A DNA stretch of 64,000 nucleotides. It comes from a virus. Where the stretch lies: positions 1 through 64,000 of IMG/VR virus record IMGVR_UViG_3300027736_000029, one strand, 5' to 3'. Made by a program: the position numbers and the translations under genes. This document shows, in pieces, positions 1 through 64,000 of the stretch. Under the pieces are notes generated by a model. That model saw only the letters and a list, made by a program, of their open reading frames with translations. It ran no database searches and was not told the origin of the DNA. How positions within the stretch are numbered: position 1 is the stretch's first letter; the number at the start of each line of letters is the position of its first letter.

Positions 1-329
1 TGTATACCACTAAGTAATTCAGAGATGGCTCTTTTAATGGGTAATGTATCTTCGACACTATCAACACCCCTAACATACATGGATAAGTATGGGACCCAAT
101 AAGGTTCACCACGTCTGAGGTATTTGTCCACTGTCTTGTCCATCTTAAGTCCATACTGTTGAGACAACTCATAGGGATTAATATCCACATCTAAGAAGAT
201 GAACGATTGATACTTCTCAATAGAGGCGGGGTCTTTAACATAGACATTCTTAATGAAAGGGAACTCTCTCATCAGGGCTCTCTTGGTCACCTTAAATTCA
301 TAGTTGTCGTATAGTTCTTCTAATGTCAT
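1..329 (-). CDS. hypothetical protein, partial (runs off window; MTLEELYDNYEFKVTKRALMREFPFIKNV...)
   Basis: Manually translated open frame from ATG at 329; TATTTATA motif upstream; not in ORF track. Confidence 0.75.
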   Translation of the reverse strand, partial: MTLEELYDNYEFKVTKRALMREFPFIKNVYVKDPASIEKYQSFIFLDVDINPYELSQQYGLKMDKTVDKYLRRGEPYWVPYLSMYVRGVDSVEDTLPIKRAISELLSGI

Positions 330-391
330 GGTCGATTAAATATATTATATAAATATTCGGTTCTATGTTTGGGGATGTTAAATATAATCCT

Positions 392-484
392 TACCTTTGT
401 ATTGTCTGAAAGATGGAGTAGGAAGGGCTAGGTGGAACATACCTTGGAGCTTAATCAGAGGCAGCTCGTCCTATATTTTTTTAA
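392..484 (+). ncRNA. candidate small structured RNA behind a Bacteroidota-type promoter
   Basis: TTTG (368-371) and TACCTTTG (392-399); no ORF follows; stems TAGGA/TCCTA, AGGT/ACCT, GAGCT/AGCTC, then a T-run. Confidence 0.3.
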
Positions 485-498
485 TAAGGAGGTTGGGG

Positions 499-741
499 TT
501 AATTCCCCGCCATCTTAATTAGGTCCTGACATTCCCTGACCATATCTTTGGGGGTATACTCCTCATGGAATATACTGTCATCTTCTATCTTGGCATCTAC
601 ACATGCCCATGACCCCATACTTAGGGGTTTATTAGTGAAACCCTTTTTAGCTCTCTCGAAATAAAGAACCCCCACCTCTTTGTGGTTTTCTGTAATGGTC
701 ACTCTAATCCTGTCGTCTATGTCTGTCAGTTCATACTTCAT
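499..741 (-). CDS. hypothetical protein
   Basis: ORF track; start likely MKYELTD (741) or 768. Confidence 0.65.
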   Translation of the reverse strand: MKYELTDIDDRIRVTITENHKEVGVLYFERAKKGFTNKPLSMGSWACVDAKIEDDSIFHEEYTPKDMVRECQDLIKMAGN

Positions 742-777
742 GGGGGTAATATAAGTTGGGGTACACATAAAATAAAG

Positions 778-1450
778 ATATCCACAAAATAAGTTTTCCA
801 CATGACACTATGTCAGGGGGTAAAAAAGATTGGGGATGTGGATAACTTTAGGGGTAAAAATTTGGATTTGTCAAAATGTCAGGGGACTCGTCAGGATGGG
901 GATAATCCCCTGACCCACTTTTGGTTCCCCACCTGTATACTATTCTCCCCCACTTTCTACCACCATTTCCTTTATTACGATAGTATTAAGACCATTTTAT
1001 TCCCCCTGACGATAGTGTGAGGACCACTTTTTTACTATATACGATTTCCAGATAAAAAAGGAGTAGTAAGTGTATGAGGCGGGGAAACGAGTTTACGAGT
1101 GTTAGAAGACCACTTTTACCCCTTCAACGAGGGAACCGACTTGTTATTAAACCCCCTCGTTAGGTGGACAATCTATGTCCCTTCGTAGTGGAGACAACTC
1201 GTAGTGGAGGAAAGTGGGAGAATAATGGACTCTATAATTATAGACCGTAGGTCTTATCTTACGAGTCCATCCCTGACCCACACTCTATGGATTATATCTT
1301 ATTACATATAATTCTTACCGAAGGTCTTATCTTATATGTAATCTCATATAATCCACTACATCACATCTCACCTGTCTCTTCGTTTAGGTGGGGACGACTT
1401 ATTCTTGGGCGGGGGAGTTTTAAAGTGGTGGGATTTGACCACTTTATTCT
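778..1450. repeat. non-coding, repeat-rich region with DnaA-box-like 9-mers (candidate origin or terminal region)
   Basis: TGTGGATAA at 837-845 (reverse complement TTATCCACA); 1-mismatch boxes at 778-786 and 794-802; recurring CCCTGAC/GTCAGGG and CCACTTT/AAAGTGG motifs. Confidence 0.5.
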
Positions 1451-1454
1451 GTAT

Positions 1455-3095
1455 TTACCATAATGATTTATATGTGCTTACAAAAGTTTCCCATTCATTA
1501 TTTCTTGATATTGCCGAATGTAGTATGGGACCAAACCTACTAAATTTTTTATCATTTCGTAATGTATTCATTATATTTGGAAACTCATAACCTAATTCTT
1601 TATAGTATTTAATTATTTTTTTTACTGTGTTGTCATAATTCTCGTCTCCACACCATACTAAATCTCTATCGTTTGGTGCGGAATTGTTAGGGTATAAATC
1701 TTTTACCAAATAGAAATAAGAGCCTTCTTCTATCTCATTTCTTTTTAAGTTGTTTAACCCACCAAACATTCGTGATGCCATAACAGGAATATCGTTTCTT
1801 TTTACTTCGCTAAAATATTTTTGAGTTGGAATATAACCATACTCGTCAATAATATCTTTAATTTTGGAAATAAAATAATCTTGGTCTTTATATGAACGTC
1901 TAAAGGCTGTTACGGTATAGTTAAATTGATATTGGTTGTTAAGGTATTCTTTTAATTTCAAAATTGACCCGTCAAAAAACTTATTAATATACGATAAAAT
2001 AACATTACCTTCATAAGATTTTCTCATTTCTTGCTCTGTTATTTTTTTATCCCATCCTTGTTGATTGATAATTTTAATTATGTGTTTGATAGAAGTCTCA
2101 AAAGTAGAAACGTTTCCTTTAATAATACTTAATAATTCATTATGAGACATTTCAGGAATATTATAGTTATTTGATATTAAAAAATTACGTATCTCATTGT
2201 ATAAATACGTCATTCCTTTGTTACCACAAATTTTATCAAATGTTTGAAATAAACCAAAGTTGGATTCTAAGTATAATTTAACTTTTGTTTTATTGTTTCT
2301 ATTTAGTTCACCCCAATGTTCCCAATGGGTATTAATTTCAGTAAAATATCCATCAGAGTAATATTTGTCAAAAACTTTAGGTGAATATTCAAAAGGTATT
2401 TTCCAATGAGTTATTAAACAATATCCCACAAACTCATAAAATCCTCTAAAAATATGGTTATCTTTCACATAAACACCTTTGGATGGGTTTGGTAATTTCA
2501 AATCATTTAATAACTGATAATAAACCTCAGATGGGTTATTTATATTTTTAAACCAAGCGTTAAATAATTTAGAATCCCATTCCTTTAAAGAACTAACTGT
2601 AAAAGTACATCCCGTTTCTTTAAACAATTTAAACACCAAATCAGACATTGAACTTATCAATTGTTCTTCAGTCCAATAATTTTGGAAGTGTTGCCCTTTA
2701 CACATTCTACACCCTGAATGTCTATCCACAATACGTCTAAAGTCAGTCTTATTCCATTCTGTTGGGTGTATTTTACACTTATATTGAATACTTTTTTCTC
2801 TAGCAGTAACTCTACCAATAATTTGATATTCTATGTTAGGGTTAAAATAATTTAATATTTCTGTAAATCTATTTTCCCACTCTTTGTTTGGAAATGTATA
2901 AATATATCTGATGATTTGCCCTGCGGTATATTCTTTACAATTATCTTTGGTTAAATGTTCAATAACATTTGGATTATTAAGTACAACTTTACAATGATTA
3001 CATACTGAATTATTTTTGTTTCCAAGATAAAACCCCCCTCTTGTTTTGTAGGTAATAATAGTATTACAACATGGACAGTTTCTAACGTAATTCAT
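1455..3095 (-). CDS. homing-endonuclease-like protein (Zn-ribbon motifs + PD-(D/E)XK-like nuclease)
   Basis: CPCC/CNHC and CKIH...GCRMC motifs; E...YSDGY...WEHWG pattern; TATATTTG 4 nt before ATG at 3095. Confidence 0.55.
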   Translation of the reverse strand: MNYVRNCPCCNTIITYKTRGGFYLGNKNNSVCNHCKVVLNNPNVIEHLTKDNCKEYTAGQIIRYIYTFPNKEWENRFTEILNYFNPNIEYQIIGRVTAREKSIQYKCKIHPTEWNKTDFRRIVDRHSGCRMCKGQHFQNYWTEEQLISSMSDLVFKLFKETGCTFTVSSLKEWDSKLFNAWFKNINNPSEVYYQLLNDLKLPNPSKGVYVKDNHIFRGFYEFVGYCLITHWKIPFEYSPKVFDKYYSDGYFTEINTHWEHWGELNRNNKTKVKLYLESNFGLFQTFDKICGNKGMTYLYNEIRNFLISNNYNIPEMSHNELLSIIKGNVSTFETSIKHIIKIINQQGWDKKITEQEMRKSYEGNVILSYINKFFDGSILKLKEYLNNQYQFNYTVTAFRRSYKDQDYFISKIKDIIDEYGYIPTQKYFSEVKRNDIPVMASRMFGGLNNLKRNEIEEGSYFYLVKDLYPNNSAPNDRDLVWCGDENYDNTVKKIIKYYKELGYEFPNIMNTLRNDKKFSRFGPILHSAISRNNEWETFVSTYKSLW

Positions 3096-3108
3096 AATAC
3101 AAATATAC

Positions 3109-3139
3109 AAAAAACCCCCCACATTACATGGAGGGTTTT
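3109..3139. terminator. intrinsic terminator (CCCCCAC...GAGGG family)
   Basis: GC stem flanked by A/T runs; related copies at 6741, 15035 and 31796. Confidence 0.6.
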
Positions 3140-3264
3140 AGTTATTTTTTTAGTTTCTTTTGGATTGCCTGTTCTAAAGTCATTCCGTGTTTTGATTTTT
3201 CCATACTACAATATTAAAGGATAACCTCATCAAATAAATATAAACTAAGTTTTTAAATATTTTT

Positions 3265-3435
3265 TTATTTACCTTCTTCTATAAGGTCGTAGTAATCATA
3301 CAGGTGTCGAATGTTTCCATCTCCACACAAGTAATTCCATATTGCTATGTCAGATTCTTTAAGTTGTTGTTGTTCAGGAGAAACAGGTTCATTTGGTTTC
3401 TGATAGTGTTCGAGTACTTCGTCTAATGTCGTCAT
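3265..3435 (-). CDS. small hypothetical protein, 56 aa (MTTLDEVLEHYQKP...)
   Basis: Manual translation; below ORF-track cutoff. Confidence 0.6.
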   Translation of the reverse strand: MTTLDEVLEHYQKPNEPVSPEQQQLKESDIAIWNYLCGDGNIRHLYDYYDLIEEGK

Positions 3436-3606
3436 AGTTTAGTTTATATCTTAATACAAAGTAACAAATAATATTTAACAATACCAAACTTTTTTATCGT
3501 AATGTAGATTACCGTAATGCCGGTTACGATAAATAATACAATACATGAGTGAACGAAAAAGGAGACCCTTTAGGAGTCTCCCTTTGTAGTGAGTGAATGA
3601 ATTGGA

Positions 3607-4041
3607 TTATTTAATGTCATATATAACTTTTACTCCTATATCTTCACATAGACTTGTAATATGTTCCATCTTCATTTGTGTGGATGAGTGAGTAGATACA
3701 AATCCCCCACATTTAAGTTTAACAATGTTTACCTTCCTTAATGTGTTTTCACTGAAGTCAGACTCATGTTTCTGAACAAAGGTCCTTAAATTACGTTTAA
3801 ACACATCATACTTGTATTTGTGAGAAACATCTACTAAGAACTTAGAATAGTTGTCTGTAAAAACATTACTTTTGTAACTCTTCCCTAATGCGTCAAAATG
3901 ACATACAGTCTTTGTTGCTTTTCGATTTTGTTTTGGTTTAATAACTCTTGGTTCATCATCCATCTTCTCTGTAAAGAAGTTGATAATCATTTCATTAAAC
4001 TCGTCTTGGTTGTCTATGATAATTTGTTTTATATTCTTCAT
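3607..4041 (-). CDS. hypothetical protein
   Basis: 144-aa ORF followed by terminator hairpin ~3556-3585. Confidence 0.75.
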   Translation of the reverse strand: MKNIKQIIIDNQDEFNEMIINFFTEKMDDEPRVIKPKQNRKATKTVCHFDALGKSYKSNVFTDNYSKFLVDVSHKYKYDVFKRNLRTFVQKHESDFSENTLRKVNIVKLKCGGFVSTHSSTQMKMEHITSLCEDIGVKVIYDIK

Positions 4042-4126
4042 GGTTAAATTATAGAAAATATAAATTCCCCAGTCAATCCCTAGTGTAAAAAAATGTAGAT
4101 TATTTCTGTTGTTGTGTGGCCATTAT

Positions 4127-4513
4127 TTAACCCCACACATCTGTATCAGTTATCTCTTCATGTAATAATGAATACCATATGTTCTGTAATTGATGAACGT
4201 ATAGTATATCAAATGAGATTGGGTATTTCTTTCCATCATCACTTGAATCACCACTATCTGTATACTCTTGGTAGAAGGCCCAATTCTTGGCCCAATCCCT
4301 GTATTTAAAACAATACTTATAATCAAATTTTCCTCTACACCAATATTCCCCATCTTTATGGAATTCAAACTTTATAAACCATTCATCTGTTAATGGTATT
4401 GGTTCTTTAAACTCACGATACATATCAATGTCATTACCACACTTAATAGTATCTTCACCAAATTCCGTTGATGCAAATTCTGACCACTTAAAATAGTTAC
4501 CAATTCTTTCCAT
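4127..4513 (-). CDS. hypothetical phage protein
   Basis: PIPLTDEW and YVHQLQN motifs, typical of a Bacteroidota phage family. Confidence 0.75.
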   Translation of the reverse strand: MERIGNYFKWSEFASTEFGEDTIKCGNDIDMYREFKEPIPLTDEWFIKFEFHKDGEYWCRGKFDYKYCFKYRDWAKNWAFYQEYTDSGDSSDDGKKYPISFDILYVHQLQNIWYSLLHEEITDTDVWG

Positions 4514-4591
4514 ATGTCAAACATACAATTTATTTGTAGTATAATCAACAGGAAGTTGAATGTTATAAATTTTATGTATATCTTTATTCAT

Positions 4592-4930
4592 ATGGAAACC
4601 GAAACTAAAATGTTGGATAAATACATGAAGAAGATGTTCCCGTTTATTATCAACGTATCGGATGTTGAACTTGTTAAAACTCGTAGACAATACAAAGATA
4701 AGGATTCTAAGGTCAAGTTACATATTTCCATATATGTTTCTCCATCACATTTCTGTGAACTCATGGACAATAGAGTTGAGATTAAAATGAATCAGTATAT
4801 GTTGAGGGAAACCTCATCCATGATTAAATCTATTATCCCTGATGTTGATGAGAATAAAATTAAATTCTTGTTCTTCCCCGACATTGATTCCGTTACCATC
4901 TTTGATGACTTAACAATCCCCATAAATTAA
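4592..4930 (+). CDS. hypothetical protein (FPFI-xNV paralog group)
   Basis: ORF track; start refined to METETK. Confidence 0.7.
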   Translation: METETKMLDKYMKKMFPFIINVSDVELVKTRRQYKDKDSKVKLHISIYVSPSHFCELMDNRVEIKMNQYMLRETSSMIKSIIPDVDENKIKFLFFPDIDSVTIFDDLTIPIN

Positions 4931-4942
4931 ATTGTAGGTTTA

Positions 4943-5467
4943 CTACCTTCTATTTAAGTATTCGTCAATTTGTTGTTGTACTTCAGGGTTATCACCTGTG
5001 TAAATAATATCAATAAGATAACGATGTAATGGATATATTTCATTGGTCATCACACGTTCCTCTAATTCATCATTCTTACTGTGATGTTCGTAGTCAGGTT
5101 CAATCCCTGCGTAGTTAAACGATTCAACTTTATACTTTGTTCTTAATTTATTTCTATCTGCAACAAACGTCATGTTTGAATCTTCCAATGGTGACTCCAA
5201 TCCTATACCTATTGTATGACCTGGGTCCCAATTTTTATCTCTTGTAAAAGATATTGCGTTTTGATGTTTTGTTCGGGCTAATCGTTTGTCGTATGATAAG
5301 TAATCTCCTGATGGTAATGAACCAGCTCTTAATGCGTCACTGTTGATTATATCTAATCCCCTACTTGTTGATGTCTTATGATATAATGGAATACCTATAA
5401 TGTCATCAAACACTTCGTTCAATCCCATTACTTCTTTAATCCTATTTATGTCCTCGTGTAAGTTCAT
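4943..5467 (-). CDS. putative ADP-ribosyltransferase-fold protein with N-terminal leader
   Basis: LYHKT...ISFTR...EER motif order; leader MNLHEDINRIKEVMGLNE; TATTTAT upstream. Confidence 0.45.
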   Translation of the reverse strand: MNLHEDINRIKEVMGLNEVFDDIIGIPLYHKTSTSRGLDIINSDALRAGSLPSGDYLSYDKRLARTKHQNAISFTRDKNWDPGHTIGIGLESPLEDSNMTFVADRNKLRTKYKVESFNYAGIEPDYEHHSKNDELEERVMTNEIYPLHRYLIDIIYTGDNPEVQQQIDEYLNRR

Positions 5468-5528
5468 TAATAATAAATACTTTAATCTTTTGTAATTAAT
5501 TCAGATATTTGTGTATCTTTGCCTCATT

Positions 5529-6038
5529 ATGACGAAGGAGGAATTTACAATACAGAAGCTTGTTGAGATGCGTAACGATATTAACAATCGTATTGAAAAC
5601 TATAGGGACGGTTATTTTTATATCTGTGAGATTCGTTCCTATGGTCGTAATTGGTCGGATGGGAATATCTTTAACACTTATACTCTTCAGGAGTTGTGTG
5701 ACGAATATAATGGTGATGATGGAATCGTTGATGTGTATTCTAACAACCCCGACCTTAAGATTGATAACTATGGTAATGTTATGTTTGTTCCCACTGAAGA
5801 AGACCTTCAGAATTGGAAGGCTCACACTTATCTTATTAACCAAGTTTCTCGTGTTGAGGAAGAATTGGATAAATGGGATAACCGTGATGATGTACCGTTT
5901 AAGCATAGACCTATGTTTACTCCCGTGTATACTCGTGAAGACCTTGAGGATATGAAGTCCAAACTTGCAAATTTTGATATGTCATTATTTGTTGCTCCTG
6001 TTTGTGTTAAACAACAGTATATTGATAACGAACAATAA
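5529..6038 (+). CDS. hypothetical protein
   Basis: ORF track; TATCTTTG just upstream of MTKEEF. Confidence 0.75.
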   Translation: MTKEEFTIQKLVEMRNDINNRIENYRDGYFYICEIRSYGRNWSDGNIFNTYTLQELCDEYNGDDGIVDVYSNNPDLKIDNYGNVMFVPTEEDLQNWKAHTYLINQVSRVEEELDKWDNRDDVPFKHRPMFTPVYTREDLEDMKSKLANFDMSLFVAPVCVKQQYIDNEQ

Positions 6039-6096
6039 ATCTGTCGTTGTGTGGCCGGCTTAAAATCCCCAGCCCCTTTTTATTGTATTTATAGTT

Positions 6097-6399
6097 ATGG
6101 AAGTATCTAACAAAATAATTAAGAAAGTATTAGAACACTTGGTTTCACCTAAGTGGGATGGTATTGTGGAATATCTGATTGAACCTTCCACACACGATGA
6201 TACAGGTGTTGTACACTACATAATAGATGTTATATTTGATATTACTGGGTATTGGGCAACATATCACGCAGGTGACTATGATTATTCAGACCAAATGGAT
6301 GAAGAGATTTCAGATGATGTTAGAAATGCTGTGAAGTATTTGGGTATCAACAAAACATTTGTAACATTATATGTTAGGGATGAAGATGGAAATAATTAA
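6097..6399 (+). CDS. hypothetical acidic protein
   Basis: ORF track; TATTTAT at 6086-6092, 4 nt before ATG. Confidence 0.75.
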   Translation: MEVSNKIIKKVLEHLVSPKWDGIVEYLIEPSTHDDTGVVHYIIDVIFDITGYWATYHAGDYDYSDQMDEEISDDVRNAVKYLGINKTFVTLYVRDEDGNN

Positions 6400-6448
6400 A
6401 CAGAATTAATTATTCCTAACCCCAACCTATTTTTTATTTCTTGTAGTA

Positions 6449-6727
6449 TTACACAGATTTAAGAACCACTTCCAACATCTGAATCTTTTCTCGGTCTGCC
6501 TTGGTCTTGCTTTCTTTATTCTTAAGGAACTGAATGGCATCCAAAATTTCTTTTCTTTTGTTGTTTGGTTGTGCGGTAAAGTTTTTAACCTCACCTGTCA
6601 TCACAACAACCTTGTTATCCTTTGTTATTGTGGTGGTTTGGTCGTAGAGGATATCAATAATCATTTGAGCTTTTCTTTCATTTCTGACAATAGCAAGTAT
6701 GATTATTTGTTTGAGTAGTTTTTTCAT
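6449..6727 (-). CDS. hypothetical protein
   Basis: ORF track; TATCTTTG-TGAT-ATG start. Confidence 0.7.
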   Translation of the reverse strand: MKKLLKQIIILAIVRNERKAQMIIDILYDQTTTITKDNKVVVMTGEVKNFTAQPNNKRKEILDAIQFLKNKESKTKADREKIQMLEVVLKSV

Positions 6728-6740
6728 ATCACAAAGATAC

Positions 6741-6775
6741 AAAAAAACCCCCACTTATGTGAGGGTTTCTTTTTT
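6741..6775 (-). terminator. intrinsic terminator
   Basis: AAACCCCCACTTATGTGAGGGTTT hairpin after the 46-aa ORF. Confidence 0.65.
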
Positions 6776-6914
6776 AACCTTGACCACGATTTAATTTCTT
6801 GTAGTTCTTGGCGGTCTTTGTCTTTGACGTTTTTGTTTTTGAGTGAACGCCAGGTCGGCGAGTTTTTGAGCCAACCATTTTGGTTGAGCTTGAGGTTGTT
6901 TTTGCTTTTGCCAT
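6774..6914 (-). CDS. small basic protein, 46 aa (MAKAKTTSSSTKMVGSKTRRPGVHSKTKTSKTKTAKNYKKLNRGQG)
   Basis: Manual translation; own TATCTTTG promoter and terminator. Confidence 0.75.
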   Translation of the reverse strand: MAKAKTTSSSTKMVGSKTRRPGVHSKTKTSKTKTAKNYKKLNRGQG

Positions 6915-7003
6915 TATCTTTGTATGTTAAAGTGTTAGTGGAACAAAGATATATATAATTTTTTACTATACAAACAAATTGAATGAAAAATTATTTAAAC
7001 TTT

Positions 7004-8752
7004 CTAATAAAAAGTCTTCACATTCATGTATTTTGATAAATCGTATTTGTCAATTATCTGTTTGAAGATTTGTCGTCTATATCCTACACCTAATATGTTT
7101 TTTTTATTAATAAAACTATAACCAAATCCTGAATCACCACTTGTTCCAACAACTTTATAATAGTTTTGATTATGAAGAGTTGTTGGGTATAATGTGGCAG
7201 TGAACAAATATCTATGACCAACCTTGGGACCATATCCAAATTTACCTAATTCTTTTTCATTACGACCCGCCCATTTTATATCTTTTAGTCCAAGTTCATC
7301 AACTAACGCCTTATGTAAATATAAATTCATTCTATCTAAAGACATATAAGCAAGTGGAGTAGTTGTGTCTTCACTGAACTTAATTATGTCTCCGTCATAA
7401 GCAATTTTAATTATATTTTCAATACCCATTACTTTAACCATTGTTTCAAATTGGTTAGGGTCTTTTATTAATTGTCTGATGTTTTCAATTTTGGATTGTT
7501 TGTCTTCATTAACAAATTTAAAATCAATTTCTATTGGTCGTTTCCCGTGTTTCTTTTCCGTCAGTTTCCTGTGGAGTTCCCAATCAATAATTGACTCTGT
7601 CACTTCAGTATCATCCTTCGCCATGGCATATAGTTTACTTATTTTTCTCATTGCTTGGTTTGAAACTTTATGGAATCTGTCAATTTCACTCTTAAAGAAT
7701 TGTATTGGATTGTCTCTATATTTTAAGACGTAGTTTTGGAATTTTAATGCAATCTTTTCAATCTTAACATCATCATCGTTATTATCAACAGGTGCTCCCA
7801 TTGCTCTAAGAAATTGTGTAAACGTATTTTCACTACGACTAACATAATTTTCAAATTCATTTAATTTCATATTGGAGATATTAACATAAATAATGTTTAA
7901 AAACCTTTCTACTTTATCTATATCCGACATTCCTTCAGTGTCCACACCAATACTATCAAAGATAGTATCAACGATTTCAAGATTATTATAAATCCCTTTG
8001 ATTAATTTTTCAAAAGTAAAGTTTTTAATATCTACCAAGGTTTTAAAGGTTATATTATTTTGTAAGAATTCTCTAAATTGGGACTTACTGATACCTTTAC
8101 TTCTCATGTTGGAAGCAACTTCTGTGGTTCTAACTAAATCCTCAGCACCATCGGTAAAATATATATAACGAACAAATTCATCATCAACCTCAGGGACATA
8201 AAATGATGGTAATTTATCTATTGCAGCGTATTCAGCATCCTTGCCAATTAAACCAATTGGTTTAACCTGTTTATCGTATTTGTGTTTTAATTCGTGCGCC
8301 AAAGAACCAATACTATGGTCTTTATCTCTAATAAATTCTTTATATAAATCTTGTGGTTCCCATTCAGGTGATACATAATAAACAATACTAAAGCCAGCAC
8401 TTGCCGATAGTGCAGTTCTTTTCATCATAATGTCACGGTCAAATCTAAATTGTTGCGACATACCCATTGAAGATATTTTTACGTTTCCATCAGAGGTAAG
8501 TTTTTTGTAAAAATCATCAACCTCTTGCACCTCAACCTCTAATGTGTATTCATCAAGCGTAATCTTTTTCTTGTCACCCAATACCACGTCAATATCATCT
8601 CTAAATTCATAAGATGATTCTTTATCTGTAATACTTTTTAAATTATCCGCAAATACTTCATATAATTCTTCAGCAGCATCTAAAATTGAATTAGGAACAC
8701 CTAACGCCTCATTAATTACCTCATGTTGTTCCTTGGTGACAATAATCTTCAT
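7004..8752 (-). CDS. large protein with IIVTKE/INE leader and HExxH (zincin-like) motif
   Basis: MKIIVTKEQHEVINEALG start; AHELKH motif. Confidence 0.6.
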   Translation of the reverse strand: MKIIVTKEQHEVINEALGVPNSILDAAEELYEVFADNLKSITDKESSYEFRDDIDVVLGDKKKITLDEYTLEVEVQEVDDFYKKLTSDGNVKISSMGMSQQFRFDRDIMMKRTALSASAGFSIVYYVSPEWEPQDLYKEFIRDKDHSIGSLAHELKHKYDKQVKPIGLIGKDAEYAAIDKLPSFYVPEVDDEFVRYIYFTDGAEDLVRTTEVASNMRSKGISKSQFREFLQNNITFKTLVDIKNFTFEKLIKGIYNNLEIVDTIFDSIGVDTEGMSDIDKVERFLNIIYVNISNMKLNEFENYVSRSENTFTQFLRAMGAPVDNNDDDVKIEKIALKFQNYVLKYRDNPIQFFKSEIDRFHKVSNQAMRKISKLYAMAKDDTEVTESIIDWELHRKLTEKKHGKRPIEIDFKFVNEDKQSKIENIRQLIKDPNQFETMVKVMGIENIIKIAYDGDIIKFSEDTTTPLAYMSLDRMNLYLHKALVDELGLKDIKWAGRNEKELGKFGYGPKVGHRYLFTATLYPTTLHNQNYYKVVGTSGDSGFGYSFINKKNILGVGYRRQIFKQIIDKYDLSKYMNVKTFY

Positions 8753-8765
8753 ACTATTAAATAGT

Positions 8766-9011
8766 TTAATCTTCCAAATCAAGATTAGCTTCGTTTAAAA
8801 TCTTTCTCATTTCTTCCCTGATTTTCACGCACACTTTGTATTCTTCATTAGATGCCTCATAATTTCCAAACAAACTAACATCGTTCCTTTCAACAGAACG
8901 TAAAACTTGGTCAAGGTCCCACATGGCAATTTTCCATTTTGACCCATCAAGTGCGTTTCTTGCTTCAATAGATTCCTCAATTGAATCAAATTCTAATATT
9001 ATCTTTCCCAT
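8766..9011 (-). CDS. hypothetical phage protein
   Basis: ORF track; TAACTTTG promoter upstream. Confidence 0.7.
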   Translation of the reverse strand: MGKIILEFDSIEESIEARNALDGSKWKIAMWDLDQVLRSVERNDVSLFGNYEASNEEYKVCVKIREEMRKILNEANLDLED

Positions 9012-9206
9012 AAGGTACAAAGTTAGGTATAAATTTTATAAAATACAAAAAATATTTTAATGTGTCATATAATACACAAAATGTTACAAATTTGTCCCTT
9101 ATAAGACACATTATCTTTTGAATTCTTTAAATGTTTCTCATTTAATCTCAGGATAATAAATACCTTCATATTCGTTTAATAATGAATCTTTATTATCTTT
9201 ATATGT

Positions 9207-9470
9207 ATGACAACAATAGAAAAACACATAGTAAAGTTTATTGAAGATAAGTTTAGTTTCCCTTATCTATATTATAATAAAGCAGAACAAACGTGGGCAA
9301 ATGAGTTCTTTCTGTTCGATATTAAAACATCAACCATGTATATTAGTGATGAGGTTAAATCAACTCTTAATAGAAAGTTTGGTAAAGATTTTATTGATAA
9401 GATTATGATTACAGTAGTGAACGCTTGGTTTAGTAAAGCATATAAACTTAAAATTCAAGAAATAGTATAA
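9207..9470 (+). CDS. hypothetical protein
   Basis: ORF track. Confidence 0.7.
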   Translation: MTTIEKHIVKFIEDKFSFPYLYYNKAEQTWANEFFLFDIKTSTMYISDEVKSTLNRKFGKDFIDKIMITVVNAWFSKAYKLKIQEIV

Positions 9471-9492
9471 TTAAGTTGTATTTATTGTTAAT

Positions 9493-9816
9493 ATGAATAT
9501 TATCCCACAAATAAAAACTGTAATTAAAAAATTAATCATGAGACAGTATCCCGAACTGACGGAATTTGAGGTTCGAGATTTATTTGCCGATGATAATATA
9601 GAATCTTGGTTAGGGAATAATTATGTTGTCGATTTTTATACTTCAGAGTGTTTATCAACAAAAAAACAAATGGAAATAGATACTGAGGTTAAAACTTTAT
9701 TTAAAATGTTATCTCCTGACAAATCAATAAACAAAGAACCTATAATATCTTGTTTCTTTGATTGTGGAGATGGTGAAGGATTTAATTTTAGTTCAGAATA
9801 TGGGTATAAACATTAA
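9493..9816 (+). CDS. hypothetical protein
   Basis: ORF track; TATTTAT upstream. Confidence 0.7.
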   Translation: MNIIPQIKTVIKKLIMRQYPELTEFEVRDLFADDNIESWLGNNYVVDFYTSECLSTKKQMEIDTEVKTLFKMLSPDKSINKEPIISCFFDCGDGEGFNFSSEYGYKH

Positions 9817-10535
9817 CCCATATTAATTATTGACCATTTACCATCAAAGTCTTCAACCAAACAAGTTGAGTTTTCACAAAAGTCACCTGAATTCATATAA
9901 TCTTCAGTTAATCTTGGTTGGTGGATATGTCCGCATACCGCAACATCACAACCTTTACTCTTTGTCAGTCCTTTAGCATTTTCTTCAAAGTCAGACACAA
10001 AATTAATTGCACCCTTTACACTTTGTTTAATATCATTTGCTAATGAATGATAAGGTAGGTTAAATTGTCTCCTGATGAAATTATATGTTGTATTCAATCT
10101 TATTACCAGGTCATAAGATATACCACCAAGTACTGCAAGCCATCTTACTTTCATAATAACAAAGTCAAGAACGTCACCATGAAAACAATAATACTTTCTA
10201 CCATCAGCTCCGATGTGTGTATACTTCCTAACGATTTGAATGTTATTCATATAGAATGGTACAAATGGTTTTAGGAAATCATCGTGATTACCTCTAATGT
10301 AAACCACTTTTGTCCCTGTCTCACTTCTCTTCATAAATCTTCGGAATATCTTTGAACATTCTTTTTTCCATTTTCCTCCACTTTTAAGAGCCCATCCGTC
10401 GATGATATCACCATTTAAAATTAATGTTTCAGACTGATTCTCTTCCAAGAATTTAATAATTTTGTCTGTTTGTGATTGTCGTGCACCAAGATGCAAATCA
10501 CTCATTATTATTGTTCTCCATGTGTTCATGACCAA
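9813..10535 (-). CDS. calcineurin-like metallophosphoesterase, UDP-2,3-diacylglucosamine hydrolase (LpxH/YbbF)-like
   Basis: SDLHLG, GDIID, GNHD, HGD, GHIH and NSGD motifs. Confidence 0.85.
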   Translation of the reverse strand: MVMNTWRTIIMSDLHLGARQSQTDKIIKFLEENQSETLILNGDIIDGWALKSGGKWKKECSKIFRRFMKRSETGTKVVYIRGNHDDFLKPFVPFYMNNIQIVRKYTHIGADGRKYYCFHGDVLDFVIMKVRWLAVLGGISYDLVIRLNTTYNFIRRQFNLPYHSLANDIKQSVKGAINFVSDFEENAKGLTKSKGCDVAVCGHIHQPRLTEDYMNSGDFCENSTCLVEDFDGKWSIINMG

Positions 10536-11248
10536 TAACTCTTACTATCTTTAAAATATTCTTTATTGTTTTTATTTAGGACTGACCCAATCATTAGTTT
10601 GCTCATGTACCACAAACCTTTATTGTGAAATCTTCTTGGCGATGTATATAAAAAAGCATTATGTATTTTAAACATATTTCTTTTTATTTGTTTGGAATAC
10701 ATATAATCTTCAGCAACTTTAACTTCTTCATCAAACCCACCAATCTCTTTAAACTTTGATGATTTTGTTAACATGAATCCACCCAAACAGAATGGTGATA
10801 TTAACATTGAAAGTTTTTGTAGAACATCAAAAACTTTATAAACATAATTGTAATCTCCGTTATCAGTTCTGAACCTAAGACTAACCAAATCTAAATTCTC
10901 ATTTTTAATTTTTGATACAACATTGTTTAACACATCATTATCTAACAGGAATATATCAGAATCCATAAATAATACATAGGGTGTTGAAACTAATTTAAAA
11001 CCATTGTTTCTTGCTATTGAAGGTAATCCACCATCTATGAGAAATAAGTTAAAATAATCCCTTTCATTATCGTATTTAATTCTATCCAATAACGATGGTT
11101 TAGTTATTCCATCATCAGATGAATCACACACAATTACTTTTACACCTTCAATACTTGTTTGGTGATTTAATAAATCTAATGTTTTAGTTATAATATTTTT
11201 TTCGTTTTTACAAGGAATAACAATAGTTAATAATTCACTTAGTTTCAT
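10526..11248 (-). CDS. glycosyltransferase family 2
   Basis: IVIPCKNE, DSSDD, ARNNG, DSD, GGFDE and ED motifs. Confidence 0.9.
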   Translation of the reverse strand: MKLSELLTIVIPCKNEKNIITKTLDLLNHQTSIEGVKVIVCDSSDDGITKPSLLDRIKYDNERDYFNLFLIDGGLPSIARNNGFKLVSTPYVLFMDSDIFLLDNDVLNNVVSKIKNENLDLVSLRFRTDNGDYNYVYKVFDVLQKLSMLISPFCLGGFMLTKSSKFKEIGGFDEEVKVAEDYMYSKQIKRNMFKIHNAFLYTSPRRFHNKGLWYMSKLMIGSVLNKNNKEYFKDSKSYWS

Positions 11249-11249
11249 A

Positions 11250-11426
11250 TTAATCTTTTATAATTAAATCTTTTATTGATTCTAATTCTACATTCATTCT
11301 TGATTTACCATCATACAGTTCAACATATAAATTTGGATTGTTTGGCACATAATACAACTCCGTTATAACCCAATTGGTCCCCATATAGTTTATCTCTTTA
11401 CTTTTAATTACAAATGCATCTCTCAT
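11250..11426 (-). CDS. hypothetical protein
   Basis: Short ORF within the operon. Confidence 0.6.
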   Translation of the reverse strand: MRDAFVIKSKEINYMGTNWVITELYYVPNNPNLYVELYDGKSRMNVELESIKDLIIKD

Positions 11427-11430
11427 GTAG

Positions 11431-11826
11431 TTAAATACTACCAAGACGTTTTCTTAATTCAGTTGAGCTATATTTGTGAGTTCTTTTATTAAAAAAATAT
11501 TCCATTTCTAAATTACACCCTGTAAAAACTTTATTTCGATATTCATCACCTATTATTCTAATATCAATATTATTATTTTGAAGGATGGTCATGAGTTCTC
11601 TTTCAGTTTCATATGGAATGATTTCATCCACGTATTTTACGGAAGATAGTTGAGTCCACCTTTCATAAAAAGATTGAATTGGTTTGTTTTTATCAGGTCT
11701 ATCTAATGTTGGATTTATTTGTAAAGCAACAATGAGATGGTCACATACCGATTTTGCTTCTTTTAACATTAAAATGTGTCCCGCATGTAATAAATCAAAT
11801 GCGCTGGCAGTTAGTCCTATTTTCAT
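11431..11826 (-). CDS. cytidylyltransferase (TagD/glycerol-3-phosphate cytidylyltransferase-like)
   Basis: FDLLHAGH (HxGH) and SSTELR motifs. Confidence 0.9.
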   Translation of the reverse strand: MKIGLTASAFDLLHAGHILMLKEAKSVCDHLIVALQINPTLDRPDKNKPIQSFYERWTQLSSVKYVDEIIPYETERELMTILQNNNIDIRIIGDEYRNKVFTGCNLEMEYFFNKRTHKYSSTELRKRLGSI

Positions 11827-12808
11827 ATTTAAATTTTTTTCCGTTTTCAATTACATCATTCACATATTGGGTATGAGGTTTGGTTCTATCTTCTTTTCTG
11901 TGATAGTAGTTACCCCAATCTCTATTACCATCTTGTGCGGGTAATGGTTGTACTTCTTTAATACCTTTTTCCAAAACACTAGTAACCTCAGGTAATCTAC
12001 GGTTTTCACGATATTCAGCAGAAAAATCCATTGGGTTGTACACTATATGACTCATTGGCTCAATTTTTTTTACGCCATTTTTAATTACACCCTCAACCCT
12101 ACCTGTATGGTGATAAACATCATCATGAGTTTCTTTTATACCATTTTTAAGAACATCTTCAATAACACAAGAACCATCAATTTGTAGAGATTTTTCGGTG
12201 TGTTTTACCCCATTTTGAATGGTGTATTCAACGTCTTCTGTAAATTGGTCAGACCAATCATACTCATGAGGAATTTTATCTGAATAGGTTTTTTTCACCC
12301 CATTTTGAATGGCGTCTTCAACAGTCTTTGGGTGTCGCTCTGCATCTCGGTGAGTTTCTTTCACCCCATTTTGCATAATTTTTTCAACATATTTTTGCGG
12401 GTAAATTGAACCAATTTTGGTCTCTTTTACCCCATTTTGAATAACGCCCTCAATAGAATCATCAATTAAAAGGTCACAACCTGAATGAGTTTCTTTCACC
12501 CCATTTTGAATGGTGTCTTCAACTCTATACGGACCATAATTTCTACCCCCAGAGGTGTATTTCACCCCATTTATGATAGTATCTTCAACCCATTTGGTAA
12601 TGTAGTGTTGATTTTCAACAACATCCATTGAGGTGTAAGCAAATAAACCTTTAAAGAAATTATAGTTATACCACAACGTACCATCTTTGGTAAGTTCAAT
12701 AACCCATTTTTTGTCATCAGTAAAAATAAGCCAAATAGAACCGTTACTTATATATTTATCGACTCCCTCAACGGCATCGTAAATTAATCGGTTAACAATC
12801 TTCTCCAT
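11795..12808 (-). CDS. repeat protein with about 9 degenerate (V/I)EDxIQNGVKET units
   Basis: Repeats visible in the protein and in DNA (TCACCCCATTTTGAATGG). Confidence 0.8.
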   Translation of the reverse strand: MEKIVNRLIYDAVEGVDKYISNGSIWLIFTDDKKWVIELTKDGTLWYNYNFFKGLFAYTSMDVVENQHYITKWVEDTIINGVKYTSGGRNYGPYRVEDTIQNGVKETHSGCDLLIDDSIEGVIQNGVKETKIGSIYPQKYVEKIMQNGVKETHRDAERHPKTVEDAIQNGVKKTYSDKIPHEYDWSDQFTEDVEYTIQNGVKHTEKSLQIDGSCVIEDVLKNGIKETHDDVYHHTGRVEGVIKNGVKKIEPMSHIVYNPMDFSAEYRENRRLPEVTSVLEKGIKEVQPLPAQDGNRDWGNYYHRKEDRTKPHTQYVNDVIENGKKFKYENRTNCQRI

Positions 12809-12850
12809 ACCACAAATATAGAAAATATTATTTTAACAAACAATAAGTTA

Positions 12851-13036
12851 TTATTTTTTTCCTTTGGGAATGATTCTAAACGCAAGAACTCTCTTACCAT
12901 TAACGGTTGGCATTCCGTATTCGTCCTTACCAATTGTCTTGACGGTTGTTTTTTTGTTTTTAAATCTACCTGTATAGATGGTGTCCCCAACCTTTAATGG
13001 GACATATATTCCGTCAATTCTATTATTCTCTTCCAT
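12851..13036 (-). CDS. small hypothetical phage protein
   Basis: VGDTIYTGRFKNK...GMPTVNG. Confidence 0.7.
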   Translation of the reverse strand: MEENNRIDGIYVPLKVGDTIYTGRFKNKKTTVKTIGKDEYGMPTVNGKRVLAFRIIPKGKK

Positions 13037-13038
13037 TG

Positions 13039-13368
13039 TTATTCTATGGTATCTTCTTCCATACAGTTTTGAGATTGGTTAAGTAAAACCATTGGTCTAA
13101 TACCAATATAATCTTCAATATATTTGGCAATTCTATTTTCGGTACTATTACCAACATATTTGGATGTTAATACTAAAACAAGATAATCAGATGTTTTTGG
13201 TACTTTTACGGCAACTACATCACAAACAGGACTTTCAAAAAAAGTATTTTTAAAAAAACGTAAAACAAGTTCTTCCATAATATTACTTAATTTATCTCGT
13301 TCAATATTTTCTTTATTGAATTTTTTAATCGTATTTTTTAATTGTTGTTCTGTTATAATGTATTTCAT
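13039..13368 (-). CDS. hypothetical protein with MKYIITEQQ leader
   Basis: ORF track; shared leader. Confidence 0.75.
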   Translation of the reverse strand: MKYIITEQQLKNTIKKFNKENIERDKLSNIMEELVLRFFKNTFFESPVCDVVAVKVPKTSDYLVLVLTSKYVGNSTENRIAKYIEDYIGIRPMVLLNQSQNCMEEDTIE

Positions 13369-13370
13369 AA

Positions 13371-13943
13371 TCAATCGTTTTCCCTATCTTTAACATCAAA
13401 ATAGAAAACATCAAGGTCTCTACCATTTTCAAGTTGTCGTATTACATCCTGTTTTTTAAATAAAGTGTGAGCCACAATATAATCAATCATTTCATTATCT
13501 GTTATTCCCTCAGGTCTAACAGGTTCATCTTTGCAAGGATTTTCCTTTTCAACATAATCAATATTATTAATATTTAATCCCGATTCATTCACCAACTCTT
13601 CAAATTTTGGGACCATAACCTCATCATACCATTCTTCAATAACATGAAGAGCATAAGATTTTTTAACACTGAATACGTTCCTGATATTATCAACAATTCT
13701 AGTGGATACCGATAAATGTCCCGATTCAAACTTACGATTTTCAAAGTAATAATTTGCACTAATTAAATTTAAACCATCAATACACCAATTCTCACTAAGA
13801 TTTCCATAATTGTTATTTTTTGTTCTGAAAGTTCTTTTACCATCTCTAATAAGAAGGTTTAGATATTTAATAATCCCTTTCTGTAATGCATCACTACTTT
13901 TATTGAACCTATTGAACTGTTCCTCGGTGATTATTATTCTCAT
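13371..13943 (-). CDS. hypothetical protein with MRIIITEEQ leader
   Basis: ORF track; TATTTAT-AAGTT-ATG. Confidence 0.75.
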   Translation of the reverse strand: MRIIITEEQFNRFNKSSDALQKGIIKYLNLLIRDGKRTFRTKNNNYGNLSENWCIDGLNLISANYYFENRKFESGHLSVSTRIVDNIRNVFSVKKSYALHVIEEWYDEVMVPKFEELVNESGLNINNIDYVEKENPCKDEPVRPEGITDNEMIDYIVAHTLFKKQDVIRQLENGRDLDVFYFDVKDREND

Positions 13944-13991
13944 AACTTATAAATACTTGGGTAATTTAAATATTTCTCTTATCTTTGTCAA

Positions 13992-14669
13992 ATGATTGAC
14001 AATTTAGAACTAATTAAACCACTTTTGAACTTTGATAAAGAAGGTGACTTCTACATGCTTTATGTCTTCAAGAGAAAGAAAGACCAACCTGAAGGTGAGA
14101 AAGACAATCACCAATCAGTTAGGACTATTAAGACTTATTGTATCAAAAGTATTGAACACCTTGAAAAAAGATATGATGAGATTATACAACTCTGTGAAAT
14201 GTTTAAGGCTCGCTCATATATCCATGTTCAAAAACAAAACCATAAGGATGTTTCTTTGAATATGATGGTTGAACTTGCTCAACGTATTCAAAACGGACAA
14301 CACAATCAAAACGGTTTGTTTGATTCAGTTGTGGGTCAAATCAAAACTCAAGAGAAACGTTGGATTGTTGATGTTGATATGAAAGATGAAAACGCATTAA
14401 TGAAAATTATGAAACTCATTAATAATGGTTGCAAACCGTTAGACATAGTAAATGAAACTCATTTACATAAGTCAGATGGTACTATGGAAGTGACTTATGA
14501 TTATGACCCAAAAGTAATCAAGGTCATTCCAACTAAAAGTGGATATCATTTAATTACTAAACGATTTGATGTTATGTCATTTAATAAGATTATGTCTTTA
14601 CAAGGTGATGTACCCGATATACAAAAGAAGAACCCAACTTTACTTTATTTACCTGACTCTTTAGATTAA
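13992..14669 (+). CDS. conserved phage protein, possible AEP (prim-pol)-like fold
   Basis: WIVDVD (DxD) and TKSGYHL motifs; TATCTTTG-TCAA-ATG. Confidence 0.45.
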   Translation: MIDNLELIKPLLNFDKEGDFYMLYVFKRKKDQPEGEKDNHQSVRTIKTYCIKSIEHLEKRYDEIIQLCEMFKARSYIHVQKQNHKDVSLNMMVELAQRIQNGQHNQNGLFDSVVGQIKTQEKRWIVDVDMKDENALMKIMKLINNGCKPLDIVNETHLHKSDGTMEVTYDYDPKVIKVIPTKSGYHLITKRFDVMSFNKIMSLQGDVPDIQKKNPTLLYLPDSLD

Positions 14670-14672
14670 GAT

Positions 14673-15032
14673 ATGAAAATTAATAGAGAAGAGGTTTATA
14701 ATAAATGTGTCGGACATTGTGCGTATTGTGGTAATGATATTACAATAAAACAAATGCAAATCGACCATAAAGAACCTTTATTTAGAAATCATACAGATAA
14801 ACAATTGGAACACTATAAAAGGGAAAGAGGTACCAATGATATGGATAACCTCTTACCTTCTTGTGGAAGATGTAATAAATGGAAGAGTACATTCACTGTT
14901 GAGGCATTCAGAAAGATTGTAGGAACGTCTTTAGTTAGGTTAGAACGAGACACACCAAACTATAGGTTGGCTCGAGATTTTGGATTACTAACTGAAAATA
15001 ATATTGATGTTGTATTTTATTTTGAGAGATAA
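14673..15032 (+). CDS. HNH endonuclease
   Basis: CAYCG...IDH...NLLPSCGRCN. Confidence 0.9.
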   Translation: MKINREEVYNKCVGHCAYCGNDITIKQMQIDHKEPLFRNHTDKQLEHYKRERGTNDMDNLLPSCGRCNKWKSTFTVEAFRKIVGTSLVRLERDTPNYRLARDFGLLTENNIDVVFYFER

Positions 15033-15034
15033 TT

Positions 15035-15067
15035 AAAAACCCCCACATTTCTGTGAGGGTTTGTTTT
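15035..15067. terminator. bidirectional intrinsic terminator
   Basis: Hairpin between convergent genes. Confidence 0.7.
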
Positions 15068-15897
15068 TATTTAAGTAAGTTGTAATACTCTTTGAAGTGT
15101 TTAATTCTATCAACCAATCCGATAGTTCCACCATTCACTCTTTTTGTAACCGCAGTTACTGTAGCATCATCCGCTCCTTTATCACAAATAGCCCATAACT
15201 TATTTGAATCAAAGAAGAACCCTGCAGACGCTAATGGGTATTTTGTAGCAACCAAATCAGGATTTGCAACTGTATCTTCACCAATAAACTTAGCGAAGTT
15301 TGTGTAGTTTGCCTTACCTGTCAATTGGATGTAACCTCTACCTCTAAATTTGAAACCTTCTTTGGTTGTTTCATCGCCATTACCCATTCTACCACCATAT
15401 ACTTTGGAAGCTATTTTCTCAGGGTTTCTTGAATATGACTCAGCAATATTACCAGGAAAATACTTAGGGAAGATTTTTTTCAAACCATCAGCAGAATAGT
15501 TTAAGTTTTCAGATACTGCTTTAAAACCACCTGACTCATGACCACATTGTGCCAAGAAGTGAGCTAGTCTTAAATTGTTTGTAATATTAAACTTTGCAGC
15601 AGTTTCAGGAATCTGAGCAATAACCGCATCAGGAATGTGTCCTTTCAACTTGTCTATGTTTAATGTTCCCGCCTTTGCAATTACCACATCTTCTTTAATT
15701 ACCGATGGAGCGACTCCACCAAACATTTTAGACCAAGTACCGTCACCTACGATACCATCAGCAGCCAATCCATTTGCCGCCTGCCATTCTTTAATTTTTT
15801 GTTCTGTTCCAGCGCCAAAAATACCATCAGCAACTAAACCTAACTTAGCCTGTAATTTCTTTACATCATCACTGTTAGAGCCTTTTTTTAATAACAT
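15067..15897 (-). CDS. endolysin: peptidoglycan-binding domain + GH19 muramidase
   Basis: DGIFGAGT and DGIVGDGT PG-binding repeats; FLAQCGHESG, FRGRGYIQLTG, VNGG. Confidence 0.92.
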   Translation of the reverse strand: MLLKKGSNSDDVKKLQAKLGLVADGIFGAGTEQKIKEWQAANGLAADGIVGDGTWSKMFGGVAPSVIKEDVVIAKAGTLNIDKLKGHIPDAVIAQIPETAAKFNITNNLRLAHFLAQCGHESGGFKAVSENLNYSADGLKKIFPKYFPGNIAESYSRNPEKIASKVYGGRMGNGDETTKEGFKFRGRGYIQLTGKANYTNFAKFIGEDTVANPDLVATKYPLASAGFFFDSNKLWAICDKGADDATVTAVTKRVNGGTIGLVDRIKHFKEYYNLLK

Positions 15898-15938
15898 TTG
15901 TTTTAATTTTTAATTTAGTTTATTTATGTATAAATAGT

Positions 15939-16937
15939 TTAATAACTAAGTATTGAACTATTTGAGTACCCTGTGTTAATCAAATAATAACTTGAACTAC
16001 CTCCACTTGTTGGAGTACTTATCGTAATTGATGAAGTACCAGGATATGTTACCCTTAAATCAGAGGTTGAGGAGTTTATAGTATTATATTGGCTTTGAGT
16101 TAATAGTCTTGTGTTAGGTAATGAACTTCCCCAAGTTGAGAATCTACCACTTTTTTTCATGTAGATATAATAGACATCAGATATTGTAATAATACCATCA
16201 TTATTAACATCATACCTATAGTAATCTAATGAATTAAATGTTCGACTAATCACTTTGTTGTTAGCTGAAATTGCATCGTTATTACTGATGGTTGTAACTG
16301 TTGTTGGTATATCAATTTGAATATACCATTCGGTTGCAGGGTTTGTTGATTGAGAAAAATTATAATACCCCGATGAATTAGTATAAACTGTTTGTTCCAA
16401 CACCCAAGAGGTGTACGTCACAATATAGTCAAACTCAATTACGTAGGGTAAACTACTACTATTATTTAAATCATTCCATTTTCCTGCCCCAACAAATTGA
16501 ATATAATCTTCATTACCTGAGTTGTTAGGTTCTCCTGAGTTCCACGAAGAATACGAGTATGTTTCACCAGTAACCCACTTCCATGTACCTTCCGTTACTT
16601 CATCGGTCAATCCAATCCAACCTGATGGCCATAACCCATAAATGAATGAATTTTCTGAGGAACTAGTTACGGTTACTAAATGTCCACCCATATTACTACA
16701 ATTAGTTCTAGCGGTAGTCCAATTAGCGCTTCCTGTAGAACGATAATAAGAGTGTCCGTTGTAGTTATTTTGTGATGTAAACCCAACTAAGTTAGGTGTA
16801 GTTCTTTTGTATAATTTTACGGGAACATTAGGTGCTGCACCACCACCAGCATTATAGATATAACCAGAGTATGTAAATGTTTGACCAAATATAATATTGG
16901 TAACAATTAAAAATAATATGGTTATATATTTTTTCAT
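15939..16937 (-). CDS. secreted C-type lectin / Ig-like / dockerin-like protein
   Basis: Signal peptide; WIGL, EPN and WND lectin motifs; DVNNDGIITISD Ca-binding loop. Confidence 0.8.
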   Translation of the reverse strand: MKKYITILFLIVTNIIFGQTFTYSGYIYNAGGGAAPNVPVKLYKRTTPNLVGFTSQNNYNGHSYYRSTGSANWTTARTNCSNMGGHLVTVTSSSENSFIYGLWPSGWIGLTDEVTEGTWKWVTGETYSYSSWNSGEPNNSGNEDYIQFVGAGKWNDLNNSSSLPYVIEFDYIVTYTSWVLEQTVYTNSSGYYNFSQSTNPATEWYIQIDIPTTVTTISNNDAISANNKVISRTFNSLDYYRYDVNNDGIITISDVYYIYMKKSGRFSTWGSSLPNTRLLTQSQYNTINSSTSDLRVTYPGTSSITISTPTSGGSSSYYLINTGYSNSSILSY

Positions 16938-17383
16938 ATTTTATTAACCGAGTCTATTAAAGATTTTTTTAATGCTGCGGAGAATGATGACTTTTCAAAT
17001 GGTAAGTTTTCATCTTGTAATTCAATAAAGGTTGATTTAACGTCAACTTTACCTTCACCCACTCCGATGTATTCTTTATTATTAATAATTATTTTAGTAG
17101 TGACAATCGTAATCTTTCTTTTCATTTCAAAAGGACCAATGGCAATCCCTGTTGTTGGTGCCTCAATACTTAAAACTATAACAGAAACACTATCCCCATT
17201 TTCACAGATTGAATATTTTTCGGATATTACTTCTTCGGTAATTTGTTTAACACCAAGTGTAAATCTTTTGGGACTAACACCTTCAATGTTTGCACGACTT
17301 TCAACGTGCTTAACAGAATAACAGTTTTGTGCATAAGTTAACGATGCTAAAAACATCACGGGAATTAATAATAGTTTTCTCAT
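16934..17383 (-). CDS. secreted hypothetical protein
   Basis: Sec signal ending TYA|Q; C-terminus FEKSSFSAALKKSL resembles that of the CsgG-like gene. Confidence 0.65.
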   Translation of the reverse strand: MRKLLLIPVMFLASLTYAQNCYSVKHVESRANIEGVSPKRFTLGVKQITEEVISEKYSICENGDSVSVIVLSIEAPTTGIAIGPFEMKRKITIVTTKIIINNKEYIGVGEGKVDVKSTFIELQDENLPFEKSSFSAALKKSLIDSVNKI

Positions 17384-17967
17384 TTTATTTTATATTTTGT
17401 ATAATCAGTTGATAATGGTTTTTCGTTCTTGAAATAATATACTTCAATAGTTTTACCGTACTTAATTGTCTTATAATATGCATCAGGTATTGTTGCACCT
17501 GTTAGTAACACAATTGATTTTGAGGAATACACACATCTAATCTCAACAACAACCTTTTGTATCTTTGCTAAGTCTCTTTCTCTTACTTCTAACAACCTCC
17601 AAGTAGTTCTGTTAAGGTTCTCTTGTTGTAATGAACAATTAAGGTATGTGAAGGTCTTAAATAACATTTCACCTGTGCAGTTAAAATCTGCTGCGGGAGC
17701 CAAATGTCCTTTGTCATATGGATTGTTTACATAGTCCTTATCATCAGATGTTAATATTGAATCACAAACATAAAAGTCCATACCCTTTCTTGGTGCAGTT
17801 CCATTTGGACATTGAACCGTGTATCTAATAAATTTAGGTTGTTGTAATTTCTCTGAATATACTATCTCAAACATGTCAGTCTTGACATAAATTGAATCTC
17901 TTAATGGTTTTTGTCCGTAAACAAATAATGGTAAAATAAATCCTAATGTTAATAATAGTTTTTTCAT
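17380..17967 (-). CDS. secreted DNA/RNA non-specific endonuclease (NucA/EndoG-like)
   Basis: Signal peptide; YDKGHLAPAAD, TF.Y.N, NRTTWRLLE, IP..YYK. Confidence 0.88.
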   Translation of the reverse strand: MKKLLLTLGFILPLFVYGQKPLRDSIYVKTDMFEIVYSEKLQQPKFIRYTVQCPNGTAPRKGMDFYVCDSILTSDDKDYVNNPYDKGHLAPAADFNCTGEMLFKTFTYLNCSLQQENLNRTTWRLLEVRERDLAKIQKVVVEIRCVYSSKSIVLLTGATIPDAYYKTIKYGKTIEVYYFKNEKPLSTDYTKYKIK

Positions 17968-17968
17968 G

Positions 17969-19483
17969 TTATAATAATGCTTTAGCTCCAAGTAATACTT
18001 GGTAATTTATAGTGGTACTTTTTATTTGTTGAACCCCACTGAAGCTCAAGTTAAATTTAAATTTATTTGTTATTCTATAATCAAATGCGGTAAACGGAAC
18101 TAACAACCAACCTGACTTGTACCATAAACCTTCGTAGTAATAAACAAAAGGTGAATAGACCACGACCATCATAGTTGTGTTGGTTATTTTCTTACTTACT
18201 TTAAATGTTCCAACCCCACCACCAAGAGCCGATAAACTTTGGAATCTTGACTCACCCAACTTACCTGTTGTAAAATTAACACCAAGTGTTGATGTAACCG
18301 CCTTGTACTTATAAGAAGTCATTAACGATGTTGTATTAAATAAATCTCTTTCAAAGTTTAACATCGATGAGTTTGCAACTATACCAGTAAAGTTTTTAAT
18401 TTTTTTACCCATGAATAAAGTTAAACTTGAATTATTAATACTTGTAGTATAATTAAGTAATCCGCCCTTAACTACTGTGTTATTGGTATTACTTTTGACA
18501 ACACTCATGTTCATTCTAAATTGTTGTTTTTCACCTGCAGTTGCACTATTAATTACAACTATATCACCATTCAATACAATTCCACCTTGTTTTGCATTCG
18601 CAACCTTTTCCTTCGTACTTGAAGAACTTCTTGCATTATCTGCAGTTTGATTTTGTTGTTTTTCCTCAGGAGTCTGTGGGTTATTACTTTGCCCACTACC
18701 CTGAGGATTTGAACCGTTACCACCTACAGTCGACCCAGTTTGTTGTCCCCCTACAGTCGACCCAGTTTGTTGTCCCCCTACAGTCGACCCAGTCTGTTGA
18801 CCTCCTCCTTGAGTTGTAGTATTTGTATTTCCTGTGTTTCCTCCTGATGTTTGTGACGTTTCTCCATTTCCTTGAGTTTGTCCTCCACCGTTTGGATTAG
18901 TATTTCCGACTGTTTGGTTTGGTTGATTTGTTTGAGTTGCTCCAACAGTTCCATTATTTCCCTCGTTATTTTTCCCATTTACTTGATTTTGATTGTTAAT
19001 AGTTTGACTACCCTGACCATTAGTGGTAGGATTATTAGTTGATACGTTGTTATTCTTTTTGTTGTCCTTTGAAGCAGATTTTTCTTTTGCCTCAACAATT
19101 CCACCGACACTTGTTCCTCCAATCGAACTTATATCGTTTAACGCTGACATTACATTGGTTAATACTGCAATGTTATTTTGAGTTATTAACACATTCATAT
19201 TTGTGTTTTGGGCTAAACCGACACCACTACATGGTCCATCGGGATTTTTTGAATTAACTTGATTAATCCATTGTTCAAATTCACCTGTTTGTAATTGTTG
19301 TTGAGTAAAACTTTGAGTTGACCCATTGTATGTTAAAAACACACTACCTGATGGATTGTCGATGTAAATTTGTTTTTGTTTAAAGGTACAGGGGTCCGTA
19401 AATTTATACGAAAACCCCTGTCCTAAAACCATTATTGTTGTGAACAGAAAACTTAATGTAATAAAAATTTTCTTTAAATTCAT
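17969..19483 (-). CDS. secreted/outer-membrane protein with N/Q/G/T-rich linker and C-terminal beta-barrel-like domain
   Basis: Signal peptide; low-complexity middle with QQTGSTVGG x3; amphipathic beta-strands ending YQVLLGAKALL. Confidence 0.65.
   Translation of the reverse strand: MNLKKIFITLSFLFTTIMVLGQGFSYKFTDPCTFKQKQIYIDNPSGSVFLTYNGSTQSFTQQQLQTGEFEQWINQVNSKNPDGPCSGVGLAQNTNMNVLITQNNIAVLTNVMSALNDISSIGGTSVGGIVEAKEKSASKDNKKNNNVSTNNPTTNGQGSQTINNQNQVNGKNNEGNNGTVGATQTNQPNQTVGNTNPNGGGQTQGNGETSQTSGGNTGNTNTTTQGGGQQTGSTVGGQQTGSTVGGQQTGSTVGGNGSNPQGSGQSNNPQTPEEKQQNQTADNARSSSSTKEKVANAKQGGIVLNGDIVVINSATAGEKQQFRMNMSVVKSNTNNTVVKGGLLNYTTSINNSSLTLFMGKKIKNFTGIVANSSMLNFERDLFNTTSLMTSYKYKAVTSTLGVNFTTGKLGESRFQSLSALGGGVGTFKVSKKITNTTMMVVVYSPFVYYYEGLWYKSGWLLVPFTAFDYRITNKFKFNLSFSGVQQIKSTTINYQVLLGAKALL
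18723..18803. repeat. 3 x 27-bp tandem repeat (QQTGSTVGG)
   Basis: CCTACAGTCGACCCAGTTTGTTGTCCC twice plus one near-identical copy. Confidence 0.95.
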
Positions 19484-19484
19484 A

Positions 19485-19832
19485 TTATAGTTCTTTTGTA
19501 TCAGATAAAGACAATCCGTCTTCCTCGTCTACTTTTTGAATTAACATTTTGTCTCTGTCTTCAGAGTTGAACCAATAATCCACAACTTTGTTTAGGTTAC
19601 CAACAAAAGCTCCTAAAAGAATTAATAACATTTCTTTCCAATCTTCTTGGATTTCAATTCCAAAGAACACCGCTGAGTTAATACCTAAGATAATGAAGAA
19701 AAATAACCCCAATACAATTGCGGTAATTCTCCAACGATTTGCTTGCATTTGTTGTAACATGTAGTAAAAACGATTTTTGTCTTCTACCTTTGTGTAACTT
19801 GTTTCACTACTTAATAATTTTTTTAAATTCAT
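19485..19832 (-). CDS. small 2-TM membrane protein (holin-like topology)
   Basis: Two hydrophobic segments, VVDYWFNS, charged C-tail. Confidence 0.6.
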   Translation of the reverse strand: MNLKKLLSSETSYTKVEDKNRFYYMLQQMQANRWRITAIVLGLFFFIILGINSAVFFGIEIQEDWKEMLLILLGAFVGNLNKVVDYWFNSEDRDKMLIQKVDEEDGLSLSDTKEL

Positions 19833-19838
19833 TTGTTT

Positions 19839-20561
19839 TTAAGATTTAAAGACACCCTTTTTTATTAATTTTGACACTACTCTTGACGATGCCGTTTCAA
19901 GAGCTTTTTTGGTCGAAATACCTATTGTTGATTGATTAAACTTAATTTCATCAACATCTGATAATAATGTTGATGTCTTAATTGTTGAAGCTTCACCCAA
20001 ACCACTTCCTGTGATTATCTCACCTGTTTCAGCATCCACAAATCTAACTTGTAAACCTAATCGAGTTGTTTGTGTCGCTTTAGCCCCATCAACCGCTTTA
20101 ACTACCTCATCTTCAGATACTGAAAAGTCATATACTTCGATATAAACAAAATACTTAGCCAAGACAATATTACCTTTAACTTCAATTTTATTACTTGAAA
20201 TACCTTTATCAGATGCTTTGTCCTGTGCAATCATTTTCTGTTTGATTTCCTCTCTGTCTTCAGTAAATTTAAATCTATCTGTTGACTCCAAGTATTCCAA
20301 CACGATGTTTGCAACCCCTAATCCAACTCTCTTATCTTTCAACTCAGGGTACATGTCATATAGTTCCTGATTGATACCGATTTTAAGGACTTGAATTGGA
20401 ATCACAATTGTATCAGTGTAATCCGATACAACAGCCATGGATTGTCTCTTTTCAAAATCCGCTTGATATTCTTCAGTTTTCACAGTACCAATTTGTGCGC
20501 TTGTTTTACAAGAGAACATGAATAATGGTAGTGTAATTAATATCAATTTTTTCATTACCAA
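19839..20561 (-). CDS. CsgG/HfaB-family lipoprotein
   Basis: Lipobox FMFS-C; RF...DR, DFS and LQVRFVDAETGEII pattern of CsgG-like proteins. Confidence 0.75.
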   Translation of the reverse strand: MVMKKLILITLPLFMFSCKTSAQIGTVKTEEYQADFEKRQSMAVVSDYTDTIVIPIQVLKIGINQELYDMYPELKDKRVGLGVANIVLEYLESTDRFKFTEDREEIKQKMIAQDKASDKGISSNKIEVKGNIVLAKYFVYIEVYDFSVSEDEVVKAVDGAKATQTTRLGLQVRFVDAETGEIITGSGLGEASTIKTSTLLSDVDEIKFNQSTIGISTKKALETASSRVVSKLIKKGVFKS

Positions 20562-20875
20562 CTTTCTTCTTCCTTTTTAGGTTGTGGTTGTGCAGGTTGA
20601 GCTGCAGGTTTTTCAATTACTCTTTCGATAACGTGAGTTCCTCCACCGTTTTCAACCTTTTGTTTATTTTCCTGATTTTGTTGTACATTAACAATCACGG
20701 GTGCAGGTGCTACTTGTTCTGTTTTAGTTTCTTCTTTTGAGTCTTCATGACCTCCAAAAAGCATAGTTGATAACCATACTCCTCCACCAGCAACTACTGT
20801 AGTTAATGTTGCGATAATGGTCTTCTTTAATCCTGACCAACTACCATCGTTTGTTTCATTTGTTTCTTCTGACAT
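20555..20875 (-). CDS. single-TM protein with Pro/Gln-rich tail
   Basis: One hydrophobic helix; APAPVIVNVQQNQ. Confidence 0.7.
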   Translation of the reverse strand: MSEETNETNDGSWSGLKKTIIATLTTVVAGGGVWLSTMLFGGHEDSKEETKTEQVAPAPVIVNVQQNQENKQKVENGGGTHVIERVIEKPAAQPAQPQPKKEEESW

Positions 20876-20947
20876 AATATTTGTTTTTTAGTTTATTGTT
20901 TATTTATTTATTATGGCTAAGAGGTCACCGAAGTGACCTCATTATAA

Positions 20948-22867
20948 TTATTGTACTACTATTTTTGTTGCGATGTTCTTGTCAACTCTTTTTAACATTG
21001 CCACGTAAACTCCTGGTGATAAGTTACCTAAATCAACCATATATGAATATTCTCCTTTTGGTACTGAACTGTCCAAAACAACTTGATATTCTCTACCCAT
21101 TAAATCTTTAATTGAAAGTTTAACTGGACCATATTCTTTAACTTTAAAAGTAATTGCTGTCACATCATCAGTTGGATTTGGTGATACCATTATTTCATCG
21201 TTACCTGTTAAATCACCACCCATAGACATTTTATATACTTGGATAATTCCATTTGTTGGTGTGATTTCTAAATCTTTACATTGATTGTTTCCTGCAAATT
21301 TGTTTGTTGTCCATAAGGGACTAACTGTCCATTCTGTCTGTGGTTTTTTAGCGAGAAATTGTAAAGTTACAACCTCATCACCATCAACAAGTGGTTTAGA
21401 GTGGTTATTTACATCGAACCCACCCCAATCAATTTGATTGTCGTTTGTGTTTAAGTATGACACCCAACTTGAAGTTGCCGATTTTGTTTCAACACCTTTA
21501 AACTCAAGTAATGTATCGTTGTATTTTAACCCAAACTGTAATGAACCTAGTTTATCCCCGTTAGTTAAAACCTTAACAGGTACATTAACTAAGTTACCTT
21601 CTTGTACTGTTAATCTTGGTACGTTAACTTCAATAGTTGTTGTTGGAAAATCGTATTTAACTCTACTATCAATTACGTTATAAATTTGATTTTCAACACC
21701 TGGTTGAGGTGTAATTAACACTTCTATTGGAGTTACACGAGCCATTTTATAACCTGTTCCATTCGCATCACCTGGTACTAAAACATAGTAAGTAACTGAG
21801 TCAGGTTGTCCCGCAACAATATCAAACGTAAAGTTAGTTGCTCCTGCAATTGTTGATGTATAGTTAGTAGATGAGTTATTGATTGTATTGTATTGAGCCA
21901 CAGTAAAGAATTTAACATCTTTTACACTGTTAGGCCATGCAGAGAACCTACCTGAAATTCTACCAAATGTACCCCAAGCATCTGAGATAGTTAAGTTATT
22001 ATCGCCGTTAACATCAGCAGCGTAGAAATTAAAACCTGTTGGTGTTTGTGTACCTAATACATAGTCCTGTACTTTTTGTGCATCAGCTGTGGATATTACA
22101 TTACCAACACTCATAGTATCACCTTGTACTTTAATTCTTACAAAGTAACCTGTAGTATCAATTGACACGTCTTTGAATGCAAACTTACCTTGTTTATTTG
22201 TAACTTGACTTGTCACTTGAACCCATGAACCACTTGGTTTAAGTTTCTTCTCCAAAGCAACTGTAAGGTTTTTAGCTCCTGAACCAGTCACGTTGGTAAA
22301 AGTACCTTTGAATGACATTGTTTGAGGAGCAATAACACCACCATAGTTTTGTAGAGTTAATGTATTGTCTGTACCATCTTGTTTAGCAGCGATTGCTGGA
22401 TATGTTGATACGGTACCAAAAGTCATGTTCGCAATTGATGTAAGTGATGCAAATCCTGTGACGTGACGTAACTTCAATCTAATCATTGGACCTGAAGATA
22501 TTTCAAATGTGGACAAACTACCCGTATAGGTCATAGTAATTGTTGCATGACCTGCGGATTGATTTACACTATACTTCAGATTTTGAGCAAAAGATGTGTT
22601 CAAAGATGTTATGGTATCAATACCTGAGAATGCTGAGTTATCGTAGAAAACTCTAAATTGGAATGCAGTAATTTTTGTTGAGGTATTATTGTAAAAACAT
22701 AAATCTACATTTGTAAAACCTTGAACAACGGTTCCTGCCAAATACGAAGTGTCCAAGTTAATGTAAACACCCGAAGCGGACGGTGTTGGACAAGTTGTAG
22801 TTTGCCCAAAACCAAAAATGGTTAATAACGAGAACGTTAGGGTAAGAAGAATTTTTTTCATTAGCAT
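20948..22867 (-). CDS. T9SS-sorted scaffold: cohesin + Ig-like + dockerin-like + cohesin + type A CTD
   Basis: Signal peptide; ITAFQFRVFYD and LGSLQFGLKYN cohesin motifs; AADVNGDNNLTISD; SPNP...LSPGVY...TKIVVQ C-terminal domain. Confidence 0.82.
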   Translation of the reverse strand: MLMKKILLTLTFSLLTIFGFGQTTTCPTPSASGVYINLDTSYLAGTVVQGFTNVDLCFYNNTSTKITAFQFRVFYDNSAFSGIDTITSLNTSFAQNLKYSVNQSAGHATITMTYTGSLSTFEISSGPMIRLKLRHVTGFASLTSIANMTFGTVSTYPAIAAKQDGTDNTLTLQNYGGVIAPQTMSFKGTFTNVTGSGAKNLTVALEKKLKPSGSWVQVTSQVTNKQGKFAFKDVSIDTTGYFVRIKVQGDTMSVGNVISTADAQKVQDYVLGTQTPTGFNFYAADVNGDNNLTISDAWGTFGRISGRFSAWPNSVKDVKFFTVAQYNTINNSSTNYTSTIAGATNFTFDIVAGQPDSVTYYVLVPGDANGTGYKMARVTPIEVLITPQPGVENQIYNVIDSRVKYDFPTTTIEVNVPRLTVQEGNLVNVPVKVLTNGDKLGSLQFGLKYNDTLLEFKGVETKSATSSWVSYLNTNDNQIDWGGFDVNNHSKPLVDGDEVVTLQFLAKKPQTEWTVSPLWTTNKFAGNNQCKDLEITPTNGIIQVYKMSMGGDLTGNDEIMVSPNPTDDVTAITFKVKEYGPVKLSIKDLMGREYQVVLDSSVPKGEYSYMVDLGNLSPGVYVAMLKRVDKNIATKIVVQ

Positions 22868-22900
22868 TTTTTTGTTTGGTTTATTTTTATTTAGTATTGA

Positions 22901-22948
22901 CTATAAATATTCTTAGTTTATAATTCGACCCTATTATTACTATTTATA
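22901..22948. promoter_or_regulatory. divergent pair of TATTTATA (putative phage late) promoters
   Basis: TATAAATA at ~22902 (minus-sense TATTTATA) and TATTTATA at 22941. Confidence 0.55.
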
Positions 22949-22956
22949 ATTAAATT

Positions 22957-23412
22957 ATGAGATTATTTTTTCTGTTATTATTCGTAGTATTATTTACCCC
23001 AATCCACTCACAAGTTAAAATTGATGACGTTGGAGATGGATGGAAATTAAGAGTTGATAGTGCAGTTGCCCTAATAAGAAATACCGATTTGGATAAGTAC
23101 GGATTATTAATAAAAGTTTGTGACCATGTCTCTTATTGGAATGGTGGGTTTTCAACTATTGAGGACTCATCCACAATTCTAATAACTCAAAAAGATATGT
23201 TATATGGTTCAATCAATAATATTGCAGCAATCATTATACATGAATCTAAACACTTATATTATCTTAGGAACAAAATATCCCTTCCACCTCATGAAGAAGA
23301 GTTAAGGTGTTATAAATACGAATTGAGTTTTCTTATTAAAGTTCCAAATGTTGAACCTTGGTTAGTTGATAATGCAAAAGATAAGATAAGATTATTTTCT
23401 TCATTGGATTAA
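22957..23412 (+). CDS. secreted HExxH zinc metallopeptidase-like protein
   Basis: Signal peptide; IIHESKH...EE. Confidence 0.6.
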   Translation: MRLFFLLLFVVLFTPIHSQVKIDDVGDGWKLRVDSAVALIRNTDLDKYGLLIKVCDHVSYWNGGFSTIEDSSTILITQKDMLYGSINNIAAIIIHESKHLYYLRNKISLPPHEEELRCYKYELSFLIKVPNVEPWLVDNAKDKIRLFSSLD

Positions 23413-23439
23413 CGAATTTTTTTAATTACCTTTGTTATT

Positions 23440-23646
23440 ATGACAGAAGAAGAATTAGACAATTGGAAGGCGGTCGATTACCGAATGAGGGAAGAAGGAA
23501 TTGACTATTGTTTTGAACATTACAGTTCATTCAAGGAAATTGAAGATAAGGAATTCCATAAATTAAGAATGGAGTTCTTAGATAGTATGAAAAAAATACG
23601 TGAATACGTTAAAGATAAAATTGAAAGTTATGAAGAAGAGTATTAA
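23440..23646 (+). CDS. hypothetical protein
   Basis: ORF track; TACCTTTG upstream. Confidence 0.7.
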   Translation: MTEEELDNWKAVDYRMREEGIDYCFEHYSSFKEIEDKEFHKLRMEFLDSMKKIREYVKDKIESYEEEY

Positions 23647-23884
23647 TATATTATTGGTCTTAGGTTTAATCTCATCTTGTAATATGAAACCTGATGTCCT
23701 TGAAACAAAAATGAAATTTGTAATTGACTCTGTTGAGTACCATGGAATTGGTCAAGACAATACATTACAAACAACTCCTTATTGGAGAGTCCATTTAAAA
23801 GAAAAGAATTTGTGGACAAAGGTTATCACTCGTCAAGAAGTTGGTGATACTGTGGAATTTACAATTCGTAAATCTAACTTTTAA
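23630..23884 (+). CDS. putative lipoprotein
   Basis: MKKSINILLVLGLISS-C lipobox. Confidence 0.65.
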   Translation: MKKSINILLVLGLISSCNMKPDVLETKMKFVIDSVEYHGIGQDNTLQTTPYWRVHLKEKNLWTKVITRQEVGDTVEFTIRKSNF

Positions 23885-24285
23885 TCCTGTTCGTAAATTA
23901 CATTACTGTATTGGGGATTTTCTTTATCAAATTTCTTAACGAAAATTCCCGATAAAGTATTTGCCATGTTTTCTTCAGGACCACCAATGTCCTGTATTTT
24001 ATCAGTATCTTTAAGTCCCATCTTTTGATGCTGGTATTCATGAACCCATTCGTGTGCGACGGTTCTAAAAATATCAATCAATAATCTTTTGTGTACTAAA
24101 ACATATATCTTATGACCAGGTTTTCTAACACCTGTGGTCATCTTTATATCCCTATTACCTGTGAATGTAATATAAACGTCTTCTGTAAGTGGTAATTCAC
24201 TTTGCAAGAATTTAACAAACTCTTTCGTAACTTCGATTTGTTCGGGTGTTGAGAATTTATTAATATCTTTGAAACATGCTTTCAT
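23881..24285 (-). CDS. HExxH metallopeptidase-like phage protein
   Basis: RTVAHEWVH...EENMAN. Confidence 0.65.
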   Translation of the reverse strand: MKACFKDINKFSTPEQIEVTKEFVKFLQSELPLTEDVYITFTGNRDIKMTTGVRKPGHKIYVLVHKRLLIDIFRTVAHEWVHEYQHQKMGLKDTDKIQDIGGPEENMANTLSGIFVKKFDKENPQYSNVIYEQD

Positions 24286-24301
24286 TATTAATAAATACAA
24301 T

Positions 24302-24472
24302 AAAAAGGGTTAAGTGAAAAAAGTTGAATAAAATGTTTAAAAGAATTTTAACATTTGAGGTATCGAAAGGTTTGACAATTTGAATACTGACATTTGAGTA
24401 CGTATCAGTTCAGGTATCAAGTTTCTAGATGTATGTAGATAACGTATTATCCTCCCTCTTCCAACTTAACCC
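24302..24472 (-). ncRNA. candidate structured RNA with internal repeats downstream of a coiled-coil gene
   Basis: GGGTTAAGT (24307-15)/ACTTAACCC (24464-72) closing stem then U-run; 3 x UCAAA(U)UGU and 3 x GAUAC inside. Confidence 0.5.
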
Positions 24473-24478
24473 AATATC

Positions 24479-24910
24479 TTAGATGGATGTTGTAGCGTTA
24501 TGCTCATCCAACTCCTCTTGGAGTCTTTCAATTTCTTCTTCGATTGTTAAAACCAGTTGGTCTTTTTCCAATACGCTAATTTTCGCAGTTTTAACAACTG
24601 CTTCACCTCTACCATAACGGTCAAAGTGTTTACCATCGACACAATCCAATTGTCTTAAATTTGACAACTGAGATTTCAATTCAGACATACGGAAAATTTT
24701 ACCGTATACAGGAGCATTTGCCAAATGTAATTTGGTTTTTAATTCAACCAATTCTTCACTCATGGTCAACCAATTTCTCATTGATTCTACAACATCGTAA
24801 ACTCGTGCTGAACCTTCCTCAACAGAATTATACATTTGAACTTTACTGAACTCTTGGTTCATTTTTGAAGCTAATTTCTTCTTGTACTTTAAGGCTTGTT
24901 TTACTTTCAT
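24479..24910 (-). CDS. coiled-coil protein, DIP1984-like
   Basis: MKVKQALK... start, LK..L..AN, LQEELDEHNATT end resemble the DIP1984 family. Confidence 0.5.
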   Translation of the reverse strand: MKVKQALKYKKKLASKMNQEFSKVQMYNSVEEGSARVYDVVESMRNWLTMSEELVELKTKLHLANAPVYGKIFRMSELKSQLSNLRQLDCVDGKHFDRYGRGEAVVKTAKISVLEKDQLVLTIEEEIERLQEELDEHNATTSI

Positions 24911-24961
24911 AATCTTGTTTCTTATTTGTATAATATAAGTGTTTTATTTCAAAAGTCAAAT

Positions 24962-25300
24962 TTAATCATCACCCGCATCCCACTCAGTGAATATAAATTC
25001 CAATCTAATGAATGTTATTTGGTCGTATCGGTTCTTGTATACCGTAGCCTTCAAACCTCCACTAGAACTCATATATGGTTCGTTTAAACCCATTCGACCA
25101 GCTTCTTTAATACCTTCAATAGAACTATTAATCCTATCTTTAGCACTTTCAATTAAATCATATTTTGTTGGGACTCTGTACCCGTTATGCGTTAACCATC
25201 TCCAACCTATATATTCCATCATTAGTTGGCACTTATAGAAGTCGAAGTTTTGGATTACTTCATCAATTAATTCTTGTTCTTTTTTGTTAATGGTTATCAT
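24962..25300 (-). CDS. hypothetical phage protein
   Basis: FDFYK...M....W.W...SSGG. Confidence 0.7.
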   Translation of the reverse strand: MITINKKEQELIDEVIQNFDFYKCQLMMEYIGWRWLTHNGYRVPTKYDLIESAKDRINSSIEGIKEAGRMGLNEPYMSSSGGLKATVYKNRYDQITFIRLEFIFTEWDAGDD

Positions 25301-25490
25301 GTGGGTCTCCTATTTTTTTAACTCTATACTTATATCCTGAGTCAGAGTTGATTTCGAACCGAAGTCTCATCTCTTCAGCAGCTTCTTTTGTTTCAAATTC
25401 TAATACGTCATCTGCACTATCTAAAATAATAACAGGTAATTCTTTTTCTCTTGTGGCATCTTTCACCATCTTTATAATAATGTAACTCAT
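25287..25490 (-). CDS. hypothetical protein
   Basis: ORF track. Confidence 0.65.
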   Translation of the reverse strand: MSYIIIKMVKDATREKELPVIILDSADDVLEFETKEAAEEMRLRFEINSDSGYKYRVKKIGDPHDNH

Positions 25491-25545
25491 ACCCCTATTA
25501 TAAGAAAAGAATCCCCAACTTTCAAGGTCAGGGATTTCTTTTTTT

Positions 25546-26283
25546 TTAGATGGATTGGACCATCATTTCGGTCATACCATTCCATTTTTTGATTTGAGAT
25601 TTTGGAACCCAAAACTCCATCTCTCCAATTTCCTCAACTCGTTTCAAGTAATCGTTACGGAAACGTTCAACTTCAGACTTGTTCTTGATGTACTCCACCT
25701 TCATGTGTTTAGAACATGTCTTACCCATCTTAGTCAACATTGAGAACTCATCGGTCAACTCACGTCCGCAACACATACAGATGTTACCACGTTTTACGGT
25801 CATCTTACCTGCGAACTTAACCGCCTTTGGACTAACACCCAACAAACGAGTGATATCAATCAACACAGGGTTGAACTCCAAACCGTATGTCTCTTTCAAT
25901 TGTTGACCAATTTTACGAGCCAAGATGATTGATTCACCTTCAGTTGGCCAGTTCATACTGATGGTCTTGTTTTTGTTCTCCTCTTTTACGATTTGAGCAA
26001 CTGCCGCTGACACTTGTTTGTCTGTCAACTTACCATACTTTTCCAATTTAGATTGGATGTCTTTAACAAAGTTGTTCTCACCTGTGTAGGATTGAATCTT
26101 CTTCATGTCCTCGGTCAACTCAACTTGTTTTGCTTCAACGGGTGCGTTAAAGATTTTCTCAACCGCCACGTTTTGGGCTGGTGTTAATTGACCGTATTTT
26201 GCGATTACGTCTTTCATTTTCATGATGAATTGGTTTTGACCTTTGTAGTTCTTAACGTTTTGGATTGTAGATGTAGTTGTCAT
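25546..26283 (-). CDS. protein with duplicated N-terminal module and DUF6011-like Zn finger
   Basis: YxG.N.F...KYG.LT twice; CMCCGRELTD..S...G..C. Confidence 0.7.
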   Translation of the reverse strand: MTTTSTIQNVKNYKGQNQFIMKMKDVIAKYGQLTPAQNVAVEKIFNAPVEAKQVELTEDMKKIQSYTGENNFVKDIQSKLEKYGKLTDKQVSAAVAQIVKEENKNKTISMNWPTEGESIILARKIGQQLKETYGLEFNPVLIDITRLLGVSPKAVKFAGKMTVKRGNICMCCGRELTDEFSMLTKMGKTCSKHMKVEYIKNKSEVERFRNDYLKRVEEIGEMEFWVPKSQIKKWNGMTEMMVQSI

Positions 26284-26341
26284 ATTTGTATCGTTTTGTG
26301 AATACAAATATACAACAATAGTTTGAACCACCAAACTAATT

Positions 26342-26884
26342 TCAATATTTTACCCAATTTTTTTTGTAATCCTTGTTGAAGGCACAAAACTCCGCATAAT
26401 CGTTGATAATCGGTATACCTGTATTGTAGTATCCACATATCACCGCCCAATCTTTATATTGTTTGTGAAGTTTACTTAACAACTTCATGGAGATTTGAAC
26501 GTTAAGGTCAATGTTGTAGAGCAAGTCCTTCTGACTAATCTTCTTACCACTGACGTAATTTGCAGTACTCGGCATAATCTGCATTGGTCCTTTGGCTCCT
26601 GATGATGAAATTAATTTTCCATTATAGTTCCAATCAAATGGTCCTTGATATCTTGTCTCACGATAAGCCACGTTGTAGGCAACGTGTTTTGGTACCTTAT
26701 ACAACTTCGAATACTTCTCTATTGAGGTATACATTTGAAGACTGTAGGGTGAGTTTTGTTTCCCACCCATTTCCTCCAATTTGTATTCTTCTTCAGGTGC
26801 CGTCATGCTGAACAAGCTAATACCCGCTCCGATGACACAGAGTACCAAAATAAGATAGAAATATTTGAATCCGTTTATTACCAT
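26342..26884 (-). CDS. lytic transglycosylase (SLT family) with N-terminal TM
   Basis: ET...GAKGPMQIMPST...YNTG. Confidence 0.88.
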   Translation of the reverse strand: MVINGFKYFYLILVLCVIGAGISLFSMTAPEEEYKLEEMGGKQNSPYSLQMYTSIEKYSKLYKVPKHVAYNVAYRETRYQGPFDWNYNGKLISSSGAKGPMQIMPSTANYVSGKKISQKDLLYNIDLNVQISMKLLSKLHKQYKDWAVICGYYNTGIPIINDYAEFCAFNKDYKKNWVKY

Positions 26885-27204
26885 TAGTTAGTTGGAGTTG
26901 CTGGTTTATAGATACTTTTTGCGTACATGTTGAAGATTTGAACACCGATTGAATCTTGATACAAGATATAAGTCCCGTCACCCTTTTGGATAATCAATAA
27001 GTTGTTGTTCTCATCCATTGCTAGTTTAACCTCTGATTTCCTAACAGAGACAACCTGAGGTCGTTTGCTGTATGTTGTTTTGATGTAGTCGTAGTAGTAT
27101 CCGATTGAGATACCTCCTGCAAAACTGATTGAAATAATCGTATAAAACGAGATTTGCTTCAACAGTCCTTTTACTTTTTGTTTGATATTTTCCATGTTTT
27201 CCAT
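26884..27204 (-). CDS. single-TM hypothetical protein
   Basis: ORF track; start refined. Confidence 0.65.
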   Translation of the reverse strand: MENMENIKQKVKGLLKQISFYTIISISFAGGISIGYYYDYIKTTYSKRPQVVSVRKSEVKLAMDENNNLLIIQKGDGTYILYQDSIGVQIFNMYAKSIYKPATPTN

Positions 27205-27265
27205 AATTGTTTTTTTTTTAATGGTACAAAAAACCCCTTGTATTATCAAGGGGTATCGATGTTTT

Positions 27266-27742
27266 TTAATTTTGGGTGAAGGCTTTGTCAGCCCAAGTCT
27301 TCGCTCCCATTCGGTCCCAGATGTTCATGTCACACATGTCAGGGAATGAACTTCTCATATCACCAACGGTCAATACATCCAAGAAAGCTTTATCGATTCC
27401 GTGCCACTTGTTACCCTTAGTAGTGAAAACATTGTGCCAGTATTCAACTCCGTTGTCGTAAGACACCTTAACTTGGATGTTTACCAAAGTGTTTTTCTTG
27501 TACCCTGCAATAACAGAATGAGCGGTACCTTTCTTGTCGTGAATGCTTAGGAAACCCGCTTGACACTTGCCAGCGATACGGAACTCATATTCCTTATTAA
27601 GGTCTTTGATGTGGTTAGAAACCATTACAGAGATGGTTTTATCCTTACATACGGTGTCAAAAGAGCCGTAGAATACGTCTCCTGCCATTGTTCCTTCAGT
27701 TACTTTGATGATTGTGTTGGTGGTTGTGTTTGTCATAGTCAT
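27266..27742 (-). CDS. hypothetical protein
   Basis: ORF track; start refined; TATCTTTG promoter. Confidence 0.7.
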   Translation of the reverse strand: MTMTNTTTNTIIKVTEGTMAGDVFYGSFDTVCKDKTISVMVSNHIKDLNKEYEFRIAGKCQAGFLSIHDKKGTAHSVIAGYKKNTLVNIQVKVSYDNGVEYWHNVFTTKGNKWHGIDKAFLDVLTVGDMRSSFPDMCDMNIWDRMGAKTWADKAFTQN

Positions 27743-27794
27743 ATCGTTTTGTGAATACAAAGATACAACAATAATTGACTTCCACAAATCTTTT

Positions 27795-27962
27795 TTACAA
27801 TTTTTTTTCTTCGTCAGGAGTGCATTTTTTTTCTGCCCCACATATCGGGCATTCTTTGATTTCTTTTGATTTAATGTATTTCATTCTAACAAGTTTACCC
27901 AATTCAAAATCATTTGGGTGATTTTTAATTTCTTCTTCGGTGATGATTAAGTATTGTCCCAT
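27795..27962 (-). CDS. small protein, 55 aa (MGQYLIITEEEIKNHPNDFELGKLVR...CPIC)
   Basis: Manual translation. Confidence 0.6.
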   Translation of the reverse strand: MGQYLIITEEEIKNHPNDFELGKLVRMKYIKSKEIKECPICGAEKKCTPDEEKKL

Positions 27963-28026
27963 ATCGTTATTTCTTTACATTATAAATATAATAGTTCATT
28001 TTTATAAAATAAACCTATTTATAGTT

Positions 28027-28434
28027 ATGGGATTAGATAAGGATAAACTAAAACGTCTTGAAGATAAATTAAAATATTTATACAAAATGGAATTCGAACA
28101 AACAAAGTTCGTCACCAGTAATATTGACATTGACTTTGAGCAAATGGAAGATGAAGATAAGGAATGGATACTTGAAAGAGTTAATATCCAAGTTGACTTT
28201 GAATATGACGGAGCTCTTGATGGGGATGAAATATATTACTTTACCCGTGATTTGAAGATTATGTGTGATAAATTTACTTCCGTAATTAAACGATATACCC
28301 CAACCCAAGAAGGTAAACTTGTTTCAGGTGATTCAAATTGTCATGTTTCAGACCCAATGATAATCAGAGTTGATTACAAATATGAGGACACCCACAATTT
28401 TACATTAGCAACATTTATTACATACATAGACTAA
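28027..28434 (+). CDS. hypothetical acidic protein
   Basis: TATTTAT at 28016-28022, then ATG at 28027. Confidence 0.7.
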   Translation: MGLDKDKLKRLEDKLKYLYKMEFEQTKFVTSNIDIDFEQMEDEDKEWILERVNIQVDFEYDGALDGDEIYYFTRDLKIMCDKFTSVIKRYTPTQEGKLVSGDSNCHVSDPMIIRVDYKYEDTHNFTLATFITYID

Positions 28435-29222
28435 TGAACGATAAATTAAAAAGATTAGCCAAGAGTATATCTGAACTATTACCAGATAATCCAAAAAGTC
28501 CTCAAAATGTATTTGATTCATTTTCAAATAACGTATATGAGTCTCAAAAAGATTATTTTAATGCACTTGGTAGTGATTCAATAATTAAAATAATTTTATA
28601 CATTTACTCACTTAAAGAAACAGGTGAATTTAAAATGGGTGATAATATGATAAATAGATTATCATTTGCCTCTTTATTCTTTACCAGTGGAAATTACTCA
28701 CAAATGCCATGCGATTCTTGTAGTGGGGATGGAGTTGTGGAGTGTGATTATTGTAATCATAATGGTTTAGCGAGTTGTGAGGAATGTGGTGGTGATGGTA
28801 CCGATTCAGACGGTGAAGAGTGTGGTGATTGTGGTGGACAAGGTGAGGTATATTGTAACAATTGTGGTGGTGACGGTGGTATTACTTGTAGTTCATGTGA
28901 TGGTACAGGTGAAGTTGAATCAGATGCGGTTGAATATAACTACAGTTATATTTGTACTTGGAATAATGAAATAAAAAATCTGTGTGAATTAAATGAAGGA
29001 ACACAAGAACCAGCCATGTCCGAATATGACTTTGACCGTCTAAGTGATGACTATATTACTTTATTTTATACCGAAGAAGCCGCCGAGTTAAGAAATTTTG
29101 TCGATACAAATGTTCTTTATTGTATTTCTTATTTGGATGAACCAAAGTTAGGTTTACAATCTGATAAGCTCCTACAAATTCGTTGGGACGATTCATCAAA
29201 CTTTCAATCTTATATGTCATAA
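28434..29222 (+). CDS. DnaJ-type CxxCxGxG zinc-finger protein (no J domain)
   Basis: Six CxxCxxxG repeats. Confidence 0.8.
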   Translation: MNDKLKRLAKSISELLPDNPKSPQNVFDSFSNNVYESQKDYFNALGSDSIIKIILYIYSLKETGEFKMGDNMINRLSFASLFFTSGNYSQMPCDSCSGDGVVECDYCNHNGLASCEECGGDGTDSDGEECGDCGGQGEVYCNNCGGDGGITCSSCDGTGEVESDAVEYNYSYICTWNNEIKNLCELNEGTQEPAMSEYDFDRLSDDYITLFYTEEAAELRNFVDTNVLYCISYLDEPKLGLQSDKLLQIRWDDSSNFQSYMS

Positions 29223-29224
29223 TT

Positions 29225-29731
29225 ATGGACCTTAAACGATGCCTCAAATTACTTAATTCAATTAATTATCCAAATCAAACAGAAAACCTGTTAAGCGTTT
29301 TTAGATATATTGATTATACCCCATACCTATTTAATGAAAACTTATTAGAGAGTCTTGGTGTAATAGGTGTTACCGACTTTGTAGGAAAGACCTTCTCAAA
29401 AATGGGAGCCATGTCCAAACCTGGATTTAAAGTTGATTTAGATGATGTCGGAGAAGATGGTTCTTACATTTACCTGATTATTGATTCATATGAAATAATT
29501 CAAGATGACGAAGACGGTCACCTTCCTTTTGAAGTTTGGATAAATTATAGTTGGGGTGATAATCAACTTATTCATGATGGTACAGGACTAACTTTGGATG
29601 AAATTTATGACGAAGTTGGGTTGGGTGAACTTGGTGAATATGATGAACTTTTAGACAATATCAAGGATAATGTGGCATACAAAGTATATTCCCAAACAGG
29701 ATTCCATATACACTTTGACGGTCAAATATAA
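29225..29731 (+). CDS. hypothetical acidic protein
   Basis: ORF track; start refined. Confidence 0.7.
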   Translation: MDLKRCLKLLNSINYPNQTENLLSVFRYIDYTPYLFNENLLESLGVIGVTDFVGKTFSKMGAMSKPGFKVDLDDVGEDGSYIYLIIDSYEIIQDDEDGHLPFEVWINYSWGDNQLIHDGTGLTLDEIYDEVGLGELGEYDELLDNIKDNVAYKVYSQTGFHIHFDGQI

Positions 29732-29759
29732 AAAAAGAGAGACCGAAGCCTCTCTTTTT
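29731..29759. terminator. bidirectional terminator
   Basis: AAAAAGAGAGACCGAAGCCTCTCTTTTT. Confidence 0.75.
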
Positions 29760-29813
29760 GGGATTGACAGGATGTGTCAAACTTCCACCACCTTGTTTTT
29801 CTAAACAAGGAAA

Positions 29814-30128
29814 CTATACCTCAATACTCAGGTCTTCTCGTTTAATTATTGAGTTTACAAGTTTTTCAACATCATCTGAATTCATATAACTAAGAATGTC
29901 ATGAGTTGCGTCAGGATAAAAATATTTTGTAATGAATTCTTTTGTTTGAACATCAAAGATTGCAACCTCAAATGTGGTTTCAAAATCACCATACAATCCA
30001 ATATCTCCACCTACAATAGAAATCTCAACCTTATTGTTACCAAATCTCGTTTGTTTTCCACCTCTACCTCTTAATTTATGACTTGGATGGGGTTTAGCCC
30101 ATTTCTTTATGTCTTCAATAGTTATCAT
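29814..30128 (-). CDS. hypothetical phage protein
   Basis: SIVGG..GLYG...FEVAI. Confidence 0.7.
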   Translation of the reverse strand: MITIEDIKKWAKPHPSHKLRGRGGKQTRFGNNKVEISIVGGDIGLYGDFETTFEVAIFDVQTKEFITKYFYPDATHDILSYMNSDDVEKLVNSIIKREDLSIEV

Positions 30129-30406
30129 TTTGTCTCTAACGCTTCCATTTTAGATTTGGCAACCAAGTGCTCCGCCAATGTGTAAGCGTCCACGTTAGTC
30201 GTGATAATTGAACTCACCAAGTGTTTGTGAGGGATATGAACAAGGAAATCCACACCGTTGAAGAATGTCAAATCATTCTTTAACTCAATACAACCTTGTA
30301 CCATCTTCAAGAACAACTTGAATTGAGTATTGTTAACAAATGTCTCATTCAATAATACTCCGAAAGTCTCGTGTTGAATCTTGATGTTGTGTGATGCCAT
30401 GTTCAT
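30125..30406 (-). CDS. hypothetical protein
   Basis: ORF track; TATCTTTG upstream. Confidence 0.7.
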   Translation of the reverse strand: MNMASHNIKIQHETFGVLLNETFVNNTQFKLFLKMVQGCIELKNDLTFFNGVDFLVHIPHKHLVSSIITTNVDAYTLAEHLVAKSKMEALETK

Positions 30407-30455
30407 ATCCTTTGATTTAGATTACAAAGATAGTGTTTAATTCCGAACTAACAAA

Positions 30456-31331
30456 TCAATTATTGAATTTCTCCAAACTTTTTTCAACGGTACTTACAAA
30501 AGTATTAACCAAATCATTAACATCTTTAAATTCATTCTCTCCTCGTTTTTCAAGGTATTTTAAATTTGAATGAAGTTCATTAAGGTCGATGTTTTTCATC
30601 GCATCAATTAGAGATTCAACTTTGTTCTTCGCCCTTTTAACCGCCTCTCTATCCACGTGGTAAGCTCGAAACCTTAACATCAACTCAGCTAATTTCTCAG
30701 GTTTCCAACCTTTTTCAACTAAACGTGATTCATCGATTTCGTTATCATTTTGACTGTAGACACTAATTCCACCAGAAAGAGAATGTCCCGAATTATTATA
30801 AAAAGCAATCTTCTGAAAGTTTTTTATTTTGGATTCAGTCTTATCAATCAAATACACCAAACATCCATTCCTAATATAGTTATTGAAAGTATTAGGATTA
30901 CTTTTAGAAGCGGTGCACCATGTAGTACCAGCCCCATATCTTAAAGAACCCCTGTGAGTTTTAGGTGAAACCATAATAACTTCATTGTCCTCGTAAAGCA
31001 CATTAACATGTTCTTGTCTATCAAATGATTTTTCTTCTTTTGCAATCTCAGCAAGTTCGTTCATGTGAACTAACGATTGATAGTTAGAAAAATCACTTGA
31101 ATAAATGTCTTTGTTTGTGTGATACGCCAACAACTCATCAAATCGTTTAACCTCTTTGATTAATTGAGGTGAGGTACACATAAAATCACTATTTTTACCA
31201 CGTGATACCCAAACTTTTAACATGTACTCCAAATACTTTTTGGTTGGTGTAGTATCACTATCAACTAATTTTGTAAATGTTGACATATTTACACCTGGAA
31301 ATTTTAATCTTAGTTCATCTACTTTTGACAT
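30456..31331 (-). CDS. YGxGTxWC-domain protein (paralog 1)
   Basis: KYLEY...RYGAGTTWCTA...FNNY...G.L.Y. Confidence 0.7.
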   Translation of the reverse strand: MSKVDELRLKFPGVNMSTFTKLVDSDTTPTKKYLEYMLKVWVSRGKNSDFMCTSPQLIKEVKRFDELLAYHTNKDIYSSDFSNYQSLVHMNELAEIAKEEKSFDRQEHVNVLYEDNEVIMVSPKTHRGSLRYGAGTTWCTASKSNPNTFNNYIRNGCLVYLIDKTESKIKNFQKIAFYNNSGHSLSGGISVYSQNDNEIDESRLVEKGWKPEKLAELMLRFRAYHVDREAVKRAKNKVESLIDAMKNIDLNELHSNLKYLEKRGENEFKDVNDLVNTFVSTVEKSLEKFNN

Positions 31332-31336
31332 AATAT

Positions 31337-31762
31337 TTATTTTAGCGTTCTGTTTATTTCTTTTTGAATATCTTTTTCTTTCATGGTCTGTCTCTTGTCG
31401 TGTAGTTTTTTACCACGAGCAAGTACGATGTCAACCTTGAAGGTGTTTTTAACTTGGTAAATTTTGTATGGGATAATACTTAAACCTTTATCCAAACTCT
31501 TTTGAAGTTTAACTAACTCACGTTTTCTAAGTAGTAACTTACGGTCTCTTTTAATATTATCATTACCAATACCTGAGATGGATACGTTTTTCATGAATAA
31601 CTCTCCGTCTTGGAACATACAATAAGAATCAACAAAAGATAACTTACCATCACGAATGAATTTAACCTCAACACCAGTCAAGACCATACCCGCTTGATAC
31701 GTGTCCAAGAACTCGTATTCATGCTTTGCTCTCCTGTTTACTATGTTGAAACCCTCTTTCAT
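31337..31762 (-). CDS. smpB: SsrA-binding protein SmpB
   Basis: NRRAKHEY, AGMVLTGVEVK, RDRKLLL, GKKLHDKR. Confidence 0.93.
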   Translation of the reverse strand: MKEGFNIVNRRAKHEYEFLDTYQAGMVLTGVEVKFIRDGKLSFVDSYCMFQDGELFMKNVSISGIGNDNIKRDRKLLLRKRELVKLQKSLDKGLSIIPYKIYQVKNTFKVDIVLARGKKLHDKRQTMKEKDIQKEINRTLK

Positions 31763-31828
31763 GGGAACAAAGATAATATAAATTTTGATATAAACAAAAA
31801 TCCCCCACATTTCTGTGAGGGATTATTA

Positions 31829-32401
31829 TTACCATGTTCTACATGCCCAATATCTTGGTTTCCATCTTGGACCAGGAGTATCACAATTGTGTCTTGCCCT
31901 AAAGTTCTTTCTTCTTTCAGGATTATTCTTCTTAATCCTCATTATTTTACCTTTGGCCGATGTTCCACCAAAACCAAAGTTTACCTTAACAACCTTACCT
32001 TTGTCGTTTTTAACATATACTTTGGACTTTTTAACGTCACCTTGCATTATTTTACCCAACTGAACTTTTCTTCCCTGATATTCAGCTTCGGTTATTAAAT
32101 CGCCGATAATAAAATTGGTTTCTTCTACCGAACCATATTCATCTTCATATAAAGTTTCATTTTTGGGTGCAATACCCTTTTTCTTCATATTGATTGCAAT
32201 TGCAGCTTGTTGAGCAGGGCTTGAAGCTTCGTTTGTTTCCACATCTTCAGATTCATTCTTAACACAATTTGGATATCTTTTTCCAAACATTGTTTTCATT
32301 CCTTTTTTCTTATAACCACTCCAACATTTTTCTGTTAGTTGTTGTTTTGAATCACCCTCAATTATGATTTTTAATTGTTGTTCGGTTATTATTATTTCCA
32401 T
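31829..32401 (-). CDS. modular phage protein with IITE leader (C-terminal DUF6321-like module)
   Basis: KCWSGY..PNCVK; AEYQGRKV...NFRARHNC...YWAC..W. Confidence 0.7.
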   Translation of the reverse strand: MEIIITEQQLKIIIEGDSKQQLTEKCWSGYKKKGMKTMFGKRYPNCVKNESEDVETNEASSPAQQAAIAINMKKKGIAPKNETLYEDEYGSVEETNFIIGDLITEAEYQGRKVQLGKIMQGDVKKSKVYVKNDKGKVVKVNFGFGGTSAKGKIMRIKKNNPERRKNFRARHNCDTPGPRWKPRYWACRTW

Positions 32402-32423
32402 AATAATAAATATCCTGTAAAAC

Positions 32424-32456
32424 AAAAAACCCCGAACAATTTCTTGTCGGGGTTCT
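32424..32456 (-). terminator. intrinsic terminator of the large ncRNA
   Basis: GAACCCCGACAA...TTGTTCGGGGTTTTTT on minus strand. Confidence 0.75.
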
Positions 32457-33290
32457 TGGCTTCAGGTTGAGAATACACCTTCTTACGAGAGACTTTACAG
32501 GAGATTATTGTTTACTCCGATTTCCACTTCCTTTTGAGAAGTACCTCTCAGTCACGGTCAATTAGATTAACCAATCCTTAAGTCGTAATCTACTCTGTTT
32601 TTACTCGTTGCTCTTCAAGGTTGCCACCCTGATTATGTCTTGCGGACTTAGAGAACTTTCACAACAATCGTATTGGGCTTGGGACCCTTTACGGCCATGA
32701 ACATCTCATGACTATGTAGTGACCTGTCAATCACGACTGGCGAACGCTTTTCCTTGTATCTTTTAGTTGTTAAACATCAATTAACAAAGTTTGCGGTTGT
32801 GGATGATGAAAGTAGCGGTTCGCCGACCAAGCCATGTCATCTTTTGAACGACACGATACTTAACTACTCCCTAAGATATCCCTATCTTCATACTTCAAGT
32901 TTGTTTCATCTTAAATCCCTTGGTAGAGACTTTAAGAAGGAATCACCAGCACCACCTGTACGACCTCTTACCTTTCGGTTTTAAACCCACTTTAATATTG
33001 AATCACGCAATAGTATGGTCGGATAACCATGTGTCTTACAATAATTCTACGAGTTATTCTTATTGGTGTTCCCACCTCAACCAAACGACCCACATCGCTT
33101 GGTCATTAAACCAGTTTCCCTACAGTGTCACCCTCGGTACTCAAGGTCTAACGATATCTCGCTTGTCTACTCGAGCTCCCTTTCGGAAGCCGCAAACCAC
33201 TTAACCAAATGATTCACTTTATACCACTTTCATGGTTTATTTTATGGACTATAGACCGCCCAATATCTTTAATTCAAAGAACGTTTTCTT
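32457..33290 (-). ncRNA. large (~830 nt) structured ncRNA, GOLLD-like
   Basis: No credible ORF, higher GC, several GNRA-capped hairpins on minus strand, own TACCTTTG promoter (~33301-33308) and terminator, tRNA directly upstream. Confidence 0.65.
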
Positions 33291-33355
33291 AATTGTTTCA
33301 CAAAGGTAAGATAAAGTTTTCAATTTACCAAACTTTTTGTGAAGTTTTTTTTTTG

Positions 33356-33428
33356 TTGCGAGAGAGGGAATCGAACCCCCGACCTCAAGGTTATGAGCCT
33401 TGCGAGCTACCGCTGCTACCATCTCGCG
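33356..33428 (-). tRNA. tRNA-Met (CAT), initiator-like, CCA not encoded
   Basis: Cloverleaf; CTCATAA loop; GGTTCGATTC T-arm; C1:A72 mismatch. Confidence 0.93.
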
Positions 33429-33459
33429 ATATATCTTAAGTAAAAGAACTTTCAAAGTA

Positions 33460-33555
33460 ATGTCCCACAAAGATAAAACTATTTTTTGAAATAATCAAAT
33501 GTCTGTGGGACATTTTTTTTGAGACTCTCATCTCAATTGTTTCACAAAGTTAAAA
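33460..33555 (-). promoter_or_regulatory. tandem Bacteroidota-type promoters upstream of the tRNA
   Basis: TATCTTTG (~33468-33475) and TAACTTTG (~33545-33552) on minus strand. Confidence 0.55.
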
Positions 33556-33738
33556 CAAAATTCTCATTTTGTCAAATATATATTATGAAACTTTTTTTGG
33601 GGATGTCCGTCATTTCTGACTGAAACAATAAATATACCCAACAATTTCAAAAGTACTATATTTTTATGGATAAGTCAAATTTTTTCTATAAAAAAGTTTA
33701 AATTGACATATCTTCCACTATTATTTGTATTTATATGT

Positions 33739-34086
33739 ATGAAAGTTAGAATCAACGACAATATTTTTAATGTAAAAACTTTAATAGATAAGAAATCTCA
33801 ATCTATTGGGATGATGGGTAAAACATTTGGAGCTACGTTCGAAGGTCTATTATTTTTAATGGGTGGAGACAAACAATCTTTTTGGATGAAGAATTGTATT
33901 ATACCATTAGATATTCTCATCATTAGAAATAATGTCATTGTAAACATACATTATAATTGTCCTCCTTGTAACGGTAATGAATGTCCAAGTTATGGTGGAA
34001 ATGGAAATATTGTATTGGAAGTTGAAGGTGGAAGTTGTGAATACTTGGAGATTGAACCAGGTGATACAGTTGAATACTTACTTTGA
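33739..34086 (+). CDS. DUF192 family protein
   Basis: GMM, GLLF, FWMKNCIIPLDI, VLEV.GG. Confidence 0.88.
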   Translation: MKVRINDNIFNVKTLIDKKSQSIGMMGKTFGATFEGLLFLMGGDKQSFWMKNCIIPLDILIIRNNVIVNIHYNCPPCNGNECPSYGGNGNIVLEVEGGSCEYLEIEPGDTVEYLL

Positions 34087-35475
34087 TTCTGCGATTTTTT
34101 CTTTAAGTTTTCTTTCAAACTCATTTGCAATCATCTTTGTAAACTTAACTGAAGGTGAATCATCACTTTCAGAGTCATATCTATTTTGAGATTGAGGTGG
34201 TCTTTTACTTCTACCCAAATAATTTAAACCAGAAATGTTTGTAATACATTTGTGTCCACCTGAATTTGATTGAATTAAATCCCATGCATTGATTCCAATT
34301 TTATCTAACATATTTCTATGTTCTTCAGTTAAATCTTTGAATGGTGTTTCCATCATATCTTGAATATGGTCCAAAACTTTTTCACCACCTTCTATAGTGG
34401 TAAACTTATCACCATATAATGCTTCAAAGTCTTTAAATGTGAATCCAATACTTTCAGGACCCACAGAAGTTTCACTAACCCACTTAATAGTTGATAGAGG
34501 AATTGTTCTTTGTTTTAGTTGGTCTTCCCATTTACTTATAACTTCTTGAGCGATTTCACCTAAGTTAACACCTTTTAATTCTCTTTCTTTTTTGAATGGA
34601 TTACAAGATGCTTGAACCAATCCCATTGGCCATGCCATAATTAAAAAGTCCGCTTCAGGATTGTTTCTAAATGGTGTGTATCTATCATAAGAACCAGGTT
34701 TAAACATATTACCACCACCATATTGAAAAATGATACTATCACTAACTCTTGGATAGTTCTTCATATTTTGTTTATAATCTTCAGCGTTTTTCTGTAGTTC
34801 TTCAGGTTTAGCTGCGTTTGTTTTTTTCATCCAATCTTTAATACTATTTAAAATAGACATTAAAGATGGTTCTGAATCCATAACTAACGATTCTAAAAAC
34901 CCTGGTTTATTTTTAAACGCCAACAATAACTTATTAATAACCAAACCTAACAACATTTTATTCTTTTGAAGTGGTTTGTCTTTATCTAATCGATAAATGT
35001 AATTAACCACCTCATCAGGTGTAATGTCATATTTAGCATAATCTGCAGAATCAACAGTATTGATTAATAAGATGTCTGATGATGGAAACAAATCTCTTGG
35101 TGATACTACTTGTGATATTGTTTCTACGTTTGAACGAGCACCTCTGAATTGTTTTGAAGTACCTTTTTCAACTCCCACTTGTTTGTCGTGGTGGTCCGTA
35201 TGAATTACGAACATTGGCTTACCGTGAGCAAAATCTACAAGAACTGGCATCACATCTCCCTGTGCGTCGTTCTTTTTAACTGAGAATTCTTTGTCACCGT
35301 ATTGGATTATGTGAGTACCTACAACTTCAATACCATTATTTTCAAGGTATCTTTTCATTGCAATTGCAGTTGTTACTCCATCCAAATCTTGGTGAAAGTA
35401 TATTTCAGCTTTAGGATATCTTTTTCTTAAAGCTGAAATATCTCTTATTCCAGTTTCTTTAATTAACATTTTCAT
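34078..35475 (-). CDS. DHH-family phosphoesterase-like protein
   Basis: HQDLDG, VDF, TDHH and GGH motifs. Confidence 0.75.
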   Translation of the reverse strand: MKMLIKETGIRDISALRKRYPKAEIYFHQDLDGVTTAIAMKRYLENNGIEVVGTHIIQYGDKEFSVKKNDAQGDVMPVLVDFAHGKPMFVIHTDHHDKQVGVEKGTSKQFRGARSNVETISQVVSPRDLFPSSDILLINTVDSADYAKYDITPDEVVNYIYRLDKDKPLQKNKMLLGLVINKLLLAFKNKPGFLESLVMDSEPSLMSILNSIKDWMKKTNAAKPEELQKNAEDYKQNMKNYPRVSDSIIFQYGGGNMFKPGSYDRYTPFRNNPEADFLIMAWPMGLVQASCNPFKKERELKGVNLGEIAQEVISKWEDQLKQRTIPLSTIKWVSETSVGPESIGFTFKDFEALYGDKFTTIEGGEKVLDHIQDMMETPFKDLTEEHRNMLDKIGINAWDLIQSNSGGHKCITNISGLNYLGRSKRPPQSQNRYDSESDDSPSVKFTKMIANEFERKLKEKIAESK

Positions 35476-35843
35476 TAATCTAATCCAAAGAAGTGAGCGC
35501 CTTTATCAAGGATATCACCATAATCGGAAACACATTGCTTGAACATCTCTTTATCTTTATTTAACATCTTACTCATAGTATCAGGACCCCAAACTCCGTC
35601 AGCAGGATATACTCCAATTTTAGCCTGATAATTACTTATCGCTTGCGCTGATTTAGATTTTGGATAATTACCAATACTTCCGTCAATTACCAATGCCTTT
35701 CCTTCATCATCTTTGATACCTTTTTTATTTAAAAAACATTGGATTGCTCTATTGTAATTATATCCCTCTGTTTGTTCTTTAATAACACGTTTAACTATTC
35801 TTGTTAAATCCGATTCTGTTAATTTTATAATTTTTTGTCCCAT
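35475..35843 (-). CDS. peptidoglycan-binding-domain protein with LTESDL leader
   Basis: IDGSIG and ADGVWGPDT; leader KIIKLTESDLTRIVKRVIKEQ. Confidence 0.7.
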   Translation of the reverse strand: MGQKIIKLTESDLTRIVKRVIKEQTEGYNYNRAIQCFLNKKGIKDDEGKALVIDGSIGNYPKSKSAQAISNYQAKIGVYPADGVWGPDTMSKMLNKDKEMFKQCVSDYGDILDKGAHFFGLD

Positions 35844-35897
35844 ATTAGTTTTTTAAATAAATATCCATAAAACAAAAAAAAGGGTTGTTAAACCCTT

Positions 35898-36749
35898 TTA
35901 TTTAAATTCCATTTCCATTTGTTTATTTCGGTCAATAAAGTGTTGAACTCTATCTTGAGCAACTTTACTGTAGTTTTCACTCAATTCTATTCCAATCCAT
36001 CGTCTTCCACTAATCTCAGCGGCACATAAACTAGTCCCACTACCAGCAAAAGGGTCAAGAATTACATCGTTCTTATAAGTTAGAATCTTAATCGCTTTCA
36101 TTGGAATATCCATTGAGAAGGTCGCCTTAGTTTGTTGTCTTGTATCCGCAAAGTATTCCCACTGACCATAAACCAAAGACATAAATTCTTTCTTATCATT
36201 ATCCTGATATATCGCTTTGGTTTTTACGGTACCATCTTCCTGTTCCATGTCAACCATGTCAGCTTTCCATTGTGGTTCACCTTTAATTTTTTTAATCCTG
36301 TCTTTCTTATAAGCCAAGATAACACACTCCTTTGGATTGTAGATGTAAGGACTTGAAGGACTCATCCATGAACCCCAAGCTGTGGTCTTACTTCTGTGTG
36401 GTGAATTCTCATCAAGGTCAACAAGACCATAAAACTTAAACCCAACCTGTTTCATGATAGCCCAAAACTCTGACATAAACAATACTCGTCCACCTCTATC
36501 CTGTACGTTCACTTCGTATGGGATGTTTACAGCAATTCTACCATCATCTTTCAATGTGTTGTAGGCTTCGGTCAACCATTTTCGTGAAAACTCCCAGTAA
36601 TCCTCCATACTCATTCTGTCGTCATGACTATCGTATTCGATTCCAACATTGTATGGTGGTGATGTCACAACTAAATCAACAGATTCTAACGGTAATGTTT
36701 TCATTACCTCGATACAATCACCTTGTAATATTTTTCCTGTTTCTATCAT
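35898..36749 (-). CDS. DNA N4/N6-methyltransferase (beta class)
   Basis: TSPPYN precedes DPFAGSGT. Confidence 0.92.
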   Translation of the reverse strand: MIETGKILQGDCIEVMKTLPLESVDLVVTSPPYNVGIEYDSHDDRMSMEDYWEFSRKWLTEAYNTLKDDGRIAVNIPYEVNVQDRGGRVLFMSEFWAIMKQVGFKFYGLVDLDENSPHRSKTTAWGSWMSPSSPYIYNPKECVILAYKKDRIKKIKGEPQWKADMVDMEQEDGTVKTKAIYQDNDKKEFMSLVYGQWEYFADTRQQTKATFSMDIPMKAIKILTYKNDVILDPFAGSGTSLCAAEISGRRWIGIELSENYSKVAQDRVQHFIDRNKQMEMEFK

Positions 36750-36970
36750 ATCTTACTATTCTTTAAATTATCTATTCGTCTTTGTAGATACCATAGAGCC
36801 TTATTCAGGTCTTGTAATTCTTTATCTTTTTCTTTTTTTCCCGCCCTTGAAATATATTTAACAGTATTTCCAAGATGGAAATCTAATTCCCACGCCTCGA
36901 TAACTTTGATTGCTTCGTATGGATTGTCTTCCCCTCCGTAATGTTGGGGGTGATTTACTTGTTCACTCAT
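36746..36970 (-). CDS. DUF3310 (SaV-like) protein
   Basis: VNHPQHY...GNTVKYISRAGKK...DL.KA.WY. Confidence 0.88.
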   Translation of the reverse strand: MSEQVNHPQHYGGEDNPYEAIKVIEAWELDFHLGNTVKYISRAGKKEKDKELQDLNKALWYLQRRIDNLKNSKI

Positions 36971-37124
36971 CTTCTTTTTCTTTATAGAAACCAATTTTAA
37001 TTTGTTGATGCATTTCTTCTTTTAATGCCTTGTTTTCTCTTTGAAGAGGTCTTACCATCATAAAATACATTATGATTAAATTTACAACTACTGTAATCGC
37101 TAAAATAAAATACATCCAAAACAT
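36963..37124 (-). CDS. small single-TM protein, 53 aa
   Basis: Manual translation MFWMYFILAITVVVNLII... Confidence 0.55.
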   Translation of the reverse strand: MFWMYFILAITVVVNLIIMYFMMVRPLQRENKALKEEMHQQIKIGFYKEKEDE

Positions 37125-37150
37125 ATTATTTTTTTTTATTATTTGTTTAT

Positions 37151-37525
37151 TTACAAGGGTTTAATCACATAATAATCTTTTGCATAGGTAGATTCTTCGA
37201 TTAAATTTTCTTCAATAAGTTTGTTTAGTTCAACTCTTGCCTCATCCTCAGGAATTCTTAGGATATACTTTGCAATATAATCGATGTGAATGGGTTGTCT
37301 TAATTTAGACAATAATTTTTTAGTTGATTCAGTATCCATCTGTTTAGTTATTATTTTTAAAATTTCTTCATCTGTATTACCTTCATTGTGTAAGTCATAA
37401 ACCTTAAGACTTTCTTTATCTTCAAAAAAAAGAGCATCACTCTTACCGTAATACTCTTTCAATTTATTTTCATGAAGTAACTTTAAACTTCTTTCAATAT
37501 TGATATGTCGTTTATTGAATCCCAC
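37151..37525 (-). CDS. hypothetical protein (possible C-terminal winged helix)
   Basis: GTG start 4 nt after TATATTTG. Confidence 0.65.
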   Translation of the reverse strand: MGFNKRHINIERSLKLLHENKLKEYYGKSDALFFEDKESLKVYDLHNEGNTDEEILKIITKQMDTESTKKLLSKLRQPIHIDYIAKYILRIPEDEARVELNKLIEENLIEESTYAKDYYVIKPL

Positions 37526-37543
37526 GACACAAATATAAGTATA

Positions 37544-38323
37544 TTATATTTCAGAGTCAAAGTTTTTTACCTTAACCATGTTAACTATTTGAAAAATATA
37601 TGCGGTTATTTTTCGTTTCATGATTGGTACGATGGCTTGTTCCATTGGAAAATTCTGACTACATGACATTTCAAATACTGGTAAGTCTTTATAGTATTCA
37701 GTTTTGTTAAACTTGGAATGGTTTTCGATGATTGAAAGTAATGTTGTTTTGTCAGGAGTGTTCTCATATATCTTAGTTATATAAGTTTGACTTATGTTTA
37801 TATCTCCTCGTTTCTTTTTGATTTCATATTCCCAAACATAAACTTTATTATCCAACTTTCTATAATAAAAAACATATCCTGAACCCGCAACCAAGTGTTC
37901 TTTATTCTTTTTGATTGAGATTTCAACTTCATCAAACACAATGTTCCAAATAGATTTTGCAATATTGAATGTGTCAAATAATTTGTTGTTTGAATATTTG
38001 ATTGTCCTACCCAACTCGTCCTCCTCTTCTTTAGACATTTCTCTTGGCTTCTTTGGATACAAATCTTTTAACATGATTTCATCATCATAAGAATGAAATT
38101 TTTTGTCTGTAAGTAGGAGAGTATTTTCTTTGGATAATGATTGCATGTTTGCCAAGTGTAACGACAACTCAACAAAGTCAGGATAAATTTCAAACTTATC
38201 TAACCTCTGCTCGCATTTCTGTATGTAATCCAATAAAGTATATTTATTGTATTCAAAATCCAACGGCTCTTTTAACATCCACTCAGGATTTAGCTTAAAT
38301 GCTATTTTCTTTCTTCTCCCCAT
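37544..38323 (-). CDS. hypothetical protein
   Basis: 259-aa ORF; W...PLDFEY.KY.LL.Y. Confidence 0.75.
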   Translation of the reverse strand: MGRRKKIAFKLNPEWMLKEPLDFEYNKYTLLDYIQKCEQRLDKFEIYPDFVELSLHLANMQSLSKENTLLLTDKKFHSYDDEIMLKDLYPKKPREMSKEEEDELGRTIKYSNNKLFDTFNIAKSIWNIVFDEVEISIKKNKEHLVAGSGYVFYYRKLDNKVYVWEYEIKKKRGDINISQTYITKIYENTPDKTTLLSIIENHSKFNKTEYYKDLPVFEMSCSQNFPMEQAIVPIMKRKITAYIFQIVNMVKVKNFDSEI

Positions 38324-38349
38324 ACAACAATTATAACCAAATAAAAATC

Positions 38350-40104
38350 TTAATCAATTCTCATTACATAAAAGGTCACACCTTCAACATCGATTTCATC
38401 CGCACTTCCATCATAACCATTTAGTGTGGTACCATATCCATCTTCTTCAACAATCCCTTTAATGAACGCATCTTTGTCTATATACTCATTCATTTCTAAT
38501 CCATACTCATTCATAAAACCTTCTACATCATTTTTTGCTTCTTGAACTCTACTTTCAATTATCTCTTCAAGTAAATCCTCAGGGAAATCACCTTCAGGGT
38601 CTTCTTTGATATCCTCAATCTCTGTGTCCATCTCGGTAATCTCATCATTCAACTCGTCAATCCTTTCTTCAATATCCTCATCATCCTCACCATCCATACT
38701 ACCCTCCAATTTGGTTATTAACTCTCTATATTTTTCTATCTTATCATTTAAAATTGCAATCTTTTCTTCTTGTTTTGTAGATAAATTTCTTTGGTCATTT
38801 TCCAAATAAGAATCAGGACTATCATAAACGTCTTGGTTGAATAAATCTTCGGCATATGAAATAACCGCATCCTCATCAATATGTTGTTGCACAAAATTAG
38901 AGTTAAATCCTTCATACCCTATATCATCAATTAATTGTTCAACATATTCATAAGCACTTGTTTCCATCTCATTCTCATCACCAACCACATATCTACGGTC
39001 TTCAACTTCAGGAGCTCCAATCACTTCAAACTCCGACGCATCATAATAAGTTCCTGTTGGGATAATATTATACACATCTATCTTGTTATCTAATTCGGTT
39101 AACTCATCTTCCAACTCACTTATTTCATCCAACAAATCACCTCTTACTTCTTCGTCATTATCATATTCCGCTTGAAGTCTGGTAATTTCATTTTCAATTC
39201 TTGCAATCTCACCTCGGTCTTGATTGGTCATTACTTCAATATCACCTTCTATCTCAAGAACTCGTAATAACGCATGTGCCTTCAATCCAATTTCAGGTGC
39301 GTTGGGTAACGCCCATTCATTCTCTTCACGTCTTTCTTGAGCGGCATTTTCTCTTTCTCTTAAAATTTGAGCTATTCTTAATTTTTCTAATCGGTCTCTT
39401 TCTTTTCGAGCCAACTCTTTATCACTATAAATCTTAACCTGTTCAGGATAAGTTGATTTAATATAATCATCAACTGAACTTAAAATCTCGTTTAACTTAT
39501 TTGTTCCAAAAATCCAACCACCATTAACCGTTGCATCCAAAGCATCATAATAAGTTTTATCCCCATCGAATTTTTGAAGTAATGCAACTTTATAGAACTT
39601 ATTATTACTTGGAGCATTTCGGTCCAAAATATAAAATAACTTACCGTCTTGATTGTATCTATTGAACTGGTAATCCGAATCAGCACTAGTACACCATTTA
39701 GTACCTTTACCATAATAACATGATGAATCATGGGTTAAAGGATTCACAACAAAAAATCTATCATCATCATAAACAACATTCCCACCTTCAACTTGTTTGA
39801 CTACTCGTCTTTGTCTTTCATCATATTGACTAATCGCCGAGAATAATTGTCCAACACTTTTATATTGGAAGATATCTGTTATAGGTAAGTTTGTTGATAC
39901 CCTTTCAAACTTATCTAAGGCTTGCTTGAGTTTTGAAAGGTTGTCTTCAAAATTAACCATGTCAAGATTTTTACCAACCCAATCCAAATATTTTTGTGGC
40001 ACCGCCCCAAGAATTTTATTTACATTCTCTGTACCAAACTTTTGTGAGTACTTGGCTTTGAAGTCGTCAACTCGTCCTTCTTGTATTAATTTTAAAAAAT
40101 CCAT
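38350..40104 (-). CDS. YGxGTxWC-domain protein with acidic coiled-coil C-terminus (paralog 2)
   Basis: CYYGKGTKWCTS; leader MDFLKLIQE; TATTTAT upstream. Confidence 0.7.
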   Translation of the reverse strand: MDFLKLIQEGRVDDFKAKYSQKFGTENVNKILGAVPQKYLDWVGKNLDMVNFEDNLSKLKQALDKFERVSTNLPITDIFQYKSVGQLFSAISQYDERQRRVVKQVEGGNVVYDDDRFFVVNPLTHDSSCYYGKGTKWCTSADSDYQFNRYNQDGKLFYILDRNAPSNNKFYKVALLQKFDGDKTYYDALDATVNGGWIFGTNKLNEILSSVDDYIKSTYPEQVKIYSDKELARKERDRLEKLRIAQILRERENAAQERREENEWALPNAPEIGLKAHALLRVLEIEGDIEVMTNQDRGEIARIENEITRLQAEYDNDEEVRGDLLDEISELEDELTELDNKIDVYNIIPTGTYYDASEFEVIGAPEVEDRRYVVGDENEMETSAYEYVEQLIDDIGYEGFNSNFVQQHIDEDAVISYAEDLFNQDVYDSPDSYLENDQRNLSTKQEEKIAILNDKIEKYRELITKLEGSMDGEDDEDIEERIDELNDEITEMDTEIEDIKEDPEGDFPEDLLEEIIESRVQEAKNDVEGFMNEYGLEMNEYIDKDAFIKGIVEEDGYGTTLNGYDGSADEIDVEGVTFYVMRID

Positions 40105-40200
40105 TGTATCTTTAATTGATAAATATTCTTTTACTCTTATATTTCCACAAAGATAGTATTTATTATCAGGAAACAAATAAACTAACTAAAATACAATACC

Positions 40201-40362
40201 ATGGGATGCGGATGCAAAAATAACGGAAACCAATCACAACAGCCTTCACCTCAACAGGTTCAACAGGCTGCAGCTCAAAGACAACAAACTAACGAAAGTG
40301 TCAAATCAGCCATTAAAAAAACGGTTGAGAAGTACTACAACGTAAACAAAACGAGTAAGTAA
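40201..40362 (+). CDS. small protein, 53 aa (MGCGCKNNGNQSQQ...)
   Basis: Manual translation; TATTTAT upstream; terminator 40387-40414. Confidence 0.7.
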   Translation: MGCGCKNNGNQSQQPSPQQVQQAAAQRQQTNESVKSAIKKTVEKYYNVNKTSK

Positions 40363-40428
40363 TCTAACACATTTAAGAAATTAATGAGGGGACAATGAAA
40401 ATTGTCCCTTTTTTCGTATTTATATTAT

Positions 40429-41415
40429 ATGGACATTAATGAATTAATAGAAAAGTTTAATGATGGAGATACTGATTTTATTCAGTACTTTAACGACATT
40501 GATACATTTCTTAAGTTTGTTAATAAAAGAGGTCTAATTAATGAGTTAGACCCTGAAGGAAAACTTTCCGAACATTATCAAAACGAATTACTATTATTTT
40601 ATTACGAAAACGATAAACAAAAGTTTTGGGAATATGTGTTGAAGTATTTGAATGATGTTGAATTAGTTGATGGAGTTCCATATCTTATTCTCGATAGTAT
40701 AGGAGAACTATCCGCATTATTCTGTGATGGAAACAGATATGATATATCTCAAGATACTGTTGAAGGCATATTATCAGGTGAATATGATAGAGATTTTTAT
40801 TACGATTCAACTGATGATGTTTACAGAGATGTCATTCAAGAACTTACCAAAGAAAATTTAAAGAGATTAAAAGAGTATATCATTCAAACTTTAGATGGTC
40901 AACAATTATCCACAGATACGGAAGTACTTGAGTCTATCGCTCAAAGAGAAAATACTGAATATGTTACTGTAAATGAATCTAACATTGACGAAATAGTTGA
41001 CGATGAGGAAACTATGAATGAATTAATGAAAGACGAATTAGGAGACCTTAAAAGTGAATTATATATTATTTATAATTCTTCATATAACTCAGCATATGAA
41101 GAAGAATTATTCGAAGATATTATGGGAGAACTTTCAAAATATTTTGGTGATGGTGAATGGGTAACAAGACCTCACACTTGGAAAAATGATACTGAAGTAC
41201 AAAGATATAAGGCACCAATACACAACTTTGAAAGTAACATTGTTGATTATTTAAGAGAAAACAAAAGTTATAGTTACGGGACACTTGAATATTGGGGCGA
41301 TTACTTGGGTGTTATAAAAGACCAAAACGATTGTTTATCTGTAATACCTCCTGATTATCCTGACTCAAGAAAAGTAGATAAAAATATCAACTTGTACTTT
41401 AACGATTACATTTAA
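40429..41415 (+). CDS. highly acidic hypothetical protein
   Basis: TATTTAT at 40417-40423, then ATG. Confidence 0.75.
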   Translation: MDINELIEKFNDGDTDFIQYFNDIDTFLKFVNKRGLINELDPEGKLSEHYQNELLLFYYENDKQKFWEYVLKYLNDVELVDGVPYLILDSIGELSALFCDGNRYDISQDTVEGILSGEYDRDFYYDSTDDVYRDVIQELTKENLKRLKEYIIQTLDGQQLSTDTEVLESIAQRENTEYVTVNESNIDEIVDDEETMNELMKDELGDLKSELYIIYNSSYNSAYEEELFEDIMGELSKYFGDGEWVTRPHTWKNDTEVQRYKAPIHNFESNIVDYLRENKSYSYGTLEYWGDYLGVIKDQNDCLSVIPPDYPDSRKVDKNINLYFNDYI

Positions 41416-41477
41416 TATTCTTTTTACGAATTAAATTGTTTATACTTAAACAATAATAAATTCCAAAAGAAATACCA

Positions 41478-42239
41478 ATGATATTAAAATCACCAACAAG
41501 CAAACTATCAATAGTTAATTTATTTGCAGATTTCATATTAAATCAAATTCCAAAAGACGAGGAAAGTATTATCCAAGTCGCCGACTGTTTAAACTTTTAT
41601 GTAATCAAAGGTAAAACAACCTATAAAGAAACTTTGGACATTGCAAAAATAAAAGATGAATTCACCTCAAAGTTTAAAGAACAATTAGTTGACCTAAAAT
41701 TAACTCATACAATTGATTTAATCGATTATAATTCCAAATTGAACCCGTTAGATGAAATAACATTTTCATATCATAACAACTCAAGTAATTGCTCGTATCA
41801 TAAGCATCAGTGTGATGAATATTTAATTGATGATACAAAGTCTTACGACCATAACTTTCATGTAAAACCAATCTTGGAAGACAATAACTTAATTTTTTGT
41901 TCCGAGTTCCCTCATGGTTATTCATTGAAACAGGGAAGGTTGATGTATTACTACGGAAAACATATTTTCTATAACATCCCATACAACTATCCATTCTCAA
42001 CCTTGACATTCACGATGTCAACAAAAAAAGACGAATCAGGTGATAACCAATTCTCAGTTAAAAACTCACACCAAAAAGAAGATGAAACATTAAAGTCTGC
42101 AATCTTGGATGTATTTGATTTTGATATGTCTTGGTTAGAGACAGAAATGAAAAAAGTGGATTGGTCTATTGAATTAACCAACCCACTTCAGGAATACGAC
42201 CTTATTAAAAAGAAAGTAAAAGACTTTGTAATTTTTTAA
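41478..42239 (+). CDS. hypothetical protein, weak resemblance to the SAM synthetase N-domain
   Basis: VNLFADFIL...VIKG pattern. Confidence 0.4.
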   Translation: MILKSPTSKLSIVNLFADFILNQIPKDEESIIQVADCLNFYVIKGKTTYKETLDIAKIKDEFTSKFKEQLVDLKLTHTIDLIDYNSKLNPLDEITFSYHNNSSNCSYHKHQCDEYLIDDTKSYDHNFHVKPILEDNNLIFCSEFPHGYSLKQGRLMYYYGKHIFYNIPYNYPFSTLTFTMSTKKDESGDNQFSVKNSHQKEDETLKSAILDVFDFDMSWLETEMKKVDWSIELTNPLQEYDLIKKKVKDFVIF

Positions 42240-42541
42240 ATCAGACCAAGTTTTTGTCTGTGTTCCTGAATAATTGTAACCGCTTCACTTAATTCGTTGT
42301 AATTTCTTTCAGGAGCATATAAAAATGATTCATGTTTGTCGCCATCTTCTTCAATGATTAACATTGCCGGTATCATGTCATTCTCTGTAATCTCAACAAA
42401 GATATCATACTCATCTTTATAATCATCAATATCTCGGTCAAAAAATTCAATTCCCTCATTAGTTAACATTTCTTTAAAGTCAGTACAAAACGGACATCCG
42501 TTCATTGTATAGACAACCACATTTAAATCTTTCATACTCAT
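42236..42541 (-). CDS. glutaredoxin
   Basis: VYTMNGCPFC; IPA. Confidence 0.88.
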   Translation of the reverse strand: MSMKDLNVVVYTMNGCPFCTDFKEMLTNEGIEFFDRDIDDYKDEYDIFVEITENDMIPAMLIIEEDGDKHESFLYAPERNYNELSEAVTIIQEHRQKLGLI

Positions 42542-42861
42542 TAAGTAAGTAATTCAAGAACTTCTGTTGGTGACATTACACCCGCCCTTGAAAAGACTTC
42601 AGAACCTTCTTTGAATATTTTTATTGTTGGTACGCTTCTAACACCCAACTCCATCATAAATTTCATGTCGTTATCTACATCGAATTTATAAATATTATAC
42701 TTAGGTCTGTCAGTTGATTCACTAATTAATGATTCATTTACTTTACCCAAATTGCTTAACATAACTTTACATGGTCCACACCAAGTGGCATATAAATCTA
42801 ATACGAAGTTTTCTCCGTTGCTAATCTTTTCTCTAAGTTCATTTGTTGTTAATTGTTCCAT
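42541..42861 (-). CDS. trxA: thioredoxin
   Basis: WCGPC; VRSVPT. Confidence 0.92.
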   Translation of the reverse strand: MEQLTTNELREKISNGENFVLDLYATWCGPCKVMLSNLGKVNESLISESTDRPKYNIYKFDVDNDMKFMMELGVRSVPTIKIFKEGSEVFSRAGVMSPTEVLELLT

Positions 42862-43174
42862 TCTTATATGTTTTTAATAATTGTTTTATAAATAATTTTA
42901 ATTCGTTTAATTGTTCTTCTTTATAATAAATAACCAAAGTTTTCTTATCGACACAATCTTTAAATAAATATAAATAAAATGGTTGTTTGGTTTTATATAT
43001 TTTACTTTTGATTTTAATTTCATCCATTTCAAACTCCATCCAACTATCACTAAAAACTGTAGTAAATGCACGACCATCCAAGAACTTTATAAAGTCATCA
43101 GGAACCTCAAGTTCCAACGTTGAGAATAATTTTCCATCTTCAAGTTTTTCAATATATTCTGGTTTACTTACCAT
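42839..43174 (-). CDS. hypothetical protein
   Basis: ORF track. Confidence 0.65.
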   Translation of the reverse strand: MVSKPEYIEKLEDGKLFSTLELEVPDDFIKFLDGRAFTTVFSDSWMEFEMDEIKIKSKIYKTKQPFYLYLFKDCVDKKTLVIYYKEEQLNELKLFIKQLLKTYKNGTINNK

Positions 43175-44820
43175 ATGTTCTCAATTTTGTCTTTATCCCA
43201 GACCAAACGGCCATCATCCCTCCAATAAGAAGTAGACTCAAGTTCCAAACCAGACTTGTGAACCTTTTTAATTTTGACTGTATCGAATTTTTCATCTTTA
43301 ACATAATATAACATACGTCCATCCAATTTAAATAGAACGTCATCCCATTCTTCAGTTAATTTCTTATTAAACCTACCCAAAGATTGAACTCGGTCAACAT
43401 AAATAGTCTTGGAAACTAACGCCTGACTTAATTTATATTCAACGGTGGCTCTAACATCTGAATCAACCCCACCCTGACGCAAAGACACAATCATTGAACC
43501 ACACTTACCAATATATGTTTTAACACAATTGGATTGAATTGCACTCTCCTGATTATAGCTCTTACTGTTATCCAACAACACAGGATAATAAACTTCACCA
43601 CCATGTTCAATTGGTTCACTTATGACCCGATAACTATAGTCAGGGTACTTACGATAGTAGGTACCTTCTCTATATGACTGTATTTTATCTACCCAATCCA
43701 AATGTTCACCCCTAAAATCACTTTTATCGTCATCAGATGACATCCATTTAATATTTGGTTCATACAACTTCAAATCACAATAAAATCTCATATGGTCATA
43801 GAATGTATGAGCGTCCAATGTACCATGTATAACAACATGTCTAAACAATTTAAACACACGTTTCAATTCTTCATTGGTGACAAATTCTTTAAAGTCTACA
43901 GGTAACGGATAATAATTAATGTTTGAATTCAAACATCCCAAAATTAACTCATAGTCTTGATTAACCCAATCGTCATTAAACATATTACGAGCCAAGGTAA
44001 GCATTGGAAGATTCAAACCTTCACAATTGTGTAAGGCTTTCTTAATCTGTTTACCCGATAACTCATTGCGTACCATAACGGCATCAACCATTCTATTATC
44101 AGTTTTCTTAAGAATTTTTTTAATCTCAGGTCCGAACCACTCATTCGTGTAAATATGGAAATTGTTAGGAAACTTAACCCCTCGTTTATTTAAATAAAAC
44201 TTAAATAACCTTTGATTATTGGTTAACACTCCAAAATTATCAATGGGGTCAATCGTTTGAATAAAAACTTCCAAAGCTTCTTGAGTACAATCCACATCAA
44301 GATTAGAATCCACACGTCTTATACAATTCCTAATTGACAAACTCAAATTATTCAAAGGTTCGCCAATAAAGTAATTTCTATTGATTCGTTTTTTTGATTT
44401 TCTTTTTAAGTGGTAGTTATCAATACCTCCAACATACACATCACCAGTCTTGGTGTTCACACTAATAAATTCAACGTGTTTAATTGTCTTGAACCAAACA
44501 ACACCCGGTCTTCTGTGTTTATAACCCCAGAATAATTTAATAGCAACTTTATCCCCATCTCTTTCAACTACAATAGTTACATTATTTCTAGTAACCGAAT
44601 ACAATTGGTCAGCAAATCGGGTAACAAACTCTTCCTCTGTTTTATTGGTTTTTTTATAAATAAATAATGGATGTTTTTTTGTTGGTTCAGGACCATCTTC
44701 AAGTTCAAAATTGAGGGTTTGACTTTGAATCATTCTCTTTACATAAGGGAACTCACTATAAGATTCGTGCTCAATAGTTTCATAGCTCACGAACTCTTTT
44801 TTGAATAACACCTCCTTCAT
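43168..44820 (-). CDS. PcfJ-like domain protein
   Basis: C-terminal ES..QSNCVKTY...SLR...ATVE...QSLGRFN. Confidence 0.7.
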   Translation of the reverse strand: MKEVLFKKEFVSYETIEHESYSEFPYVKRMIQSQTLNFELEDGPEPTKKHPLFIYKKTNKTEEEFVTRFADQLYSVTRNNVTIVVERDGDKVAIKLFWGYKHRRPGVVWFKTIKHVEFISVNTKTGDVYVGGIDNYHLKRKSKKRINRNYFIGEPLNNLSLSIRNCIRRVDSNLDVDCTQEALEVFIQTIDPIDNFGVLTNNQRLFKFYLNKRGVKFPNNFHIYTNEWFGPEIKKILKKTDNRMVDAVMVRNELSGKQIKKALHNCEGLNLPMLTLARNMFNDDWVNQDYELILGCLNSNINYYPLPVDFKEFVTNEELKRVFKLFRHVVIHGTLDAHTFYDHMRFYCDLKLYEPNIKWMSSDDDKSDFRGEHLDWVDKIQSYREGTYYRKYPDYSYRVISEPIEHGGEVYYPVLLDNSKSYNQESAIQSNCVKTYIGKCGSMIVSLRQGGVDSDVRATVEYKLSQALVSKTIYVDRVQSLGRFNKKLTEEWDDVLFKLDGRMLYYVKDEKFDTVKIKKVHKSGLELESTSYWRDDGRLVWDKDKIENIW

Positions 44821-44879
44821 ATTACAAAGATAATAAAAAAAGAATGGGAGACAAAATATCTCCCATTATTTTATAAACC

Positions 44880-45164
44880 TTAATTCAAGATAATATTACC
44901 AAATTTTGTTTCCATGATAAAACTTTCCAACTTCTTCTTTGGTTTTTGTGGGTCACCTCCATTAACCACCACACAAATTTCAAGAATCTGTTTTTGAGTT
45001 AGTGACGGGTCATCACCTTTTTGAGTATTTTCTAAAGACATTAGTTTAACCTTTCGATAAAACTCATCTTCCTTCCCTTTGGGAATAAGTGTAAATAAGT
45101 CATCTGGATTTTCCCTGAAGAACTTGATGAAGTTATTCATGTATATTTCAACATCAACATTCAT
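44880..45164 (-). CDS. hypothetical protein
   Basis: ORF track. Confidence 0.7.
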   Translation of the reverse strand: MNVDVEIYMNNFIKFFRENPDDLFTLIPKGKEDEFYRKVKLMSLENTQKGDDPSLTQKQILEICVVVNGGDPQKPKKKLESFIMETKFGNIILN

Positions 45165-45190
45165 TATAATAAAATTTAATAGTTAAACAA

Positions 45191-46510
45191 TTAATCTTGA
45201 AGGTCCCACATTCCTGGACCCATTTCAGTGCCCTTAGCCTTGATTGATTCAGGTACTTGTACGTTATTACTACCCTTAAGATTCAAGAAGTATAAACTTG
45301 GTAAATCTGCAATACAATCAGGAATACTTCTAAGTTTTTCGTTGTTGTTTAACGCCAAGAATCTTAATTTAGGTAAAGTACAGATTGAATCAGGTATGCT
45401 TTCAATACAATTATCCAAGATAATACCTGTTAAATCTTTGAATCTTCCAATTTCTTCAGGGATATTAATAATAAAACCATTTTTATCTCTGTTTTGAATA
45501 TGAAATTCTTTCAATGTGTTAGGTAAATTACCAATTAAATCATCCAATCCGTATAATCCAATAAATTTACCAACCGCACCATGACTGAAACTATCAATAA
45601 CTAATTTCTCACCACCAATTGTTAAACCTTTTGCAAATTCAGGTTTGAAGAAATTTTTCAACTCTGTCATTGGTCCGTTTAATAATTGAACCAAATCTTG
45701 TTGACGGTCATCCTTATCCATAAATTGATTCGATGGGAAGTGGAACTGATATCTATTTTTTGGTAATCCTGTTTCAGCAGTAACATCAGAGTCATTTGGG
45801 TTAAATATAACATATAAAGGACCATCTTTAATGTATCGGTTAAACCATTGGTCGGTACCAGGTGTTGAAGTACACCATCTAGTTTCTACATTGTTTCCTC
45901 CATAAAAACAAGCGGCCTCTTTACCTACAGGTCCTTTGTTTTCAATTTCAATAACTCTCCATGTTGGTCCATCAAATACCAATTTAGCTCCAGGGTGAAC
46001 AGGTGCTAACTTTCTTTCAGCCTTAGTTGTTGTCGCCAAAGTCAAGTCAAAGTCCTTAACCGTATCGTATAATGTGTCAGGAGTTAACTTATTGATATCT
46101 CTCATATCTTGAGGGATTTTACCTTTAAACTTTTCAAACTTTGCAAGGTCATCTGTAACCTTATATAAATCCTCCATGAAAGTGTCTTTCACTTGTTGAA
46201 CTTCACGTTCATAACCTGATTCACCAGGTTGTCTTTCGGTTTTTGGCATTAAGTATCGTTTAATCAACCATTGAACGTATTTACCAGCTTTAACCTTCTC
46301 AAGTTCTTTTGAGTCGGCGTTAGTTAAATCAACGTTATTTAACCTTGTTGTTGGGTCAGCTTCAACTAACTTGTTAAACTCTTCCCTGCTCATCTTAGGC
46401 TTTACCTTATTACCTTCTTTATCTTTAGATGGCTTAGTAAGTGCGTCAGACAACAATTCAAATCTTGATTGTTCTAAAATGACCTTTTTTAATATTGACG
46501 TGAATTTCAT
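45191..46510 (-). CDS. WC-domain protein fused to leucine-rich repeats (paralog 3)
   Basis: ACFYGG...TRWCTS; IPEEIG/IPDSIC/IPDCIA LRRs. Confidence 0.8.
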   Translation of the reverse strand: MKFTSILKKVILEQSRFELLSDALTKPSKDKEGNKVKPKMSREEFNKLVEADPTTRLNNVDLTNADSKELEKVKAGKYVQWLIKRYLMPKTERQPGESGYEREVQQVKDTFMEDLYKVTDDLAKFEKFKGKIPQDMRDINKLTPDTLYDTVKDFDLTLATTTKAERKLAPVHPGAKLVFDGPTWRVIEIENKGPVGKEAACFYGGNNVETRWCTSTPGTDQWFNRYIKDGPLYVIFNPNDSDVTAETGLPKNRYQFHFPSNQFMDKDDRQQDLVQLLNGPMTELKNFFKPEFAKGLTIGGEKLVIDSFSHGAVGKFIGLYGLDDLIGNLPNTLKEFHIQNRDKNGFIINIPEEIGRFKDLTGIILDNCIESIPDSICTLPKLRFLALNNNEKLRSIPDCIADLPSLYFLNLKGSNNVQVPESIKAKGTEMGPGMWDLQD

Positions 46511-46556
46511 CTTTGTTATTTTATTACTATAAATATATTGACGATACAAAAATAAC

Positions 46557-47396
46557 TCAATAATTCAAGATTAACAACTCTTCCCCCATATTTTGTTTCG
46601 TTCCCTTCTTCGCGGCTGCGGCTTTTGCAAACTCTTTTCTCTCCCAACGGTACTGTTCTTCGGGAAACCATTCATGTAATAACTCAAAATCGTAGTAGGA
46701 TAAACTAAACTTACCTTGAACATTATGTAATACATTTGCAAGTCTTTCGTGGTCTTTTCTGTCGAAGTCATGGTTATTATAATAGTTCTCAGTCTTCCAA
46801 TATGGTGGGTCCAAATAGATATAGGTGGTTGGTGAATCATACTTTGTAATTACATCCGCAAAGTCCATATTCTCGACCTCAGTTATTTTTAAGAAATGTT
46901 CAACCCAATCAGGTTTAGATAACTTATCTCTAAATGTAAGGTACTTTGATTTGTATTTACCCTTTAAGTCTATGAATGAACTTGTCTCAGGTTTACTACC
47001 GCTAAACACTTGAGTTAAAACATAAGCATATTTTGCTGCAACATTATAATCAGGATAATTGATGGTAAATCCACTACCAAATACTTCAGATTGAAACTCT
47101 ACAAATTGTTCTTTATATATTGACGGTGTAGTTTCCTCACCGAATTGTTGACATGGAATTGAATTAATTGATTCCAATAATTGTTCAGGATTCTTGATAC
47201 ATTGAAATAAATTGTAGTTGAGTGGGTTAAAATCATTATAGACAACTTTCTTAAGATTTGGGAATTGCGTTAAATCCATGTTGAAGAAACACCAAAACAT
47301 TCCTCCGAATGTCTCAACATAAGTCTCCATATCTTTATCATAGAAAGGGACAATCCACTTTCCAATTTTACTTTTACCTCCGATGTATGATAGCAT
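46557..47396 (-). CDS. Dam-like (D12 class) DNA adenine methyltransferase
   Basis: YIGGK, YVETFGG, YND and YLDPPY motifs. Confidence 0.9.
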   Translation of the reverse strand: MLSYIGGKSKIGKWIVPFYDKDMETYVETFGGMFWCFFNMDLTQFPNLKKVVYNDFNPLNYNLFQCIKNPEQLLESINSIPCQQFGEETTPSIYKEQFVEFQSEVFGSGFTINYPDYNVAAKYAYVLTQVFSGSKPETSSFIDLKGKYKSKYLTFRDKLSKPDWVEHFLKITEVENMDFADVITKYDSPTTYIYLDPPYWKTENYYNNHDFDRKDHERLANVLHNVQGKFSLSYYDFELLHEWFPEEQYRWERKEFAKAAAAKKGTKQNMGEELLILNY

Positions 47397-47444
47397 ATTT
47401 TTACGTTTATACAAGTATAAGAAAAAAACATAAAAAGGCAAATT

Positions 47445-47627
47445 TTATTTGTAACAATTTTTGTATGGTCGACAAGATGCCTTCTGAGTAAATCCCATAT
47501 CTTTACATGAAGTAGATTCACAATAGGATTTACTATACTTACGAGGTTTCTTATATTCTTCTTGTTCTTTCTCGTCAAGATATTGATAAAGAACTCTTTT
47601 AATAATTTGCTCAATTAACATACTCAT
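47445..47627 (-). CDS. small Cys-rich basic protein with leader
   Basis: LIEQIIKRVL leader; four Cys; TATTTAT upstream. Confidence 0.65.
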   Translation of the reverse strand: MSMLIEQIIKRVLYQYLDEKEQEEYKKPRKYSKSYCESTSCKDMGFTQKASCRPYKNCYK

Positions 47628-47631
47628 AAAT

Positions 47632-47775
47632 ATGACAGAAGGTTGTAAAACATGTAAACAAAAAGGTCCTGGTAAATTTCAGATTGGAGCTATAGTATTA
47701 GGATTCTATGTATTAGGGATGACCATATACGGAACATATACTTTAGTTAACGATATTATTAGTTACTTTAAATAA
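47632..47775 (+). CDS. small CxxC + TM protein, 47 aa ([12 protein letters not shown]...)
   Basis: Manual translation. Confidence 0.55.
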
Positions 47776-48700
47776 CTCGATTAAACTTAACATTTAGTTT
47801 AACGTACATATCACCGTCATTGAAACCTTTACCTTTCAATCTTAAAGGTTTAGATGAATCAAAAATAGGTAAAGCATTTATAACTAACTCTCCATTTGGA
47901 TGTGGTATAGTAAATTTGTCATCCTGTATCTCTTGTAGATTTAAAAACAAATTATAAATCAAATCATTATTCATTTTTTCAAACCCATCTTGACTAACCA
48001 TCGAGATTTGGACAACCAAATCACCATACTCCCCATTTCTAAAATCACCCAAACTCGCAAGTTTTAAGTATTGACCGTCATCAACTCCAACAGGTAATTT
48101 GACAGTAATTTCATGAGTAGTTGATTTAATACCTTTACCATCACAACTAAAACATCGATGTACTAAAGTATATCCTCTACCCGCACATGTTTGACATGCG
48201 GTTCTAATTTGTTGTACCATAAATCCAGTTCCAAATGTTTTAATTTGAAATCCGGCACCTCCACAGGTTCCACATTTCTGTTGTTCACCACCACTTCCAC
48301 TACAAACATCACAATGATTATCTTTCATGTAACGTATGACCTTATCAACCCCTTTAAACGACTCTAATGGACTAACCTGAACTTTAATTATCTTATCAGG
48401 TGCGGATTTTCTTTTTTGTTCAAAAGGATTATTACCTTGATTACCAAACATTTGATTAAATATGTCCTCGTAAGACACATTTCCATTACCCCCAAAAGGA
48501 TTGTTCATTTTGTTGTCGTATTGAACTCTCTTGGTTTCGTCACCAATAGTATCATAGGCGACTGAAATCTCTTTAAACTTTTCACCACCCTCAGGATTTA
48601 CGTCTGGATGGTATTGTTTACTTAGTTTTCTGTAAGCCTTCTTGATTTCATCTTGAGTGGCATCTTTACTTACGCCTAAAGTTTCGTAATAATTATTCAT
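47768..48700 (-). CDS. dnaJ: DnaJ chaperone
   Basis: J domain with HPD, four CxxCxGxG repeats, C-terminal domain. Confidence 0.93.
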
Positions 48701-48702
48701 AT

Positions 48703-49350
48703 ATGGAGAACTATTTGGTAGTCTTATTTAAAAATAAAAAAAGAAAACGAATAATAAAGAAGTTTGTCACTTTATCTCGCGCCAAATCGTTTTTTAATAA
48801 ACTAATCAGTGAATCTGATGAGGTAATCTTTGAAACTACCATTGAAAATGCTAAGGATTGTAAATTTGAATTGGGTATAATTGAAATGAGAACTAATCAA
48901 TCCTCACCAATATATGTAACAGATGAGTATGGTAGGAACGTTAAGGTTAAGTTAGAAGATGACGGTATGTCCATATTACAAATTAAGACCTATAAAGAAG
49001 AAGAATTGATTTATGACGTACAAAAGAAAATAAAAATAAGTTCAAAAGACCTGATTAAATCATATCTTAAAGGTGATGGTTTAAAAATGGTCTCAGTATT
49101 GAATAATAAAATTGTAATACAAAAAGATGATGACATTAAATTATTCTCATTGAAAAATGAAAAGGAGTCATCAAGATTTATTGATTGTCTTTCGTCACAC
49201 TTCTTTAAAATAAAAAGAGGTGACTGTCTTTTTATTAAAGACTATTCGTCACCTCAGAGAAAATATTTGTATAGTTTGTTAGAATCTAATGGATTTGATA
49301 AGAAAGTTCTTTACAGAAAGTTTACTACTTATCCTTCTCATCCAAAATGA
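48703..49350 (+). CDS. hypothetical protein
   Basis: 215-aa ORF. Confidence 0.7.
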
Positions 49351-49555
49351 AATGGAACTCGGTTCCTGATATATCCATTGAAAATTGTTTGTGGTGTCTG
49401 TCAACCTCTCTAAAATGACTAATAACACTGTTGTATTCACCTTTAGGTAATTCAAATATAATCGTACCCTTACCACTGAATAAAGTTTGAACTGATTCTG
49501 CAATCAATGCCAACTTTTCTATTGTCCTAAGAGAATTATCTTTATTTTCTTCCAT
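49325..49555 (-). CDS. hypothetical protein
   Basis: ORF track. Confidence 0.6.
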   Translation of the reverse strand: MEENKDNSLRTIEKLALIAESVQTLFSGKGTIIFELPKGEYNSVISHFREVDRHHKQFSMDISGTEFHFILDEKDK

Positions 49556-49713
49556 ATACTTAATTTTTTTGGTTTAGGAAAAAGGTCGTCTTTATTAAGA
49601 CCTTTAATCTCTTTGATTATTTTTTCTTTACCCTTATCAAGTTCCTTTTTGTCCTTCAGTTTTTCACTGTTGAACCAATTCACTAATTGTTGACTCCTGT
49701 CCGTTTTGCTCAT
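49519..49713 (-). CDS. hypothetical protein
   Basis: ORF track. Confidence 0.55.
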   Translation of the reverse strand: MSKTDRSQQLVNWFNSEKLKDKKELDKGKEKIIKEIKGLNKDDLFPKPKKLSIWKKIKIILLGQ

Positions 49714-50125
49714 CTTCTAAATCTATTTCAGTTTCTAAATCAGTATCTAATTCATCCCCTACCTCAAAATCAAAATAAAGATTTTGTAGTTTATCTAAAT
49801 CAGTTTTTTCAAAAGTTTGTTTCAACTGTTCAACAGTTTGCTTAAACAGTCTTTCTTTCAATTCTCGTTCTTTGTTCAATTTAATAATCTTACCAATTTT
49901 AACAATGATTGAAGAAACTTCTTTTTCTCCGATTGGACTAATAAAGGTAATCCCTTTCATGTTTGGGTCCTCAACTTCAAATCCAACGACTTGACCTTCA
50001 TCAACAATACTTTTTGGTATTGACCACTTTGTTGGGAATTTCATATCAAAACTTAGATATGATTCCAATTTTCTAATTGAATGAATATATTCAACGAATG
50101 GTAATATTTCTTTATAAAAACTCAT
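49664..50125 (-). CDS. hypothetical protein
   Basis: ORF track. Confidence 0.7.
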   Translation of the reverse strand: MSFYKEILPFVEYIHSIRKLESYLSFDMKFPTKWSIPKSIVDEGQVVGFEVEDPNMKGITFISPIGEKEVSSIIVKIGKIIKLNKERELKERLFKQTVEQLKQTFEKTDLDKLQNLYFDFEVGDELDTDLETEIDLEDEQNGQESTISELVQQ

Positions 50126-50310
50126 TTTTGTAATAGATATGTTATTAAATAACTAATTGATATTCCTAAAAGGAAAAGTTCCCTGTTACTAAGAACCAAT
50201 GGTTTTGGTTCTCTTTGTAACAGGGCTCTTAAAAATTTTAAGACATTAAGTAATGTCACTAATATTGTGAAAACAAATATAAAAAGATATATCGTATCAA
50301 TATTATGCAT
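50122..50310 (-). CDS. small 2-TM protein
   Basis: Two hydrophobic segments. Confidence 0.6.
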   Translation of the reverse strand: MHNIDTIYLFIFVFTILVTLLNVLKFLRALLQREPKPLVLSNRELFLLGISISYLITYLLQK

Positions 50311-50485
50311 TCTTGTCAGTCTTGTTGTGTTCTAAAATTTCTCCTCTTAATTGTTGAAGCAAAGCTTTCAACTCTTGTGCAGATTTTCTTGCTCTTGTAC
50401 CTGCGCTTTTGTTTCCTGCGAAAAATTTTGTAGTATCTACTGAAAGTAACTCAGATAATACTTTGATTTGTTCTAATGTTTCCAT
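50303..50485 (-). CDS. histone H1-like (Hc1 family) DNA-binding protein
   Basis: GNKSAGTRARK motif. Confidence 0.8.
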   Translation of the reverse strand: METLEQIKVLSELLSVDTTKFFAGNKSAGTRARKSAQELKALLQQLRGEILEHNKTDKNA

Positions 50486-50560
50486 TTTTTTAATTTTCTA
50501 ATAGTTTATTTATAAACAAAATTATAAGTTTTTCCTATCTGGTGTAAATAGAATCGACAC

Positions 50561-51019
50561 TTATTCTGAATTTTTTTCAATTAATTTGTAAAGCTCGGTT
50601 AGTAAATCTAAATCAGATTTTGAATAAGTTATTCCAACGTCAAATATTTCATTTAAAAATTTTGAGATTGATTTTTTTAGACTACTTTCCGTTTGATTAT
50701 AAAAAGTATCCATAAAAAAAGATTGAAAATAATCTTTATGCTCTCCGTCAGATTTAATTATAATATTTTCCCTTTTAAAATTTTCAATTACTTTATTCCA
50801 ACACCATTCAAAATGTGAAAGATTGTCGTCATAAGATAAGGATATTTTGGTTTCAGAAGTACTGTCACCTAAATAGGTATCCATGATAATTTGATTTAAT
50901 GACTTAAAAAAATCGCCACATAAGTCAATCTTTTCATAAGTCATGTTATGAACATTAAACCAAATTATTAATTCTTCTTTAGGTAAAGGCTTGGTCATCC
51001 AATTAAAAAAATTCTCCAT
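50561..51019 (-). CDS. hypothetical protein
   Basis: ORF track. Confidence 0.7.
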   Translation of the reverse strand: MENFFNWMTKPLPKEELIIWFNVHNMTYEKIDLCGDFFKSLNQIIMDTYLGDSTSETKISLSYDDNLSHFEWCWNKVIENFKRENIIIKSDGEHKDYFQSFFMDTFYNQTESSLKKSISKFLNEIFDVGITYSKSDLDLLTELYKLIEKNSE

Positions 51020-51069
51020 AGAGTATGAGTCTATGGAGAATGTAATACAATTTTAATAAATGTGAATTT

Positions 51070-53022
51070 TTATTGAGTTTTTCTGTTGTATGAAATTAAA
51101 TTTTTCATTTTTTGTAAATCCTCGTTGATAATTTTTGTTGCTTTAGCTTCAGTAGATTCTAATGTATTAAGTATCTTAGTTGCCTTGTTGATTGAATTTG
51201 ATTTGTCAGCTCCTTGTTGTTTGGATTTTAAAGACCCTTTTGTTTTACCATTACCTTCAACTTCAATCGTTTCTTGTGGTTGTCTTTTATAAGATGCTTT
51301 CATTTGTTCAGCACCATATAAGTTTTCGTCAAAATTTTTCTTAAATCTATCACCAACTTTCTCACTTCTTTTTGAAACATTTCCTAATGCTTTACCATCT
51401 TTACCCGTAACCGCATTTCCTGTTGTGGAGTCTCCTTTTAATTGTTTACCAATTCTTTCATCTTCTGGTTTAATCTCGTCATAAACAAGATTTGTCATAC
51501 CAGGATAAGAGAACGCTTCAATATATTCTTCAACAGCATCAGATGGTTGGTATTTCATCTCATTATGTTCTTTCTCCATATCGTAATTACTTTGAGGGAA
51601 ATCATCTGGATTCTCATCATATCCCTTACCACCCATGTACATATCCTTCATGTAATCTTTCATTTTCTTAACAACTTCTTTACTATAGTTGTCATTTTCT
51701 TTTTTACTTTCACCTTGAGCCTTTTCAGTCTTCTTTAACCCTTGAGGTTTATTAACACTAAAACTGTTTTTTTCTGCTGTGTCCTTAACAATCTCTTCTT
51801 TTACAATTTTTTCAATCATATCAATTAACTCATTCTCACTTAAAGATAAAGTATTTCTACTTTCATTAAGACCACCTAAAGTCAAAGCCATGTTTACTTG
51901 TTTTAATAACTTAGAATCTGCAGCAGACAATTTCTTATCACCTTTAGCCTTTGTCATTAAATCTTTTTTAATTGCGTTTAATTTGGCTTTAGGTATTTTT
52001 TTACCTTCAGGTATTCCTAAAGCTTTATGTAATCCCCCTTTTGTCATGTTAGCCTTTTGAATAAATTTGTCTTCAGATTCATTCATTTTTTTCTCACCTT
52101 TAACGTGATATGTTTTACCGTCAACCTCAAAAGTATCTTCACCGTCTTCTATTGCCTGAGCTCTTGCTCCTGAAAAAGCATTACCTTCTTCCATTTCTTC
52201 ATCTTTCATGTCTTTTTGGTCTCTGTTAAATCTACTTTGACCAGGTTCAGGTACTTGCCAACCAACTATATCATTAACGTATTCATAACCCGCATCCCAT
52301 AAACTTGGATTTTCTTTTCTGTCTTTTTCACGAGCAACTTCAGGGTCTTCTTTTTTACCAAACATTTTCTTGAAAATGTTTTCCTCAACTTCACTCTTGT
52401 TAGATTTTTTACCTTCAAATTTATGTGTTTCTTCTAATCCTTTAACCATTCTAACTCTAAATGGTTTTCCACCAAATTTTTGTTGATATTGATTAAAGTA
52501 TTTTTCACCATCATTTGGTGCAAACCATCTTTGGTTTTTACCATGTTTTGACATTAATGATGGAAAATCTTCAAATTCTTCCTCATCATAATCAAAATCA
52601 AAATCACCAGTATGTTCTCTATCAGATTGGTCAAACCAACCGTGTTCATCATCAAATGAACCAAACATTTTATTTTTGATAGTATTTTTGATTTTATTGT
52701 CAGCTAAACCTCTACCAACATAAGTGGGTTCATTTTTTGATAATTCTTCAGCTTCTTCAAAATCAGAATCATCACTATAGTAAAATTCTTCAACTTCTTC
52801 TTTATGAGATTTAGCGTCTCTTAATTTTTTGAAGTCAGCAGCAGTAATCTTACCCTTAGGTTCTGCAACATCAATTTTAGATTGTCCACCTTTAAGGTCT
52901 TCATTCATTTCAATTTCTTTCCACTCACCTTTAGTTTCCATTATTTTTCTAACTTTAGAGTCAATTTCTTCACTAAGAATTTTTGAAACTAATTTATCGA
53001 TATCATTTTGAAAGTCTTTCAT
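51070..53022 (-). CDS. large charged modular protein (putative processed head polyprotein)
   Basis: Short modules separated by xxE sites; GGLHKALGIPEGKKIP module; TATTTATA upstream. Confidence 0.6.
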   Translation of the reverse strand: MKDFQNDIDKLVSKILSEEIDSKVRKIMETKGEWKEIEMNEDLKGGQSKIDVAEPKGKITAADFKKLRDAKSHKEEVEEFYYSDDSDFEEAEELSKNEPTYVGRGLADNKIKNTIKNKMFGSFDDEHGWFDQSDREHTGDFDFDYDEEEFEDFPSLMSKHGKNQRWFAPNDGEKYFNQYQQKFGGKPFRVRMVKGLEETHKFEGKKSNKSEVEENIFKKMFGKKEDPEVAREKDRKENPSLWDAGYEYVNDIVGWQVPEPGQSRFNRDQKDMKDEEMEEGNAFSGARAQAIEDGEDTFEVDGKTYHVKGEKKMNESEDKFIQKANMTKGGLHKALGIPEGKKIPKAKLNAIKKDLMTKAKGDKKLSAADSKLLKQVNMALTLGGLNESRNTLSLSENELIDMIEKIVKEEIVKDTAEKNSFSVNKPQGLKKTEKAQGESKKENDNYSKEVVKKMKDYMKDMYMGGKGYDENPDDFPQSNYDMEKEHNEMKYQPSDAVEEYIEAFSYPGMTNLVYDEIKPEDERIGKQLKGDSTTGNAVTGKDGKALGNVSKRSEKVGDRFKKNFDENLYGAEQMKASYKRQPQETIEVEGNGKTKGSLKSKQQGADKSNSINKATKILNTLESTEAKATKIINEDLQKMKNLISYNRKTQ

Positions 53023-53045
53023 TTTGTATTTTTATTATAAATATC

Positions 53046-53696
53046 TTATTTTATTCTTTTGTTTAGTTTTTGGTACTCATGTTCCAAAATTGTCTTAACT
53101 ACGTTAGGACTAACACCCATTTTCTTTGCAACATTATTAATCGCATCATTAACAGATTCGTTTTTACTAATCTTTAGATTATTAATGTCTCCTTGATTAC
53201 AGTATGGGAATTTAGTACATTTCTTTTTGATTTTTACAAATCCACCTCCAGGATATTGTGTTTTTCTACTTGGCCCCCAATCTTTCTTACTTGTTGACTT
53301 AGCCCACATTGAAGGTGATTCATATCCACCTACAGAACCTGACGTAGTAGCTTCTTTAGCTTCAACCTTATCAACATCACTTTCTTTCAATCCTGGTGTT
53401 TCAGACCTACTTTTTTCCCAAAACTCATCGTCGTCACCACCACCAAATACGGGTCCCGAATAAGCTCCTGAAGAACCTGAACCTGTAGCTTCTTTAGTTT
53501 CAGATTTATTTTTTTTTACTTTTTTACTTTTATTTAAAAAAGTTTCATATTTGTTTCCATCTTCGTCAACTTCTTCAGTAAACGATGATTTATATTTTAA
53601 TGCATCTCCCATAGTACTTGAGTTTAATTTAACATTTGGTTGAGTTGTATACGCCTTATCTATAGCGGTTTTAAATGTATCTTTAGAGGTTTTCAT
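53046..53696 (-). CDS. hypothetical protein with KE|AT.SGS.G.Y repeats
   Basis: KEATGSGSSGAY and KEATTSGSVGGY; CTKFPYC. Confidence 0.7.
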   Translation of the reverse strand: MKTSKDTFKTAIDKAYTTQPNVKLNSSTMGDALKYKSSFTEEVDEDGNKYETFLNKSKKVKKNKSETKEATGSGSSGAYSGPVFGGGDDDEFWEKSRSETPGLKESDVDKVEAKEATTSGSVGGYESPSMWAKSTSKKDWGPSRKTQYPGGGFVKIKKKCTKFPYCNQGDINNLKISKNESVNDAINNVAKKMGVSPNVVKTILEHEYQKLNKRIK

Positions 53697-53698
53697 AA

Positions 53699-53944
53699 TT
53701 AAGCATTTCTAAGTTTTGGCTCCCAATAACTACGGTTCATCCACATAAATTGGTAGAATTCACGGAACATTTTTAGGGTTATTTCTTTAACTTCACCAGT
53801 AAGTTTCCCTCTTTTAATCTCTTTTGAGATTCTATCCATCAATTTGTCTTCAAATTGTTTAAGGGTACTATTATCCATAAAGCTTCTAATCTCTTTACGA
53901 ATCATAGTTTCAATTTCTTTTTTGTCTGTTGTAGTAAGTGCCAT
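53699..53944 (-). CDS. hypothetical protein
   Basis: ORF track. Confidence 0.7.
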   Translation of the reverse strand: MALTTTDKKEIETMIRKEIRSFMDNSTLKQFEDKLMDRISKEIKRGKLTGEVKEITLKMFREFYQFMWMNRSYWEPKLRNA

Positions 53945-54357
53945 TATTTTATAATCAAAAATGTTCCCAATATTAATATGGCAGAGCCTGATAATATTGA
54001 AGTAAATTTATTTTTAACTTTCAACTTCTTTAAATCCCACTCAAGTTGTTTTGTGTGGTTTTCCAAAATTGAATATTTTTCATTTTGAGCCAAAATAATT
54101 GTATTATAATTTTCTTCTTTAACTCTCATTATTGAAATAACACTATCTTTCTTTTCAACTATATTTTCTGTTTTATATAATTGTTGTTCTGTTAGTTTCA
54201 ATTGAGCTTTGGCTGAATCTCCACTCAATAAATCCTTTGTTATCTGTTTCACAATTGGTATTGGGAAACATTTAACAGGTTCTTTATTTGTATCTATTTG
54301 AGAAAAAGCTGTCAAACTCAGACTTAGTATACTCATCAACACGAATAATTTCTTCAT
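53944..54357 (-). CDS. signal peptide + coiled coil + C-terminal TM protein (spanin-like)
   Basis: Topology; overlaps upstream gene by 74 nt. Confidence 0.5.
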   Translation of the reverse strand: MKKLFVLMSILSLSLTAFSQIDTNKEPVKCFPIPIVKQITKDLLSGDSAKAQLKLTEQQLYKTENIVEKKDSVISIMRVKEENYNTIILAQNEKYSILENHTKQLEWDLKKLKVKNKFTSILSGSAILILGTFLIIK

Positions 54358-54643
54358 GGTATTTCTTTGCTACTTTAGTTTTATCCTTTTTTATTTTGGT
54401 GACATTATCTTCAATCTTATCGATTTCTTTATTGATATCAGTAATCTTGTTTTCTAATTTGTCTTGTTCTTTATACATTTCATTAACTACATTATCTAAT
54501 GAGTCAATTTTCTTACTATCCGCAATAGCCATTGTATTTAATGGTGTTAAAATAAAAATAACCCAATACAACAAAAACAATCCCACTAATACAGAGATAA
54601 TTGTTTTATAGTTTTTAGTAATAAAGTTCTTAATTGTTTCCAT
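54284..54643 (-). CDS. N-terminal TM + coiled-coil protein (i-spanin-like)
   Basis: Topology; near the amidase gene. Confidence 0.5.
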   Translation of the reverse strand: METIKNFITKNYKTIISVLVGLFLLYWVIFILTPLNTMAIADSKKIDSLDNVVNEMYKEQDKLENKITDINKEIDKIEDNVTKIKKDKTKVAKKYHEEIIRVDEYTKSEFDSFFSNRYK

Positions 54644-55248
54644 TATTCAGGTGATTCTTTTGTTTTCTTTCTACTTGCAAGGACTTTACCCCATTTGGAT
54701 TTGAACTTTTGGTAGAACTGTTGTAATTTATTAATCATTTCCAAGAAATCTTCATCAACTTTAACCATATCACCATCGATATAGATTCCACTATCTTCAC
54801 CAATTGTAAATGTAAATTCAATATCTTGGTCAATAATTTTACCTGACCAATCAACATTGTTTTGGTAAACATTTAAAGTATTAAAATCCACCAAATCGGA
54901 AACCTCTTCAACAAACTCATCCATACTTTCTTGGAAAGCAATTTTCTCATCAGTTGTAATATCCAATTCATTTTTATCTTTACCATGTAAGGCTAAGATT
55001 CCACCTGATATTCTATACTTCTGTGTTTTATCTTTTGGAGATTGTTTACTATACTCAGTATCATCACCATCTTCAATATCATCACCAGGTTCTCTATCAC
55101 TAACCGCAGTTTCATAATCTTGGTCTTGGTCAATTCTTTGTTCAATACTCGCAGCAACATTATCTTGAGTATCTTGCTCAAGTAACATTCTTGATTTCTT
55201 TAATAACGACTTAATCTCGTCGTATCTGTTATTGTGTATATTAGTCAT
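54643..55248 (-). CDS. hypothetical acidic protein
   Basis: ORF track; EIKSLLKKSRMLLE leader-like start. Confidence 0.7.
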   Translation of the reverse strand: MTNIHNNRYDEIKSLLKKSRMLLEQDTQDNVAASIEQRIDQDQDYETAVSDREPGDDIEDGDDTEYSKQSPKDKTQKYRISGGILALHGKDKNELDITTDEKIAFQESMDEFVEEVSDLVDFNTLNVYQNNVDWSGKIIDQDIEFTFTIGEDSGIYIDGDMVKVDEDFLEMINKLQQFYQKFKSKWGKVLASRKKTKESPE

Positions 55249-55837
55249 TGTCTATTAATTTAATAAAGTTTTCAAAATTGAAAGATGGGTTTAGGTCAGT
55301 GTACTTTCCGTCAAAATTGCTCTTTGAGACAATCCCTTCAAAATGTTCAACACCTTCAAATCTGGTGTTATGACCTACACATCTTTTTTTAATCTTGAGT
55401 ATCTCAGTTAAATGTGAACATAATTCAGCGGTAGATTTCACCTGTTCCTCTGAATATGGTTCCCAAAAAAAGAAATCTCTCCATTTTTTTTCGTAAACTT
55501 CTTGATTATAAATACTTCCTTTCCAGTTAATATAATAGTTTGTTAAAGGTTTCTTTTCTAACCATCCAAAATTCTCCAAACATACAATAATGGAGTTTCT
55601 ATTAATATTATCTTCAGTGAAAAAATTGCTGTGACCTTCATCTGGAAGTAGTTGAAGGATTTTACCGTCTTTGGTAATTAAATAATTGGGAATTTTGTCA
55701 TACTTGGAATTGTACCTAAACTTAAGGGAGGTCAAGTATTCCTCAACCTCCCTTGATGTATGACATAAAATTATTTGTTTTTTCTTTTTTTGTTTACCTG
55801 TTGTTTTGAAATTTCCGTATTTTTCAATATTAAGCAT
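55241..55837 (-). CDS. N-acetylmuramoyl-L-alanine amidase-like (Amidase_2)
   Basis: IILCHT, NYLITKDGKILQL, NSI.VCLE. Confidence 0.75.
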   Translation of the reverse strand: MLNIEKYGNFKTTGKQKKKKQIILCHTSREVEEYLTSLKFRYNSKYDKIPNYLITKDGKILQLLPDEGHSNFFTEDNINRNSIIVCLENFGWLEKKPLTNYYINWKGSIYNQEVYEKKWRDFFFWEPYSEEQVKSTAELCSHLTEILKIKKRCVGHNTRFEGVEHFEGIVSKSNFDGKYTDLNPSFNFENFIKLIDND

Positions 55838-56528
55838 CTCGTTTACTATAACTTAACCTTCTTACTTGGTCTTCATTTATTGGGTCAGAAGTTTTCTCAG
55901 TTAAGTTACCAAATTTTTGTTCGTTAACTCGTCTCAATTCTTCCTCAAGTCTTTGTAAATCTTCTTGAGTTGGAACATACTTTTCTTTTTCAACTTCAGC
56001 TTCTTTCTTTCCTGCTTCGGTACTCAATGCTTCGATATCAATTTCAGGTTCAGGAGCGTCAGTCTTTCCCTCTTCCTCAAACTTAACTAACATGTGCAAA
56101 AAGGACAGAGAAATTATTGGTAACATACCACCAGCAAATAATGCTAAGAATCTTTTGTGTCCAATAGGGTCTCCTGAATCAACACCAAGATAACTAACAA
56201 CTGGGTCAACTAATTCAACCCAATCTTTAAATGCTTTCGCATCAACATTAATATATTGATATGAAAAAAAAATATTACCGATAAATTGAATTAAAGTTAC
56301 AATACCAAATGGGATATAAACTTTCTTACCCATATTTGCTGATATCGCAGCAACTGCAGATAAGGCAGCAATCTCAATACCAATAGATAGGTATACCGCC
56401 CAACTCATTGGGTTTGATAATCCATACCAAGTTGTTACGTGGGATATTGAAACACCAGCAACTGCCAAGATTGGGACCAAGAAGGCAACATAAATTATCT
56501 TCTTAAAATTTTTCTGTATCCAACTCAT
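55830..56528 (-). CDS. multi-pass membrane protein
   Basis: About 4 hydrophobic helices. Confidence 0.7.
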   Translation of the reverse strand: MSWIQKNFKKIIYVAFLVPILAVAGVSISHVTTWYGLSNPMSWAVYLSIGIEIAALSAVAAISANMGKKVYIPFGIVTLIQFIGNIFFSYQYINVDAKAFKDWVELVDPVVSYLGVDSGDPIGHKRFLALFAGGMLPIISLSFLHMLVKFEEEGKTDAPEPEIDIEALSTEAGKKEAEVEKEKYVPTQEDLQRLEEELRRVNEQKFGNLTEKTSDPINEDQVRRLSYSKRDA

Positions 56529-56529
56529 T

Positions 56530-56811
56530 TTATTTAGATTTTAATTTTTTAATCTCCTGTTCAATTTGAGTTTGTCTTTGAACATCCAATAACTTTCTGT
56601 CAGTTGCTTGAATCATTCTTTTTTCAGACTCCAATCCCATGATTGTTAATTCAACATTCAATTCTTGTTTAGTGTAAGTTGAGTCTTTAATTGCTTCAAC
56701 CTCTTTTCTCATTTTAGCAAGTTCTCTACCATCACCACATCCTTTAAAGAAGGACAATAAAGCAATGACCAATACAATAACCACAAAGTTTTTTTCTATA
56801 AATTTTTTCAT
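56530..56811 (-). CDS. membrane-anchored or lipoprotein-like coiled-coil protein
   Basis: Hydrophobic N-terminus followed by FKGC. Confidence 0.6.
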   Translation of the reverse strand: MKKFIEKNFVVIVLVIALLSFFKGCGDGRELAKMRKEVEAIKDSTYTKQELNVELTIMGLESEKRMIQATDRKLLDVQRQTQIEQEIKKLKSK

Positions 56812-56879
56812 ATTTTTTTTGTTTTTTATTTATCCCAATAATAAAAGGGTGTACTAATAAATACACCCTTTTTCAACTT

Positions 56880-57677
56880 TTACATATAATCGAACAAACT
56901 TGATGTCTCGTTCCTCAATTTTCGGAGAGCTTTTTCCTTAATTTGTCGAACCCTTTCTTTGGTTAATGAGAAGTCACCACCAATATCTTCCAACGTTCTT
57001 GTGTTACCTGTCAATCCAAAATAATCTTCAATGATTACTCGTTCACGATTGTCCAACACATCCAACATCTCAAGAAGTTTCTTCTTCAAGGTGTCCTCAG
57101 TTGATAAATTGACATCGGCAAGTTCCGCATTTGGGTTATTCAAGATGTCCAACAGGGTATCACCTTCCTCATTCAAAGGATTGTCCAAGTTGATGGTGTA
57201 TGGCAATGTCGCAAACTTTTCAGGTAGAGCAACTCCTGCGGAATCCAACTCCTTCTTAGCTCGATGTAGTTCTTGAACCACATTAACAGGGAGACGGATG
57301 GTTCTTGCATTCTCGTTCAACGATTGCAAGATTGATTGACGAACCCACCACACAGCATAAGAGATGAATCTTAACCCTTTGGTCCAATCAAAGTTTTCGA
57401 TGGCTTTCATAAGACCGTAGTTCCCTTCTGCAATCAAGTCAGATAAGTCCAATCCTTGATTTTGGTATTGTTTACTAACCGTGATGACAAAACGAAGATT
57501 ACCTTCCAACAACTCTTGTTGAATCTGTTCCTTTTCTTGTTCTGTCACATCAGGAGATAACATCCTTTTTGCGAGTTCTCTCTCCCTGTCAGGTGTCATA
57601 ACTCGAATTTTTCGGATGTCCTTAAGATATACCGCAATTTCTTCTTGGTTGATTGGAATTGATGATTTTTCTTTCAT
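56880..57677 (-). CDS. rpoD: sigma-70 factor, RpoD/SigA type lacking region 1.1
   Basis: NLRFVITVSKQY, DLIAEGNYGL, FISYAVWWVRQSI, TLEDIG...ERVRQI. Confidence 0.93.
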   Translation of the reverse strand: MKEKSSIPINQEEIAVYLKDIRKIRVMTPDRERELAKRMLSPDVTEQEKEQIQQELLEGNLRFVITVSKQYQNQGLDLSDLIAEGNYGLMKAIENFDWTKGLRFISYAVWWVRQSILQSLNENARTIRLPVNVVQELHRAKKELDSAGVALPEKFATLPYTINLDNPLNEEGDTLLDILNNPNAELADVNLSTEDTLKKKLLEMLDVLDNRERVIIEDYFGLTGNTRTLEDIGGDFSLTKERVRQIKEKALRKLRNETSSLFDYM

Positions 57678-57678
57678 A

Positions 57679-58191
57679 TTATTTTTGGCTATAGTTGTCT
57701 AATGTTGCTTTTTCGTATGGAGTAAGGGATTCAACTCCGTTATCAACTACCTTGTCCAACAATTGGTCCAATGTTGGTATCTGTAGGTTTTTCTTCACTT
57801 GGTTCATTAATGCTGTCACAATGTCATCTTCATCATCTTCATCATAAGATATGTCAAAATCATTTTTTGTTTCAAATTCAAAGGTAATCGCACCTTCAGT
57901 CTCAGTCTCCAAATCAAATAAATGTTGTTTCATATCGTCCGTCATGAATACTGATACATTATCATTATACTCAGTCAATATGAATGAATCATACATGGGA
58001 TAAGAGGTTAGTTCCACAAACTCATGAATGTCCTCCATTTGGATTTCAGATTCAAAATGGAAAATAATAACACCACTACGGTATTGAAACTTTAAGTGAG
58101 TTGAATCAACCAACGGTTCCAAACAATGAGCAATCTCCTCACACTGTTCTGATTGAAAATTACCAAATACGGTTAACAAGTATTTCTTCAT
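57679..58191 (-). CDS. hypothetical protein
   Basis: C-terminal LDQLLDKV...G..SLT..EK..L; TATCTTTG upstream. Confidence 0.7.
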   Translation of the reverse strand: MKKYLLTVFGNFQSEQCEEIAHCLEPLVDSTHLKFQYRSGVIIFHFESEIQMEDIHEFVELTSYPMYDSFILTEYNDNVSVFMTDDMKQHLFDLETETEGAITFEFETKNDFDISYDEDDEDDIVTALMNQVKKNLQIPTLDQLLDKVVDNGVESLTPYEKATLDNYSQK

Positions 58192-58224
58192 ATTTTTTTG
58201 TTTGACAAAGATAAGACAATTATT

Positions 58225-58302
58225 CTAAACTCTTTTAGAATATCCAACAATTTGGTAAAAATCTTTTTTACCATCACAATAATCTTTAACCAATTCAAGT
58301 AA
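58225..58302 (-). pseudogene. possible orphan 3' gene fragment (LLELVKDYCDGKKDFYQIVGYSKRV*)
   Basis: Protein-like frame with a stop but no start, adjacent to the R-M island terminator. Confidence 0.3.
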
Positions 58303-58367
58303 TATAATAAAAAAGAATTAAACAGTCAAAAAAAAATCCCACCTTTTTAGGGGTGGGGTTAGTTATA

Positions 58368-59792
58368 CTAAAAACCTTCAAGGATAGAATCTTTAGGTAT
58401 TGAAAAATATTGTTTATTTAAACGTTTTTTTCTTTTAATCCACCAATCAGATTTAGAAACATATAGTAAATATTCAAAAACATCGGTAAATGGTTTTTTT
58501 GTCATAGTAGTCCAAAAAGTTTTAAATTCATCTGTTAAATTATTTTCAATATCTTCAATAGGTACTGTCCTTAATGCACCTGGTGATGAATTTCTATTAA
58601 CATCGTATGTGGTATATCCAAAATAATCTGTGGATATTTTTGTTGGGTTACCTGTAAAATAAAATGATTCTCCAGGGTTTGGATTTATTAAATAAACAAA
58701 TCCATATTTTTTTAATGATTCATGTCTAAAATAAAATCTTACTTCTTGTCGATGAGTAATCACTTTATAATTATTTATATCAGAAAATATTTCATTCGAT
58801 TGTAAAAGATTATTTTTAATATCATTAATATAGGTGGTAACGGTATTAATCTTACTTTGATTATTTTTCTTAAGCTCACCCAAATGCGGTAATCCATTGT
58901 AAGATAAAAGTGATATTAAATTATCTTCAGTTACAATCGTATTTTCATTAAAAATAAGTTCCATTCTTTGTTTAAAATTTTCTAAACTTTCATTTTTACA
59001 AGATAAAAATATACTTTCAGTTGGAACTGAACCTAAGTAAGTTTTTTTAAAAATATCATTATATGTGAAAACATCGTCATACCAAATATCACTCAATAAG
59101 ACCTCATCATTGTTATATTTTATAGAATAATCTTGATTATTAGGTTTTTCACAAATGAAATGACATAAAACTAAATCTTGGTCAACATTTTCAAAGAAAT
59201 TCTCAATATCTATAATTGATTTTAAAGTGACTGTTTTTTTAAAAATATCCCTAAATCCTTCAAACACTTTAGTAGGATTTTGAAATATTGTTTTAGGTAG
59301 GATATAATATACATGACTATTTTTTGGTGAAATATCTATAGTATGTAATATAAAAAAAACCGCTTCTTCCTTTATTGCCTTTATTGAATACGTATTTTTT
59401 AATTTTTTAATGACTTTGGTATGGGTTTTGGATGATTCGTTTGGTGTCCTAAAAGGTGGATTACCAAAATAAAAAATAGGATTATTATTTTTAGAGAAAT
59501 CAACATCATAAAAATTTTTAAATGATAATGTTAAATTTTTATCTCTCAACTCATCTATAACCCATTGATATTCCTCATCAATTTCAAAACCATATATATG
59601 ATTAAAATTGTAATTGTTTTTAACGTATCTTAAGATATTACCACTCCCAAAACTCGGTTCAACAAAATCATAATTGCTATAATCAAAATCAGCATTTAAT
59701 CCAAACAACTTTTCTATAGTTTCAATAGGTGTATTATATTGACCTAAAAGTTGTTTTTTATTTGCGGTATTCTTAGATACAGAATTTTTCAT
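58368..59792 (-). CDS. N6-adenine DNA methyltransferase (gamma class)
   Basis: LGQYNTP, EPSFGSG and GNPPF motifs. Confidence 0.85.
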   Translation of the reverse strand: MKNSVSKNTANKKQLLGQYNTPIETIEKLFGLNADFDYSNYDFVEPSFGSGNILRYVKNNYNFNHIYGFEIDEEYQWVIDELRDKNLTLSFKNFYDVDFSKNNNPIFYFGNPPFRTPNESSKTHTKVIKKLKNTYSIKAIKEEAVFFILHTIDISPKNSHVYYILPKTIFQNPTKVFEGFRDIFKKTVTLKSIIDIENFFENVDQDLVLCHFICEKPNNQDYSIKYNNDEVLLSDIWYDDVFTYNDIFKKTYLGSVPTESIFLSCKNESLENFKQRMELIFNENTIVTEDNLISLLSYNGLPHLGELKKNNQSKINTVTTYINDIKNNLLQSNEIFSDINNYKVITHRQEVRFYFRHESLKKYGFVYLINPNPGESFYFTGNPTKISTDYFGYTTYDVNRNSSPGALRTVPIEDIENNLTDEFKTFWTTMTKKPFTDVFEYLLYVSKSDWWIKRKKRLNKQYFSIPKDSILEGF

Positions 59793-60471
59793 TTATAATT
59801 TTTTCAATATTTTTTTTAGTAAAGATTTCACCTATCGTTTTATCACCTCTATTATAATTATAGAGGTTCTTTCCATCATTATAAATACTTAATAAATAAT
59901 GGTTATTTAATACCTTGTCATTATAATTTAATTGCCCCTCATAATTATTACCTTTATGTTGCCCTGATAAATAAGCCTTTTCAATTTCTCTGTTTTTTAC
60001 TGTCTTAGAAATCATATCTGATGGTAATATGAATATATCCATACCATCTTTAAACAATACTACCGCCAATAAATACTCAAATTCTTTAGGTTTAATCTGT
60101 TGAAAGGTACTGGTTGAAATGTTTCCACCATATTGTTTTGTGTTTTCTTTATACCCTTTCTTAGAATCTTTAATACTAATTGCCCTTTCATAATACGGTC
60201 CGTCACCCTTTACCATCATTCTAATTAATTTAGTTTCAATAGTATGTTTTTCTTCGGCAGTTAGTTGGTCATAGTTTTTACGAGAAACTCTGAACAAATC
60301 TTCAAATATCTCATTAGACAACAGTTGTTCCCCATTTTCACCAGCATTAGTTGATTTTTTAAATATGTCTATGTAAGGAAACCCACTAAATTTTAATATG
60401 TTAGTTTTATGAGTATTTAACTCTTTTATCTTCTCGTCTATTTGTTCAATAGTTAAAAAATTGTTTTCCAT
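59773..60471 (-). CDS. putative type II restriction endonuclease
   Basis: GE..E, YD...IETK, FQQIK motifs; overlaps the MTase start. Confidence 0.6.
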   Translation of the reverse strand: MENNFLTIEQIDEKIKELNTHKTNILKFSGFPYIDIFKKSTNAGENGEQLLSNEIFEDLFRVSRKNYDQLTAEEKHTIETKLIRMMVKGDGPYYERAISIKDSKKGYKENTKQYGGNISTSTFQQIKPKEFEYLLAVVLFKDGMDIFILPSDMISKTVKNREIEKAYLSGQHKGNNYEGQLNYNDKVLNNHYLLSIYNDGKNLYNYNRGDKTIGEIFTKKNIEKIINEKFCI

Positions 60472-60501
60472 ACTACAAAGATAAGGAAAAAATCTCACAT
60501 T

Positions 60502-62880
60502 TTATTGTGAGACTTTTGAAATGTTTTCAGTTTTTGTAATTCTAACCACATTGTCGGCCCAATTTGAAATTAAAGGATTGTGACTAATCACAAAGATTTT
60601 CTCAAAGTAGTCCTTCAACTTCATGAAGAAGTCCCCAACCATTTCCAAGTTTTCATTAGAAACCTTACCCCAAGTCTCATCGTAAACCGATATGTTAGGT
60701 TTTGGAAGTGAACATACCTTTGATAGTACCGCTCTAATTGCCAACGCTCCGATTGTCTTTTCATATCCTGAACCAGCTGTCATTGGTTTTTCAATACCTG
60801 TACCGTTATCAATCATGATAAAGTCAACCTCGTTCTTGTCGTTAATACGAATCTCTAAGTTAAAGAAACAAGAGTCCTGAAGGAGTCTTTGTAGTTCAGA
60901 GTTAATCAACGGCATCATGGTCTTCATAATCACCTTTGTAATACCGTTCTTACCAAACACCTCGACATACATCTTGTAAATCTTCTCACGTTCAAACTCT
61001 TCGGCAATCTTTAAGATAACCCCATTATTCTTTTCAATACGAGCATGAAGGTTTTCAATTTGATTTTGATTGGTTGATTGGATTCTTTCGTATCCACGTT
61101 TCTCGTTAATCAATTCATCAATACGTAATCCAGCCTTCACCAACTGAGCATCAATCTCGTTGTTCTTCTTAATCTTGTCTTGAACCTCTTCGTACCTCTT
61201 AAGTTTGTCTTTGGCTTGACCTAATTTCAATTCACTTGATTCCAATTGAATCTCATATTTTTCTTTGATGAGTTTGTTTCTCTCGTATTCATCAAAGTCT
61301 TTCTTAAGTTGAGTATAAGACTTTTCTTTGAAATCAAGGTCTTTCCATTGTTTGGATAACTTGTCAACCTTCTTTTCCCAATCTCCCAACTCATCAATCT
61401 TTTTCTTTGTGAGCGCCGCTTCCATCAATTTGATTCCGCAGTGTTCACATTGAATGCCATCTCCAAACTTCTTAACCAATTGTTCAATCTCTTCAACTTT
61501 GTTCTGAGCAAGGATGAGTTCACCGTTTGTGGTTTTCATTCCTTCTTTAACCTCATCATGTTTGTCTTCATGATAAAAATCTTTTGGTTCCACAATCTTA
61601 ACCTCTTTGATTTGACCTCTAAGTCTTTCACAAGAACCATCAAAATCTGTGATGTCTGATTGTAGTTTAATTGGGTTTAGGACAATAAGTTCTTGGTCGA
61701 TGTCACTATACTTTGACTTCAACAAGTTGTCTTTGTAGTCCTGACCTTTCTGTAATCTCAAATCAACATCCTTAACTTTCACATTAGATTCTTCAATCTC
61801 GGTTTTAAATTTTTGGATTTGTTCTGATGAACTGTCGTTATCCTGTTTCAAAGATTCTGTGTTGTAAACATTTGACATCATTCCTTTTGAGAACTCAGAA
61901 TAGATTTCTTTACCTGTCTCTTCTTTCTTTTTCAAGAACTCAAGACCCAAGAATCTGCTTAACACCTGACCACGAGCTGTTGGTTTTGCATCCAATAAAT
62001 CTTCAAGGTTTGATGCTGTTGTTACGATTGTCATCAAGAAGTCATCCATACTACCGATGGATGTTTTCATGAAGTTCTCGGTCTCTCTACGTTGTTCACC
62101 AGTAAAGTTCTGAAGTTGTCCATCAGCTAGTTTCTTGAAGAACTCCAACTCGGTCTTAACATTCCATTCACCTGTTTTGGATTTCTTTCTTTCAATCTTA
62201 CGAGCAATGATATACTCCTCACCGTCAATGATGATGTCACCCTTAACAACTACCGTGTTTTTATCGGTAAATCGATTGAAGATTTCTTCCGCCTTCTGTG
62301 TTTTTGTTGTTGTGTTGAAGAACAAGAACAATAATAAGTCTACCGTTAATACGGTCTTACCTCCAAAGTTTGGTGGGTCTGATTCAACCACGGTAATACC
62401 ATTACATTGGTCAAAGTCAATAACTTGGTTCTCACCATAAGATAAGAAGTTACTGAACTCAATTTTCTTGATGTGCCATTTCTTAAATGCAGTAACTTCA
62501 ACATCGTTGGCTGTCAATCTATTTTCAACCGCAGAATCAATTCCCATTACTTGTTCGTAATATTGTTCTTGACCTTTGGATTCCAACATTGACTTGATAA
62601 GTTCTCTTTGGTAGTTCTTATCCATGATGTTAACTGATACATCAATCGTTTGTTGTGTGTCCTCTGTGGTCTTAACCTTTGTGATGACATTGATATTGGT
62701 TGAGTTATATTTCTTTTGGAAATATTGCTTAACCGATTTGATTCTTTCTTGTGTGAAGTTCTCTGGTGTGTCTTCCCATACCACTTGGATATAAGGATTC
62801 TCCAATGATTCTACGTCTAACTTTGTTGACATTGTTTTGTAATTAAATTCTGGTTTCGGATTGAATAAATCCCATTTCAT
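60502..62880 (-). CDS. SbcC/Rad50/gp46-like recombination ATPase
   Basis: NFLSYG, NFGGKT, CEHC zinc hook, SGYEK, YDE and ISH motifs. Confidence 0.9.
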   Translation of the reverse strand: MKWDLFNPKPEFNYKTMSTKLDVESLENPYIQVVWEDTPENFTQERIKSVKQYFQKKYNSTNINVITKVKTTEDTQQTIDVSVNIMDKNYQRELIKSMLESKGQEQYYEQVMGIDSAVENRLTANDVEVTAFKKWHIKKIEFSNFLSYGENQVIDFDQCNGITVVESDPPNFGGKTVLTVDLLLFLFFNTTTKTQKAEEIFNRFTDKNTVVVKGDIIIDGEEYIIARKIERKKSKTGEWNVKTELEFFKKLADGQLQNFTGEQRRETENFMKTSIGSMDDFLMTIVTTASNLEDLLDAKPTARGQVLSRFLGLEFLKKKEETGKEIYSEFSKGMMSNVYNTESLKQDNDSSSEQIQKFKTEIEESNVKVKDVDLRLQKGQDYKDNLLKSKYSDIDQELIVLNPIKLQSDITDFDGSCERLRGQIKEVKIVEPKDFYHEDKHDEVKEGMKTTNGELILAQNKVEEIEQLVKKFGDGIQCEHCGIKLMEAALTKKKIDELGDWEKKVDKLSKQWKDLDFKEKSYTQLKKDFDEYERNKLIKEKYEIQLESSELKLGQAKDKLKRYEEVQDKIKKNNEIDAQLVKAGLRIDELINEKRGYERIQSTNQNQIENLHARIEKNNGVILKIAEEFEREKIYKMYVEVFGKNGITKVIMKTMMPLINSELQRLLQDSCFFNLEIRINDKNEVDFIMIDNGTGIEKPMTAGSGYEKTIGALAIRAVLSKVCSLPKPNISVYDETWGKVSNENLEMVGDFFMKLKDYFEKIFVISHNPLISNWADNVVRITKTENISKVSQ

Positions 62881-62881
62881 T

Positions 62882-63052
62882 TTATTGGTTTTGCGTGTTT
62901 CCTGACATTTCTGCCTCACGTTGTTTTGTTAATTCAGCAAGTTGTCTTTTCATTGACTCTTGGAATAATTTTTGCATTGCACTGTCAGCGGCCTTCATTT
63001 TTTGATTTCTCGCCTCAACCTTTTTTCTGTGTTCCTTTTTTCCTTTACCCAT
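62882..63052 (-). CDS. small basic helical protein, 56 aa (MGKGKKEHRKKVEARN...)
   Basis: Manual translation. Confidence 0.65.
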   Translation of the reverse strand: MGKGKKEHRKKVEARNQKMKAADSAMQKLFQESMKRQLAELTKQREAEMSGNTQNQ

Positions 63053-63063
63053 TGTTTTTGTTT

Positions 63064-63414
63064 TTAATTATTTGGTGATGGTCGATTCACTTCGAACCAC
63101 TCGATGATTGCGTTGATTGCCCATACTGACCCTGAAGCCAACATACCATCAAAGAACCATGAGTAATAATTGTGAACTCCAAGTAATTCATGTACAGGTG
63201 AATATAAGAAAATTCCGTAGAAGAATCCAACCCAAACTGAACAACACATCATACAAGATAACATCTTTGATAAAAATGCTCCGAATCCGTTTAATGGGTA
63301 TTTACTATCCCCCCACTTGTTAATGAAATTTCTTGGTCCGTTAAAGATTGAACCATAAACTAAGATGTTGCTCATACCATAAGCCATAACCATCCATAAT
63401 AATAATTGTACCAT
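63064..63414 (-). CDS. membrane protein with CxxC (DUF1360-like)
   Basis: SCMMCCSVWVG; hydrophobic helices. Confidence 0.6.
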   Translation of the reverse strand: MVQLLLWMVMAYGMSNILVYGSIFNGPRNFINKWGDSKYPLNGFGAFLSKMLSCMMCCSVWVGFFYGIFLYSPVHELLGVHNYYSWFFDGMLASGSVWAINAIIEWFEVNRPSPNN

Positions 63415-63417
63415 ATC

Positions 63418-63588
63418 TTATTCGAAAATTATTCCTTCTTTATCAACATACTGTTTAAAGGCTTCCACGGCCTCTTCTTTTGTTGAGTGGTAACCAATAA
63501 TCGCGTCGTGCTCTGTTGGGTCAATTGCGACAAATGACCCTGCTAATGTTTCATAGACAAATGAGTCTAAAATTTCTTGTGTTATCAT
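63418..63588 (-). CDS. small hypothetical protein, 56 aa (MITQEILDSF...)
   Basis: Manual translation. Confidence 0.6.
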   Translation of the reverse strand: MITQEILDSFVYETLAGSFVAIDPTEHDAIIGYHSTKEEAVEAFKQYVDKEGIIFE

Positions 63589-63596
63589 ATTTCTTT

Positions 63597-64000
63597 TTAT
63601 TTGTATAATTTATCGTCCAGGTTTGACCCCTTTAAGTAGACGGCTTGTTTATTTTCTTGGAACTTTTGAATCTCTTGAATCGTCTGTTCCAATTCTTTTA
63701 TTTTTTTGTCTTTCTCCAAAGTCTCTTGTCTAACTTTGGCTAAAGTGTTTTGTAATGCATCAAGTTTAGACTTTGATAAATTGTCCGTTGTTTCCTTCTC
63801 TACGACCACTTCTACAGGTGGTTTAGCTAAATGTTCATCTAGAGTTCGTCTAAGTTCATCTAGTTCCTCATCCTTCTTAGACATTTTATAGTGGAAAATA
63901 TTTTCGTTTTCTGTCGTTATAGTGGAAAATTCTTGTCTAATTATACCGATTTCGGTAGTTTTAGTGGAAAATTCTTGTTCCAACTGTTGTATTTTTAACA
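63597..64000 (-). CDS. coiled-coil protein, partial (5' end outside window)
   Basis: Open frame to window edge; QEFSTxTTE repeat. Confidence 0.65.
   Translation of the reverse strand, partial: LKIQQLEQEFSTKTTEIGIIRQEFSTITTENENIFHYKMSKKDEELDELRRTLDEHLAKPPVEVVVEKETTDNLSKSKLDALQNTLAKVRQETLEKDKKIKELEQTIQEIQKFQENKQAVYLKGSNLDDKLYK

Follow-up and report, generated by a model that had tools for sequence, protein, structure and literature searches.

GOLLD RNA has been known since 2009. In Kretsch et al. (2025, PMC12286853), the GOLLD RNA env-38 is described from cryo-EM as a protein-free D7 homo-14-mer cage, 380 Å across, in which the 5′ domains form the caps, the 3′ domains form the rings and a disordered linker (nt 497-538) lies inside. 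The env-38 gene is likewise placed downstream of a tRNA-Met gene, expression of GOLLD is reported to rise during phage lysis, and its function is given as unknown. The same paper states that ribosomes bind GOLLD; this statement was not counted here, as its reference number points to an unrelated paper. Our literature search returned no functional study of GOLLD for 2025-2026 and, with those years included, no paper linking GOLLD with SmpB.

The gene described here lies on an IMG/VR virus record of 104,266 bp with a CheckV completeness of 36%, so that it probably covers part of a phage genome a few hundred kb in size. We analyzed the first 64 kb of the record, referred to below as the window. 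The source is probably an uncultured large phage with a Bacteroidota host; among cellular proteins, its SmpB is closest to those of Bacteroidota. Of the ten largest window proteins tested, seven had no PHROG family at E 1e-5, indicating that the phage lineage is poorly charted, and an SbcC-like nuclease (60502-62919) is the only one of the ten to which PHROG gave a named function. The seven are encoded as follows:

1455-3122, 7004-8782, 17969-19483, 20948-22867, 43168-44820, 51070-53022 and 58368-59792: large ORFs without a PHROG family

The original prediction held that the largest ORF-free stretch of the window encodes a structured RNA, either GOLLD or a new large RNA, and proposed a covariance-model search against Rfam. 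The stretch is the largest when ORFs of at least 100 aa are considered (32426-33702, 1277 nt), and its G+C content is 41% versus 32% for the window. None of the three short ORFs that it contains (76, 94 and 73 aa) has support. Across the whole window, the Rfam scan gave two matches, one to tRNA (33428..33356) and one, on the minus strand, to GOLLD (RF02032; 324.1 bits with a cut-off of 150, E 4.8e-92, model positions 1-416 of 416, not truncated). A permissive search (E up to 1) of 32380-33620 added only chance-level matches to these two. A full-model GOLLD match with no competing family argues for GOLLD and against a new RNA class, so that only the first of the two predicted identities was borne out. 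The gene also shares with GOLLD a total length of ~800 nt, a structured 5′ domain, a virus record as its source and an adjoining tRNA gene. It is very likely that the minus-strand gene is a bona fide full-length GOLLD RNA, in identity as well as in anatomy. Its parts are listed below; the 5′ end of the unit was predicted from the promoter box and the 3′ end was placed at the terminator U-run.

32428..33294, minus strand: GOLLD RNA transcription unit, about 840-870 nt (Rfam match, homologue alignment, promoter and terminator positions)
32872..33262, minus strand: GOLLD 5′ domain, outside the Rfam model, starting with the invariant GGGCGG..UAUAGUCC (covariation)
32464..32871, minus strand: GOLLD 3′ domain, conserved and covered by the RF02032 model (324.1 bits; covarying helices)
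32749..32813, minus strand: A/U-rich variable linker within the 3′ domain (indel-rich, poorly conserved alignment columns 601-678)

A blastn search with the 5′ part (33262..32872) found matches in two uncultured 630-640-kb phages. In each of them, the matching stretch is immediately followed by a complete GOLLD 3′ domain, as called by Rfam, and tRNAs lie beside it; the window GOLLD aligns with both copies over its whole length at 74% mean column identity. Scanning IMG/VR for the invariant start motif GGGCGGNNTATAGTCC and filtering with an nhmmer profile yielded 47 full-length homologues, 40 of them distinct. RNAalifold predicted 196 pairs on the alignment of these 40, and 146 pairs have at least one compensatory change. 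Within the 5′ domain (~390 nt) there are 20 helices with 104 predicted pairs; 97.8% of cells hold standard pairs, and 75 of the 104 pairs change on both sides. In slid controls, where the 3′ partners were moved by 1-3 columns, 37-42% of cells were paired and 19-31 pairs changed on both sides. Shuffling gave the observed 5′-domain values in none of 500 trials. The 3′ domain contains a 10-bp long-range helix, a pseudoknot in the model, between 32738..32729 and 32590..32581; it covaries in the 40 sequences, as do the remaining helices of this domain. Covariation, which the original prediction had suggested as a check, is seen as compensatory changes in both domains among 40 distinct sequences.

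It could still be argued that the stretch encodes a new class of large RNA that only resembles GOLLD, or a small protein, given that the 5′ half lies outside the Rfam model and that three overlapping ORFs of 73-94 codons are present. However, the full-model match exceeds the Rfam cut-off more than twofold, and no homologue has the 5′ half without a GOLLD 3′ half attached. The covariation, moreover, preserves base pairs and not reading frames, with indels that are not multiples of three. The Rfam match, the homologues and the covariation refute this explanation, which we consider vanishingly improbable.

Four minus-strand hairpins had been noted as GNRA-type. All four exist and lie in covarying helices:

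33190..33175, minus strand: hairpin GCUUCC-GAAA-GGGAGC, in a covarying helix
32979..32970, minus strand: hairpin ACC-GAAA-GGU, in a covarying helix
32647..32637, minus strand: hairpin GUCC-GCAA-GAC, in a covarying helix; CGCAA pentaloop in the Rfam consensus
32628..32619, minus strand: hairpin GGUG-GCAA-CC, in a covarying helix; UGGCA pentaloop in the Rfam consensus

The GNRA assignment does not hold for the last two, which have 5-nt loops in the Rfam consensus. At 32647..32637, the loop sequence is CGCAA in the window and UCGAA in the copies of the two huge phages. A GC/CG dinucleotide switch has been described for the L21a kissing loop of GOLLD by Kretsch et al. (PMC12286853), and we infer that the switch at 32647..32637 would be that of this intermolecular loop, which would be an indirect hint of cage assembly.

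The RNA had also been predicted to have its own promoter and terminator, and candidates for both were found. On the minus strand, TACCTTTG is followed by 18 nt, GTTCTTTGA, 12 nt, the invariant GGGCGG core (from about 33261), the RNA and a terminator. These elements are as follows:

33301..33308, minus strand: TACCTTTG, putative Bacteroidota-type -7 promoter box (TAnnTTTG; homologues and Roseivirga)
33272..33282, minus strand: GUUCUUUGAAU, predicted boxA-like (Nus-factor antitermination) leader motif (conservation and Roseivirga)
32424..32452, minus strand: GOLLD intrinsic terminator, CCCCGAC..GUUCGGGG and U6 (fold; conserved in close homologues)

The terminator hairpin (32452..32430), which precedes the U6 run, is strong (dG -18.7 kcal/mol, z -4.8). 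At the other end, the predicted promoter box occupies 33308..33301, and divergent GOLLD homologues likewise have a perfect TAnnTTTG ahead of their boxA-like motif. We infer that TACCTTTG would act as the GOLLD promoter. The GTTCTTTGA motif (33282..33274) is conserved in nearly all homologues, and its distance to the core is variable, which suggests that it belongs to the leader and not to the promoter. In the one Bacteroidota genome compared, that of Roseivirga, both of two identical rRNA operons carry TACCTTTG and an exact GTTCTTTGA ahead of the 16S gene, at distances of 373 and 153 nt, respectively. The motif also matches 8 of the 10 specified positions of the boxA consensus GYTCTTTAANA (PMC5725501), a gamma-proteobacterial consensus and thus that of another phylum than Bacteroidota. 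Based on the exact identity with the Roseivirga rRNA leader and the closeness to GYTCTTTAANA, we read GTTCTTTGA as a boxA-like Nus-factor antitermination signal, and Nus binding is predicted. The GOLLD leader is unstructured. A boxA-like antitermination signal fits a long, structured and untranslated RNA, and the promoter box, boxA-like leader and terminator are together consistent with expression as a stable RNA in lytic growth.

As a general phage promoter, GTTCTTTGA was rejected: only two exact copies occur in the window, the other one inside a coding frame, and the one-mismatch count equals chance. Separately, some loci (L054, L118, L102, L070, L011, L028, L104 and L096) have an insert of ~65 nt that separates the boxA-like motif from the GOLLD core. 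It consists of a small hairpin and a UGAUGA...CUGA arrangement resembling a kink-turn (C/D-box-like) element, and an A/U-rich tail, GAUAAAGAUAUU, is repeated after it.

Upstream of GOLLD, and ending 47 nt before its promoter box, is a tRNA-Met gene whose leader has the same layout as that of GOLLD:

33355..33428, minus strand: tRNA-Met (CAU) with a C1:A72 mismatch (ARAGORN and Rfam)
33441..33475, minus strand: tRNA-Met leader, consisting of TATCTTTG, 18 nt, GTTCTTTTA, 12 nt and the tRNA (direct reading)

A mismatched 1:72 pair is a hallmark of bacterial initiator tRNAs, and the tRNA-Met beside GOLLD is, by its sequence, initiator-like. Its anticodon stem is AGG/CCU. This pairing of genes recurs, with a same-strand tRNA-Met upstream in 44 of the 64 loci found through GOLLD. 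Among 29 distinct tRNA-Met genes of GOLLD loci, 23 have a 1:72 mismatch (C:A, C:T or U:U), and three G:C genes (elongator-type) lie farther from GOLLD or downstream of it. Neither a tmRNA nor any tRNA other than tRNA-Met was found in the 104-kb record, an estimated 36% of the genome.

Cellulophaga phage phi4:1 was considered as a culturable model and rejected; it was matched via tRNA-Met only, and the gene-poor stretch after its tRNA array has no GOLLD. Further upstream in the window, a second promoter-like element, TAACTTTGTGAAACAATTGAG (33553..33532, minus strand), is 17/18 identical to that of GOLLD. It is followed by a near-perfect hairpin of 75 nt (33524..33450, minus strand), the 3′ arm of which includes the TATCTTTG box of tRNA-Met. 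An Rfam search of this hairpin region (33450-33553) gave a chance-level miRNA-precursor match only.

The RNA gene had been placed between tRNA-Met and smpB. The tRNA-Met gene does adjoin GOLLD and the smpB gene is real, but smpB is not directly adjacent to GOLLD in the window, since a 198-codon ORF intervenes:

31829..32425, minus strand: ORF of 190-198 codons, likely ATG at 32401 (no Pfam family, weak PHROG matches only)
31337..31774, minus strand: phage smpB, 145 aa from MKEGVNIVN, open frame to 31810 (Pfam PF01668)

The SmpB protein matches PF01668 at E 1.8e-44 over profile positions 2-142 of 143. Phage copies group in a single clade of the SmpB tree (99/97), separate from the cellular SmpB of Bacteroidota. 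The intervening ORF has its own terminator (31824..31799), and in close relatives without it, GOLLD ends 61-74 nt before smpB. It is a lineage-specific insertion between GOLLD and smpB. In transcription order, GOLLD is preceded by a DNA methylase, a weak DHH-like protein of 465 aa, a divergent DUF192 gene and tRNA-Met, and it is followed by the 198-codon ORF, smpB and further genes without an assigned function. The DUF192 gene (plus strand) and the gene for the 465-aa protein, with its weak N-terminal DHH match (minus strand), occupy 33703-35475. Most related phages retain both beside the position of tRNA-Met/GOLLD or of smpB, whether GOLLD is present or absent, with 64-99% identity for the DHH-like protein.

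The association of GOLLD with smpB was examined in smpB loci fetched regardless of GOLLD. The query was built by aligning five phage SmpBs, and the best 80 of at least 464 IMG/VR relatives were kept. A same-strand GOLLD lies upstream of smpB in 35 of these best 80 of at least 464 loci (44%, a share that is inflated because the query was built from GOLLD-linked SmpBs and the closest relatives were sampled). The gap between the two genes is 61-115 nt in 21 of the 35, and up to 1.65 kb in the others. Ten of the 35 belong to the syntenic group of the window. About 20 of the 35 belong to a second group, group B, which has only SmpB (45-50% identity) and GOLLD in common with the window among 24 window proteins tested; these counts again refer to the best 80 of at least 464 relatives. 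In group B, no other window gene was detected within 10 kb on either side. The junction is the same in both phage groups: the U-run of the GOLLD terminator gives TTTG, followed by 19 nt, TATCTTTG, 4-6 nt and the ATG of smpB (seen in L243, L244, L248, L272, L275, L280, L285, L298 and L309). This overlap of terminator and promoter suggests that the smpB mRNA is probably leaderless and that the cassette has a common origin.

There is a serious possibility, though one that falls short of probable, that all of this reflects local gene order only, with GOLLD, tRNA-Met and smpB being independent accessory genes in a permissive hot spot. The insertion of an unrelated ORF between GOLLD and smpB in the window would agree with this. 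So would the loci found through GOLLD: among 22 distinct ones with enough flank, only 4 have smpB within 2.5 kb downstream and 18 do not. In addition, smpB occurs without GOLLD at the same syntenic place, in a third group that is syntenic with the window. In this group, DUF192 and smpB are separated by 42-583 nt, so that neither GOLLD nor the tRNA would fit, and the flanks are without tRNAs. A hidden or divergent GOLLD was sought by Rfam in seven of the smpB loci lacking one, and none was found. In contrast, independent accessory genes would hardly account for a same-strand GOLLD-smpB arrangement with an identical junction in phages that share no other gene within 10 kb. Nor would they readily account for GOLLD adjacency in 10 of 23 SmpB clusters at 90% identity (among the best 80 of at least 464 relatives), which is far above random expectation for a rare RNA. 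The link is weakened, on the other hand, by the SmpB tree, which requires at least four gains or losses of this adjacency. The GOLLD-smpB association is thus real and recurrent, but since phages with only GOLLD or only smpB exist, it is not obligatory. The GOLLD-less syntenic relatives (L252-L259, L277, L281-L283, L288, L290 and L293-L316) could serve as comparison genomes for the contribution of GOLLD.

The GOLLD-smpB pair has a tmRNA gene nearby in L286 and L291. In L106, for which no smpB was found, a tmRNA follows GOLLD at a distance of 2.3 kb. Among phage smpB loci in general, tmRNA genes were seen in L250 (9849-10255, plus strand), L251, L286 (10918-11312, minus strand) and L291. A group I intron (17283-17497, plus strand) lies beside a 25-tRNA array in L263.

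Based upon these observations and on the published cage, we propose that the locus would be an independent stable-RNA unit, with a TAnnTTTG promoter, an unstructured boxA-like leader, an ~800-nt RNA and an intrinsic terminator. Host Nus factors would be recruited by the boxA leader, allowing a long untranslated RNA to be made in full, as is the case for rRNA. By homology with env-38, the one solved member, the RNA would be expected to fold without protein and to assemble as a closed cage of 14 identical subunits, in which the 5′ domains form the caps and the 3′ domains the rings, enclosing the A/U-rich linker. During infection, the GOLLD RNA might then target the translation apparatus of the cell. 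This last step is suggested by the recurrent neighbors, namely an initiator-like tRNA-Met upstream, smpB downstream in many phages and sometimes a tmRNA or RNA ligase nearby. A translation-linked function of GOLLD is plausible on these grounds, although we put it forward tentatively. The original prediction had taken the smpB/tRNA neighborhood as a hint of such a role; that neighborhood proved recurrent, and in two unrelated phage contexts, but the smpB part of it is not obligatory. With related phages carrying GOLLD without smpB and smpB without GOLLD, a role in translation stays at the level of a suggestion.

The same neighbors can be viewed differently. GOLLD could be a counter-defence RNA, an abundant cage or decoy against RNA-targeting host defences such as anticodon nucleases, acting alongside phage tRNAs and RNA-repair enzymes. 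GOLLD does sit with phage tRNAs, and the neighbors in group B include a T4 Rnl1-like RNA ligase, an enzyme class that repairs cleaved tRNA. Its patchy, cassette-like presence between otherwise syntenic phages is, moreover, typical of accessory counter-defence genes. However, no defence or anti-defence gene was identified by Pfam or PHROG beside GOLLD in the window, and the neighbors fit a general translation island equally well. We think it unlikely that counter-defence is what GOLLD provides; the probability left over by this role and a translation-linked one goes to functions of another kind.

Returning to the translation-linked proposal, a bolder version would make GOLLD and phage SmpB a functional pair carried on one mobile cassette, in which the cage, SmpB and a tmRNA of host or phage would capture, rescue or reprogram ribosomes. 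The cassette would comprise a terminator fused with the smpB promoter, a leaderless smpB mRNA and, often, an initiator-like tRNA in front. This version is speculative and distinctly improbable; if true, it would provide the first function for GOLLD.

Another copy of GOLLD adds little by itself, but its context may help. Our additions are modest. They comprise the identity of the putative boxA with a Bacteroidota rRNA leader, the initiator-like partner tRNA, the terminator/promoter junction with smpB in non-syntenic phages, and the variants lacking either gene. An rRNA-type boxA leader would suggest a stable RNA that is made at a high level with the help of Nus factors. The leader, the tRNA-Met and the smpB junction direct experiments toward translation initiation and ribosome rescue, and Bacteroidota phages are a place to seek a tractable GOLLD system.

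In comparison with other known systems, ROOL RNA (RF03087) is similar in being a large ornate RNA of phages and prophages near tRNA islands that forms an RNA-only cage, as described in PMC12286853. It differs in its fold, an 8-mer with intertwined halves, and the stretch gave no ROOL match even at a permissive Rfam threshold. The locus resembles the tmRNA/SmpB system in that a canonical full-length SmpB is encoded downstream of GOLLD and some related loci carry a tmRNA, but GOLLD itself has no tmRNA match and the 104-kb record has no tmRNA. Like an rRNA operon leader, the GOLLD unit consists of a predicted promoter, then a single-stranded GTTCTTTGA and then a long structured untranslated RNA. 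Unlike the rRNA leader, it is without an identified boxB or boxC, and its motif lies only 12 nt before the core of the mature RNA. The closest likeness is to env-38, to which the window GOLLD was compared through the published description. The window GOLLD is an independent sequence from a Bacteroidota-type phage, and its boxA-like leader and smpB cassette are not mentioned in the available text of the env-38 paper (PMC12286853). The two RNAs nevertheless agree in size (about 0.85 kb here and 833 nt for env-38) and in having two domains, the 5′ one about 420 nt long. The A/U-rich linker (32749..32813) lies at the equivalent place, as matched by position, and in both cases the phage is from an environmental metagenome and its GOLLD gene lies just downstream of tRNA-Met.
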